Below are positions 1-64,000 of a DNA stretch of 64,000 nt, in pieces. The position numbers and the translations under genes are program-made. The DNA comes from a virus (Duplodnaviria; Heunggongvirae; Uroviricota; Caudoviricetes). Each line of letters starts with the position of its first letter. Position 1 is the first letter of the stretch. A model generated the notes under the pieces. That model did no database searches and was not told the DNA's origin. It worked only from the letters and a program-made list of their open reading frames with translations. Where the stretch lies: IMG/VR virus record IMGVR_UViG_3300017978_000250, positions 1 through 64,000 of that record; one strand, 5' to 3'.

Positions 1-1
1 T

Positions 2-310
2 TCATAACCAGCTATGTGCTGTCCATTTGTTTAAAAATCTCATGCTTGCTTTGCCACCAGAGGCAAAGTGCTTTCTATCAAAGAGATTATACGCTGACTT
101 CCATTTCTTTGCAACTGGTTCGGGTGCGTGACATGCCAGATAATGTAGCTTTCTAAATTGCTTAGAGATAGTTTTCTTATTGAGTCGGTAACCTGCGGGG
201 TACCATTCGATTCGAGTTTGCCAATTGTAGCTCTCACGCATACCTAATCGATTTTCTCGCATGATAGCGGGTTTGTGCATTTCTTGAGGTCGAAACTTAT
301 TTTGGGACAT
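2..310 (-). CDS. hypothetical protein, 3' end truncated by window edge
   Basis: ORF with ATG at 310 running off the window; upstream small ORF stop overlaps its start (ATGTCCCAAAATAAG). Confidence 0.45.
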   Translation of the reverse strand: MSQNKFRPQEMHKPAIMRENRLGMRESYNWQTRIEWYPAGYRLNKKTISKQFRKLHYLACHAPEPVAKKWKSAYNLFDRKHFASGGKASMRFLNKWTAHSWL

Positions 311-470
311 GAGGTACTCCGATTACTTTACAATGCTGGTCACGAGGAAGTGTTCGTTCACATTCTTGAATTGCTTGACGATACTTAGTGTTATCACTCC
401 ACGGGTGGTTTAAGCACCACACAGAGATAACGAGTCCCAAGAAGATACCCCACCAAAAGTCTTTCATTAT
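297..470 (-). CDS. small hydrophobic hypothetical protein (about 57 aa)
   Basis: Translated by eye from minus strand; start overlaps stop of next small ORF (TAATGA); below 60-aa track cutoff. Confidence 0.3.
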   Translation of the reverse strand: MMKDFWWGIFLGLVISVWCLNHPWSDNTKYRQAIQECERTLPRDQHCKVIGVPHVPK

Positions 471-613
471 TCCTCCACCGGGAAACGTTTTTGCAGTTTA
501 CGCTTAAAGTACCCATTGAGTACTTCACTATCAAACATAAAGAACAATCCTAGCCACATTGCTATCACTAGTGTAAGTCCTAGGAATGCCAACAAAATAT
601 CAACCACGAACAT
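467..613 (-). CDS. small membrane protein (about 48 aa), possible NfeD-like partner of SPFH
   Basis: Hydrophobic 48-aa ORF immediately downstream of SPFH stop; manual translation. Confidence 0.3.
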   Translation of the reverse strand: MFVVDILLAFLGLTLVIAMWLGLFFMFDSEVLNGYFKRKLQKRFPVEE

Positions 614-614
614 A

Positions 615-1505
615 TTACTTACCCAAGTTGAGCATCATGCCCTGACTACCATTGACAACTGTGTTGGGCATCTTACCGTCCCACTTGTCAATCCATTGTA
701 GTTGAACGTATGCTTGTCCACCATTTGATTGAATAGCTTCTGCTTGAATCTTAATCGCTTTAGCTTCACCTTCAGCTTGTGCGATACGTGACTTAGCTTC
801 AACCTCAATTCGTTGCAAGTCTTGTTCGGCTTTCAACTTACTTTGTGTAGCAACCATCTTTGCGTCAATCGCATCTTGATATGCTTTACCAAATCCAAAG
901 TTGACCAAGCTGATGTTACTCACTGTGATATCGAAGGGTGCGACTTTTGTTTGTAGACGTTCCAGAATCTTACCAGACACTTCTTCACGCTTGATAATCA
1001 ATTCTTCACTTGTATACTGACCAGTCACAGTCTTAAACACTTCGCTGATAGCAGGAGCAAGTACTTTGTCTGCTACGTTCAATCCAAACTCTTTGTAGAT
1101 AGTTGGGACCATGTTAGGAGTCAAACGATAGTTTACAACAATGTCAGTGTGTACTTGTTGCATATCTTTAGTACCTGCGCTTTGATTTTCAAGCTGGGCA
1201 CGTTGCAACTGCACGTTGACATTCTTGACTGAACTGATTGGGTTTACGAGTGTAACACCTTCAGTCAATACGTTGTCTAAGTTAGTTTTACCTAGAGTAA
1301 CTTGCACGCCTACGTTACCAGGTGGAACGATTGTGATTGATTCAAACGCAATGACTGCTACAACTAGCAAGAAGGGCAATGCCACCAACTTACGAAACGG
1401 ATACGTAGTTTCGTATCCTGTATTAGTACGTGTATTAATTGACATGAAATACAAGAAGATTGCAGCACCGAGTGCTACTACAAAAGAGAGACCAATTAAA
1501 AACAT
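615..1505 (-). CDS. SPFH/band-7 (prohibitin/HflC-like) membrane protein
   Basis: N-terminal TM helix then SPFH-like core (NVGVQVTLGKT...VHTDIVVNYRL) and coiled-coil C-terminus; RBS AAGGAAAC before ATG. Confidence 0.75.
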   Translation of the reverse strand: MFLIGLSFVVALGAAIFLYFMSINTRTNTGYETTYPFRKLVALPFLLVVAVIAFESITIVPPGNVGVQVTLGKTNLDNVLTEGVTLVNPISSVKNVNVQLQRAQLENQSAGTKDMQQVHTDIVVNYRLTPNMVPTIYKEFGLNVADKVLAPAISEVFKTVTGQYTSEELIIKREEVSGKILERLQTKVAPFDITVSNISLVNFGFGKAYQDAIDAKMVATQSKLKAEQDLQRIEVEAKSRIAQAEGEAKAIKIQAEAIQSNGGQAYVQLQWIDKWDGKMPNTVVNGSQGMMLNLGK

Positions 1506-1526
1506 GTTGTTTCCTTAAAGAAATTT

Positions 1527-1550
1527 AAAAAGCCCCCGAGGGGGCGTTAT
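1527..1550 (-). terminator. intrinsic terminator between ATPase and SPFH genes
   Basis: GCCCCCTCGGGGGC hairpin followed by TTTTTAAATTT on minus. Confidence 0.65.
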
Positions 1551-2596
1551 TAAAAAGCGTCCCAGTAACGGGGTTGCTTTTCAACTTTGCGTGTCAGTGT
1601 GACACGGGTGCCTTTATCTTCAAAGATAAAGTGACCGTCTTTCACAGTAACCAATGTGTTGGCTGTGAATGTTTTGTGAACGTAGTCATCGTCTGCGTTC
1701 TCTGGATCAGGGTCGAAACCAACATTGACACCGTCAGCATTCAACGGGTTACCGCGGAATGTATCTTGGTAATCGATTTCTTTGTTGTTGTGAACAACTT
1801 TGATATCGTATGTAGAAGCACCATCGAACTCTGGCTTAGCGTTCAACATCTTCAATGCTTCGACTGGAGATTCATTGTAACGATTCATTTCTTCAACCAA
1901 TGCCTTCAACATGTCGAAGTTGAATTCAGAGAACAAAGTAGAGATAGAAACAATACGTTCAATCTGATCCTTAGCTTCCAAGTTGTCGTTGCAGTATTCA
2001 CGAATGAATGTAGCATCAACACCCTTAAAGTCAATCATGTAGAAGATACGACCTGGGCGGTTACGCATGTGACGATCCACACGCCACTTGTCGTTAGTTG
2101 TCAACATGAACAACTTCTTAGATGGGAAGACACCATCCAACAATGTCAAAATCATTTCTTGCTGTTCAGAATCATACACCTTCTCAAATTCATCAAACAA
2201 GATAGCGCAAGGTTGTTCGATAGATTGAATGAAAGAATTGAACTTGTCACCACACCATGGTGCGTTAATGACGATTGTTGGGATATCTTGCTTTGCCATT
2301 TCAAAGCAAACGTTCTTAGTAAGCAAAGTCTTACCAGAACCCTTTTCGCCTGTCAACATGACGCCGGTTGCGTTGTCACGTGCCAAGAATGTACGGATGA
2401 TTCGGTCAGTGTGCTTTAAGCAATCACCATAAATCTTTGTTGGAATGTTGAAATTGTCAATATGCTCAAGGAAGAATTGACCAGACATTTCATCCTTACC
2501 AACGGTGTAGTTACCACCGGGCAAATGTTCAGTCAAGTCCAATGCTTCTTTACGGGCAATACGGTATGTATTGCCAGTCTTCATAAAGTATGCCAT
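1550..2596 (-). CDS. AAA+/P-loop ATPase
   Basis: Walker A GEKGSGKT, Walker B ILFDEFE; 348 aa. Confidence 0.7.
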   Translation of the reverse strand: MAYFMKTGNTYRIARKEALDLTEHLPGGNYTVGKDEMSGQFFLEHIDNFNIPTKIYGDCLKHTDRIIRTFLARDNATGVMLTGEKGSGKTLLTKNVCFEMAKQDIPTIVINAPWCGDKFNSFIQSIEQPCAILFDEFEKVYDSEQQEMILTLLDGVFPSKKLFMLTTNDKWRVDRHMRNRPGRIFYMIDFKGVDATFIREYCNDNLEAKDQIERIVSISTLFSEFNFDMLKALVEEMNRYNESPVEALKMLNAKPEFDGASTYDIKVVHNNKEIDYQDTFRGNPLNADGVNVGFDPDPENADDDYVHKTFTANTLVTVKDGHFIFEDKGTRVTLTRKVEKQPRYWDAF

Positions 2597-2681
2597 TTAA
2601 TTTCTTTCTCTGTGTGTTTAACGATTTAAGATGTGTAGTATAACAGAGACTAGGTTTTTTGTCTAGTCTCTGTTTACCCAT

Positions 2682-4082
2682 TTACTTGCGAGAGTTTGCT
2701 CGGACTTCGTCAAAAGTGTAAGACTTTGTTAGTACACCGTCTTCGTAGACAGTAACCAATGCGTCAGTCCAACCACCGATGCCTTTGTCTGACCAACCTG
2801 TTGGGGCTGATACACCAGATGCGTATTCGCCACCACTGTTAGTGAACAGTTTGACACGACCGCCTTTACTGCGTTTGCCTGAGTCAGTGATTGGATCCTT
2901 GACTACATCACGCCATTCACCATCGACCTGGACACTTGAGCATTTCATTGCGAAACGTTGTGTATCTCGGTCAACGATTTGCAACAACGCACCGCCCATA
3001 CCGAAAGCAAAGTTGTCAGCACTCCAGCCATTCAAGTCTACCATGATACGCATGATTGCTTGGATGCTTTGAATGTTGATACCATCGCCCCAGATTACTC
3101 GGACGTTGTTCAATACTTTGTAGCCTTTGCTGTTCTTAGTGTGACCGAATCCTGTGTTCAAGATGCCAACTACTTTTGGCAAGACTTCGACAGGATCACC
3201 TGAGTCAGGACGAATCACAACAGTAGCACCCGAATCAATAACTTGTTGCTTCAATTCAGTGCCCCACATTTTAGAGGCTTCGTAGATATCAAAGCTATCG
3301 GATACCACTGCAAGAATTGCACCGGGCTTGCCGTACTGTGTAACCATGTTGCTGTAGGCTTTTGCTTCGTTTTCACGACCCCAGCTTGTTACTGTGCTGT
3401 GCTCCATTGCAGGAATGCTAAAACCGCAAACGTCAGCATCATAATACTCCATAGCGTACAAAATACCAGTAATAGTGTCTGTACCCATAAAGTTGATGAG
3501 GTGTCCCGCACCACCAATCCCAGCGCTTTCAAGAGAACTAACGCCCCGAGCACCGAAATCGTGTAACTTAAAATCAATACCACTAATATCTCCTGACTTG
3601 TTTAAGTACTCGGCAATCACTTTCTTGATTGTGTAACTTTGTGTTGCCACTGTTGTTCCGTACCAGACTGCACGAAGCAATGCTGTTTCAAGCCACGTAG
3701 TAAGCCAGAAACACTTGGGGTCCGTGTTCTCGATTGTTGCCAATACGTTTGATACAGGTACGACTGACCCTTCTGGTACTGCTCGGATACGTACGGGTAA
3801 ACGCCCGCCGAGCTGTTCGACAATATACTCCCAACCGTCCCTGTTGAAAGGTACACCGTGAGCTGTGAGGATCTTATCTGCGACCTCAATGTCTTCTCGG
3901 GTGACTGGAGTAGTGAGATACTCTTTAATAAATGCCTGTAATCCGAACATGACGGTTGCATCATATTTGCCACCGCGGCTTTCAATGTATGAATAGACAC
4001 CTGTAGTTCCTACTGGGTATTGTTTGAACATTGAGACTTTGTAGCTGTCTGTGTTCAGGATGATGTTTTTAGCGAGTTTCAT
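2682..4082 (-). CDS. nadV: nicotinamide phosphoribosyltransferase (NAMPT/NadV)
   Basis: 466 aa with conserved NAMPT family blocks (DSYKV..., GTD..., WGDG...); typical of phage NadV. Confidence 0.85.
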   Translation of the reverse strand: MKLAKNIILNTDSYKVSMFKQYPVGTTGVYSYIESRGGKYDATVMFGLQAFIKEYLTTPVTREDIEVADKILTAHGVPFNRDGWEYIVEQLGGRLPVRIRAVPEGSVVPVSNVLATIENTDPKCFWLTTWLETALLRAVWYGTTVATQSYTIKKVIAEYLNKSGDISGIDFKLHDFGARGVSSLESAGIGGAGHLINFMGTDTITGILYAMEYYDADVCGFSIPAMEHSTVTSWGRENEAKAYSNMVTQYGKPGAILAVVSDSFDIYEASKMWGTELKQQVIDSGATVVIRPDSGDPVEVLPKVVGILNTGFGHTKNSKGYKVLNNVRVIWGDGINIQSIQAIMRIMVDLNGWSADNFAFGMGGALLQIVDRDTQRFAMKCSSVQVDGEWRDVVKDPITDSGKRSKGGRVKLFTNSGGEYASGVSAPTGWSDKGIGGWTDALVTVYEDGVLTKSYTFDEVRANSRK

Positions 4083-4162
4083 AATAAAGTTCCTTTATTT
4101 TCAAATTGCCTAGAGTCTATCTCTAGGACTTGTTATCAGTATAACACAACATTATTATTGTG

Positions 4163-4366
4163 TCAACCTTCTTCGGGTTCCATATCAGTTGGATCGTATA
4201 CATATCCACCTTTGATTCCAAGAATAGGGTCAACAATAAAGTTTGGCACCCATTTGTCTTTCTTGCCAATCAGTGAGTAAACTGGGAGTGACTTACCGTC
4301 TACTACCATTTCACCTACTTGTTTGGTTTCGTATTTGTATTCCCACCAACCCATATCAGCCCCCAA
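4163..4366 (-). CDS. hypothetical protein
   Basis: 67-aa ORF in operon context between macro and nadV genes. Confidence 0.45.
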   Translation of the reverse strand: MGADMGWWEYKYETKQVGEMVVDGKSLPVYSLIGKKDKWVPNFIVDPILGIKGGYVYDPTDMEPEEG

Positions 4367-4865
4367 ATTCTACCAAAGTGACAGAGCCACCACGTTCTTT
4401 AATTACTCTTGCAAAGTTGTCAAGCATTGGGATGATTCGTTCTGGATCGCCCATTGCTAGACCCATACCAATGTAGGGGAATGCCCATCGTTCTTGGGGC
4501 AACCAACCTGCCCACTTATACAACAACAATTCAAAGCCTAGATATTCGAAAACATCTTGACCACGACTAATCGTATATTGTGTATACGCATTAACCAAGA
4601 ACCATGCATCATTCTTACTACGCTCAATAACTGAGTGAGTATAGGTACCTACTTTGTCAAACTTACCTGCTTGTGTTGCATTGTCTGCTTCAACCGCTTG
4701 TGGATAACGACTTGCAATCTCTTTAGCGATGCCGCCGCCCATCATGTTGTAACAGTTACAACCTTGTACTACAACGTCAAACTCACCTGCTTCTGCCATG
4801 TCAAGGATATTACCTCGTGCATGTTTGAGGTGCATAGTTGGAATTGAACCTGGATTGATTGTCAT
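4356..4865 (-). CDS. macro domain protein (ADP-ribose / O-acetyl-ADP-ribose processing)
   Basis: VVVQGCNCYNMMGGGIAKEI motif typical of macro (Appr-1-p) domains. Confidence 0.7.
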   Translation of the reverse strand: MTINPGSIPTMHLKHARGNILDMAEAGEFDVVVQGCNCYNMMGGGIAKEIASRYPQAVEADNATQAGKFDKVGTYTHSVIERSKNDAWFLVNAYTQYTISRGQDVFEYLGFELLLYKWAGWLPQERWAFPYIGMGLAMGDPERIIPMLDNFARVIKERGGSVTLVEFGG

Positions 4866-4866
4866 A

Positions 4867-5886
4867 TTAAGCTCCTAAGAAGTGTTGCAAAATTTCGTAG
4901 TGGTCTTCGAAACATTCTTCCGACTTAACCTCTGCGATTGGTACCCAACGTGCTTTCTCAGCATCGTCACTACCTTTTACTTTGGGCAGTTCGCCATCGG
5001 GCAATTGAATGTAGAATGCGTGTGTAATGATACGACCACGAGGTGAGCGGTCAATAGCATCGAACACTTTACTGCGAACGATACTACCACGCAACACGGG
5101 TGCGGGCACTTTAATCATTGTTTCTTCACGCAACTCACGAATAGCCGCATCTTCTACTGACTTGTCAGTGTTTGCGTTGACATAACCACCGGGCAGTGCC
5201 CACAAACCTTTACCTGGTTCTGCTCTACGCTTAATCATAAGAATGTGACCTGAGCAAATAACCACAGCGTCAGCAGTAGAGAAGATGGGAGGGTACTTCA
5301 AGCTGGCATATTGTTTGTTGTGTTCGATAATGAATTCACGTTCACGGATGATTTGTGCGAATTCCTCAGTCTTACGAAACTCCATTAAGAAGTCATAAGT
5401 AGATGCTGGCACAACATTCTTAATAAAGTTGCTGTTGAAAGTCCAGTTAAAGTACAGGTCACGGATGTTAACTGCACTGAGTGGTTCAATTTCTTCCACA
5501 TCAACGTATTCCCATTGAGGGAACATATCCAAGTAGAAACTTGATTCGTCTTTTTTGTGACCGATGATGGCAGTTTTAGTGCCGAGGATGCGATAGCGTG
5601 ACACGATACTTTGAACACGTACAGCCCACGCTTGGTCGTTGTACACGGTGTCAATATTTCCCTCAATGTGAATATTCATTGACAGACCGCTGGTTGCAGC
5701 CTTAATCATTTTAGCACGTTCGGCACTAGTGAACGGGTTTTTGTAAGTGCGGGGTTGAGCTGCCGAACCTGTGATAATCACGAGGTTGTCGGTCAATGCT
5801 GTGGCTCGCTTGATAATCTCTAAGTGAGCATTGTGAAAAGGTTGAAAGCGTCCGATAAGGACTAGTGTACCATATTGTTTTGACAT
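4867..5886 (-). CDS. natV: bifunctional NMN adenylyltransferase / Nudix ADP-ribose pyrophosphatase (NatV-like)
   Basis: N-terminal cytidylyltransferase GRFQPFHNAH motif; C-terminal Nudix box GGx5Ex7REUxEExGU-like (GGYVNANTDKSVEDAAIRELREET). Confidence 0.85.
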   Translation of the reverse strand: MSKQYGTLVLIGRFQPFHNAHLEIIKRATALTDNLVIITGSAAQPRTYKNPFTSAERAKMIKAATSGLSMNIHIEGNIDTVYNDQAWAVRVQSIVSRYRILGTKTAIIGHKKDESSFYLDMFPQWEYVDVEEIEPLSAVNIRDLYFNWTFNSNFIKNVVPASTYDFLMEFRKTEEFAQIIREREFIIEHNKQYASLKYPPIFSTADAVVICSGHILMIKRRAEPGKGLWALPGGYVNANTDKSVEDAAIRELREETMIKVPAPVLRGSIVRSKVFDAIDRSPRGRIITHAFYIQLPDGELPKVKGSDDAEKARWVPIAEVKSEECFEDHYEILQHFLGA

Positions 5887-5948
5887 TGAAAAATCCTTTC
5901 AATAAATGTCTGCTCGGCGTCTATCGCTCTGCTTCTTTATTTATACTT

Positions 5949-5977
5949 AGTATAACACCTTTAGTATTATTTGTCAA
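5949..5977 (-). promoter_or_regulatory. sigma70-type promoter (TTGACA-17-TATACT)
   Basis: Minus TTGACAAATAATACTAAAGGTGTTATACT upstream of natV. Confidence 0.55.
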
Positions 5978-6209
5978 CCTTTTTTGCCCATTTGCTGTCT
6001 GGAAAGGGGAAAAATTCTGTCTCAATTACAAAGAATTTGTGTCTACCTTTTGGGTTCTCTTGGTTGTACTCTTTCTGAGTAAAGTCTCGGTAAAAATCAG
6101 CATCCTCTTTTCGCTGGAATCCACGACTTTCAACTTTCCATGTTACTTTTTTGGAACAATGGCTAAGAGTATTTGTACGCATTACTAGAAACATATCAGT
6201 CCTTACCAA
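5967..6209 (-). CDS. hypothetical protein
   Basis: 80-aa ORF upstream of promoter P1. Confidence 0.4.
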   Translation of the reverse strand: MVRTDMFLVMRTNTLSHCSKKVTWKVESRGFQRKEDADFYRDFTQKEYNQENPKGRHKFFVIETEFFPFPDSKWAKKVDK

Positions 6210-6532
6210 CTAATCTGAACGCCGTAGTTTTGAATTGTTGGGCCGTTGCCGTTGTCGTCTGCTAAACCCCGTGGAACATATTTGTCACCGTCTAACCTAA
6301 TCTCAACACGATAACCCAATGTTTTGAGTTTGTCTGCTACTGCCTGTTGCAAGGGAGTGATAGTGTGATGTAGGTACTCAAACTGTTTCACGCTACCCAT
6401 ATCGATAAACACTTGACGCTTGCCACCTTCGGCAGCTTTTTTCACTATCCTCTCGACTGTATTCTTCAAGTAATCATTGACCTCTGCGCCACTTTGGTCA
6501 TACAGTTCTTTGGCTTCTTTTGCAGTAATCAT
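6203..6532 (-). CDS. hypothetical protein
   Basis: 109 aa; N-terminus (ITAKEAKEL) paralogous to ORF 6921-7463. Confidence 0.55.
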   Translation of the reverse strand: MITAKEAKELYDQSGAEVNDYLKNTVERIVKKAAEGGKRQVFIDMGSVKQFEYLHHTITPLQQAVADKLKTLGYRVEIRLDGDKYVPRGLADDNGNGPTIQNYGVQISW

Positions 6533-6780
6533 TTTAATCCCAATACAACTTTTTCAGCATCAGTCAATTTAGCCAATGCACGTTTACGAAGTTCACCATC
6601 TTTGAATGCTTTGAGTACATCCCAGCTGTCAAGAATCACGAATTCTGTTTCATATACCGAATCGAACTTGTTCTTTGCCATCCATTCGTCTGCGGCTTCT
6701 TTGGTCTTAACGTAGTACCTGTGATTGTGACGGTCGCCACCATCCCAAACTTGAATGTCCCAGCATTTAATGATTTGCAT
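6529..6780 (-). CDS. hypothetical protein
   Basis: 83 aa; C-terminal AKLTDAEKVVLGLK tail paralogous to ORF 13354-13662. Confidence 0.55.
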   Translation of the reverse strand: MQIIKCWDIQVWDGGDRHNHRYYVKTKEAADEWMAKNKFDSVYETEFVILDSWDVLKAFKDGELRKRALAKLTDAEKVVLGLK

Positions 6781-6781
6781 T

Positions 6782-6922
6782 TTAACTCTCCTCTACTTCT
6801 GTAGCGTAACCTTCGGACTCAAGTTCATCAACAACTTCTTGGACTTCGGATTCTTCAATCGAGCATTCCTCAACGTGAAGTTCACCTTTCCAATAACCTT
6901 TGACTGTGTATGTTTTCATTTT
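6782..6922 (-). CDS. small acidic hypothetical protein
   Basis: Likely start MKTYTV with GGAG RBS; the longer track ORF would overlap its upstream neighbour. Confidence 0.4.
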   Translation of the reverse strand, partial: KMKTYTVKGYWKGELHVEECSIEESEVQEVVDELESEGYATEVEES

Positions 6923-7463
6923 ACCACTCCACAGTTGTAGCCATGTCAACAAATTGTGATTCGTTGTAGTAGAACCCAACTTTGTAGCCATCACCTTCAA
7001 GAATCATAACGGCTTGTTGCCAATCTTTCGATGCACTGTAACCACCATCAGCCCAGAACTTGTCACGCAACATAATATCACGTGCTTGTTGCCAATCTTT
7101 TGATGCACTGTAACCACCATCAGCCCAGAACTTGTCACGCAACATAATATCACGTTTGCCTTTAGTTGCGGCTTCACGAATCAAGGGATAGACTGCATCA
7201 ACCCGTTCTTGGACAGTGGGACCTGCAAGTTCGCGGGCTTCTTGTGCTGTGATTTTAGTCATCACGGGTTCCTTCACTTCTAAAAGTTTTTCAGTTGCTT
7301 TGCGATAAGAGATATAATAATCTCCGGTGTGTTCGTTTTTGAGACTTGCGACTTTGATTTTGGCTTCTGCCTCTGTCTCACATGTACCACCGATTCGTTG
7401 AGTAGAGTAACCACGACCTCCTGGGGCAGGGGGAAAGAATCGTTCAATAACTATTTCAAACAT
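6921..7463 (-). CDS. hypothetical protein carrying an internal 24-aa tandem duplication
   Basis: 180 aa; repeat RDIMLRDKFWADGGYSASKDWQQA occurs twice (72-bp DNA tandem repeat). Confidence 0.55.
   Translation of the reverse strand: MFEIVIERFFPPAPGGRGYSTQRIGGTCETEAEAKIKVASLKNEHTGDYYISYRKATEKLLEVKEPVMTKITAQEARELAGPTVQERVDAVYPLIREAATKGKRDIMLRDKFWADGGYSASKDWQQARDIMLRDKFWADGGYSASKDWQQAVMILEGDGYKVGFYYNESQFVDMATTVEW
7013..7156. repeat. 72-bp near-perfect tandem duplication (2 copies) inside ORF 6921-7463
   Basis: Copy A 7013-7084 and copy B 7085-7156 differ at about 2 positions. Confidence 0.8.
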
Positions 7464-7493
7464 CTTGTACCTCTTTTCTTACTCTATGACTAT

Positions 7494-7522
7494 ATTATAC
7501 AACCAAAGAGATTTATTGTCAA
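7494..7522 (-). promoter_or_regulatory. sigma70 consensus-type promoter
   Basis: Minus TTGACAATAAATCTCTTTGGTTGTATAAT. Confidence 0.65.
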
Positions 7523-7534
7523 GTTTTGGGCAAA

Positions 7535-7939
7535 TTAGTTTTTGTAGAGGACTGCAACTTTGGGGTAAGTGCAACCACTGCAACTTTGAAACAACACACG
7601 GTCGTTGCCAATTTCGTACTCTACATAGGTATAGTGCTTGTCTACATAACTCTTGCCTGAACGTTCACGTGAACCTTCAGCAACGAACCCAACTAATGTA
7701 CCAGTAACCTGTGTATTTTTGTAGTACTTTGTACTCTGGTCTGTCCACTCATAACTAACCATGTAAGCAATTCCTACTGGAATCAACAAGATTAAAAATA
7801 CATTAAACAATTTGTATTCTTCTTCACCGGTGATGTTAGAGTAAGCTGCCATCAAAAATACAACTAACATGAATACACAAACGATAACGAAACCTTTGTG
7901 TTCAACTACGATTGGGGCTAGTGGTTGCATTGTGTACAT
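7535..7939 (-). CDS. membrane protein
   Basis: Two to three hydrophobic helices at N-terminus; 134 aa. Confidence 0.55.
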   Translation of the reverse strand: MYTMQPLAPIVVEHKGFVIVCVFMLVVFLMAAYSNITGEEEYKLFNVFLILLIPVGIAYMVSYEWTDQSTKYYKNTQVTGTLVGFVAEGSRERSGKSYVDKHYTYVEYEIGNDRVLFQSCSGCTYPKVAVLYKN

Positions 7940-7970
7940 GTTAGTCCTGTTCTTTGCTGTCTAAGTATCT

Positions 7971-7999
7971 ATTATACAACCAAAACGATTATTTGTCAA
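7971..7999 (-). promoter_or_regulatory. sigma70 consensus-type promoter
   Basis: Minus TTGACAAATAATCGTTTTGGTTGTATAAT. Confidence 0.7.
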
Positions 8000-8014
8000 G
8001 TTTTGGGCAAAAAA

Positions 8015-8040
8015 ATACCCCGATTAACGGGGTATCAAAA
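8015..8040 (-). terminator. intrinsic terminator after rIIB
   Basis: ATACCCCG-attaa-CGGGGTAT followed on minus by T7. Confidence 0.65.
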
Positions 8041-8051
8041 AGTATTACTTT

Positions 8052-9020
8052 TTATGGTTTGCTTGGGCTTTGGGGCCAGCTTGCGTTAGTCTGTGTACTC
8101 GCTTGAGGGACGTAATACTCATAACGCTTGGTAACGTCATTAGTACCTTTGTCGAAACCTTCTGCATAGTCCTTACCAGAACCATTGTAGCCGTTTTCTT
8201 CCCAACCATCAGTGTAGCCACGATAGAATTCAGTCGAACCACGCTTAACTACTGGTGTCGGTGCCACGTAAGTGTTTGAGTTTGCATTAGCTTGCACTGG
8301 TTGAGTAAACTCAACTGCATCCTCAGGGTTTCTACCAACTTCACCAATCACTTCATATCGACATGTACGACCTTTTGTGTTGTTGTAGTCGTTTGGAATA
8401 GACACAACATCACGTGGGTTAATCTTAACGATAACAACACGTTCACCACCAAAGTGCTTCAAGTAGCCTTCAGAACAGAAGTGCAAACCATGTGAACAAG
8501 TGTTGTTTTGGTTATCATCAACCTTGTTACGAGCCATAGTCAAAACTTGACCTGGTGAGTTGTCCATTGTACCTGAGTACACGTCCTTGTAGTCACCACG
8601 AACTTTCTTGTAAGCCAAGAAATGACCATCTGGGGTGATTGGCAAGTTGTTCTTTTCCAAGAAGCCATACAATTCATCTACGGAACGCTTAGATGGGTTA
8701 TCCATCAAGTTCTCCATGAACTTAATGAGAGGTTCGATAGTGAAACCCTCAGTCAGCATTTGCACCATGCGAGTAGCAAGAGTGCCGTTGAACACTTCGC
8801 CGTCCCAGTACATTGTTTCGCCCTTGATGGACACTCGACCTTGACCGTAGTCTAGTACGACTTTCTTTGGCTCAATCACATTTTGCACAGTTTCCCAGTC
8901 ACCTGCTTTGATAGCATCAACAACCTTTTGATAGGTAATGTGTGTCTTAGAAATTGTGTGTGGCTTGTTGCCGATAACTACGGTAACATTGTTACCTTGA
9001 ATAATGAATGGATAACTCAT
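8052..9020 (-). CDS. rIIB: rIIB protein
   Basis: C-terminal block DNSPG...TCSHGLHFCSEGYLKHFG...VKINPRDVVSIPNDYN...RTCRYEV matches T4 rIIB family; immediately downstream of rIIA. Confidence 0.8.
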   Translation of the reverse strand: MSYPFIIQGNNVTVVIGNKPHTISKTHITYQKVVDAIKAGDWETVQNVIEPKKVVLDYGQGRVSIKGETMYWDGEVFNGTLATRMVQMLTEGFTIEPLIKFMENLMDNPSKRSVDELYGFLEKNNLPITPDGHFLAYKKVRGDYKDVYSGTMDNSPGQVLTMARNKVDDNQNNTCSHGLHFCSEGYLKHFGGERVVIVKINPRDVVSIPNDYNNTKGRTCRYEVIGEVGRNPEDAVEFTQPVQANANSNTYVAPTPVVKRGSTEFYRGYTDGWEENGYNGSGKDYAEGFDKGTNDVTKRYEYYVPQASTQTNASWPQSPSKP

Positions 9021-9021
9021 T

Positions 9022-11163
9022 TTAGATTCCTTTTACTTGGTCAATCAAATTAACATACTCTGCTACAGCCGATTTTTCAACGCCGTAACTCAGAGACTTT
9101 AACAGAGGATAACGAGTAAACACATCGTAAACATCCTTTGTATACTTATCAATCAATGCTTGTGGGCTAGTAGAAGTTTTCACATCATACCGAGAACACA
9201 ACCATTGAGTTGCATTTTGCACAGTCGAATCGATAGCCTTCACATCTTTGAATGTGTTCACTAATTTAGCGAACGGGCTATTTGCATCAATCTTGTCACT
9301 ATTATACTTGATAAAATCATTAATGTCAAGGTTTTGTTTTACCAAACCCATGATATTTGCCTTATCCATTTTAGCAAGTTTTTCAACAATGAATGTATCC
9401 AACTCAACCCAATTCTTTTGCAGTTTGACCCATTCAATGTCAGTCTTACGAACACCATGAATTGTACCAGTGTAAACACCAGACTTTTCTAAGTAACGAC
9501 CCAATGTCTTCACATCGGAGCACTTGTTCAAAGCAGTGAAGCCTGACAATGGGATGTAGTAGTAAGTTGTTTTGTTGTCAAACGTATCAGCTTTACCAGC
9601 ATCACGCCAGACCAACTCACCGCTGCCACCCCAACCACGACTGCGACCTTCTTCCAAACGCATGATAGTAACGTTCTTACCCATTGTTGAGGTACGTTCT
9701 TTTTCAAGCAACGAACTAGCCTGCATGAAATAACTTTCAGGAGGGTTTGCCAACAACTTTTTGAAACCTACCAAGTCAATTGGCTTAGTCTTGTCGTATG
9801 CTTCAATGACAAACACGTGGACACTATTAAGACCTTGATCCTTGATGAAAGAACTTTCTTTCACGTGATGCTTGGCTCTCTCAACAGCACCAACTTTAGT
9901 GTCATTGATTACGAAACGTGCTTCCTCAGCAATAGAAATATCCCATTCATTGTAATGAGCCTGTGCAGTAGCATCATAACGATGTGCAACTTTCATGTTA
10001 GTACATGCGGTGTAATTACGACTCTTGCTAAAGCCACGAATGATAATGTTGTGGTTAGTTTTCAGGTCACTTTCTGGGATAGCAAAACGATGTAAACGTG
10101 CCCAAGATTGGCTAGTGTTAACATACTCAAACTTGGTGTCGGTGCAATACTTAGTAACAGCAGACTGCCACAAATATGTGCTTGACTTCTTAGTAAGGAA
10201 CAAAGCCTTTTCCCAAGTGTTTGCGATACCGTCAGCTTCCTTAGCAACCACACCAGCGAGTGCCGCGTTTACTTCTTCCAACTTACGCTTGATTGATTCA
10301 ATTGTTTGTGGAATGTACGACAAGCCTTCACGTGACGCTTGAAAGTCAAGTTCACCGATACCAAATTCCATCATTAAGCCGCAATGCAACAAGTGACGCA
10401 ATTCACCGATAGTGTTATCAGCAGAAGGAATCTCGATTGGATATGCAATGTTACCCATGATAGCATAGCTACCACGACTATCTTTCATACTGTGAACACC
10501 GGGGATGATGTTTTCAGTTTCGTATTCAACCTTAGAAACTTCAAACTTGTCAACACCAGAGACAACTGGTTGTTGTTTGAACCACTTGTAAACTGAACGA
10601 GCCTCTTGACGGAACTTGTCAAAGTCATAACGGTCGTTAACTGAGAATTTAACCTCGACGCCATTTGGTTCGTCGGTGTTTTCAGTCATCATTTGGGCGA
10701 TACTAGGTACGCCAGATTCGTTGATAAACGCGGTGTAGACACCTTTGACACCATTCTGTACAGCAGTGACCGTGAAGTTATCGGTGTAAGAGAAAGGTGA
10801 CTTTGATCCAAGACCCAAAGCGCCGATGAATTCGTTGGACGCTGTTTTAGTACTTTCAAAGTAAGTGGTGTAGATGTTTGTGACCTGGTCAGCTGAAAGA
10901 CCTGTTCCATAGTCACGAATTGAGAACCAAGGTTCGAGTGAGTTGGGGAGGTGTACATCAAACGGCGTAGTGCTCTTGCCGGCAGCCACGTGCGAGTCCA
11001 CTGCGTTACATGATAGTTCACGAATGATAGCACGGACTTTGTTTGCATACAAACCTGATGAAAGAATTGAGAAAGCCTTCGCACTATTGCGAATACGAAA
11101 TTCACCAATTTGACCGACGTTTGAAACAACAGCTTGGTCTTGGGGAGCAGAATTTAGAATCAT
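9022..11163 (-). CDS. rIIA: rIIA protein (GHKL/HATPase-like N-terminal domain)
   Basis: 713 aa; N-terminal NAVDSH...IRDYGTGL HATPase-like motifs; gene order rIIA then rIIB as in T4. Confidence 0.8.
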   Translation of the reverse strand: MILNSAPQDQAVVSNVGQIGEFRIRNSAKAFSILSSGLYANKVRAIIRELSCNAVDSHVAAGKSTTPFDVHLPNSLEPWFSIRDYGTGLSADQVTNIYTTYFESTKTASNEFIGALGLGSKSPFSYTDNFTVTAVQNGVKGVYTAFINESGVPSIAQMMTENTDEPNGVEVKFSVNDRYDFDKFRQEARSVYKWFKQQPVVSGVDKFEVSKVEYETENIIPGVHSMKDSRGSYAIMGNIAYPIEIPSADNTIGELRHLLHCGLMMEFGIGELDFQASREGLSYIPQTIESIKRKLEEVNAALAGVVAKEADGIANTWEKALFLTKKSSTYLWQSAVTKYCTDTKFEYVNTSQSWARLHRFAIPESDLKTNHNIIIRGFSKSRNYTACTNMKVAHRYDATAQAHYNEWDISIAEEARFVINDTKVGAVERAKHHVKESSFIKDQGLNSVHVFVIEAYDKTKPIDLVGFKKLLANPPESYFMQASSLLEKERTSTMGKNVTIMRLEEGRSRGWGGSGELVWRDAGKADTFDNKTTYYYIPLSGFTALNKCSDVKTLGRYLEKSGVYTGTIHGVRKTDIEWVKLQKNWVELDTFIVEKLAKMDKANIMGLVKQNLDINDFIKYNSDKIDANSPFAKLVNTFKDVKAIDSTVQNATQWLCSRYDVKTSTSPQALIDKYTKDVYDVFTRYPLLKSLSYGVEKSAVAEYVNLIDQVKGI

Positions 11164-11218
11164 GTGTGTTCCTATGTTTTCGACTTAAAGAAATATTATA
11201 CTTGATTTTGGATTAATT

Positions 11219-11398
11219 GTCAACCGAAACTTCATCCAAGTCATATCGCAAATCATCAATGGCATCATTGATAGCATGGATAGAAATTTCAGCACTGTCG
11301 GAATCACCTAATGCACCACGCACTAAGTCTTTGGCTTCCTCTAGCTTTTGGATTGCTAAAGTCAAACGATTCAGTTGGTCTTTGTTGAGCATTTTGAT
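11219..11398 (-). CDS. small hypothetical protein (59 aa)
   Basis: Manual translation MLNKDQLNRLTLAIQKLEEAKD...; just below track cutoff; downstream of promoter P4. Confidence 0.35.
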
Positions 11399-11518
11399 TC
11401 CTTATTGAATAAACAAAACATATATCCAGAGAGCAACGCCACCTAACCAAAAGATTATTTGGTCACGCTTGTGTCTTGCGTTGTGCTTTTTGATATCGTT
11501 TTCTGTCATCATGTGTAT

Positions 11519-11547
11519 ATTATACAACCAAAACGCTTTATTGTCAA
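11519..11547 (-). promoter_or_regulatory. sigma70 consensus-type promoter
   Basis: Minus TTGACAATAAAGCGTTTTGGTTGTATAAT. Confidence 0.65.
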
Positions 11548-11550
11548 GCC

Positions 11551-11868
11551 TTAGACCGAAACAATCTCAATTTTACCCTCGTCAATCCACTTGTCCCAAG
11601 TCAAGCAGGCGTAACCGTTATTGAAACTTTTGTATACAGTTCCATCCTTCTTTATCTTCTTGAAAAAGTAGGACTGACGCTGGGGCTTCAATTTGTCTGC
11701 TCCAGTGCAAAACGGGGCAAGTATGTACTCAACACGATATAAACCTGTTTTCCAGCAATCCTTATTGTAAACGCTAGGAATTGTTTCTTTTAGTTTTACA
11801 ACTGAACCTACTTGGAGCTTGAAATTGAATGACATAGTATTACCTTTAGTCAATGTAAGCAATGACAC
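11551..11868 (-). CDS. hypothetical protein
   Basis: 105-aa ORF. Confidence 0.5.
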   Translation of the reverse strand: MSLLTLTKGNTMSFNFKLQVGSVVKLKETIPSVYNKDCWKTGLYRVEYILAPFCTGADKLKPQRQSYFFKKIKKDGTVYKSFNNGYACLTWDKWIDEGKIEIVSV

Positions 11869-12139
11869 GAATGTACTCGGGACCGTAGTAAATTTCAGGA
11901 CTAGTCAGTTTTGGGATGCGACTTGTGAAACCTGCTTCGATAAACATGTCACGAGCAATTTCTAATACTTTACGACTATCACCGTAGACTGGGAAAACAA
12001 CTGAGCGGCGCTTGGGGTCATTCTCGGTAGTTTTCTCTGTATAGGTGTGTTCAACTGCACAGTTGGCAGCTTTGAATGCTTGGCGCAAGATAGCGCGGGC
12101 TTGTTTTGTAGTTGCAAACATTTTCGTTCCTTTTCTCAA
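11846..12139 (-). CDS. hypothetical protein
   Basis: 97-aa ORF downstream of promoter P5. Confidence 0.5.
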   Translation of the reverse strand: MRKGTKMFATTKQARAILRQAFKAANCAVEHTYTEKTTENDPKRRSVVFPVYGDSRKVLEIARDMFIEAGFTSRIPKLTSPEIYYGPEYIRVIAYID

Positions 12140-12150
12140 TCAATACATGT

Positions 12151-12179
12151 ATTATATGCCCAAAGTGATTATTTGTCAA
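12151..12179 (-). promoter_or_regulatory. sigma70 consensus-type promoter
   Basis: Minus TTGACAAATAATCACTTTGGGCATATAAT. Confidence 0.65.
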
Positions 12180-12236
12180 CCTTTGGGCATACATTTGTAA
12201 AGATACAACAGTTTGAAAAGGTAGTACTTCTGTTTC

Positions 12237-12545
12237 TTATTTCATTAAGAGTTCTTTTAGCTTTTTAGCTGTGATAACTTCGTGGACACCCTTCACATCT
12301 TTTATAACCATCTCCAGTTCAACTACTTCCCATTCAGCTACACGGTTGCGATGATTTTTACTATTCCGATTGTAACCACTATCAGAATTCATAACACCAG
12401 TTATGAACGTGCGTAGTTGCCCCAGTGTTTGAAAGATGCGACCGGTCTTGTCGTAGCTTTGGTAGTAGGGAGTGCCCTTAACAAATAGTTCAGGGTCGTT
12501 TTTGCTTCTAATCTTGTAAAAAATCATAATTTTAATGTTGCCCAC
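12237..12545 (-). CDS. hypothetical protein
   Basis: 102-aa ORF. Confidence 0.5.
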   Translation of the reverse strand: MGNIKIMIFYKIRSKNDPELFVKGTPYYQSYDKTGRIFQTLGQLRTFITGVMNSDSGYNRNSKNHRNRVAEWEVVELEMVIKDVKGVHEVITAKKLKELLMK

Positions 12546-12826
12546 ATTGCAGTCTTCTCCAAGTCTTGTTGGAACTCTGGATAGACTTCATCCAAGTGAT
12601 GCTTGTCTACTTCGGTATAACCATTTCTTAATTTCTTCCTGAAAGAATCAGCGACCTCTCGAAAATTACCCTCAAGTATTTTGGTTTGAAGTTTTGCTCC
12701 TCGGCGCCCCCAGAACGTGAGGTACTTGCCTTTAGACCAAAAAGATTCAGATTCTTGTAAACATATAACACCCCAAACTTTATCAGAGGTACCTTCTTTG
12801 CACCAACCAATATGTGTGAAATTCAT
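12524..12826 (-). CDS. WGR-domain protein
   Basis: KVWGVI...YLTFWGRRGAKLQTK resembles the WGR domain signature (W..G...WGRiG). Confidence 0.5.
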   Translation of the reverse strand: MNFTHIGWCKEGTSDKVWGVICLQESESFWSKGKYLTFWGRRGAKLQTKILEGNFREVADSFRKKLRNGYTEVDKHHLDEVYPEFQQDLEKTAMWATLKL

Positions 12827-12842
12827 ATTATGCTCCTACAGA

Positions 12843-13115
12843 CTAGTGAAGGGTACGAGTAGTTCGTGGTACAAAATCAGAAGACAATTCTTCGACTCCG
12901 ATTTCTTCCGAGACTTCATCCATAAGTTGTGCGAGTTCTTCCTCTGTCAAGTCATCAAGCAAGTCATTCAAAGAAATTGCTTGCACTTGTGCTTCACCAC
13001 TTTCAAACATATCTTGAATTTGTTTCATCAACTGGTCAAGTTCTTCTTGGGTGCCATCAAAGTTATCGAAACAACCTGGGGCGAAAACAATCTCTGGGGT
13101 CTTTTTATCTGTCAT
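12843..13115 (-). CDS. acidic hypothetical protein
   Basis: 90 aa, highly acidic. Confidence 0.5.
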   Translation of the reverse strand: MTDKKTPEIVFAPGCFDNFDGTQEELDQLMKQIQDMFESGEAQVQAISLNDLLDDLTEEELAQLMDEVSEEIGVEELSSDFVPRTTRTLH

Positions 13116-13354
13116 TTTGAATCTCTCAGTTTATCAAACAAATGTGCTTTGTCGTCAAGGTATTTGACGAATGAAATTTGGTCACGCCACTTTGCAAGTC
13201 GTGCCGCGAATCGTTCATTCCAACGAAGAAAGTCATCACGGAACCAGAATGGGTTAACGATTGCTAACAATAGTGTCACTAGCAAAGGCAGCGCACACCA
13301 AAACGTCATAAAGTAAAATACAATCTTGTATTTTTGCATTGGGGAAAGTTTCAT
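13112..13354 (-). CDS. small membrane protein
   Basis: 80 aa with hydrophobic helix. Confidence 0.45.
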   Translation of the reverse strand: MKLSPMQKYKIVFYFMTFWCALPLLVTLLLAIVNPFWFRDDFLRWNERFAARLAKWRDQISFVKYLDDKAHLFDKLRDSK

Positions 13355-13662
13355 TATTTGATTCCTAAAATTTTCTTTTCTTCGTCACTGAGTTTAGCAA
13401 GTGCATCTTTTTTAAGTTTTGCCTTACGTGCCCGTTCTGCCTTCGCTTCTTGCGCTTTGCGGTCGTCTTCTTGGTGTTTATCCCACCATTCACGAACCTC
13501 GTCATCTTTGAGTACGAGGAAGTCAGCGTGTCCTGATTTTACTAGTTCGGTCATCGCTTTACAAGCAATGCGGGCGAGTTTATCAGCCTCTGATTTGAGG
13601 CGTTTGATATCTCGGTCATTACTATCACTAGCCCAATTTGATTCATAACTCATGCAAGGCAT
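13354..13662 (-). CDS. hypothetical protein
   Basis: 102 aa; C-terminal AKLSDEEKKILGIK tail paralogous to ORF 6529-6780. Confidence 0.5.
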   Translation of the reverse strand: MPCMSYESNWASDSNDRDIKRLKSEADKLARIACKAMTELVKSGHADFLVLKDDEVREWWDKHQEDDRKAQEAKAERARKAKLKKDALAKLSDEEKKILGIK

Positions 13663-13691
13663 ATCATGCTCCTAATCTCAACTATGACTAT

Positions 13692-13720
13692 AGTATATCA
13701 CCAAAATGATTATTTGTCAA
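13692..13720 (-). promoter_or_regulatory. sigma70-type promoter (TTGACA-17-TATACT)
   Basis: Minus TTGACAAATAATCATTTTGGTGATATACT. Confidence 0.55.
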
Positions 13721-14433
13721 CCTACCAGAGGATCAGGACAAACCCAATCACTTGGAATATCAGCATCAGTGACCGGTGGAGTCAACCCTTTACCACCGAG
13801 ACTGCGCCACACGAACATTTTCTCTTGGTTCTGTTTCATAACCCAAGTATCACGACAGTGCTTTTCCCAGATAACGGGGAAGTCACTTGCCCACAATGTC
13901 AGGTCGTAACTAAGACAAGTATCGCCGCCGCCACCACTACCAGTACAGATAGGAGTGTCGTCAAAGTATGCACTACCAAAAGTAGTAGAACTTGTCACTG
14001 AGTAAGTGATACGACCGCGCCAGCCTGGGTAGCCAATTGGTTTATCTTTATTGTGCTCACTCCGGCGGTCAAAATTACTAACACCTTTTCGAGGACACTT
14101 GTGACTATTGCTAGTTAACACATTGAACCCATCTACTTTCAAAGTCAGTCCGAGCAAGTTATCATCTTTTGCACCAAAGCGTCTACCATGTGATTGCTCT
14201 TGTGCGTTCAATCGGAAGAAACTCCAGTTGTCTTTGATGAATTGTTCCAACTCAGCGAACGAGCCAACCTGACCCATCTTGTCAAGGAACACTTCACGAT
14301 TAGCAAGATGTTGAATGCGCTTTTTTTCAGCACGGCGCTTGGCTGCTAGTTTACGCAGGTGCTTGGTGTAGTCCGCTTTGAACTCAAACACTTTACCGTC
14401 TTCATCACTTTTGTATGCTTGGATAATACTCAT
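13717..14433 (-). CDS. hypothetical protein
   Basis: 238-aa ORF. Confidence 0.55.
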   Translation of the reverse strand: MSIIQAYKSDEDGKVFEFKADYTKHLRKLAAKRRAEKKRIQHLANREVFLDKMGQVGSFAELEQFIKDNWSFFRLNAQEQSHGRRFGAKDDNLLGLTLKVDGFNVLTSNSHKCPRKGVSNFDRRSEHNKDKPIGYPGWRGRITYSVTSSTTFGSAYFDDTPICTGSGGGGDTCLSYDLTLWASDFPVIWEKHCRDTWVMKQNQEKMFVWRSLGGKGLTPPVTDADIPSDWVCPDPLVG

Positions 14434-14708
14434 TTTAAAAACTTCTTCATAGCTTTTTGAATTTCATTCACCGCATCTTGTTTGGCTTTTTGTTGTGTCT
14501 TAGTATGGACACTACCGGCAACATTACTTTTGATAACTTTCATGATCCATTCAAGAGTTTTATCTTGGACTGCGTAGCTACCTTCAGTTTGAAACACGTA
14601 ACGATACTGGTCATCTTTCTCAAAGAAAGGATCGACCCACCAAATCTGACCCATATATTCTTCTTGGGTGAAACCAATTGACTGTAAGAATCTTTCGTTT
14701 TCTGACAT
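14430..14708 (-). CDS. hypothetical protein
   Basis: 92-aa ORF, start overlaps upstream stop. Confidence 0.5.
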   Translation of the reverse strand: MSENERFLQSIGFTQEEYMGQIWWVDPFFEKDDQYRYVFQTEGSYAVQDKTLEWIMKVIKSNVAGSVHTKTQQKAKQDAVNEIQKAMKKFLK

Positions 14709-14709
14709 A

Positions 14710-15225
14710 TTAAACCTTTACAGTAGCACGAGGGTCATTGATGGTAAGTGTCTGGTCTTCAACTTCATCACGGACAGTCAGTTTGCGATTCACTATACCG
14801 TAACTTGCAATGAAGGGCTTCTTGGCTATCTTTACAACTTCAACGCGGCGAACTTCATTCTTACTGGCAATCATAATCATATCACCCTCTTTGATTTCGT
14901 TGTTGTAACGGTCAAAGGGAACACACAAGTCCATGTAGGTGTCATCATAATTAACACCTTCTTCGGTGATTTCAACTTTGGGAGGACGAACACCTTGAAC
15001 GGGAAGTGGGCGATACAACGGACTAGCAACTTCACCCAACCAGATACCTTCGCATTCACCACGTTGATAGGTTTCGTCACGCTTAGCCATGATTTGTTCA
15101 TGGGTCATTTGTTCAATGACAAACTGGTCGGGGTAATCCTGAGTGCCGATTTGCTGACCATCAGCAACTAGACCCTTCATAGGACCTGAAAGAACTTTGT
15201 AACGTTTCATGTAAACTCGGCGCAT
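14710..15225 (-). CDS. hypothetical protein
   Basis: 171-aa ORF downstream of promoter P7. Confidence 0.55.
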   Translation of the reverse strand: MRRVYMKRYKVLSGPMKGLVADGQQIGTQDYPDQFVIEQMTHEQIMAKRDETYQRGECEGIWLGEVASPLYRPLPVQGVRPPKVEITEEGVNYDDTYMDLCVPFDRYNNEIKEGDMIMIASKNEVRRVEVVKIAKKPFIASYGIVNRKLTVRDEVEDQTLTINDPRATVKV

Positions 15226-15259
15226 GTTTTAGTCCCTGTTTGTTGCTGTCTAAGTATCT

Positions 15260-15288
15260 ATTATATGCCCAAAATGATTATTTGTCAA
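15260..15288 (-). promoter_or_regulatory. sigma70 consensus-type promoter
   Basis: Minus TTGACAAATAATCATTTTGGGCATATAAT. Confidence 0.65.
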
Positions 15289-15309
15289 GTACTACTTGAG
15301 TACTACCTT

Positions 15310-15648
15310 TTAGAAAGGAATGTCATCGTCCCAGCTTGCAGGGTATTTGACTGGTTTAGGCTTGGGTGCTACATAACTTTCATCATGGAAGTTATTGAAT
15401 ACTTCTTGATACCCGCCACTCCAATCGCTACTACGCAACCTGTCTTGATTGTCGCATAGGATTTCAGTTTTCTCAAGTTCAGACCAAGGGTTCCAAGGAT
15501 GATGTACAGTGACATATCCATTGTAGTAGGTGCCATCCCAATTGCCGTTGACTACCCAAAAGTCAAAGTGATTGGGACTATACTCTTGCCCGACATTGAC
15601 AAGCAAACTTGGCTTGTCTTTTGTACCTAACATTAATCTCATAACCAC
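15310..15648 (-). CDS. hypothetical protein
   Basis: 112-aa ORF. Confidence 0.5.
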   Translation of the reverse strand: MVMRLMLGTKDKPSLLVNVGQEYSPNHFDFWVVNGNWDGTYYNGYVTVHHPWNPWSELEKTEILCDNQDRLRSSDWSGGYQEVFNNFHDESYVAPKPKPVKYPASWDDDIPF

Positions 15649-15899
15649 CTCAATGTAAACATCATTGCATCTTCCTGACGCTTGAATGCAAAGTAAGAAC
15701 CAACGTTACGCCAGTTACCACTTTTCAATGTCTTGTAACACCATCGCTCAGGTAACTGAGATTCACTAATCTTAATGTGATAGGGCCAATACTTTTTATT
15801 CAATACTCTCATTATATGTTCCTCATTTCTACGAATGACATTGGAATAATCTATCATGCTTGGGTACATGCTACTAACGTCATAATCCATCGTTGTCAC
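15639..15899 (-). CDS. hypothetical protein, member of tandem paralog trio (C-terminal MMFxLRWL)
   Basis: C-terminus FKRQEDAMMFTLRWL shared with two downstream neighbours. Confidence 0.5.
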   Translation of the reverse strand: MTTMDYDVSSMYPSMIDYSNVIRRNEEHIMRVLNKKYWPYHIKISESQLPERWCYKTLKSGNWRNVGSYFAFKRQEDAMMFTLRWL

Positions 15900-16123
15900 A
15901 TCCTTAACAAAAACATCATGTAGTCTTTTTCATCTTTGAACACAATGTAATTTTTGTCTTTGCGCCAACTAAATTCTTGGTCACCGTTATACTCTTTTTT
16001 AACAAACTCCCAAAAGCTCTTGCTGTAGACTCCGGTGTTTTGGCTAATCATTATACGAATTATTCTGTCACTATAATCCTCTGCAAGTACCCTGTGTTTT
16101 TTACGAAATACATTCATAACCAC
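15896..16123 (-). CDS. hypothetical protein, paralog trio member
   Basis: C-terminus FKDEKDYMMFLLRM. Confidence 0.5.
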   Translation of the reverse strand: MVMNVFRKKHRVLAEDYSDRIIRIMISQNTGVYSKSFWEFVKKEYNGDQEFSWRKDKNYIVFKDEKDYMMFLLRM

Positions 16124-16374
16124 CTCAACTTAAACCACATCAATGTTTTTTCGTCAGGGAAGTGGACCCACAATGGTCTAGTATCACCGGTGTGATAGAG
16201 GCGACTGATATTGTAGTCACGCTTGAGCCAATCCCAAATGCTGCCATCAGTTGCTGGATCCATGTTGTCCCAGTAGTAATTAGCTACACGAGGGAAGTAT
16301 GGACGAATGTCAACACGTACCTTAACACCAGTCATACTTACCTCTTTAAAAGGTCCCAAGCAAGACCATTCCAT
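16114..16374 (-). CDS. hypothetical protein, paralog trio member
   Basis: C-terminus FPDEKTLMWFKLRWL. Confidence 0.5.
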   Translation of the reverse strand: MEWSCLGPFKEVSMTGVKVRVDIRPYFPRVANYYWDNMDPATDGSIWDWLKRDYNISRLYHTGDTRPLWVHFPDEKTLMWFKLRWL

Positions 16375-16610
16375 CGTTCAAATGAAATAACAGTTTCATA
16401 GCGCCCGATGCGAAACACAATTTCCCACAATTCGTTGTCAGTGTCTTCATACACAACACGAACACGATTACCATAAAGTGAACGACAATAATCCACAACA
16501 TGTTCAGCATCGTTAGTGACACTCATGCCACCAAGTTGATTTGACATGTCCTTTAAGTATACAATGTCGTGGTCAATATCTCGGTTGGTGATAGCAACTT
16601 TTGCTTTCAT
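16338..16610 (-). CDS. hypothetical protein
   Basis: 90-aa ORF. Confidence 0.45.
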   Translation of the reverse strand: MKAKVAITNRDIDHDIVYLKDMSNQLGGMSVTNDAEHVVDYCRSLYGNRVRVVYEDTDNELWEIVFRIGRYETVISFERWNGLAWDLLKR

Positions 16611-16894
16611 TGACCCATCCTGTCAGGGTTGATTTGCCAACCCATATCTGAATTTTCACGTTCAAGTTGACGAACACGACCATTGGCTTCTTTCAGGTCT
16701 TCTTTCAATTCGTCATAGTCAAACACACACTGTTCCACATCAGTGAGGATTTTGGTGAGTTCATCGATGTTAATTTCTAGCCATTGCTTGATAATGTAGT
16801 AGCCCTCTTTGCCATTATCGTTAAGACCATCAAGCATTGCCTGCTTGCCGGCGATTGTGTTACGCAGATTTTCTGCTACGGTTTGGATGTTCAT
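16607..16894 (-). CDS. hypothetical protein
   Basis: 95-aa ORF. Confidence 0.45.
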   Translation of the reverse strand: MNIQTVAENLRNTIAGKQAMLDGLNDNGKEGYYIIKQWLEINIDELTKILTDVEQCVFDYDELKEDLKEANGRVRQLERENSDMGWQINPDRMGQ

Positions 16895-17100
16895 TGTAAG
16901 CCCTTTCCATTGAGTAGTTGGTCATGAATGACGATACCTTGTGCCTTAGACTTGAGCGCCTTACGCAGGTAGCGATTCTGTTCTTCTGTCGTTTCGGCCC
17001 AGTATGCGAAACCTTTGAGACAATCATAACGGTCGTAGTACCAAGTCAGCTTAGCCATTGCGGCGCCTAGTCTGTACCATGGATTATCAAAATCGTTCAT
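16891..17100 (-). CDS. hypothetical protein
   Basis: 69-aa ORF. Confidence 0.45.
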   Translation of the reverse strand: MNDFDNPWYRLGAAMAKLTWYYDRYDCLKGFAYWAETTEEQNRYLRKALKSKAQGIVIHDQLLNGKGLQ

Positions 17101-17438
17101 TACTTAACTCCGAATGTGTTCAATGCTGGTTGCAATGTGTTAATCAATTCTGTCTCACGTGCGTGTGCGGGACGCTTACCACGAACTACTTCAACCACAC
17201 CGAACACAAAACGCTCGGCACCATTTTCACGCAATGCACGAGACAAGCCCCAATCTTTGTTCTCAGCGAGGGCACGTTGCATGTGCTTTTGCATGCGGCG
17301 ATTCAATGTCTTACGCAAGTTACCTGCAAAGCAAACAGCAGTCAAACCAATGTAGTACTCAAGTGTTACTTTATCTTGGATAAAGTAAATCACTTGATTG
17401 CGGTCTGTTCTACGTTTGCGTGTGATTTTCGAGTTCAT
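17100..17438 (-). CDS. GIY-YIG nuclease domain protein
   Basis: VIYFIQDK...EYYIGLT GIY-YIG motif, conserved R and E downstream; 112 aa. Confidence 0.65.
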   Translation of the reverse strand: MNSKITRKRRTDRNQVIYFIQDKVTLEYYIGLTAVCFAGNLRKTLNRRMQKHMQRALAENKDWGLSRALRENGAERFVFGVVEVVRGKRPAHARETELINTLQPALNTFGVK

Positions 17439-17444
17439 GTAAGT

Positions 17445-17473
17445 ATTATATGCCCAAAACGATTATTTGTCAA
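17445..17473 (-). promoter_or_regulatory. sigma70 consensus-type promoter
   Basis: Minus TTGACAAATAATCGTTTTGGGCATATAAT. Confidence 0.65.
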
Positions 17474-17991
17474 CCGAAATTTTGTAACACTTTAGTAACA
17501 TATTCGTCACTACTATCACCCAAGTCTTTTTCGTCAGTAAAAAGTACTACATCTCCGAACTTTGCTAACTTACGGCCCGCGGCATCATTGTCACAAACGG
17601 CTACTACTTTTCTATTAAGACAAGTAAGCCAGTTACGCAAGTCGGGACTAGGGTTGTTAGACAGTACCGCTAACGCACTAAATCCACGCTGAGTGAGTCG
17701 GGCCGCATCGAACAGACCCTCACACACAAACACAACATGAGGGCTTAAATCCAGGCTTTCAACACCCCAGACAGCTAGAGTAGGAGTCTTTCTGTATGTG
17801 AAATACTTGCCTAGCTTGGGATTGTTGTTGGGCTTCTTGTCACCCTCAGGGCGATACTGTTGATAACCAACCAGTTGACCGCTGAGGTTATATAAGTAAA
17901 AAGTAGCAACACGTTCAACTTCATCGACCATTGGACGATGTAAGTCTACGTCAAGGTGACGACTTTTGAGGTGCTCTAATACTGTGTTCAT
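17470..17991 (-). CDS. Toprim-domain protein
   Basis: VFVCEGLFDA ... VAVCDNDAAGRKLA = Toprim E...DxD motifs. Confidence 0.6.
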   Translation of the reverse strand: MNTVLEHLKSRHLDVDLHRPMVDEVERVATFYLYNLSGQLVGYQQYRPEGDKKPNNNPKLGKYFTYRKTPTLAVWGVESLDLSPHVVFVCEGLFDAARLTQRGFSALAVLSNNPSPDLRNWLTCLNRKVVAVCDNDAAGRKLAKFGDVVLFTDEKDLGDSSDEYVTKVLQNFG

Positions 17992-18043
17992 GCCTCAATT
18001 ATAAACCCAAACTGATTATTAGTCAAGTTTGGGTTGTAGTGTT

Positions 18044-18235
18044 TTAGTTTACTTTTCGGTAATCTGCACGATAGTAGCAATCGGGGTCACCTGGGTCTTT
18101 GTTGTACTCTGCGACAAAAGCCTTTGCTTCGTCTTCGTTGTCAAAGAACTTGGTTCCCATATCACGTTGACCATAGCCTCGTTCGTATTCAGTCATAGAA
18201 ACTTTATACAGACCATTTACTTTAACTTCTGCCAT
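18044..18235 (-). CDS. hypothetical protein
   Basis: 63-aa ORF downstream of promoter P10. Confidence 0.45.
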   Translation of the reverse strand: MAEVKVNGLYKVSMTEYERGYGQRDMGTKFFDNEDEAKAFVAEYNKDPGDPDCYYRADYRKVN

Positions 18236-18264
18236 TTGCTACTCCTTCTATCTAGTGAAGTTTC

Positions 18265-18293
18265 AGTATATAGCAAGTTGGATTATTTGTCAA
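18265..18293 (-). promoter_or_regulatory. sigma70-type promoter (TTGACA-17-TATACT)
   Basis: Minus TTGACAAATAATCCAACTTGCTATATACT. Confidence 0.55.
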
Positions 18294-18727
18294 GTTTTAT
18301 TGTGTAATTGTAACGCTTGTGCAAACACTGAATCTTGCTTCAATCTCACATCTACTTCCCAGGGCAAGTTCATGTATTCCTCATACGTGAAATTCTCGGG
18401 GGTTACGTCTGTGTACTTTACCCCATGCCAGCTACATATACCATGTCTATCAATTTTAAGATATCCCTTAAATTTTTGATGCACGTGAATCAATTCATGC
18501 GTCAGAATCTTTGGAACATCTTGCAAAGGTAAGTGTAGATTGATTGCTAGTCTATTCATTCTCACTCTATCGATACCACCATGTACATTCTTATCCATAT
18601 GTTGTAGACACACTTCGATAGTGTCGGGAAGTTCTATCACTTGTGCTACAAGTTTGGTAAAAGAGGATATGATTATCTCATAATCCTCTTGTCTCGGGGT
18701 TTTGTTGTAAAAGATTTGTACGTTCAT
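18290..18727 (-). CDS. putative zinc metallopeptidase (HExxH, SprT-like)
   Basis: HELIHVH motif with downstream Cys/His residues. Confidence 0.5.
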   Translation of the reverse strand: MNVQIFYNKTPRQEDYEIIISSFTKLVAQVIELPDTIEVCLQHMDKNVHGGIDRVRMNRLAINLHLPLQDVPKILTHELIHVHQKFKGYLKIDRHGICSWHGVKYTDVTPENFTYEEYMNLPWEVDVRLKQDSVFAQALQLHNKT

Positions 18728-19161
18728 TTACGAATGTATTCGTAATTCACCGTATCAGTGTTTTCACGGAATACACAAGCACCGTTCTTCATGTGAAAAC
18801 GTCTTGCTAGTTCAGTCTTTGGGCTTAGTGTAACAAAACGATTGACTGTAGGGTGTAGTTGCGTGATTTCTTCCACTGCTCTTGTTAACAACTCTCTGCC
18901 AGCGCCTGGCTTGTAACTCCAGATAGTGTAGAACACTGCTGTTGTAGGCACTTCTGTGACTTTTTCTAAGTCTTGGACTGACTCAGGAACAAAGTCATGG
19001 AAACTAACGCACACCATTGCTGATGGTTTGTCTTCTTGTGCTAGTGCTACTACTGTTCTTCCGTTACTTACGCGGAACTCAGTAGGGATATCAGGACGAA
19101 CGGGGTCGTCTTTGATGAATTGTAATAATTGGTGTGTGGGATTGGTGATGATTGTCAACAT
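18724..19161 (-). CDS. hypothetical protein (possible acetyltransferase-like fold)
   Basis: 145-aa ORF; weak GNAT-like motif only. Confidence 0.4.
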   Translation of the reverse strand: MLTIITNPTHQLLQFIKDDPVRPDIPTEFRVSNGRTVVALAQEDKPSAMVCVSFHDFVPESVQDLEKVTEVPTTAVFYTIWSYKPGAGRELLTRAVEEITQLHPTVNRFVTLSPKTELARRFHMKNGACVFRENTDTVNYEYIRK

Positions 19162-19212
19162 GGCTCGCTACTTTAAAAATGTATTTATGCCAGGCTGCAA
19201 AAAAGTCGTATA

Positions 19213-20019
19213 TTATGCGTTGTAGATTTTCTTCAAACTCTGTTCAACTATACGCTGGCGTTCTTGTTTTGTCTTAGCACCTAACACAGTTATATTATAC
19301 AGCTTATCGTTAGACATTACAAGCATTGTGATACAAAAACCGGCTGCTCTGGTAAAACCTGTTTTGATTGTAACGATACCTTCACGACCAAAGAAGTTAC
19401 TCGTTGGATGTGCTGTAATCTTACGCTCACCTTCACGTGTAACCTTGTGTCTGTTCTTATATTTCTTAACAGTCTTTACACCTTCAGCGTTTGCATTGAC
19501 TTCTTTCTGAGTCTTTGCGGCAGATTGTACTTGCTTGAACTCGCTAACTGCTTTAGTCAACGCCACAACGTCACTGATACTTGAGTAGTTCATGGGGCTT
19601 AGACCAGTTGGCTCGACAAAGCCAGTATGAAACATCTTTAGTTCGTCAGCATGTTTGTTCATTTGGTAGACAAAGTAGTTCATGCCACCTGGATAGTTCT
19701 CACCTAAAGTAATCGCGGCAATGTTGTCGCTGGACACTAGAGCAAGGTCAATTAGTTCTCTACGTGTTAAACGCATCCCTTTTTGTAACTTGGTATTGGG
19801 GGTACGTTGACTACGTACAGTGAGCTTTTCGTCCAAGTCTTGGTCTGCTTTTAATACAGTATAGATAGTCATTAGTTTACTGATACTAGCAATGCTTTTC
19901 TCAGTGTCAGCTAGGGAACCGGTAATGACTTGATTATTAGTTACGTTGTAGACTACTGTTTCAGTCTTAGCAAAAGCCAAGAAAGGTAGTAGCGTCAACA
20001 ATAGAATAATTTTACGCAT
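19213..20019 (-). CDS. secreted D-alanyl-D-alanine carboxypeptidase (peptidase S11, PBP5-like)
   Basis: Signal peptide; SxxK (SISKL), SxN (SSDN) and KTG (KTGFT) motifs. Confidence 0.75.
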   Translation of the reverse strand: MRKIILLLTLLPFLAFAKTETVVYNVTNNQVITGSLADTEKSIASISKLMTIYTVLKADQDLDEKLTVRSQRTPNTKLQKGMRLTRRELIDLALVSSDNIAAITLGENYPGGMNYFVYQMNKHADELKMFHTGFVEPTGLSPMNYSSISDVVALTKAVSEFKQVQSAAKTQKEVNANAEGVKTVKKYKNRHKVTREGERKITAHPTSNFFGREGIVTIKTGFTRAAGFCITMLVMSNDKLYNITVLGAKTKQERQRIVEQSLKKIYNA

Positions 20020-20084
20020 CAGATATTTATTATATCTGAAACCAGCATCATTGTACAGAAGTATGGAAGTATAGCCAAAAAAAT

Positions 20085-20105
20085 AGACCCCGAAGGGTCT
20101 AAAAG
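20085..20105 (-). terminator. intrinsic terminator
   Basis: AGACCC-TTCG-GGGTCT followed by T7 on minus strand. Confidence 0.6.
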
Positions 20106-20110
20106 TTCTA

Positions 20111-20302
20111 TTATACTCGCTTAACCATATCAGTTAATCGGTCAATCTCGTTCGCAGCCTCTTCAAGTAAGTCAGCAATGCGGTCGGGCTTGCCTTCTTC
20201 CACTGACTTACGACCTTGAATCTGTCTGCGAATCTCTGCCCTCTTGCGAAGGCGAAAGACTAGACTTTGTTCAGAGACAGGCAAATGACTTTCATCAATC
20301 AT
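20111..20302 (-). CDS. hypothetical protein
   Basis: 63-aa ORF followed by terminator hairpin. Confidence 0.45.
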   Translation of the reverse strand: MIDESHLPVSEQSLVFRLRKRAEIRRQIQGRKSVEEGKPDRIADLLEEAANEIDRLTDMVKRV

Positions 20303-21240
20303 ACTGCCTCCACAAAGTTACGAACCCATGCTAAACGAGCTTGTTCATCCATAGCTGTGTATTCAACAATGTTTGCACGAATAGCGTCTACCAGTGGGTA
20401 GTATTCTTCGTCCAAGTTCTTCTTGATATCAGCTTGCATGTTTACTAACTTGTCAGTACGAGGGTTACGTGCTACCCACTTGCTAGTCAAGTAGTACGGA
20501 CTCTTGATTTTAGCACTACGACCGTCTTCTGTGTAGAATACGAAACCTTCATGCTTAACCTTCTTAGACATTGCTACAAGTTCGCCAACAGTAGTATGAA
20601 CTGCTTCCGCATATCCACACTTCAAATGGCTCATTGCATAGTCACGTGACCAATCTGCCATATCCTTGCCATACATCTTTACCTTAGAGTCCCAAGAGTT
20701 TTCGCGGCAACCTAAGAAGTACATACCAGCGTCTTCTGGGACAATATGTGGATCACTTGGATGCACACATTCAAACATCAAGGTCATACCTTCTGCCGAC
20801 TTTAGTTCCATTTGCCAGTCTGTCCAAGGCATGTGCTTCTGCATCATTTCCTTAGCGTACTCAACATAGTCGTTAGCAGTTGAACCAGTAGTTGACACCA
20901 GAACATCGTTGTTGTACCAAGTCATAGCAACCATAAAGCCGTTAACTTTGCGATATGCTGTAACCTTTACATCGTCGGACAATACAGGAGCCTTTGCTTC
21001 TATACCGTAGTTGTAAATCTTAGTGAATGGACGAGACACGATATTGAAATCTTTGTCCACAATAGTACCACGACATTCTTCTAAGTAGTCATTCCACAAG
21101 TTATCAAAGAAAACTGTCTTCTTATACTTCAACACAAAGATACCGTCGCCGGCACTACGCATTGAAACTAGTTTTGGGTTGTCTTCTACAAACTTCTTTA
21201 AGTCTTCCTTACGCATACAATATTTCCTTAAAGCCTTCAT
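20299..21240 (-). CDS. RNA ligase (Rnl1-like nucleotidyltransferase)
   Basis: 313 aa with KxNG-type lysine motif (YRKVNGFMV); adjacent to PNK kinase and phosphatase genes. Confidence 0.55.
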   Translation of the reverse strand: MKALRKYCMRKEDLKKFVEDNPKLVSMRSAGDGIFVLKYKKTVFFDNLWNDYLEECRGTIVDKDFNIVSRPFTKIYNYGIEAKAPVLSDDVKVTAYRKVNGFMVAMTWYNNDVLVSTTGSTANDYVEYAKEMMQKHMPWTDWQMELKSAEGMTLMFECVHPSDPHIVPEDAGMYFLGCRENSWDSKVKMYGKDMADWSRDYAMSHLKCGYAEAVHTTVGELVAMSKKVKHEGFVFYTEDGRSAKIKSPYYLTSKWVARNPRTDKLVNMQADIKKNLDEEYYPLVDAIRANIVEYTAMDEQARLAWVRNFVEAV

Positions 21241-21670
21241 CTAGTGTAGGCATTTGAAAACCACGAATCATTTGAACCATCACGTGTGATGGAATGTTCT
21301 TACCTGGACGTGATGCTAATCGTTCTTTCAACACAACCAATTCAGGTGTCTTGAACACAACAGCAACATGGTCATAGTCTGGCAACATGTTAAACTTCTT
21401 TCGGCGTGAGCCAATAGTAGTAGATGTTTGGTCCCAGATAATATCCTTACCAGCTTCGCGGGCTCGAACAACTTTTTCAGCCATCAACTTTACAGCAGTT
21501 GGCATGTAGTCGTCAAATACATCAGAGTAAGTGGAACCTACTTCCTTTGCATAGTCTTCTACAAATTCATCAGTGCTAACAACAACACAGTCCTTAGACC
21601 AGTCTTGCAACTTTATCCAAGTACTCTTGCCTGCTGCCGGTACACCGACTAATTGATAACACTTTGTCAT
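21209..21670 (-). CDS. polynucleotide 5'-kinase (P-loop, T4 Pnk kinase-domain-like)
   Basis: Walker A GVPAAGKST; 153 aa. Confidence 0.65.
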   Translation of the reverse strand: MTKCYQLVGVPAAGKSTWIKLQDWSKDCVVVSTDEFVEDYAKEVGSTYSDVFDDYMPTAVKLMAEKVVRAREAGKDIIWDQTSTTIGSRRKKFNMLPDYDHVAVVFKTPELVVLKERLASRPGKNIPSHVMVQMIRGFQMPTLDEGFKEILYA

Positions 21671-21680
21671 AACTTACTCC

Positions 21681-22226
21681 TTAGTGGTGAGACTTAATCT
21701 CACCTTTCAATGCGTCAGCAATCATATCGTCAAAGTTGCTTACAACTTTACCAGTAGCGTCAAACGCTACATCACGGGCACGATACTTTTCCAAGCCAGT
21801 CACTGCGCCATGAACGTGTCCATAGAAGTGAACTGCGCCTCGATGCATCTGGTCCCATTCCAAGATTGGAAAGTGAAACATACAAACGATTTGACCGTTG
21901 TGGTTGTAACGCAAGTACTTGTGAACCTCTTTGAAACATGCTCGGAAGCCTGCGTCATTCAAGTTCTTAACGTCATGGTTACCCTCAATCAAAATCTTTG
22001 TACCATTCAACCGTTGCATGATAGCAGTTGCCTTTTGTGCGTTGCAAAATGCAACGTCACCCAAGATAAAGACCTCGTCTTCGGGAGCAACTTTGCTGTT
22101 CCACTCACGAATCATCTTCTCATCCATATCCACTACATCAGTGAAGCCTGCCCGAGTTACTGGGCAAAACTTCATAATGTTTGCGTGACCGAAATGCAAG
22201 TCACTTGTAATCCATTTTGTCATCAT
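21681..22226 (-). CDS. calcineurin-like metallophosphoesterase (putative 2',3'/3'-phosphatase)
   Basis: DLHFGH ... GDV ... GNHD motifs of the MPP family. Confidence 0.75.
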   Translation of the reverse strand: MMTKWITSDLHFGHANIMKFCPVTRAGFTDVVDMDEKMIREWNSKVAPEDEVFILGDVAFCNAQKATAIMQRLNGTKILIEGNHDVKNLNDAGFRACFKEVHKYLRYNHNGQIVCMFHFPILEWDQMHRGAVHFYGHVHGAVTGLEKYRARDVAFDATGKVVSNFDDMIADALKGEIKSHH

Positions 22227-22423
22227 TATTCTCCTATGTACTCACGAACCCATTCAAACTCAGCTTCACTAGCTTTGATCCATTTGAATTGTTCGCGGCG
22301 TCTGTTTATTTTATCAAAATCTTGGCAGATAAAAATCCAACCCTTGTCTTGTGAGAACATGACGGTGTCTTGGACTTTGACAATCTGTACGATTTTGCCC
22401 TTCATCTTTGCTACAATCATCAT
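22226..22423 (-). CDS. hypothetical protein
   Basis: Start set at MMIVAK with GGGAGAG RBS so that promoter P11 lies upstream. Confidence 0.45.
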   Translation of the reverse strand: MMIVAKMKGKIVQIVKVQDTVMFSQDKGWIFICQDFDKINRRREQFKWIKASEAEFEWVREYIGE

Positions 22424-22447
22424 GCTTCTCTCCCAATCAATATATGT

Positions 22448-22476
22448 ATTATATACCCAAAACCATTTATTGTCAA
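22448..22476 (-). promoter_or_regulatory. sigma70 consensus-type promoter
   Basis: Minus TTGACAATAAATGGTTTTGGGTATATAAT. Confidence 0.65.
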
Positions 22477-22838
22477 CCTCTAGCGTTGCGCCACCAGACT
22501 GGTTGGTCACGGAAGCGTAGTTGAAGATACTCTTTTACTACTTCTGTTTTCATTTTTGAAAACCCTGTTTTCAGTAGAAAAAACAATTCGTCCTTCTCTG
22601 TTTCTACACCAACTTGATATACATCGCCGTCACTTATCCTGGCGTGACTGTTACAAACAAACTCAATCAATGTTCCAGTTTCTACTCTAAGTATCTCCGT
22701 TGGGGAACTAGAAATACTCCAATCGTATTTGTACCCAGAAGGTACCTCTACGTAGAAAATGTGCATTACACTCGCACACGCTTTGGTGCGCCGATACGAC
22801 TTGCTTTGTTCCAGTCGTAAGCAACGCCGTCTGGGCAC
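22473..22838 (-). CDS. hypothetical protein
   Basis: 121-aa ORF. Confidence 0.45.
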   Translation of the reverse strand: MPRRRCLRLEQSKSYRRTKACASVMHIFYVEVPSGYKYDWSISSSPTEILRVETGTLIEFVCNSHARISDGDVYQVGVETEKDELFFLLKTGFSKMKTEVVKEYLQLRFRDQPVWWRNARG

Positions 22839-22993
22839 TTGCCATCTTTAACTGAATCAACACCGAACATGCCCACGATTTCAAAGTCTGGTCCAGTGAT
22901 AGTCACAAACTCGTTCATCTTCTTTGCTAAGAACATAGCTTCGTCCAATGACAAAACTTCATATTCTACATTCTTGCCTGTTACCTTAAACAT
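22766..22993 (-). CDS. hypothetical protein
   Basis: 75-aa ORF, 3' overlap with next ORF. Confidence 0.4.
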   Translation of the reverse strand: MFKVTGKNVEYEVLSLDEAMFLAKKMNEFVTITGPDFEIVGMFGVDSVKDGKCPDGVAYDWNKASRIGAPKRVRV

Positions 22994-23330
22994 TATCTAT
23001 CCTTTTCAATTTGTACTGAATTTCCAATCTTTCATGTGCTGCTATAGCTTGTTCCTTAGTGACATACCTAGTGATAACATCACTATCACCATTAGCAAAG
23101 AACCAGCAACTTTCGTATGGAGCAGCTCTATACAACTCGCTGTCCAATTCAACTGTGCTTAGAGTCCTGTCAGCAGGATACATCCAAACATGGTCGTCAC
23201 TGACGATTTGCCAACGTTCTTTATGCATACTATTAAGTGTCACCAAGCTGTTCCTCAGGTCGCTTATTCGGGATGATGAGTCCAGATTCAAGTTCAATTC
23301 CATTAATTGTGTGAGGTTCGTTTTCGTCAT
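22986..23330 (-). CDS. hypothetical protein
   Basis: 114-aa ORF. Confidence 0.45.
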   Translation of the reverse strand: MTKTNLTQLMELNLNLDSSSRISDLRNSLVTLNSMHKERWQIVSDDHVWMYPADRTLSTVELDSELYRAAPYESCWFFANGDSDVITRYVTKEQAIAAHERLEIQYKLKRIDNV

Positions 23331-23736
23331 AAGTCCATCCTAAATGTTTCATCATCTTGTGCTTAACCAACAGATTAGGGCTACGGAAAATTTCAGTATC
23401 TTCAAAGCCCAGCATCACTCCAACTTCACAAACTGCACCACTGCGACAAACGCCAGCAACACAATGCACAATCACATTCATGCGTTGACCGTATGCCTTC
23501 AGCAACAAGTCAACCAATTGTTGAGCCTGTGCATCGGTGACTTTAAATTCCTCAGCACTTGGCATGTCGTCTTTTTCAAGGTCTAAGAATTCAAACTGGT
23601 GAACTTCTTTGAACTGATACTTGGGAGTAGGGAACTCCATACATGGGTCAACAATCTGGATGAGCATGGCATTCTCGCCCGGGTTGATGTGAAAACCTTT
23701 TTGAATGTCGCTCAATGCAACGTTTTGAATCCACAT
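23233..23736 (-). CDS. protein tyrosine / dual-specificity phosphatase
   Basis: VHCVAGVCRSGA = CX5R catalytic loop. Confidence 0.7.
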   Translation of the reverse strand: MWIQNVALSDIQKGFHINPGENAMLIQIVDPCMEFPTPKYQFKEVHQFEFLDLEKDDMPSAEEFKVTDAQAQQLVDLLLKAYGQRMNVIVHCVAGVCRSGAVCEVGVMLGFEDTEIFRSPNLLVKHKMMKHLGWTYDENEPHTINGIELESGLIIPNKRPEEQLGDT

Positions 23737-23738
23737 GT

Positions 23739-24194
23739 TTAATCCTCTCGAAACATTTTAATCATGGGTCCGTCAAGATAATCTCGTCCTGGATCCATGT
23801 CACTGTATACTGTCTTCTTACCAAACTTAGCATGTAGTTTTTCATACAATGCTTTTTCACTTGCCTCGTCAGCTAAAACTTTTGCAAGTTCTTTAGCCTT
23901 CTTAGCTTCCTTCTTCAAACGCTTTTTTTCTTCCTGTGCGTTGAATTCGTCAATACGTGCTTGGTATTCTTTGTCAGTTTCCCAACGATAGAAACAAGCA
24001 ACAACCTCAGTGCCACCGTCATAGCCTGCCCAATGAGTTTCGAACTCAACCATCAATTTTTCTTTAGTGGCTATTTCTTTAAACCGTGCATAGATTTTCT
24101 TAGAACCTTCAAGCATAGCGGGCAAGTCTTTGTTACTAAACATGTCATCAAGGTCAACATCTTGACGACGGACAAAAATTCGTTCTTTACTCAT
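23739..24194 (-). CDS. hypothetical protein
   Basis: 151-aa ORF with K/E-rich coiled-coil segment. Confidence 0.5.
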   Translation of the reverse strand: MSKERIFVRRQDVDLDDMFSNKDLPAMLEGSKKIYARFKEIATKEKLMVEFETHWAGYDGGTEVVACFYRWETDKEYQARIDEFNAQEEKKRLKKEAKKAKELAKVLADEASEKALYEKLHAKFGKKTVYSDMDPGRDYLDGPMIKMFRED

Positions 24195-24376
24195 TTTACT
24201 TCCTCCAATTTGTATTCAGGGATAACTCGCAAACTACCTTCAGTCTTGTCACCTTCTATCTCAGTGACCACACGTGACTCTCCTTGTCCAGGATGAGGAA
24301 CACAGGGACCTGCGTCATACCAGAATGTACCTGGCTTCATGTCAAAGTGTTGTTGAGTTAATTTAAATTTCATCAT
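24191..24376 (-). CDS. hypothetical protein
   Basis: 61-aa ORF directly downstream of tRNA at 24381. Confidence 0.4.
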   Translation of the reverse strand: MMKFKLTQQHFDMKPGTFWYDAGPCVPHPGQGESRVVTEIEGDKTEGSLRVIPEYKLEEVK

Positions 24377-24380
24377 TGTT

Positions 24381-24457
24381 TGGTGCCCTTGACAGGACTC
24401 GAACCTGCAGAACCTAGTCTCTCAAACTAGTGCCTATACCAATTCGGCTACAAGGGC
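24381..24457 (-). tRNA. tRNA, apparent anticodon GAG (Leu-type) but class I (short variable arm)
   Basis: Cloverleaf by eye: acceptor GCCCTTG/CAAGGGC, T-loop TTCGAGT, anticodon loop TTGAGAG, encoded CCA; directly downstream of promoter P12. Confidence 0.55.
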
Positions 24458-24475
24458 TTTTTCTTTCAATGATGT

Positions 24476-24504
24476 ATTATACAATGATTTGGGATTTATG
24501 TCAA
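24476..24504 (-). promoter_or_regulatory. sigma70 consensus-type promoter (TTGACA-17-TATAAT)
   Basis: Minus strand reads TTGACATAAATCCCAAATCATTGTATAAT. Confidence 0.7.
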
Positions 24505-25109
24505 GCGCAAAGGAAGCACCCTAGTTGCGCTGATAAAGACTTTTTATAGAATAGTAATATAAAGTATTAAAAATAAAGAACAAAAGACCTCAAGGGTAAT
24601 AATAATGCGAGATTTTCGTCTAGGGTGCTTATGTAAGTATACTGTCTTTTTCAAACACAGAGCCTGTCTTATCGGGCAGGGTGCGACATTATACTTACAT
24701 AAGTGTTCTATCACCTCTCACCACAAGAGTCATAGAACCGAGATGCCTACTCTGTCTACGTATTTATTTTATTCTGGCAGTTGTTAGCGTTCAACTTCCC
24801 TAGATTGTTTCCGTACTCTGAAATTGAGTCGTGTGGTCGAGTCCTAGTGTACCAGATAAGTGATAAGCCAACTTATCATTGGCCATTTGTTATCGTACAA
24901 ATGTAGACGGGGTTTGAGTTTGATATGTCACTAAATGCTCAATCCTGAGAAAGATTTTACGGCATGCCAGCATTTTTTATTGTGAACAGAAGGGGTCTCG
25001 GTTACTGTTTTTAAACTTCTTCATATCAAATTAGGGGTGAATGATTAGGCTGACTCCCAAGCGTCCTCGGGCTTTATTTAAAGTGACGCACACTCACCTA
25101 ATCAATCGT

Positions 25110-26528
25110 TTAAGCCAAGTCGTAACGAGGCTTCATTACGGTCTTCAACATGATTGCTTCTGGGGTGAAGTCATCCATGTTACCGCCCATGATACCACCA
25201 GCAACAGCAGGGCTGAAACCAGAGACTAGAGCAGTACCCTTCTTGTCAAAAGACACAGGGGTGTTACCGTAAGCGGCGTTCAAGTTCCAGAACACAACAT
25301 TAGGAACAGTGTAACCTGCATCCTTAAACTTGCGTTCAATCATTTCGATTGCTGATTCGTCACGGTCTACACCTTGGTCGAATTGCATATCTGAAAAGAT
25401 TACCAATGTTTCAGGCATTTCTGCTTGTGGAACATTGTTCTTAACTGCAACATCCAGGATCAATTCAAACGCCTTGTGCAAGTTAGTGTTAGCTACCTCG
25501 CCTGTGTTCATTTGGTCAATCTTTTGGTTGATGTTACCTGTTAGGTTCACCAACTTAGGACGGTTGCTGAAAGTCAAGAATGTATCCTTGAACTTACCAG
25601 TGTTCTTGTCAGCAAAGTACAAGCCCAAAGAGATTGCAACTTCCAAGCAGGTCAAGCCTGACTTAGAGTTGTAACCACCTGCTGGACAAGTCATTGAACC
25701 TGACGAGTCTACCATTGGCAACACGTTAGCGTCACCGATGTAGTTTGGCAATGCGTTCCATTGCGCTTCCACAACATCCAACTCAGTCTTAGACATAGAG
25801 TTGTAACGACCGATGCGACCCTTAAGGACATCGTACGGGAAGATTGCGGATGCGTTGATTTTAACGCCTGCTTCACCCTTCACCAACTTCGAAACGTATT
25901 CAGCGTATGTTTGACCATGACGACCGAATGCCTTCTTGTATCGTGCGTGAGCAACTGAAGGGACATGTGAGAAGTTGATAGAGTCCCAGTTGTTCGAACA
26001 CATTTGTGTTTCGACAACATTTGTCATACCAACTAGTGTCTTACGATATTGCTTTGGAGTCATACCGAAGAACTCGCGGATTTCACGTGCAAGGGTGCCC
26101 TTACGTGGAGTCCACTTCGCAGCCAAGCCATTGCCGGAACGCAAAGCGTCACCGAGAATGTTGAATGCTTCCCACTTTAGTTTAGGGTCGGTGAAAACGA
26201 ACAAGTCGTCAAATCGACCCACTTCTGGAATCTTCTTCATCAAACGCAAAGCGTCTTCAGGAGAAGTCTTTTCCAAGTGACGCAAAACTGAACGGAACAA
26301 TTCACGTTCACCTGAGCCACCACGAACGTCACGTGCCCATTGAGCAATACGCAACGCCAAATCGGAGTTTTCTACGAAGGCAGCAGTGAAAGCAGGGACA
26401 ATGTCCTTACCTCGGGATGCGCCAATGTTATAGAACAAATCAACGCAAGCGTTTGCGCTGGATGCTCGTGCCTTCATGCCATTGGCAGTGCGGGCTTCTT
26501 GGTTCTTAATCGCTTCTACGAACTTCAT
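25110..26528 (-). CDS. Ro60-like protein (helical TROVE-like N-terminal region plus vWA domain with MIDAS DxSxS)
   Basis: 472 aa; MIDAS motif MVDSSGSM; architecture helical domain plus vWA as in Ro60/Rsr orthologs; Y-RNA-like element in its 5' leader. Confidence 0.55.
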   Translation of the reverse strand: MKFVEAIKNQEARTANGMKARASSANACVDLFYNIGASRGKDIVPAFTAAFVENSDLALRIAQWARDVRGGSGERELFRSVLRHLEKTSPEDALRLMKKIPEVGRFDDLFVFTDPKLKWEAFNILGDALRSGNGLAAKWTPRKGTLAREIREFFGMTPKQYRKTLVGMTNVVETQMCSNNWDSINFSHVPSVAHARYKKAFGRHGQTYAEYVSKLVKGEAGVKINASAIFPYDVLKGRIGRYNSMSKTELDVVEAQWNALPNYIGDANVLPMVDSSGSMTCPAGGYNSKSGLTCLEVAISLGLYFADKNTGKFKDTFLTFSNRPKLVNLTGNINQKIDQMNTGEVANTNLHKAFELILDVAVKNNVPQAEMPETLVIFSDMQFDQGVDRDESAIEMIERKFKDAGYTVPNVVFWNLNAAYGNTPVSFDKKGTALVSGFSPAVAGGIMGGNMDDFTPEAIMLKTVMKPRYDLA

Positions 26529-26552
26529 AGTTTTTCCTTTCTGTGTGTATAT

Positions 26553-26618
26553 GAAGCAGGATACATTTTTTCTTTTATACCAAAAAGTTAAAAGTTGCTG
26601 TTAGTATCCTAAAATTTC
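26553..26618 (-). ncRNA. Y-RNA-like stem element (copy iv) in 5' leader of Ro60-like gene
   Basis: 5' UUUUAGGAUACUAACAGCAAC ... 3' GUAUCCUG; AGGAUAC pairs with GUAUCCU; lies between the Ro promoter and the ATG. Confidence 0.5.
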
Positions 26619-26636
26619 TTACTGTCTAAAGATGTT

Positions 26637-26665
26637 ATTATAACATCCTTTTGAAATACTGTCTG
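26637..26665 (-). promoter_or_regulatory. sigma70-like promoter for Ro60-like gene (CAGACA-17-TATAAT)
   Basis: Minus strand CAGACA then 17-nt spacer then TATAAT. Confidence 0.5.
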
Positions 26666-27116
26666 TACTTTTGGGTACATGACTGGATGGACGAGACGTA
26701 ATTTATTTTTAGGGTCACCCGTCGATATCTCATGACCTTAGCTAACACGTTCACTGTTAGACTGCATATCCCATGTTCTACGGGAGACTATCTTATATTC
26801 TACAAGCACTAGTTAGCCTACCTTGCGGATACTAACATGCGTTAATATTGTTACTTGCTGAAACCATCCAAATATAACAGGTTAGTTGTTGACTGCTTTT
26901 ATTTTACTCAGGCCATCACTCTGAGCTTGTTAGTCTATTTCAATAGCGACCTTCAACGATTCACAGATTTTAACCTGCTTCACTCCAGCCAACTACCATA
27001 GGGTCTAACGATTCATAGTTAATGAATATTGCTGCGCCTAACCTTATGAAACTCGATACAAGTATTATAGCACAAATTCTTTGTTCTACAATACATTTTG
27101 GGTAACTAAATACTGA

Positions 27117-27713
27117 ATGACTTTATACGAAGAACTAGGCTTACAGCCAGACTGCACAATGGACCAGATTAAACTAAAGTATAGAATACTTGCTGGTGTC
27201 CATCATCCAGATAAGGGTGGCGATGAAGAACGATTCAAACGTATAAAGTTTGCTTATGAAGTTCTCAGTGATCCTGCACGCCGTAGACAATACGATGAAG
27301 ACAAGACTACCGATGAACCAACAGATAAACACAAAGAGGCTATTTCAAATCTAGCCGAAGTGTTCTTTGCAATCATTCCCAACTTTGATTGTCTCGGTGG
27401 CAACTTAATAGAAGCCATGAAGAACGAAATCAACAAAGTTAAAGCCATTGCTTTAAAAAACTTAGTTGAGAATGATATGTATATTTCTAATTTGGAAGTT
27501 GTCAAAAGTAAATTGAAGATGAAGAATCCTGAAAAGGAAAACATCATACTAGCATTTATTGAAACTCAATTAGAAACACGGTTAAGAGATAAAATTATCT
27601 ATGAAAAGAGAATTTCTATATCTGACTTGATGTTGTCAATACTTGATGACTATCAGTATGGATTCCTTGAGTTATTCAATGAAGTTCCAACTGACATTGT
27701 TGGCGGAAACTGA
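27117..27713 (+). CDS. J-domain (DnaJ-like) protein
   Basis: YEELGL...YRILAGVHHPDKGG...FKRIKFAYEVLSD: J domain with HPD motif; 3' end overlaps tRNA-Ser on the opposite strand. Confidence 0.7.
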   Translation: MTLYEELGLQPDCTMDQIKLKYRILAGVHHPDKGGDEERFKRIKFAYEVLSDPARRRQYDEDKTTDEPTDKHKEAISNLAEVFFAIIPNFDCLGGNLIEAMKNEINKVKAIALKNLVENDMYISNLEVVKSKLKMKNPEKENIILAFIETQLETRLRDKIIYEKRISISDLMLSILDDYQYGFLELFNEVPTDIVGGN

Positions 27714-27790
27714 GAGATTCGAACTCTCGGAACACGTTAATGTTCGACGGTTTTCAAGACCGTTGCGTTAAACCACTCTGCCAAGTTTCC
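27701..27790 (-). tRNA. tRNA-Ser(UGA)
   Basis: Acceptor GGAAACU/AGUUUCC, anticodon loop CTTGAAA, long variable arm, TTCGAAT T-loop, encoded CCA. Confidence 0.75.
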
Positions 27791-27795
27791 ATTAT

Positions 27796-27871
27796 TGGTG
27801 GAGGTGACAGGGATCGAACCCGCTACCTATTGCTTGCAAAGCAACCGCTCTCCCAGATGAGCTACACCCCC
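27796..27871 (-). tRNA. tRNA-Ala(UGC)
   Basis: Anticodon loop TTTGCAA; G3:U70 pair in acceptor stem; encoded CCA. Confidence 0.7.
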
Positions 27872-27880
27872 CATTATTTC

Positions 27881-36312: not shown

Positions 36313-36380
36313 AACAGGATCGTTTTTGTCGCTAGACATCCAAAGTTAGCTTTTTGATTGCTGAACCGATCCTAAAACTG
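36313..36380 (-). ncRNA. Y-RNA-like stem element (copy v) with compensatory stem change
   Basis: 5' GUUUUAGGAUCGGUUCAGCAA ... 3' CGAUCCUGUUAU: AGGAUCG pairs with CGAUCCU where other copies have AGGAUAC/GUAUCCU. Confidence 0.5.
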
Positions 36381-36382
36381 AG

Positions 36383-36449
36383 GCCCCTGTGAGAGGAATT
36401 GAACCTCTACCACCGCGCGCCGTGTATGCTCCCATTACACTACACAGGG
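36383..36449 (-). ncRNA. 67-nt tRNA-like RNA lacking an anticodon arm
   Basis: Perfect acceptor CCCTGTG/CACAGGG, D arm GTGT-AATGGGAGCAT-ACAC, T arm AGAGG-TTCAATT-CCTCT, only 13 nt where anticodon and variable arms should be. Confidence 0.5.
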
Positions 36450-36456
36450 ATTGAAT

Positions 36457-36576
36457 TGGTGCCGCCGGAAGGATTCGAACCTCCATTACTTCCTTGAAAT
36501 GGAATTTTATGTTGCTGTAAGTACTCTTGTCAGAGTAGACCTTTTTAAGCGTCCTAGCCAATTAGACGACAGCGGC
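36457..36576 (-). ncRNA. 120-nt tRNA-like RNA: anticodon arm replaced by about 65-nt insertion carrying UACUUACAGCAAC motif
   Basis: Acceptor GCCGCTG/CGGCGGC plus CCA, D arm GTC-TAATTGGCTAG-GAC, T arm GGAGG-TTCGAAT-CCTTC; inserted hairpin TACTCT-GACA-AGAGTA followed by TACTTACAGCAAC. Confidence 0.5.
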
Positions 36577-36582
36577 ATTGTT

Positions 36583-36657
36583 TGGAGGGTCGTACAAGAT
36601 TCGAACTTGTGACTGCTGGTTTCGAAGACCAGAACTCTTCCACTGAGTTAACGACCC
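36583..36657 (-). tRNA. tRNA-Arg(UCG)
   Basis: Anticodon stem CTGGT/ACCAG, loop CTTCGAA, T loop TTCGAAT, CCA. Confidence 0.7.
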
Positions 36658-36820
36658 ATTGAATAGGTTTTTGAGAGACCAACTATCTTTCTCAAGGACT
36701 CATTGGCTTGTCTCGATTGAGAGAGTTTAACGACCTTGTGTAGCTACTGGCGTGTCAGTCACAAGAATAGGGACCTAGCGCACAAGGGACTCAATCTCAT
36801 CGTCTATCTCAAAACTTGAA

Positions 36821-36901
36821 TGTGTGTTGCAGGATTCGAACCTACATCCGGAGGTTGTTACGCCTCATGTAATGACGCCCTAACATTTATACTAAACACA
36901 C
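36821..36901 (-). tRNA. tRNA (81 nt, no encoded CCA), anticodon unresolved
   Basis: Acceptor GTGTGTT/AACACAC, T arm GTAGG-TTCGAAT-CCTGC; internal region does not give a clean cloverleaf by eye. Confidence 0.4.
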
Positions 36902-36907
36902 AAAACT

Positions 36908-36982
36908 TGGTGCTCCATGACAGACTTGAACTGCCTTCTCCGGACTACAAAACCGGTGTTCTACCACGTGAACTAATAGAGC
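36908..36982 (-). tRNA. tRNA-Thr(UGU) (Gln not excluded)
   Basis: D stem GTTC/GAAC, anticodon stem CCGGT/TCCGG with loop TTTGTAG, T loop TTCAAGT, CCA. Confidence 0.6.
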
Positions 36983-37113
36983 ATAATATAACAGGATACA
37001 TCTAGTGACCGAGTATGAATCGGTTGCTCTACCTTAGAGCGTATTTGGCAAACGCCAAATGTTGGAATCGAACCAACTGACTTTGTAAGTCGTTGCTGTA
37101 AGTATCCTAAAAC
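36983..37113 (-). ncRNA. Y-RNA-like RNA (copy i) with circularly permuted tRNA-like domain
   Basis: 5' GUUUUAGGAUACUUACAGCAAC; then T arm GTTGG-TTCGATT-CCAAC; acceptor stem closed by loop ATTTGGC-GTTT-GCCAAAT; D arm GCTC/GAGC; anticodon-like arm ACCGA-TTCATAC-TCGGT; 3' GUAUCCUGUUAUA pairs with 5' AGGAUAC; flanked by a tRNA 3' end and a tRNA 5' end. Confidence 0.55.
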
Positions 37114-37188
37114 TGGCGATGCATGGGAGAATCGAACTCCCGTCTCCGGATAGACAATCCGGGATAATGACCATTATATGAATGCACC
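37114..37188 (-). tRNA. tRNA, anticodon GUC-like (Asp?)
   Basis: Anticodon stem CCGGA/TCCGG with loop TTGTCTA, T arm GGGAG-TTCGATT-CTCCC, CCA; AT-rich D arm. Confidence 0.5.
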
Positions 37189-37195
37189 TTAAACT

Positions 37196-37273
37196 TGGCT
37201 CCGTGACTAGGGATCGAACCTAGCTTATTTCTGATTAACAGTCAGACGCCTACACCTTGCTTGCTCTCACGGA
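37196..37273 (-). tRNA. tRNA-Asn(GUU)-like
   Basis: Anticodon stem TCTGA/TCAGA, loop CTGTTAA, T arm CTAGG-TTCGATC-CCTAG, CCA. Confidence 0.55.
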
Positions 37274-37280
37274 ATAAAAT

Positions 37281-37355
37281 TGGTAGCCACGGACAATTTT
37301 GAAATGTCGACCTATCGCTTATCAAGCGAGTGCTCTTCCTCTGAGCTACGCGGCT
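37281..37355 (-). tRNA. tRNA-Ile(GAU)
   Basis: D stem GCTC/GAGC, loop TTGATAA, CCA. Confidence 0.65.
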
Positions 37356-37372
37356 ATATGTTTGGTGCCTCC

Positions 37373-37447
37373 ACCTGGGTTCGAACCAGGGACTCCCACC
37401 TTATCAAGATGATACTCTACCACTGAGTTATAGAGGCATTAATTGTT
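37373..37447 (-). tRNA. tRNA-Ile(GAU)-like (second copy)
   Basis: Loop TTGATAA, T arm CCTGG-TTCGAAC-CCAGG, CCA. Confidence 0.6.
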
Positions 37448-37457
37448 TGGTGGATGT

Positions 37458-37532
37458 AAGTAGATTCGAACTACTGACCTGCTCCGTATGAAGGAGATGC
37501 ACTACCGCTGTGCTATACATCCATTGTATATT
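37458..37532 (-). tRNA. tRNA-Met(CAU)
   Basis: Loop TTCATAC, D stem GCAC/GTGC, T loop TTCGAAT, CCA. Confidence 0.7.
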
Positions 37533-37541
37533 GGTGCGTGA

Positions 37542-37616
37542 TGAAAGGATTGAACTTTCGACCTCTTCAATGTCACTGAAGCGTTCTACCACTGAACTAA
37601 TCACGCATGACAGGAT
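37542..37616 (-). tRNA. tRNA-Val(GAC)
   Basis: Anticodon stem CTTCA/TGAAG with loop GTGACAT, D stem GTTC/GAAC, CCA. Confidence 0.65.
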
Positions 37617-37728
37617 ACATTTACTTTTTGCTGGCTGCTCTACCATTGAGCTACATCCTTTCGGAGATGGGACTCGAACCCACAACAGGCTAGTTGGACA
37701 GTAAAAATTGCTGTTAGTATCCTAAAAC
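37617..37728 (-). ncRNA. Y-RNA-like RNA (copy ii) with permuted tRNA-like domain and GNRA-capped acceptor-like stem
   Basis: 5' GUUUUAGGAUACUAACAGCAAUUUUUACUG; T arm GTGGG-TTCGAGT-CCCAT; stem CATCTCC-GAAA-GGATG; D arm GCTC-AATGGTA-GAGC; 3' GCCAGCAAAAAGUAAAUGUAUCCUGUC pairs back to the 5' end (AGGAUAC/GUAUCCU plus UUUUU/AAAAA); sits exactly between tRNA-Trp 3' end and tRNA-Val 5' end. Confidence 0.55.
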
Positions 37729-37802
37729 TGGCGTCCCCCCAGGGAGTCGAACCCCGGCCTGCGGATTTGGAATCCGTAATGCTACCGTAACACTTGGGAG
37801 AC
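37729..37802 (-). tRNA. tRNA-Trp(CCA)
   Basis: Loop TTCCAAA, T arm CCGGGG-TTCGACT-CCCTGG, CCA. Confidence 0.8.
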
Positions 37803-37809
37803 ATAAAAC

Positions 37810-37886
37810 TGGAACACGGGGTGAGATTCGAACTCACGAAAAACTGGTTTGCAATCAGTCACATTAGACCACTCTGTCACCCGTGC
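37810..37886 (-). tRNA. tRNA-Cys(GCA)-like (second copy)
   Basis: Loop TTGCAAA with A:C 31:39, T arm GTGAG-TTCGAAT-CTCAC, CCA. Confidence 0.5.
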
Positions 37887-37894
37887 ATAAACTT

Positions 37895-37968
37895 TGGTGC
37901 TCAAACGTAGAATCGAACTACGATATCTGTCATACCAAGACAGTGTTCTTCCATTAAACTATATGAGC
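37895..37968 (-). tRNA. tRNA-Thr(GGU)
   Basis: Perfect anticodon stem CTGTC/GACAG, loop TTGGTAT, CCA. Confidence 0.8.
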
Positions 37969-37970
37969 AT

Positions 37971-38047
37971 TGGCGCCACCGAAGAGATTCGAACTCCTGA
38001 CTCCTTCGTTCGTAGCGAAGTACTCTAATCCACTGAGTTACGGCGGC
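37971..38047 (-). tRNA. tRNA-Arg(ACG)
   Basis: Anticodon stem CTTCG/CGAAG, loop CTACGAA, D stem GCTC/GAGT, CCA. Confidence 0.8.
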
Positions 38048-38148
38048 ATAAATTGCTGGCAGTCCTTGGGGCTTGTACCCCTGCGTTTTCTAAGTCGTGT
38101 CCCGTCTGCCGTAGGACGCACGAGCGCAGCTTTCTTCTGGCCAGAATC

Positions 38149-38224
38149 TGGCACCCCCTGATGGACTCGAACCACCGCATGTCGGAATCAAAATCCGATG
38201 CCTTACCAACTTGGCGAAGAGGGT
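38149..38224 (-). tRNA. tRNA-Gln(UUG)
   Basis: Perfect anticodon stem TCGGA/TCCGA, loop TTTTGAT, T arm GGTGG-TTCGAGT-CCATC, CCA. Confidence 0.75.
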
Positions 38225-38300
38225 ATATAAAACAGGATAGAATTTTTACTGGTTGAATTAAAAGTTCAGAGTATAAATGTTGCTGTTACTATCCTAAAAC
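38225..38300 (-). ncRNA. Y-RNA-like stem element (copy iii), no tRNA-like domain
   Basis: 5' GUUUUAGGAUAGUAACAGCAAC ... 3' CUAUCCUGUUUUAUAU; AGGAUAG pairs with CUAUCCU; bounded by the tRNA 3' end at 38301 and the tRNA-Gln 5' end. Confidence 0.5.
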
Positions 38301-38375
38301 TGGTGGAGACCGAGGGAGTTGAACCCTTCTAGTCAGCAATCTTGCAAGGATCACCCGTAGCCCGCTACTGTCCCC
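38301..38375 (-). tRNA. tRNA-like gene, anticodon uncertain (UGC-like)
   Basis: Acceptor GGGGACA/GGTCTCC, T loop TTCAACT, CCA; contains ATTGCTGA motif. Confidence 0.4.
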
Positions 38376-38381
38376 ATATCT

Positions 38382-38467
38382 TGGTGGTGCGTGAAGGAAT
38401 CGAACCTAATTGCTGCCACTACACTTTTAAGCAACTGTTTTACAGACAGCCGTGTAGAACACACACC
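38382..38467 (-). tRNA. 86-nt tRNA-like gene with long extra arm, GUA-like loop
   Basis: Acceptor GGTGTGT/ACGCACC plus CCA, TTCGATT T loop, internal hairpin CTGT-CTGTAAA-ACAG, GTTGCT motif. Confidence 0.4.
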
Positions 38468-38562
38468 ATTAACTAATTTGTAGAGTACGAAACCATCTGT
38501 ACACTTACGCTACTTGACTTCTCACACCCGGGTGTTTACGTCTGGGTCATCACTACAAAACT

Positions 38563-38638
38563 TGGTACTGAGTACGGGAATCGAACCCGTCTTTCCGACT
38601 TGAAAGGCCAGCGTCCTAAACCGATAGACGAACCCAGT
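38563..38638 (-). tRNA. tRNA-Glu(UUC)-like (second copy)
   Basis: Loop CTTTCAA, D stem GTCT/GGAC, T arm ACGGG-TTCGATT-CCCGT, CCA. Confidence 0.55.
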
Positions 38639-38646
38639 ATAAATTG

Positions 38647-38720
38647 TGGTCACCGCGGGCAGAGTCGAACTGCCGCTTCCTGTATCCAAGACAGGGATGC
38701 TACCGTAACATTTCGCGGAG
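38647..38720 (-). tRNA. tRNA-Pro(UGG)-like (second copy)
   Basis: Perfect anticodon stem CCTGT/ACAGG, loop CTTGGAT, T arm GGCAG-TTCGACT-CTGCC, CCA; U2:U71 mismatch. Confidence 0.6.
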
Positions 38721-38727
38721 ATAAATT

Positions 38728-38801
38728 TGGTGCGGGGTAAGGGAGTTGAACCCTTGACTAAACGTTGGCAACGTTTGATTTTACCGTTAAACTAACCACG
38801 C
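38728..38801 (-). tRNA. tRNA-Gly(GCC)-like (second copy)
   Basis: Perfect anticodon stem AAACG/CGTTT, loop TTGCCAA, T arm AAGGG-TTCAACT-CCCTT, CCA. Confidence 0.6.
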
Positions 38802-38808
38802 ATAAACT

Positions 38809-38883
38809 TGGTAGGGGTGCTTGGAATCGAACCAAGATTAGCGAGTTCAAAGCCCGCGGTGATAACCATTACACTACACCCCA
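38809..38883 (-). tRNA. tRNA-Gln(UUG)-like with U1/U72 mismatch
   Basis: Acceptor TGGGGTG, anticodon stem GCGGG/CTCGC, loop CTTTGAA, T arm CTTGG-TTCGATT-CCAAG, CCA. Confidence 0.6.
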
Positions 38884-39267
38884 ACAAATACTATTCATTA
38901 GTATATAAGCAGTGCCCGTCAGAAGGATACTGTACTTTTCATCTTATTATACTAATGAATAGCATCTTTCGATGCTATGATAGGGTTGATACCCTACCCA
39001 GTGATTTTAGTCTCTGCATTATCGCTACAGATTTCATCCTACTGTCCGCCCATTCGATACACTTAACGCTGTATTCCGGCTCTCGTTGCCTATTCACGTT
39101 TGAGTTTAACGAGCTTTCAGGACGTGCCTTACTTTCTTGTCAAACTCTTTTTGATTGAGATATCGTTGAACTTTATCTTCAATCAATTTTTTTCTTTCTT
39201 CCTCAGTGTAAGAATGATTCTTCAACCATTCAGACCTGTCATTCTTCAATTCTTTTATGTCCATATA

Positions 39268-39305
39268 AACAAAAACCCCTGAGACTTTTAGTTCCCAGGG
39301 GTTTC
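39268..39305. terminator. bidirectional intrinsic terminator separating tRNA region from downstream island
   Basis: AAAAACCCCTGAG-acttttagtt-CCCAGGGGTTT with A/T runs on both sides. Confidence 0.6.
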
Positions 39306-39561
39306 ATAAAACTTTAGAGTAGTTACTTTAAGCGTAACCTGCTCCTTCTATGAAACTCCCTGGTAGCCCCTCATCATTATATGATGTGCGAATACTTGGG
39401 TTAAACGTACCTGCAAAGGCTGACACGGGTTGCTGTGGTAACCACATGCCCAAATGTCTTAGCGATTTACAAGTAATATTTTTCATAGTCTTTTATTTAG
39501 TCCTGGTTAAAAATTTCTTCAATTTAATAGTGTTTTTTTCACTTTTTGTTTCGATGTGTCT

Positions 39562-39590
39562 ATTATATAACAGGTTTCATTTGTTGTCAA
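39562..39590 (-). promoter_or_regulatory. sigma70 consensus-type promoter
   Basis: Minus TTGACAACAAATGAAACCTGTTATATAAT. Confidence 0.6.
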
Positions 39591-39672
39591 CACTTTTTTA
39601 AAGTATTTTCAATTTTGTTACCCGAAACATAGAGACTCTTGTTTCATTGTTGATTTCTCAACTCATGCATGT

Positions 39673-39701
39673 ATTATAGCAGGTTTATCATTTACTGTCA
39701 A
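39673..39701 (-). promoter_or_regulatory. sigma70 consensus-type promoter
   Basis: Minus TTGACAGTAAATGATAAACCTGCTATAAT; overlaps start region of the first plus-strand island gene. Confidence 0.6.
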
Positions 39702-39722
39702 CCTTTGTTGCTAAATATCTTT

Positions 39723-40973
39723 ATGATATTTAACCCGAGAGACTATTCAGTAATTTTTCTTAGTTTCGATGAACCGAACTGTGAAGAAAACTATCAACAC
39801 CTTTTGACACTTTGCCCCACTGCTCTTAGAGTACATGGAGTAAAGGGTTCAGACACCGCACACAAAGAAGTTGCTAAACTTTCTAAAACTTCTAACGTGA
39901 TTATAGTCGATGGTGATAATTTTGTCAAGCCTGAATTCTTCACTAAGACTTTTAACTTAGTAGATTCAGTGGACTTGAGTACTACTGTTTTAAGTTATAG
40001 TGCTTTCAACCCTGTAAACGGGAACTCTTATGGGAACGGTGGCATCAAAGTCTGGCCCGTTTCCAAGCTACTTTCGATGAGAACACACGAAAATGCGACT
40101 GAGGGAACTAGTGTAGACTTTGACTTTAAGAGCTACTTAGAGCTAAATTTTGTTGGTTCTATCACTGACATTACAGCAAGTCCGTTGCAAGCGTTTAAAG
40201 CTGGGTTCCGTGAAGGATCCAAGCTATGCATGGAAAACAATCAAATAGTCACATACGTAAATGAGATAAACTGGAAGAACTACGAAAGACTATGGCGCTG
40301 GACTCATATTGGTGGTGACGTAGAGAACGGTTTATGGGCAATCTACGGAGCTCGTATGGGCTACTACATGTCAATGGTTCACAGGGGTGACTTTTCTAAG
40401 ATTAAAGATGCTGACCATTTGAAGGCAGTGTTCAACGAAACAACGTTTAACTTAACATCTTTGTTTACCGAAGTGAACAAACTTACCCCGTTGATTCGCA
40501 AGGCAACAATGGATAACAGATTTGTTGACATATATGGAATCGAAGAAAGCAAAGAATTCAGAGAGAAAGTTCCCTGCACGATTCGTGGGTTACAGGATTT
40601 CATCAAGTATCAATACAACGAGACACCGCAAGTGTTCTTTGTGGGCGCCGGGTCTGATGAAAATTTCAATAGGCTGTTGCAAAAAGAACCCAAAGCAACA
40701 AGAGTAGATTCATATCTCAGTGCCGCACAACAGGCAACTACAGATTATTTTTGGGTAGTCGATTCAAATCAATATATAGTAGATAGATTCGAATTTGAAT
40801 TCAACGTTCCATTCTACGACAACCCAAAAACTAGAGTGTGGCGAAATCAACGTAATGCAAATGATACAGTATACGGAGAGAACGGAGTAAAGTTGTTGAA
40901 TAGATTTTCAACAATCATAGGCGAACAACTACCGGTCGAATCTATATTTGAAATCAGTAGCATCAATGACTAA
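39723..40973 (+). CDS. hypothetical protein, possible nucleotide-sugar (DxD) transferase
   Basis: Start set at MIFNPRDY; IIVDGDNFV DxD-like motif; function weakly supported. Confidence 0.5.
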   Translation: MIFNPRDYSVIFLSFDEPNCEENYQHLLTLCPTALRVHGVKGSDTAHKEVAKLSKTSNVIIVDGDNFVKPEFFTKTFNLVDSVDLSTTVLSYSAFNPVNGNSYGNGGIKVWPVSKLLSMRTHENATEGTSVDFDFKSYLELNFVGSITDITASPLQAFKAGFREGSKLCMENNQIVTYVNEINWKNYERLWRWTHIGGDVENGLWAIYGARMGYYMSMVHRGDFSKIKDADHLKAVFNETTFNLTSLFTEVNKLTPLIRKATMDNRFVDIYGIEESKEFREKVPCTIRGLQDFIKYQYNETPQVFFVGAGSDENFNRLLQKEPKATRVDSYLSAAQQATTDYFWVVDSNQYIVDRFEFEFNVPFYDNPKTRVWRNQRNANDTVYGENGVKLLNRFSTIIGEQLPVESIFEISSIND

Positions 40974-41937
40974 CCCAATAAACTTTTCTGAAATCCCATT
41001 TGATAAGATAGTAAAATTCGGACAAGACACAATGCTAGACAAAGACTTGTTTAGCGTTAGTTGGATTCTGGGTAGATTCTGCAACTACAAATGCAGCTAT
41101 TGCTGGCCCTATGCTAACAGTCAAACACCTGACCATCAAGAGTTAGAAGTCTATACACGTGCGATAGACGAGATTAGATTCCAAGCTGCGAACAACGGGT
41201 TCACTAAGTTTCACTGGAGCTTTAGTGGGGGTGAGCCCACAGCATACAAACACTTGCCCGTACTAATGAGTAAGGTCTTGTATGATAGTGTTCACATGAC
41301 AACTAACTTGAGCCCAGGCATTCAATGGTGGGATAGATGGTTAGAGAACACACAACTAAGCAGACGCCGTAGTCTCACCGCAAGCTATCATCACGAGTTT
41401 GCAAACGAACAAGAGTTTGGAGACAAGATACTTCACTTGATGAAGAACAATGTATTTGTCACTGTAAATCAAGTTATGGTCCCTGGACACTTTGATGAAC
41501 TATATGAACGTTGTGAACGTTTCCATAAGCGTGGCATCAACGTAACACTAAAGCCACAGAGCAATGAACAAGCAAACGGGATAGTTGATGGTTACACTGA
41601 CGTTATGATACACAAGATGCGTACAGGGTTTCCGCAACAAGTAAACGAACAAGAACTATTGCAAGTTAAACTAATAGACGACACTAAGAAAGTGTGGTGG
41701 CTTGACCAAGCTGAACGTTTCAATAGTTTTGGGTTCAACAAGTTCAATGGCTGGACTTGCAATGCTGGATATCAAAGTGTTATAATAAGGGGTAATGAAG
41801 TTAAACGAGCATACAGTTGCCATGCAGCAGAATTAGGAACATTAGATAACTTTACGCTATTTGATAGCCCTGAGCGATGTGTTACACCTACATGTGTTAG
41901 TTCCGCAGACAGTAAGATACCAAAATGGAAAGACTAA
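40948..41937 (+). CDS. radical SAM enzyme with SPASM/twitch-like C-terminal Cys cluster (paralog group A)
   Basis: CNYKCSYCW CxxxCxxC, FSGGEPT, C-terminal WTCNAGY...SCH...CVTPTC cysteines. Confidence 0.8.
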   Translation: MKSVASMTNPINFSEIPFDKIVKFGQDTMLDKDLFSVSWILGRFCNYKCSYCWPYANSQTPDHQELEVYTRAIDEIRFQAANNGFTKFHWSFSGGEPTAYKHLPVLMSKVLYDSVHMTTNLSPGIQWWDRWLENTQLSRRRSLTASYHHEFANEQEFGDKILHLMKNNVFVTVNQVMVPGHFDELYERCERFHKRGINVTLKPQSNEQANGIVDGYTDVMIHKMRTGFPQQVNEQELLQVKLIDDTKKVWWLDQAERFNSFGFNKFNGWTCNAGYQSVIIRGNEVKRAYSCHAAELGTLDNFTLFDSPERCVTPTCVSSADSKIPKWKD

Positions 41938-42599
41938 TAGTTTTCGGATGCTCACTTTCATATGGTCATGGATTGTCCGATTGTTTCATCCCGCCAAACC
42001 TGCCCGGTGATAAGCATAGCAATCTAGGTTGGCCGTCAATTGTAGCAAAGCACATGAATAGGGTCTGCATCAATAAATCTAGTCCAGGTTCTAGCAACAA
42101 ACGAATATGGAACGAGGTAATTAACTTTGAGTACCACCCAAATGACATAGTAATTATTCAATGGAGTTTCATAGACCGCACTTCAATTATAAAAGTAAAT
42201 AACATAGAAGACATTGGTCCATGGACTAACCATACATTCTACAGCGACATGTATGATGAGAATGATAGCTTGCTAATGTCAAAGCTATTTGTTAATCATA
42301 GCAATATGTTTTTGCTATCAAAGAATATCAAACTATACAACTTAGTGCCAGGTAAAGAAGAACTAGCGTTACTAAAATTTAATGATACTACTACAGACCA
42401 TATACCTGTATATCTTAGTAAACTTAGAACACTATATCCATTTGCATTAGACAACCGACACCCAGGTATTGAATGCCAAGAAGTGTATAGCAAAAAAATA
42501 CTAGACTATCTCAATATACCAAACGATATGCCATATCACGAACCACATAATATGTGTTTTCGAATAAAACGATATTTAAAATTTTTGAGGGACAATTAA
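41925..42599 (+). CDS. SGNH/GDSL-like hydrolase
   Basis: N-terminal VFGCSLSYGHGL (GDS-like nucleophile block) and C-terminal DNRH (DxxH) block. Confidence 0.5.
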   Translation: MERLIVFGCSLSYGHGLSDCFIPPNLPGDKHSNLGWPSIVAKHMNRVCINKSSPGSSNKRIWNEVINFEYHPNDIVIIQWSFIDRTSIIKVNNIEDIGPWTNHTFYSDMYDENDSLLMSKLFVNHSNMFLLSKNIKLYNLVPGKEELALLKFNDTTTDHIPVYLSKLRTLYPFALDNRHPGIECQEVYSKKILDYLNIPNDMPYHEPHNMCFRIKRYLKFLRDN

Positions 42600-43210
42600 T
42601 GTTAATTGATACTGAACATTTACATCATTGGATGAACGCAGTGCGTATCTCCAATAACCCCATGCGTACATTAGACGCATTCTGGGGTGGACAAATCAAA
42701 AGTAAAGAATGGCTTATTGAACGTTTAGAAAGTGTTGTTGACCACACTGAGCCAGTAACGATTGAGATTCACGGCGGGTGGGTCGGAACACTAGCAAGTA
42801 TGTTGTTCCAATCTAAACTAAACATTAAGAGTATTCGCAGTGTTGACCTTGACCCATACGTTCAACACATTTCGGAAGAGATGAATCGTATTGAATATCA
42901 TCAGGGTAGATTCTCAGCTATCACGGCTGACATGTGTAACCTAACAAACTATTCTGCTGACATTGTAATCAATACAAGTTGTGAGCATATCACACAAGAA
43001 CAGTATGACAAATGGTTAGAGAATACACCTGAAAATTCTATGGTCATAGCACAAGGCAATAACTACAAGATAGACGAGCATATCCGAATCAGTGAAGACA
43101 TAGATGAATTTGAACAACAATGTCATCTCACACGCAAGTATGTAGGTACATTGCGTCTTCCACTATATGCCCGTTACATGATTATAGGTTACAAAAATGT
43201 ACAAGTTTAA
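42599..43210 (+). CDS. putative SAM-dependent methyltransferase
   Basis: Start at MLIDTEH after GAGGGA RBS; IEIHGGWVG glycine-rich motif-I-like segment; acidic motif-II-like DIVINTSCEH. Confidence 0.45.
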   Translation: MLIDTEHLHHWMNAVRISNNPMRTLDAFWGGQIKSKEWLIERLESVVDHTEPVTIEIHGGWVGTLASMLFQSKLNIKSIRSVDLDPYVQHISEEMNRIEYHQGRFSAITADMCNLTNYSADIVINTSCEHITQEQYDKWLENTPENSMVIAQGNNYKIDEHIRISEDIDEFEQQCHLTRKYVGTLRLPLYARYMIIGYKNVQV

Positions 43211-44288
43211 TGAATTAAATATTCTGGATATTGAAATCACTAGCAACTGCCAAGCAAGTTGCCCCATGTGCGCCAGAAACCACCACGGTGGCATGGAGAA
43301 CCCTTTACTTAATGTAAAGAGTATTTCAATTGACGGCTTTAAAACTGTTTGCCCTACCGAGTTCATTCAGCAACTAAAGACAATCTCATTCTGTGGTAAC
43401 TACGGTGATCCTATTCTCAACAAAGAACTAGTTGAAATGGTTGAGTACGCCAAAGAGACTAATCCGAATTTAAGTATAGAAGTTCACACAAATGGAAGTG
43501 CAAGAACCACTGAGTGGTGGACAAGATTAGCAAAGGCTCTACCCGAAAATCACCTAATTCATTTTGCGTTAGATGGGTTAGCAGACACACATCACTTGCA
43601 TAGAATTGGTACAGACTTTAACAAGATTATTGAGAATGCAAAGGCGTTTATAGCTGCCGGTGGAAGAGCAAGATGGGTGTACATCACGTTCAAACACAAT
43701 GAGCATCAGCTTGAAGAAGCACGTGAGATGAGCAAGGAACTAGGCTTTGAGAGTTTCCAAGAAAAGCAATCAAGTAGATTCATCACCGAGCCCTGGTTTG
43801 ATGTATTAGACCGTGACGGTAATGTAACTCATAGACTTGAGAGTCCTACTGAACAAAAACTAATCTTCATTGACCGCAAGACTGTTGAGAACTACAAGCA
43901 AATTCTTGGTTCAGCAACAATCGACTGTCAAGTAAAAAAGTCTAAAAGCGTTTACATAGATGCTAATGGACATCTTTTCCCGTGCTGTTATACAGGGGCT
44001 GTTCCTTATATTCACATAAAACCATCTCAATTAGTTTACAACTTTCAACAAGATAATAGACGCACGTTTTTTGAAATGGTTGACCGTTTCGGTGGCATGG
44101 ATTTCTTTAATCTATATAAACACAATATCAAAGATGTCATTGACAGTGAAGAATGGCAAACTATTTGGGGCGATGTTCTAGAAAACAATAAAATGTACAT
44201 GTGTGCTAGAGCATGCGGAAAATTTCCTAAGCCAGTTATAAGTCAAGGTCGTGACCAATTTTTAAAGCTAGATAACTTCAATGAGTAA
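43197..44288 (+). CDS. radical SAM/SPASM-domain enzyme (group B)
   Basis: CQASCPMC CxxxCxxC; FCGNYGDP; C-terminal CQV...FPCCY...CARACGK SPASM-like cluster. Confidence 0.8.
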   Translation: MYKFNELNILDIEITSNCQASCPMCARNHHGGMENPLLNVKSISIDGFKTVCPTEFIQQLKTISFCGNYGDPILNKELVEMVEYAKETNPNLSIEVHTNGSARTTEWWTRLAKALPENHLIHFALDGLADTHHLHRIGTDFNKIIENAKAFIAAGGRARWVYITFKHNEHQLEEAREMSKELGFESFQEKQSSRFITEPWFDVLDRDGNVTHRLESPTEQKLIFIDRKTVENYKQILGSATIDCQVKKSKSVYIDANGHLFPCCYTGAVPYIHIKPSQLVYNFQQDNRRTFFEMVDRFGGMDFFNLYKHNIKDVIDSEEWQTIWGDVLENNKMYMCARACGKFPKPVISQGRDQFLKLDNFNE

Positions 44289-45321
44289 AATCATAAAAAT
44301 AGAATCAACCCAACAGTCTCATATCTTATCAATCAGATGGAATCCTAACAACGTTTGTAATTACAAATGTGAATACTGTTGGCCTGATAACAATGCGGGA
44401 GATTCTCAATCCCCCAAAGACTTAGACCTTACTATTAAAAATTTCAATCATATGATTGAACGTTACAGAACAGAATTAGGAAAAACTAAAATACATCTAA
44501 GTATAGCTGGTGGCGAACCCACACTGTGGAAAGACCTTGCATTGTTCATAGAAGCAATTAAAAAAGAGAATGATATCTATTTCACTTTACTTAGTAATGG
44601 ATCAAGAACACTTAGATGGTGGAAAGAGTATGGACATCTGATAGACAATGCTCACTTGTCTTACCACATAGCACAAGCTGACCCTGACCACATGATTGCG
44701 GTAGCAGATACACTATTTGAACTAAACAAAAAAGTCACAGTAAAAGTATTGATGGATCGTAAGCATTGGCAAGCGGGCTTAGATGTTATTGAATACATGA
44801 AGAAGAATAGCAAACACAAATGGTTCATCATGTCCGGTGAAGTCATTGAACCAGAGGTTGTACAGATAGCAAACATCAAAGTTATCAATGCTGACGATAA
44901 ACAACTGACACCTAAGCAAAAAAAGTTCCTAAAGAATCCACTAAAGAGATTACCAAATCTGTTATGGATATGGAAAAATAGAAAACTAATCTTCGAGGGA
45001 CAAATGAGATTGTACGAGAGTGTGGCTCATTTTGAAGACAAGAAAACAGTCAAAGCAAAGTCTAATACGTATATCAACAGAAACTGGAACAACTTCGAAG
45101 GGTGGAGTTGCGATATAGGATTAGATAACGTTTACATACATTGGGACGGATCAATCAAGGGTGCTTGCAACCAAACTATATTTGGTTTGGATCATTCATT
45201 CAATATTCTAGATGAGAACTTCGTAGATACGTTTGATCCTAAATTTCAACCTTCAATTTGCACTAAGAAGAACTGCTATTGTTCTCCTGAAACACACTTA
45301 TCAAAGCGCAGACTTAGTTAA
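44281..45321 (+). CDS. radical SAM/SPASM enzyme (paralog group A)
   Basis: CNYKCEYCW, IAGGEPTLW, C-terminal WSCDIG...GACNQ...CTKKNCYC. Confidence 0.8.
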   Translation: MSKIIKIESTQQSHILSIRWNPNNVCNYKCEYCWPDNNAGDSQSPKDLDLTIKNFNHMIERYRTELGKTKIHLSIAGGEPTLWKDLALFIEAIKKENDIYFTLLSNGSRTLRWWKEYGHLIDNAHLSYHIAQADPDHMIAVADTLFELNKKVTVKVLMDRKHWQAGLDVIEYMKKNSKHKWFIMSGEVIEPEVVQIANIKVINADDKQLTPKQKKFLKNPLKRLPNLLWIWKNRKLIFEGQMRLYESVAHFEDKKTVKAKSNTYINRNWNNFEGWSCDIGLDNVYIHWDGSIKGACNQTIFGLDHSFNILDENFVDTFDPKFQPSICTKKNCYCSPETHLSKRRLS

Positions 45322-46197
45322 AGGAATATCGGCTGCACATGTGCAGTAGTTTCTATCACATATCACGGGCTCAACAGGGACAGTGAATGAATCGTTATAG
45401 ATATTCCCTAGACTGCCACCCACACGACAAGTAGCACGATGAACTTCCCCGTCCCAGTTAATCATCAGTGATTCTAAGCCCGCGTTACACTTCCAACCCT
45501 TGTATTGATTCTTGTGAAGTTTGATTACATCGTTGGCATGATACATTTCTTCTTTGTCTTTATAGAACAAGATAGTATTTGGACCCACAGTAGAATCACT
45601 AGCTAAGATATAGTCTAAGTCTTTCTGGTCATACTTCATATCGTCAAACAAATCGTGGTCGCCCTCTGTCCAGCGAACTCTACGAAGGTTATACTTGATA
45701 TTGTTTGCTTCTAGTATATGTACTGCTGAACGAACCTCATTCATTTTATCCTGATGACACATAACATTAACTAAGATATGTGCCCCGTGAATCTGTTCAT
45801 GTACTGTTTTAATAGTGTACAATACTTCTGCCCAATTATGCTCAAAGTGTAGACTGAACACGTATTGGTCAAGCAATTGCAATGTGTACCATAATGGCTT
45901 ACGTGTACCGTTAGTAGTCATACTCAGCCACATGTTCTTACTCTTGATATAACTAACTAACCGTTCAATGTCAGGGTGTACCGCCGGCTCTCCACCTGTT
46001 AAACTTAATCGAATAGGCTTTCCAATTTGAGCTAGTCTGTCTACTGTGTTTTGTAGTGTGTAATAATCAGTATGAGGGCTAAAGTTATCGTGGATATAAC
46101 TAGGACAGTAACTACAGTCGTAGTTACAACGCTTGCCCAAGTTCCATTCTACCTTGATACTATCGCCGTGATTCCATCTACTTTTTACTTTATACAT
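45301..46197 (-). CDS. radical SAM/SPASM enzyme (paralog group A)
   Basis: CNYDCSYCP, LTGGEPAVH, C-terminal WKCNAG...CRVGG...CDRNYCTCAAD. Confidence 0.8.
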   Translation of the reverse strand: MYKVKSRWNHGDSIKVEWNLGKRCNYDCSYCPSYIHDNFSPHTDYYTLQNTVDRLAQIGKPIRLSLTGGEPAVHPDIERLVSYIKSKNMWLSMTTNGTRKPLWYTLQLLDQYVFSLHFEHNWAEVLYTIKTVHEQIHGAHILVNVMCHQDKMNEVRSAVHILEANNIKYNLRRVRWTEGDHDLFDDMKYDQKDLDYILASDSTVGPNTILFYKDKEEMYHANDVIKLHKNQYKGWKCNAGLESLMINWDGEVHRATCRVGGSLGNIYNDSFTVPVEPVICDRNYCTCAADIPLTKSAL

Positions 46198-47000
46198 ACA
46201 ACACTTTCTACCTTATTATACTTTAATAGGGTGTCTTTGTCAACTACTGTAATCAAGTCTGCAACCGGAATCAACCCGATATTCAAGTTCTTAAATGGAA
46301 ACTTCTTAAACTTTGCCCAAACATTGATAACTCTCATTCTTAACCAATGAAGTATACTGTTAGATGAGGGTCCAAACTTTACCATAAAGTCTGCGCTATA
46401 ATGGGTTTGAGGTCTAATAGCCTCTGCTATCTTATCATTGTCTTTAAACGCATCTAACACAGTTTTCCCCACATGACAGTAGTTAACGTAAACTGTGCCT
46501 TGTTTCCACTTACATGTAAAGTGTTTTAAGTCTGATGAATCTAATTCACATCTTAGTCTATCCTTAAATGTAACCACTAGTGTTGGGTGCTTGTTAGATG
46601 TTCTAATATTTGATTCCATCTGATGGATCACAATGTTGAACTGGTCTACTGCTCTTTGTACATGCTCGGGGGCACTGTTGTACCAATCAGTGCCCACAGT
46701 TACTTCTCCCCGCAAGTCTTCAAAATATTTGTGAAGATAGTTCATATCGTCCTGAGTAGAATCTACACTAACTTTTCTATCAATGATACGTTGATATCGG
46801 TTGATGATATCAATCTGGGTATTCAATCGTTCGACATAAGTTTCTTTAGTCGTTCCCCAATTAGAAAATCTATCTGTTTCGTATAACGTATAGTTCTTAG
46901 CTACTTCATCAAACCATTTATGTGCAATAGGTGTGTCACGAACGCTGAACTCTAACTCAAGGTTATCAGTGTCATTAGCAATTGTTAACACTAGTTTCAT
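46185..47000 (-). CDS. hypothetical protein
   Basis: 271-aa ORF between radical SAM genes. Confidence 0.55.
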   Translation of the reverse strand: MKLVLTIANDTDNLELEFSVRDTPIAHKWFDEVAKNYTLYETDRFSNWGTTKETYVERLNTQIDIINRYQRIIDRKVSVDSTQDDMNYLHKYFEDLRGEVTVGTDWYNSAPEHVQRAVDQFNIVIHQMESNIRTSNKHPTLVVTFKDRLRCELDSSDLKHFTCKWKQGTVYVNYCHVGKTVLDAFKDNDKIAEAIRPQTHYSADFMVKFGPSSNSILHWLRMRVINVWAKFKKFPFKNLNIGLIPVADLITVVDKDTLLKYNKVESVVCIK

Positions 47001-48244
47001 ATAAACTCTTTAAACTCAGGCGTTACCGTAGTAAATGATTGACTACGAGTTTTATCTAGTCTATGGTTGAATTCGACACAATCACTCCACTTGTCTGACT
47101 GGTCACGTGCATTAAGATAATTGATGTTATCTTGTATTTGCCCTAATGTGTATGATAATAGCTGTGGGTGTTGCTTAACCATTTTAAAGTCTTTTACTTT
47201 AGACTTGATGTTCTCTAAACGCTCAACTGCTAAGTCTTTAAGTTCTCTAGGCAATACTTGTGCAGACAATACTTTAGGATACTCTACACGATGGGTGTGA
47301 AAGACAATACCCAAGTCATCCAAGAAGTATTCAATCATCTTATCTAATACAAGCACGTTAGACACTTGCACAGTTACAGCTCCCACGATACGGCTAATGT
47401 TTGAGATAGATTGAATCTCTTTGATATTAGCTATCATTGTGTCCCAATTAGCATTTCCACGAACATATTCGTAACTATCACCAATGCCATCAATAGACAC
47501 GTTCACGGCTACTGATTTGAACTTAGGCCAGTATTCGTATATGTTACGTGAGCCTTTACCCAGCATACTTAAATTAGTAGCATATTTAATTTCAATCTGA
47601 TGTCCATATTGACTGAGCATATCTAAGATACGATAGTGTTGCGGGTCCATTAAGGGCTCACCACCAGCAAACTCTACTCTACGGAAGTGAGGCAATAGCT
47701 TCTCTAATGAACTCCACCACTCAGGGTTATCTTGGAACTTATCTAAGTGGGGCTTGTTCTCTAAGTTGTGTTCTTCTACAATAGCGTACATGATATTGTT
47801 TTCGTTCTTATAGAACTCTTTAACTTCACTCCAGTCGTTCCACGATGTACTGTCCATTGGATGACACATTCTGCACTTTAAATTGCATAGATTGTTCAAC
47901 TTTAATTCCATAGTAGGAATCTCGAAGGGCATAACTTCTTGTAAGACAGTGTTAGGATATAAGTTAATTCGTGCTTCGGGAATCTTACCCGAGATATGTC
48001 GCATACGTAATGATTCAACACCCTGATCCTCTAAGCTAAAGCATGGCTCACACTCGCTAGGACGCTCGTCATTTAACACTTGACGACGGATACGTTGCAT
48101 TGTATCGTTATTCCAGATTTCTTCTAACGTATTATCTTGTATATTACCCACAGGGTGACTACGACAGCAAGCACATATTGCTCCATCTTCTCGTGTAGCT
48201 AACCCAGTGAAGGGATGCATACAGAATGTTTTACTTTGATTCAT
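46997..48244 (-). CDS. radical SAM enzyme with N-terminal Cys-rich extension (group C)
   Basis: N-terminal FCMHPF...CACCRS...CEPC; CNLKCRMC CxxxCxxC; FAGGEPLMD. Confidence 0.8.
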   Translation of the reverse strand: MNQSKTFCMHPFTGLATREDGAICACCRSHPVGNIQDNTLEEIWNNDTMQRIRRQVLNDERPSECEPCFSLEDQGVESLRMRHISGKIPEARINLYPNTVLQEVMPFEIPTMELKLNNLCNLKCRMCHPMDSTSWNDWSEVKEFYKNENNIMYAIVEEHNLENKPHLDKFQDNPEWWSSLEKLLPHFRRVEFAGGEPLMDPQHYRILDMLSQYGHQIEIKYATNLSMLGKGSRNIYEYWPKFKSVAVNVSIDGIGDSYEYVRGNANWDTMIANIKEIQSISNISRIVGAVTVQVSNVLVLDKMIEYFLDDLGIVFHTHRVEYPKVLSAQVLPRELKDLAVERLENIKSKVKDFKMVKQHPQLLSYTLGQIQDNINYLNARDQSDKWSDCVEFNHRLDKTRSQSFTTVTPEFKEFI

Positions 48245-49097
48245 TTTCCAAGTACCTTAATAATGGACTGACACCCACGGGCTGATTATCTTTTAATGCT
48301 AGATAAATTGATTTAGTAGGGGTTAAATTAAAGTCCCTGCATACTTTATAATAATTATTACCATGCTTATTCCATAAGTAATCTACGGGGAACTTTCTAA
48401 CAAAATGTAATCCAATCATACTTAATGCACGATTGTTCATCCTAAAGTCATTCATTATTGTAACACTATCGGGTTCTGTTTGTCTAGTGTATCGTAGCCC
48501 GATTCTATTCCAACCCAATCCCAAACCCTTGCTTAGACTTATTCCCACTGACTTGATACTTGGGTGGCTAAAATCAAAGTCAATATCTCTACAACATGTT
48601 ACCCAAGCTCCGTCAATATGTACGTCTACTTTCTTCTCTAGTGCTTCGTCTAGTATGTCTGTCATGTGTTCGTGCTTTGCCCCAATTCTGGGAAAGGGCA
48701 TTGCTATGATTATGGGTAAGTTTTTAACTAAGCTACCCGGCTCAACATAGTAGATGCAACGCTTTAAACGTTCATGGTAACGATAATCCCCATTTAACAC
48801 TTGGGGAGGGTTATCGTGCATCATATAGATATTATCTATATATTGAGTACACCCGTTTATAATGTCAACACGGGTAAAGTCTTCAATACCCGTTAATGTA
48901 TTCAAGTTACTATTAAAGATATAGTCGTGTGCTTCACGTTTGAAATTGTCATATACACTGTCTGTAATGTCTTTATCTAAGTAGCCACTCAGTACTTCTT
49001 GTATTGTCTTTTCAATTAAGTTATCTGTTAACGGACTTGGACGTTCAATTTCTAAGAATTTGTCCGAATATTCTGTAGCCACTCTAATGCGATTCAT
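48231..49097 (-). CDS. hypothetical protein
   Basis: 288-aa ORF; no confident motif. Confidence 0.55.
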   Translation of the reverse strand: MNRIRVATEYSDKFLEIERPSPLTDNLIEKTIQEVLSGYLDKDITDSVYDNFKREAHDYIFNSNLNTLTGIEDFTRVDIINGCTQYIDNIYMMHDNPPQVLNGDYRYHERLKRCIYYVEPGSLVKNLPIIIAMPFPRIGAKHEHMTDILDEALEKKVDVHIDGAWVTCCRDIDFDFSHPSIKSVGISLSKGLGLGWNRIGLRYTRQTEPDSVTIMNDFRMNNRALSMIGLHFVRKFPVDYLWNKHGNNYYKVCRDFNLTPTKSIYLALKDNQPVGVSPLLRYLENESK

Positions 49098-49137
49098 TGA
49101 AATATTTATAGAACAGTCCCGTAGATTAAATATTTTG

Positions 49138-50568
49138 ATGAATAAAACTTTCTGGATGCAACCCGCTGAGACTCAAATAGGTAAATGGCAACAACAAATC
49201 AAAGACGTTTCTGGATCAAACAGCTTCTGTGTTTTACCCTGGATTCACTTAGCCACTAGACCCAATGGTGATATGCGTATCTGCTGTGTTGCAAACGCAT
49301 CAGGGGCAGACACTGGGGATTATACTGTAGGGTTAGTTAAAATGGAAGACGGTGAACCCGCTAACTTTGCTAAAGACTTACCCACAGAAGCATTCAACAA
49401 TGATTACATGAAGTCAGTACGTAAGACTATGCTTGAAGGCAAAGTTCCTGCTAGTTGTACTAAGTGCTTTAAAGAAGAGGAAGAGGGTATTGCTAGTAAG
49501 CGTATCTGGGAGACAGGAACTTGGTACTTACAAGAACAATTAGATATACAAGAACTAATTAAAGAAACAGAAGAAGACGGAACTGTTCCATATAAGTTAA
49601 GATATCTTGATTTACGTTTAGGACATACTTGTAATTTAAAGTGTGTCATGTGCAGCCCGCACGACTCTAGCTTGTGGGTGTCTGAACACAAGAAGATTAT
49701 TCCTCTAATACAAAGCCCATTGATTCAAAAGCAAATGGCTTGGGAACCAGGATCGTTTAATAATCAATGGCATGAGAACCCTGAGTTCTGGGATCAAGTG
49801 TACGACCAAATCCCTAACATTAAACAGTTATACTTTGCGGGTGGTGAACCTCTATTAATTAAAGAACACAAAACATTCTTATTAGAGATTATTAAGCGAG
49901 GATATGCAGATAAGATTAGCTTACGTTATAACAGTAATGGTATCTTAGTCAATGACGAGATTATTGAGATTTGGGAACAGTTTAAGAAAGTTAAAGTGGG
50001 TATTAGTCTTGACGGTTTAGGAGAAAGAGTTGGATATATTCGTTATCCAACAGACTTTAAAACAGTAGAGAAAAACATCTGGCGCTTAGAGCAAACTAGC
50101 GATAAGATACAAACAAACATTGCATTAGCTGTACAGATATTGAATATCAAACACATCCCAGACTTTATCAAGTGGAAAGTCATGTCAGGATTTAAGAAGT
50201 TAAACTTAGATAAGAATGCTGCGGGTCAAACAGCAGGTGGCGGCTTATGCGGAGTTCATCTATTATGGATTCCAACGTGGTTAAGTCTACGTGTATTGCC
50301 CAAAGAAGACAAACTACATGTACGTGAGTTGTTTAGTGAACTAAAACAATGGCTGTGGGATAACTATACTCAAGACGATGAATTCTGGAAAGTTAACCCC
50401 TATGGGTGGAAACGTTGGGAGGGTATATTAGACTGGATGGACGCAGAAGACCATACTAATCTACTTCCAGACTTCCGTGAGTATATTACTACACTAGACA
50501 AACAACGTAAGACAGACTTTAAAGAAGTATTCCCAGAGCTTGGTCATTTATTATTATCCGATAAGTGA
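49138..50568 (+). CDS. radical SAM enzyme with N-terminal Cys-rich extension (group C paralog)
   Basis: FCVLPW...CCVAN...CTKC; CNLKCVMC; FAGGEPLLI; start moved to MNKTFW to avoid a divergent start overlap. Confidence 0.75.
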   Translation: MNKTFWMQPAETQIGKWQQQIKDVSGSNSFCVLPWIHLATRPNGDMRICCVANASGADTGDYTVGLVKMEDGEPANFAKDLPTEAFNNDYMKSVRKTMLEGKVPASCTKCFKEEEEGIASKRIWETGTWYLQEQLDIQELIKETEEDGTVPYKLRYLDLRLGHTCNLKCVMCSPHDSSLWVSEHKKIIPLIQSPLIQKQMAWEPGSFNNQWHENPEFWDQVYDQIPNIKQLYFAGGEPLLIKEHKTFLLEIIKRGYADKISLRYNSNGILVNDEIIEIWEQFKKVKVGISLDGLGERVGYIRYPTDFKTVEKNIWRLEQTSDKIQTNIALAVQILNIKHIPDFIKWKVMSGFKKLNLDKNAAGQTAGGGLCGVHLLWIPTWLSLRVLPKEDKLHVRELFSELKQWLWDNYTQDDEFWKVNPYGWKRWEGILDWMDAEDHTNLLPDFREYITTLDKQRKTDFKEVFPELGHLLLSDK

Positions 50569-50584
50569 CTCGATAAATATCAAG

Positions 50585-51265
50585 ATGCTAGTCAAGACGA
50601 ATCATTCAGTTCCATTGCATCTAATTAATACTGCTAGGGAAGAATTTAATTTTACAGAGTTTAGAACTTCAATTAATAAACCCACAGGAAACTTCTTTTA
50701 CGATCCATGGGAAATTAAAGATGAGTTTAAAAATACTATCTGGGAACAACTGTTAGATACGTTGCCCTACACTGTGGGTGAAGCAAGAGTTATTAATCTT
50801 AAAATGGGTACTTGTTATCAAAGTCACAGTGACATTGATGATAGATATCACTTAAACATTCAGGGTGATATATCCTACTTAGTTAACCTTGACACTGACA
50901 CAATGCACAGAGTTACTAACGATGGGTTTTGGTACGATTTAGACGCTGGATTTAGACACTCAGCAGTTAACGTGGGTGTAGAGTACAGACTTCAACTAGT
51001 TGTTAGGAAATTACTATTAAACAACGAAGTTTCTAACCCCACTAATATCACTATTAAATCCCCTCTATCTAATGTTGATAGAACAAGATTCATGTTTGAC
51101 AATCAACTTAGTGGCATATTAAATAAGTACAATAAAACTAATATCATTAACAAGTTCAATCCTGCCGTTGACGGATTATCCGTAAGTATGACAATTAACT
51201 CAGATTACATAAGCGAACTAGAAAGTTTGTTGCCCCCAAATTTTTACATTGAAAGAATAACATGA
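50585..51265 (+). CDS. cupin / aspartyl-asparaginyl beta-hydroxylase-like oxygenase (HxD...H)
   Basis: QSHSDIDDRYH ... FRHSAVN; HxD plus distal His. Confidence 0.5.
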   Translation: MLVKTNHSVPLHLINTAREEFNFTEFRTSINKPTGNFFYDPWEIKDEFKNTIWEQLLDTLPYTVGEARVINLKMGTCYQSHSDIDDRYHLNIQGDISYLVNLDTDTMHRVTNDGFWYDLDAGFRHSAVNVGVEYRLQLVVRKLLLNNEVSNPTNITIKSPLSNVDRTRFMFDNQLSGILNKYNKTNIINKFNPAVDGLSVSMTINSDYISELESLLPPNFYIERIT

Positions 51266-51948
51266 TTGACAACACTAACTGGGAATTTATCCGCAAAATA
51301 GAAGAAGGATATGAATGCTCAACTAACGTACTATACGTTCCCACAATAAGCCCAGAGAAAGATAAAATGTGTATGCACTTCACGGAAGATGCAGCAGAAT
51401 ACATGAGGGGTAGCTGTGTTCCTCGCACCCCTGAATTAATGGAGACTTTTTTCCAGCGTGAATTAAAATACTTAACACTATTTCAAGGAAAGCCATGGTG
51501 CCCTGAGATATTTGACGTTGATCCTGTCGAACGAAAGATTCTCGTAGAATTCAATAAAGAGAGTCTTAATAAGCCTATTAGGACTGAGAGCAGGTCGTTA
51601 GATAGTGAGTTCCCAACTTGGAAACAAGATTTATTCGAAATTATCAAGGATGTACACGACTCAGGTTATATCAAGTCTTCTTTATACCCTCACTGTTTCT
51701 TTTATACTAACTCAGGACAAATGAAGATGATTGATTACTATGCAACCATAGAAAAAGATGATACTTTACTTCATAAGAGTTTAATTGAGCCAATTATCGG
51801 TGTTGATTCTCATCAACGATTTGTTGAAGTGAAGGAAGGGGATTATTATCAAATGAGGGATCATTTTAAAAACTCATTGAAGACTTGGATTAAATGGCCT
51901 GGGGATCCCTTGCCTGAGTTCTTTGAAACGATTTTTGGTAATAAATGA
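51262..51948 (+). CDS. hypothetical protein (paralog of 59420-60109)
   Basis: Shared motif SLYPHCFFY..G.MKMIDYYA versus SLHPSSYFIVDGKLKSMNYFFA. Confidence 0.55.
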   Translation: MIDNTNWEFIRKIEEGYECSTNVLYVPTISPEKDKMCMHFTEDAAEYMRGSCVPRTPELMETFFQRELKYLTLFQGKPWCPEIFDVDPVERKILVEFNKESLNKPIRTESRSLDSEFPTWKQDLFEIIKDVHDSGYIKSSLYPHCFFYTNSGQMKMIDYYATIEKDDTLLHKSLIEPIIGVDSHQRFVEVKEGDYYQMRDHFKNSLKTWIKWPGDPLPEFFETIFGNK

Positions 51949-53411
51949 GTAATCATACACTATTAGTAAATGTAATGCTCACTGAAGCATACCCTAGACA
52001 TGCAGGGGTATACAGGATTGCAACGTTTCTAAGAGAACTAGACTGGGACTGTGAAGTTTTAGACTATACTCTAGTTTGGTCATTGAGTGAACTAAAAGAG
52101 TTTGCACGGTCTAGAATAACTAAAGACACTAAGTTTATTGGCTTTAGTCAGTTGTTCACTGCTTGGACACCTATCATGGAAGACTGGTGTGCTTGGATGA
52201 GAGAAACATGGCCGCACTTAATCTTCATTGCCGGAGCGCCTGCGCCTCCTACATATGAATCAAAACAATTAGATTATTACGTCAGCGGTTACGGTGAAGA
52301 AGCACTAATTGTTCTATTAAAGTATTTGTTTTCGAACGGTCCTAGACCCATATTTGATTTAAGTATATCTACTTCAAAGAAGATAATCAGCGCAGATAAA
52401 AATTATAAAGCATTTCCTTACCCCAAGTTAACTACTCTATATGAAGAAAGAGATTTTATTCGTCCTGAAGAATGGATTGCAATAGAAACATCACGCGGGT
52501 GCATCTTTAAATGCGACTTTTGTAGCTTTCCTATCCTTGGGGTAAAAGAAGATTACACTAGGTCACAAACTGACTTTGAAGTTCAAGTTAAAGAGTCTTA
52601 TGATAAGTGGGGAATTACTAAGTTTAATGTCGTAGATTCAACGTTCAACGACAGAATTGACAAGATAGAAAAATATGCAGACGTTGTTCAGTCACTCCCG
52701 TTTAAGCCATTGTTCGGTGGTTATATTCGAGGAGATTTGTTAGTTACTAGACCCAGAGATAGAGAAGAATTAGCTCGAATGAACTTTGTACAACATTACT
52801 ATGGAGTAGAGAGTTTTAATAAACCATCAGCAAAAGCAATTCACAAAGGATTAGACCCCGAGAAAATGAAAGAGGGTTTAATGGGTGTTAGAGACTATTT
52901 TGTTGATAAAGTTAAAGAAGACTATGTGGGTTGTATTGGATTAATTATTGGTCTACCCCACGAGACTAAAGAAACTATAGCCAACAGCTTTCAGTGGTTA
53001 GAAGACAATTGGAGTGACCAAGCACACTCACTTATACCATTAGCAATTTGGCGTAAAGAGTTTACTAATAACACAAGTGCTATCTCATTAGATTATGAGA
53101 AATATGGTTATTCTGAAATGTCAATTGAAGAAGGTCTACAACGTGCTAAAGAAAAAAATGTAAATTTTTATATCGATTCAGACCCATCAGATGCATTAAC
53201 ACCTGATTCAGGCATCACATTAATTTCTGAAAGACTTTGGAAGAATGAGCATATGGATATATTTGATGCTCATAGAATATGGCAGGATGCTAACGAAAGA
53301 ATGTGGTGGAGAGATAATCACTTCTCAGCAGGAAGAAAAGTCATACAAGAGTTAATAGTAGAAGGTAAGCCATTCGTTGAATGGTATAAAGATAAAAAGT
53401 TAGGAAAATAA
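51945..53411 (+). CDS. B12-binding-domain radical SAM enzyme (class B-like)
   Basis: N-terminal Rossmann-like B12-binding-type region, ETSRGCIFKCDFCSFP CxxxCxxC; paralog of 56847-58310. Confidence 0.75.
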   Translation: MSNHTLLVNVMLTEAYPRHAGVYRIATFLRELDWDCEVLDYTLVWSLSELKEFARSRITKDTKFIGFSQLFTAWTPIMEDWCAWMRETWPHLIFIAGAPAPPTYESKQLDYYVSGYGEEALIVLLKYLFSNGPRPIFDLSISTSKKIISADKNYKAFPYPKLTTLYEERDFIRPEEWIAIETSRGCIFKCDFCSFPILGVKEDYTRSQTDFEVQVKESYDKWGITKFNVVDSTFNDRIDKIEKYADVVQSLPFKPLFGGYIRGDLLVTRPRDREELARMNFVQHYYGVESFNKPSAKAIHKGLDPEKMKEGLMGVRDYFVDKVKEDYVGCIGLIIGLPHETKETIANSFQWLEDNWSDQAHSLIPLAIWRKEFTNNTSAISLDYEKYGYSEMSIEEGLQRAKEKNVNFYIDSDPSDALTPDSGITLISERLWKNEHMDIFDAHRIWQDANERMWWRDNHFSAGRKVIQELIVEGKPFVEWYKDKKLGK

Positions 53412-53412
53412 G

Positions 53413-53985
53413 ATGAACTTTAAAAACGCAAAATTCGTAGATATTGAAATCCCAATCGATTGGCAATCATTACTAGAAAATGTGAAGCCGCAACAAGGTG
53501 TAGAGATTACAACAGACCCAGCAATTTGGAGAATGGAAGTACCCGCTTACACAGAGATTCTTAATATATGGGATAAGGCTAACTATCCTAATGATGCAGT
53601 TAAATGGATTAACTACTATCCCGGGCAACATTACTCTGAGGATGATATTGATAGAACGTTATGTCAGTATTTAAATGTCAAATATCGCAGGTCTTGGCTT
53701 AGTAGAATCGACCCGGGATATTCTGCACCATGGCATTGGGATGTTGAAGATGATGCTGAGGAAGAAGAAAATGCACTGCGTTTCAGTGTATTCTTAGGAG
53801 ACGGAAAACTCGGACATATCTTTATCTTAGGTGGAGAGAGTGGAGAACCCGGCAACGAAGACTACTTTATCAATATGAAGCATGGTTCTATCATTGAATG
53901 GAATAACTATCATAATTGGCACATTGGGGCAAACATCGGTTTACAACCAAAGTATATGTACCATCTCAAGGCAACTCGCTTGTGA
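53413..53985 (+). CDS. cupin / Asp-beta-hydroxylase-like oxygenase
   Basis: APWHWDVEDD ... HIGAN; HxD...H arrangement. Confidence 0.5.
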   Translation: MNFKNAKFVDIEIPIDWQSLLENVKPQQGVEITTDPAIWRMEVPAYTEILNIWDKANYPNDAVKWINYYPGQHYSEDDIDRTLCQYLNVKYRRSWLSRIDPGYSAPWHWDVEDDAEEEENALRFSVFLGDGKLGHIFILGGESGEPGNEDYFINMKHGSIIEWNNYHNWHIGANIGLQPKYMYHLKATRL

Positions 53986-54523
53986 TATCTCGCCATTTCT
54001 TAAATCTAGCATCATCTATCTTATCTACGTAAAGTAACGGAAAGTCTAAGCTAGAATTAAGAATAAATTTAATAGTCTCTACTATATAATCTGGGTCAAT
54101 CTTATTATCTTTTTCGGGACCATTAACTTGAAAGCCACTCGTTATTAAATGAGTGGTTTTTATATTTTCACTAGCAAGACTAAGACTACGGTTGCGGGTA
54201 GAGAGTTTCTCAGCACTAGTTACTGTATCTAACTTACGCCATTCATCAAACTCTAGCACAGACCCAATAGATATAATATGTCCGTGTGTCCATGAGTTAT
54301 ATACGTCAGTTAACGCTTTTTCTTGGAAGCCCATGTAAATCTGTGCATGGTTAATGAATACATCATACTCTTTAGCTATCTCTAAGAAGTTAGAATAACC
54401 TTCAGTTGATGTTAAATCAAACCCTGAACTCTTACTAATAAACTTAGTATCGGGGTAATATTTTTCTAAACTTCTTGCAATTCCCCCGTGTTCAGGATTA
54501 CCCGTACATATAATCTTAGTCAT
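53966..54523 (-). CDS. Rossmann-fold protein (possible NAD(P)-dependent dehydrogenase/epimerase-like)
   Basis: N-terminal KIICTGNPEHGGIARSL glycine-rich dinucleotide-binding-like motif. Confidence 0.45.
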   Translation of the reverse strand: MTKIICTGNPEHGGIARSLEKYYPDTKFISKSSGFDLTSTEGYSNFLEIAKEYDVFINHAQIYMGFQEKALTDVYNSWTHGHIISIGSVLEFDEWRKLDTVTSAEKLSTRNRSLSLASENIKTTHLITSGFQVNGPEKDNKIDPDYIVETIKFILNSSLDFPLLYVDKIDDARFKKWRDITSELP

Positions 54524-55040
54524 GTAGTGTTATCTGTAATGTATATCGAATATTATAGCTTAGATTACAAGCAGCATGAATACATTCAGGATCGCTCCAC
54601 TCGAATAAGTCACCCTTCTTATAATTTGTTGCTAGAAAGTCGTCAAATACAAATACATGTCCTGGCTCATAATCTTGCAAGAACATAGTATATCTTACTG
54701 GATTCGAGACTTCAACTAAGTGAGGATCAATGTGCATAGTCTGCATTTGTCCCGGTAAGTACTTAACAAACCACCAATGACAGTGTTTTCTTTCTTTAGG
54801 GAGTTCGGGTAGTGTAATCTCAAAACCCTGCATGTCTTTACTTCTAGTATTAAACTGCTGAAAATAAGGAGTTTCTTTCTCAAAGAAGGGTCTAGCACTC
54901 TCTCTGAACTTATCTAGTGTAGGATGTCCTGCCCATCTGTCTGGTTGCCATACGGGAATCTTGTCGCCGTTGCTAGAAGATAGATGATTCATTAACTCAT
55001 CAGTCACCCAGTCTTTTTCGTTTTTAATAAATTCAAACAT
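54516..55040 (-). CDS. cupin / Asp-beta-hydroxylase-like oxygenase (tandem paralog 1)
   Basis: WWFVKYLPGQMQTMHIDPH ... HAACNLS. Confidence 0.55.
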   Translation of the reverse strand: MFEFIKNEKDWVTDELMNHLSSSNGDKIPVWQPDRWAGHPTLDKFRESARPFFEKETPYFQQFNTRSKDMQGFEITLPELPKERKHCHWWFVKYLPGQMQTMHIDPHLVEVSNPVRYTMFLQDYEPGHVFVFDDFLATNYKKGDLFEWSDPECIHAACNLSYNIRYTLQITLHD

Positions 55041-55041
55041 A

Positions 55042-64000: not shown

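Follow-up and report, generated by a model that had tools for sequence, protein, structure and literature searches.

Two RNAs encoded on the minus strand of a tailed-phage genome fragment each carry a tRNA-like module in circularly permuted order on a long stem formed by the RNA's own two ends. The fragment, hereafter the window, is the 64,000-nucleotide stretch at positions 1 to 64,000 of IMG/VR record IMGVR_UViG_3300017978_000250 (Caudoviricetes). We think it probable that these RNAs, copies i and ii, form part of a phage-specific subfamily of YrlA-type Y RNAs, and that they are excised from a tRNA array, bound by a Ro-like protein and equipped with a tRNA-shaped module for a tRNA-recognizing partner. 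Their covarying terminal stem and an invariant ACAGCAA bulge make up a distinct common module that appears to be new, and the RNAs carrying it form a widespread group, apparently not described before, of proposed partners for the phage Ro-like RNA-binding protein. The features of the window are collected in Table 1.

Table 1. Y-like RNAs, their helices and associated genes in the window.
Feature	Positions	Strand	Evidence or remark
T4 Rnl1-type RNA ligase	20299-21240	minus	
P-loop kinase (AAA_33, polynucleotide-kinase type)	21209-21670	minus	same strand, downstream of Ro-like gene
Ro-like protein gene, 472 aa; DUF2828 and DUF7788; helical repeat and vWA-like fold	25110-26528	minus	presumed partner protein
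Copy iv, short Y-like RNA	26558-26610	minus	z = -3.1
Possible fifth member, non-permuted	36445-36575	minus	tRNA frame: 8-9-bp acceptor stem, T arm, CCA
Copy i, Y-like RNA with complete circularly permuted tRNA	36993-37108	minus	fold, ARAGORN, model R2
Copy i terminal stem, AGGAUAC / GUAUCCU	37102-37108 / 36993-36999	minus	
Copy i bulge, UUACAGCAA	37093-37101	minus	
Copy i small hairpin	37079-37091	minus	between bulge and T arm
Copy i T arm, GUUGG-UUCGAUU-CCAAC	37061-37077	minus	fold, R2; T-loop residues invariant in relatives
Copy i closed acceptor hairpin, AUUUGGC-GUUU-GCCAAAU, 7 bp	37043-37060	minus	fold; 7/7 pairs covary in relatives
Copy i D arm, GCUC-UAAGGUA-GAGC	37026-37040	minus	fold, R2; loop GG invariant
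Copy i anticodon arm, ACCGA-UUCAUAC-UCGGU (U33, CAU, A37), 5 bp/7 nt	37008-37024	minus	fold, ARAGORN
Copy ii, YrlA-like Y RNA	37612-37723	minus	Rfam YrlA full-length alignment, R2, class alignment
Copy ii T arm, GUGGG-UUCGAGU-CCCAU	37667-37683	minus	Rfam alignment, class alignment, R2
Copy ii D arm, GCUC-AAUGGUA-GAGC	37637-37651	minus	Rfam alignment, class alignment, R2
Copy iii, short Y-like RNA	38234-38295	minus	stem AGGAUAG/CUAUCCU, UAACAGCAA bulge, apical hairpin

A sequence-only reading of this region (36983-37728) had named a T arm, a closed acceptor-like hairpin and a D arm in both copies, and all of these helices were recovered on the minus strand. As it had proposed, the 3' half of a tRNA precedes the 5' half and the termini sit in the long stem, not at the acceptor stem, an order borne out by the folds, by a covariance model (R2, below) and by covariation. 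For copy i, the MFE and centroid structures are both exactly the one in Table 1, with T arm, acceptor hairpin, D arm and anticodon arm all formed (z = -5.1; 0 of 200 shuffled sequences fold as well). The acceptor hairpin abuts the T arm with no gap, and a 2-nt spacer separates it from the D arm. Once un-permuted, copy i becomes a perfect cloverleaf that ARAGORN calls as tRNA-Met(CAT), which agrees with the anticodon-like arm (ACCGA-TTCATAC-TCGGT) read earlier from the letters. Copy i exceeds the YrlA design in that it holds a complete permuted tRNA. The anticodons in four unique relatives of its class are UAU, GAA (twice) and CCA, and a comparison of copy i with the tRNAs of the window found no recent parent (identity ≤71%).

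Copy ii has the same terminal stem as copy i, followed in order by a UAACAGCAA bulge, a second helix, a 5-bp helix, the T arm, a GAAA-capped hairpin and the D arm. The 5-bp helix (CUAGC/GCCAG, with one A.C mismatch) sits at the position of an anticodon stem and leads into the second helix and the terminal stem; there is no anticodon arm, and un-permuting copy ii gives no canonical cloverleaf. The acceptor stem first proposed for it, CATCTCC-GAAA-GGATG, was correct in its GAAA-capped hairpin but too long: 'CAU' belongs to the T stem, so that the acceptor-like hairpin has just 3 bp (UCC-GAAA-GGA). Its T and D arms were confirmed by the Rfam alignment, the class alignment and R2 (below). The interval suggested for the fold (37617-37728) loses the 3' strand of the terminal stem because that stem ends at 37612. 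The thermodynamic fold of copy ii is not significant by itself (z = -1.3), and its support comes from comparison with relatives.

R2 was built from other loci only, with the window sequences excluded. It scored copy i at 64.8 bits (E ~1e-13) and copy ii at 45.7 bits (E ~3e-9), and ordinary tRNA-tRNA junctions at ≤32 bits, placing the two copies 14-33 bits above the junctions. A strict parser anchored on the T arm recovered the architecture in 37 of 51 long elements (73%), compared to 2.2% after shuffling. In alignments of relatives, which consist of sequences already passed by this kind of pairing-based parser, 99.7% of cells in the three helices are paired, compared to 74.8% when shuffled and 36-47% when the partner strand is slid, and two-sided changes occur at 13 of the 16 pairs. 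MAFFT shifted the register in hairpins with 5-nt loops, leaving one covariation count low by two pairs. The residues that make tertiary contacts in tRNA (U8, A14, G18 G19, T-loop UUCRA and C61) are invariant or nearly so in the relatives. In native order, copies i and ii are called by neither ARAGORN nor the Rfam tRNA model, and only 1 of 51 long relatives is called as a tRNA; after un-permutation, tRNA calls were obtained for 21 of the 24 relatives in which the parser found an arm with a 7-nt loop, with three given as tRNA-??? (a script register error).

The arrangement had been thought unusual for a phage, which proved wrong: the module is found in 106 viral contigs and in 7/7 cultured phage lineages sampled, located within tRNA arrays or next to the gene of a DUF2828/DUF7788 protein, and YrlA is itself described from phages (Chen et al., 2014). 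A complementary 7-mer lies within 300 nt of 133 of the 136 motif occurrences. Most elements (109/132) are ≤100 nt from a tRNA in a same-strand array, 20/132 precede a DUF2828 gene by no more than 150 nt, and 61 of 107 sequences hold such a gene. Each of the seven cultured lineages has 1-3 stem + NACAGCAA elements next to the gene or in the array that adjoins it, where chance would give 0.15-0.65. The metagenomic members were all retrieved by one exact 17-mer, so the terminal stem is unable to vary within that set; across lineages it takes the forms AGGAUAC/GUAUCCU, UGGACAC/GUGUCCA, GGACCCC/GGGGUCC, AGGAAUC/GAUUCCU and AGACCAA/UUGGUCU, with ACAGCAA fixed. The Felixounavirus locus has no exact copy of the 16-mer motif, and its element came to light only with the structure model and a relaxed scan for stem plus ACAGCAA.

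What the stem carries is variable, from a hairpin up to a whole tRNA, and the general layout of a Y RNA (paired ends, a bulge and a variable distal part) fits these elements. A full anticodon arm is present in many members and occupies one of two positions. The permutation breakpoint differs between classes, falling at the D/anticodon junction in one and in the variable region in the other. These arms have the canonical 5-bp/7-nt form with U33 and R37 and a range of anticodons (CAU, UAU, GAA, CCA, UCU, GAU, UGA, GCA and others). Many other members, copy ii and its class among them, have no anticodon arm at all.

The likely partner of these RNAs is the DUF2828-type Ro-like protein encoded in the same strand block, ~10.5-11.2 kb from copies i and ii; only the short copy iv is adjacent to its gene, 30 nt upstream of the start codon and immediately downstream of a promoter-like site. 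By fold comparison the protein resembles Ro60, with a helical-repeat ring and a C-terminal vWA domain (predicted model of modest quality, pLDDT 61; TM ~0.3). Its Pfam matches are DUF2828, DUF7788 and a weak VWA_2; there is none to TROVE even at E <= 10, and neither phmmer with the single sequence nor a profile search matched Ro60 among PDB sequences, so its link to Ro60 is by fold comparison only. Homologs are labeled 'Ro-like RNA binding protein' in GenBank, where the protein is present in 710 phage genomes, and a literature search for 'DUF2828' returned plant and tardigrade papers only. Across 243 Felixounavirus-type records, the stretch with the RNAs carries no annotation or is labeled a hypothetical protein, apart from a single one that labels it tRNA-Thr. 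Bas63 gp130, which is described as Ro60-like, is encoded directly upstream of tRNA genes and counters the Ppl defense (bioRxiv 10.1101/2024.10.10.617714); its link to the Felixounavirus-type records is through the preprint's description of this gene position.

Other elements in the window extend the set. Copy iii shows a compensated C-G to G-C change in its stem, and its apical hairpin has an anticodon-like loop, CUUUUAA. The possible fifth member has an insertion of ~60 nt that contains ACAGCAA (36512-36518), and weak homologs of it occur in L060 and L015. Two further occurrences of ACAGCAA are not elements: the one at 29069 lies inside a small ORF, and the one at 39430 has no closing stem. 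That the repeated GTTTTAGGATAC... motif might be CRISPR-like was also rejected, as its copies are unevenly spaced (572 and 615 nt, and one lies 11 kb off) and have tRNA genes between them. A similarity search of the region's DNA against GenBank phages gave tRNA-sized matches only, and no close relative was found.

YrlA, known from Salmonella, M. smegmatis, other bacteria and phages (Chen et al., 2014; Wang et al., 2018), is the closest match in design. It too has a long stem made from the two ends of the RNA and a distal T arm, closed acceptor-like hairpin and D arm, described as resembling a circularly permuted tRNA, and its gene accompanies that of a Ro-type ring protein and, in many cases, short sister RNAs (YrlB) and genes for RNA repair. 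Modification by TruB and DusA and in vivo binding by Ro60 are among the traits by which YrlA is recognized. Its acceptor hairpin varies in length, the 7-bp version being an RNase P substrate; RNase P cleaves the M. smegmatis YrlA whose acceptor stem has 7 bp, and CCA is added to this RNA (PMC4201824). That the arrangement is YrlA's was also indicated by the Rfam YrlA model (RF02553), which aligns with copy ii end-to-end (31.8 bits, E 7e-5), in keeping with the published description (Wang et al., 2018). This alignment has non-canonical pairs throughout the stem region; copy i matches over the core only (18.8 bits), relatives, likewise aligned over the full length, score 31-44 bits (43.7 the highest), and all of these fall below the gathering score of 69. 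YrlA 'lacks the anticodon loop', its anticodon stem running into the Ro-binding stem, a trait present in copy ii and absent from copy i, which like many members of the phage family keeps a full anticodon arm. The phage family further differs in its ACAGCAA bulge near the stem, its presumed DUF2828/DUF7788 partner without a Pfam TROVE match and its location in tRNA arrays. The published Ro60-binding helix sequence near the termini is not matched by the copies, which have the covarying stem and ACAGCAA instead. The initial reading as YrlA-type RNAs was right about the arrangement, but it had missed what copy i's anticodon arm, the sub-threshold Rfam scores and the likely DUF2828-type partner add to it.

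A second parallel is Thermus phage phiLo (NAR 2025, PMC12135203), which encodes a Ro-like ring protein, phiRo60, with at least two Y-like RNAs (Yrl1 and Yrl2) next door. phiRo60 binds the Yrl RNAs encoded beside its gene through a stem-bulge-stem module and also binds host PNPase, and the authors propose the hijacking of a host RNA enzyme. In contrast to the present family, phiRo60 is a recognizable TROVE protein, the defining feature of its Yrls is a CGAA bulge motif, there is no tRNA-array context, and PMC12135203 uses neither 'tRNA-like' nor 'YrlA' as a term. Other likenesses are tmRNA (including two-piece permuted tmRNA), viral 3' tRNA-like structures and mascRNA, all of which present a T-loop/D-loop elbow to tRNA enzymes but have an open acceptor end with CCA and neither a Ro-binding stem nor a paired Ro-like protein. 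Permuted pre-tRNAs of algae and archaea are circularized at a bulge-helix-bulge by splicing endonuclease and ligase and mature to working tRNAs; to our knowledge, bacteria lack the splicing endonuclease for this motif. Such genes were reportedly described by Soma et al. in 2007 from Cyanidioschyzon merolae, other algae and archaea. As in copy i, which un-permutes to a cloverleaf, the 3' half lies upstream of the 5' half and a short sequence joins the acceptor strands; the phage junction differs in being a conserved, protein-binding-like stem and bulge, and sister RNAs have the same stem without tRNA parts.

Could copy i nevertheless be a genuine circularly permuted tRNA gene, whose acceptor loop is opened by RNase P, 3' trimming and CCA addition, and whose Y stem is removed or kept as a clamp, to yield a tRNA or split tRNA for translation? 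The tRNA-Met(CAT) call, the calls for its un-permuted relatives, a 7-bp acceptor stem that is a determinant for RNase P, and an RNA ligase and kinase nearby would fit. However, no bulge-helix-bulge splice motif was found in the fold at the joined ends of copy i, where an 8-bp stem carries a one-sided 9-10-nt bulge; the GUUU acceptor loop encodes no CCA; three other CAU tRNAs are already in the array; the breakpoint differs by class; an anticodon loop is missing from copy ii and its class; and the stem/ACAGCAA module also caps short hairpins without tRNA parts. We regard this account as highly improbable. Even less credit is due to the idea that the elements are decaying remnants, the T arm of one tRNA and the D arm of the next left behind by deletion or rearrangement in a tandem array. 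The core model does match ordinary tRNA-tRNA junctions at 20-35 bits, showing a possible origin of the permuted arrangement, but the copies score well above the R2 junction values, the acceptor strands are complementary, closed by a 3-5-nt loop and covarying at 7/7 positions, and the architecture occurs with a common non-tRNA motif in >100 contigs and distant phage lineages. This reading is already contradicted by covariation and conservation.

Rather better placed, but still unlikely, is the proposal that the RNAs are stand-alone decoys, whose tRNA-shaped modules would soak up tRNA-targeting host nucleases or defense proteins, with a closed acceptor end and a terminal stem that merely stabilize the RNA and a dispensable Ro-like protein. 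It draws on the canonical geometry that the anticodon arms hold while their anticodons vary widely, on an anticodon-loop signature in 12 of 52 short elements (0.7% of shuffles), on anticodons that duplicate those of tRNAs already in the array and on the tRNA repair genes close by. The invariant ACAGCAA, the covarying stem and the strict co-occurrence with the Ro-like gene in seven lineages point instead to a dedicated protein partner, and an anticodon arm is absent from many members, copy ii and its class included. Alternatively, the elements might punctuate the tRNA-array transcript as spacers that guide RNase cleavage or stabilize the precursor, with no function in trans. Array-embedded elements do lie 5-10 nt from a flanking tRNA on either side and have a conserved GUUUU 5' flank. 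Yet only 3 of the ~44 spacers in the window array carry one, the elements of Staphylococcus, Listeria and mycobacteriophage genomes adjoin the Ro-like gene rather than lying between tRNAs, and punctuation needs no elaborate covarying tRNA-like fold with conserved tertiary-contact residues, which leaves this explanation very unlikely.

We therefore return to YrlA-type Y RNAs paired with the Ro-like protein. Copies i and ii would be transcribed within the minus-strand polycistronic tRNA array and freed by the same processing that releases the neighboring tRNAs. Their paired 5' and 3' ends and the adjacent single-stranded NACAGCAA bulge would form a putative binding site for the Ro-like ring protein. 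The distal module would adopt the L-shape of tRNA, and, since its acceptor end is closed by a loop, it would not be aminoacylated as made; it may act as a handle or bait for a tRNA-recognizing factor and tether that factor to the Ro-like protein, by analogy with the Y RNA that links Ro60 to PNPase. The nearby kinase and Rnl1 ligase, and the RNA-repair genes of other phages (RtcB, RNA ligase and a phosphoesterase in the Listeria phage; PNK and ligase in LeBron), suggest a role in tRNA surveillance or repair, or in countering host defenses that target tRNAs. A more specific version, which we consider possible though doubtful, is a modular display of tRNA mimics, in which the Ro-like ring is loaded through the invariant stem/ACAGCAA handle with interchangeable heads that bait or tether tRNA-acting host immune effectors or nucleases. 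On that same tentative footing, the heads could range from a lone anticodon arm through a tRNA elbow to an entire permuted tRNA, with anticodons that vary. If so, the system would be an RNA-protein anti-defense machine, and the countering of Ppl by Bas63 gp130 would be its first phenotype.

Conservation of Ro60/Y-RNA particles extends from bacteria to humans. The phage family offers natural variation that could inform on what the tRNA-like module of bacterial Y RNAs does, since one and the same handle is either bare or topped by an anticodon arm, by a tRNA elbow or by an entire permuted tRNA, and it occurs in tractable phages (Felixounavirus, Listeria, Staphylococcus and Bacillus phages and cluster L mycobacteriophages). 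In Bas63 the Ro-like protein has an anti-defense phenotype, and the RNAs described here are proposed as the partners that had previously not been located.

The window carries an array of 44 tRNA genes and several copies of a 17-nt motif, TAGGATACTAACAGCAA. Scanning the window with up to three mismatches recovered four sites, all on the minus strand, against a chance expectation of 0.18. At all four, the seven bases following the motif's T (AGGATAC or AGGATAG) have an exact complement 47–110 nt downstream, indicating that the two ends of each element pair. The four elements, two long (copies i and ii) and two short (copies iii and iv), share a terminal stem with an ACAGCAA bulge.

Elements and neighboring features in the window and in two cultured phages
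Feature	Position	Strand	Remarks
NAD-salvage genes	2682-5886	-	nicotinamide phosphoribosyltransferase; NMN adenylyltransferase-NUDIX fusion
tRNA array	24.4-38.9 kb	-	44 genes
Ro-like ORF	25110-26528	-	472 aa
Copy iv	26558-26610	-	motif site 26595-26611; 30 nt upstream of Ro-like start codon
Promoter-like site	26637-26665	-	CAGACA-17-TATAAT with upstream TG; copy iv immediately downstream
tRNA-tRNA junction matches, among others	28212-28272; 37414-37475; 38778-38836	-	T and D arms from consecutive tRNAs
GOLLD RNA	31568-32033	-	within array; 208 bits, full model
tRNA-Lys(CTT)	31898-31970		embedded in GOLLD RNA
Orphan T arm	33456-33543	-	tRNA-Asp/tRNA-Cys gap
HNH endonuclease ORF	34786-35418	-	inside array
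tRNA-like frame	36445-36575	-	3' CCA
Copy i	36993-37108	-	motif site 37093-37109
Copy i D loop, first base	37036	-	U
Copy i spacer	37041-37042	-	AC
Copy ii	37612-37723	-	motif site 37708-37724
Copy iii	38234-38295	-	motif site 38280-38296
Radical-SAM ORFs	40948-59365	both	at least 10, clustered; several with SPASM or B12-binding domains
LMLPA3 ROOL-like match	L108 10464-11015	+	in tRNA array
K491 variant element	L110 3483-3592	+	110 nt

The radical-SAM cluster is unusual for a phage region and has no relation to the Y-like RNAs.

Copy i folds into an 8-bp terminal stem around five hairpins, with the minimum free energy and centroid structures in agreement (z = -5.1; 0 of 200 shuffles fold as well). 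In order, these are a small hairpin, the T arm with a 7-bp hairpin directly against it, then, past a 2-nt spacer, a D arm and a 5-bp/7-nt anticodon-type arm, bearing out the anticodon-like arm proposed by the sequence-only reading. ARAGORN made no call on copy i in its native order. After un-permuting it, by opening the loop of the 7-bp hairpin, joining the ends, and shortening the linker to leave a variable loop of 4 nt, ARAGORN called tRNA-Met(CAT) with all arms canonical in length. No tRNA in the window exceeds 71% identity to copy i, which is not a recent copy of any of them. Most relatives have UA in the spacer and then A as the first base of the D loop; copy i may have swapped the U8-A14 tertiary pair to A8-U14.

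Copy ii shares the terminal stem and bulge of copy i and likewise has T and D arms. The acceptor-like stem claimed for it stands as a GAAA-capped hairpin between the T and D arms, but this has only 3 bp, and the 'CAU' assigned to it belongs to the T stem. The interval originally proposed for folding omitted the 3' stem strand; with corrected ends the expected arms form, but the fold is thermodynamically unremarkable (z = -1.3).

A search of viral contigs for the exact pattern located the motif at 106 loci. We extracted 136 occurrences, 133 of which have a closing complement within 300 nt, yielding 104 unique elements in two size classes (47–64 nt and ~106–130 nt). Requiring a T arm, abutting 7-bp hairpin, short spacer, and 4-bp D arm whose loop contains GG, a T-arm-anchored parse recovered this strict arrangement from 37 of the 51 long unique elements; with everything beyond the T arm shuffled, the rate was 2.2%. 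In MAFFT core alignments the three helices are 95.7–99.7% paired (74–75% for shuffles, 33–47% for slid partners), values inflated by the pairing-based filter that input sequences had passed. Two-sided changes occur at 13 of 16 pairs, including all seven of the closed hairpin, and the U8, A14, G18-G19, and T-loop columns are invariant or nearly so. The inflation is addressed by the parser's shuffle control and by an independent covariance model (R2) trained on 18 cores that exclude the window's own. With R2, copy i reached 64.8 bits (E ~1e-13) and copy ii 45.7 bits (E ~3e-9), in line with the earlier claim that both copies have swapped tRNA halves and termini in a Y-like stem.

The long elements fall into several architectures. 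In class C1, which has the layout of YrlA (the bacterial Y RNA with a tRNA-like module) and includes copy ii, the terminal stem leads through a second helix to a 5-bp helix at the anticodon-stem position and then to the T arm, hairpin, and D arm; the hairpin ranges from 0 to >7 bp. Class C2 places an anticodon arm and 5-nt variable loop before the T arm, with the breakpoint between D arm and anticodon arm. Class C3, comprising copy i and four more unique members among those sampled, has a small hairpin before the T arm and an anticodon arm after the D arm, with the breakpoint in the variable region. A few elements of 90–98 nt (class B) are non-permuted, the acceptor stem being replaced by the terminal stem. 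ARAGORN called 1 of 51 long elements in native order; un-permuted, 21 of 24 with a parser-found 7-nt-loop arm were callable (three as tRNA-???, from a script register error), with diverse anticodons (GAU, UAU, UCU, UGA, UAA, GCA, GAA, CCA, CAU). Twelve of 52 short elements (0.7% of shuffles) end in a hairpin whose 7-nt loop has the signature of an anticodon loop, with U second and a purine sixth, and the apical loop of copy iii, CUUUUAA, holds the UUU anticodon of tRNA-Lys.

Three further structures were noted. The tRNA-like frame in the table has an 8–9-bp acceptor stem, a T arm (GGAGG-UUCGAAU-CCUUC), and a ~60-nt insertion holding AGAGUACUUACAGCAAC together with a 7-nt-loop hairpin; this frame received no ARAGORN call, has weak homologs in two other viral loci (L060 and L015), and may be a non-permuted chimera of tRNA and Y motif. 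The orphan T arm (GCUAG-UUCGAUU-CUAGC), with a D-arm-like hairpin, is flanked by complementary strands UGAAGAUAAG and CUUACUUCA; it lacks ACAGCAA, scores 23.8 bits with the core model, has no significant fold, and may be a degenerate permuted element. The Vibrio phage K491 variant combines the stem/ACAGCAA handle and a T arm with a following hairpin, CUGAG-UUGGUAU-CUCAG, that resembles a fused acceptor/D arm.

The presumed partner is encoded by the Ro-like ORF. Pfam detected only DUF2828 and DUF7788, with no TROVE signal even at E <= 10, and sequence searches against PDB did not find Ro60. With an AlphaFold2 model of modest quality (pLDDT 61; N-terminal helical repeat, C-terminal alpha/beta domain), the best three Foldseek matches in PDB were full-length Ro proteins: D. 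radiodurans Rsr (E 1e-6), Xenopus Ro, and human Ro60. In the protein collection, homologs number at least 7,939, and 710 GenBank phage genomes carry the family; homologs in cluster L mycobacteriophages (tblastn E 1e-61 to 1e-70) are labeled 'Ro-like RNA binding protein' by SEA-PHAGES. With the promoter-like site just before it, copy iv would sit at the 5' end of the Ro-like mRNA as its leader, hinting at autoregulation.

This association extends across lineages. Among 132 elements at metagenomic loci, 109 have a tRNA no more than 100 nt away in a same-strand array and 20, like copy iv, precede a DUF2828 gene by at most 150 nt; the gene is present in 61 of 107 sequences within the DNA covered. 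In seven cultured lineages chosen as having the Ro-like protein, a relaxed scan (7-bp stem, ACAGCAA 0–3 nt on, closing strand within 170 nt) found each locus to hold 1–3 elements, either next to the gene or within the tRNA array adjoining it, against 0.15–0.65 expected by chance; a few extra matches overlapping coding sequence are probably chance. Felixounavirus humlepung has three in its array, one with a tRNA module (54.2 bits with R1, a model that includes the window copies); Listeria phage LMLPA3, a tandem trio immediately upstream of the gene; Mycobacteriophage MsGreen, a tandem trio immediately downstream of it, with a tRNA module in the middle element (R1 52.8, Rfam YrlA 39.3 bits); Vibrio phage K491, a single array element; Campylobacter phage CP8, two between array and gene; Bacillus phage Tsamsa, three, one with a tRNA module; and Staphylococcus phage S-CoN_Ph2, three directly downstream. 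The terminal stem differs in sequence across these lineages with pairing kept, and ACAGCAA is constant, as would be expected of a protein-recognition element. The RNA-bearing stretch of Felixounavirus, a group to which phage Bas63 belongs, is conserved in 243 phage records, where it is unannotated, a 'hypothetical protein', or, in one record, tRNA-Thr. LMLPA3 also has a ROOL-RNA-like match, at 89 bits narrowly short of the 99.1-bit gathering score, ~1 kb upstream of its Ro-like gene; with GOLLD in the window, large ornate RNAs accompany the array/Ro-like neighborhood in unrelated phages.

The YrlA-type arrangement is supported by the published permuted layout of YrlA and by the Rfam YrlA model, whose full length aligns with copy ii (31.8 bits, E 7e-5) and which matches copy i over its core (18.8 bits); neither score reaches the gathering threshold of 69. 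The arrangement had also been thought unusual for a phage. This did not hold: YrlA RNAs are reported near TROVE-domain Ro60 genes in >250 bacteria and phages, and Ro60 of phage phiLo binds two Y-like RNAs encoded beside its own gene, as well as host PNPase (PMC12135203), so the kind of RNA is known. Unlike YrlA, the phage RNAs are sub-threshold on the Rfam model in every member tested, have a different stem-proximal motif and a partner outside Pfam TROVE, sit inside tRNA arrays, and often keep a complete anticodon arm, which YrlA lacks. We found no paper describing them in a search of largely open-access literature, so an earlier description is possible.

We infer that copies i and ii are probably Y-type RNAs that would be excised from the array transcript, bound by the Ro-like protein through the stem/ACAGCAA module, and would then display a tRNA mimic with a closed acceptor to a partner that recognises tRNAs. 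Because of its 7-bp hairpin, as in M. smegmatis YrlA (PMC4201824), copy i is predicted to be an RNase P substrate. It is less likely that the copies are free-standing decoys, true permuted tRNA genes, or processing punctuation of the array transcript. That they are tRNA debris is also less likely, although ordinary tRNA-tRNA junctions show how permuted order could arise in a tandem array: they match the T-hairpin-D model at 20–35 bits, consistent with the modules having come from two tRNAs in tandem, the 3' half from one and the 5' half from the next. These junctions lack the closed hairpin and, as the R2 runners-up, reach at most 32 bits; both copies are clearly distinct from this background.

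RNA-repair-type genes accompany the Ro-like gene. Same-strand genes downstream of it encode a polynucleotide-kinase-type P-loop kinase and a T4 Rnl1-type RNA ligase; there is also a sub-threshold phosphatase-like match. In LMLPA3, genes for RtcB, an RNA ligase, and a phosphoesterase come after the Ro-like gene, and LeBron encodes a Ro-like protein, polynucleotide kinase, and RNA ligase, a context that parallels bacterial rsr-yrlA-rtcBA. In Bas63, the Ro60-like gp130, directly upstream of tRNA genes, counters Ppl defence (bioRxiv 10.1101/2024.10.10.617714). Judging from its gene position, gp130 would be the DUF2828 gene, and on that equation the Ro-like phage protein already has an anti-defence phenotype. 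The interest of these elements rests not on the permutation but on an apparently unannotated family of RNA partners for a very common phage protein.
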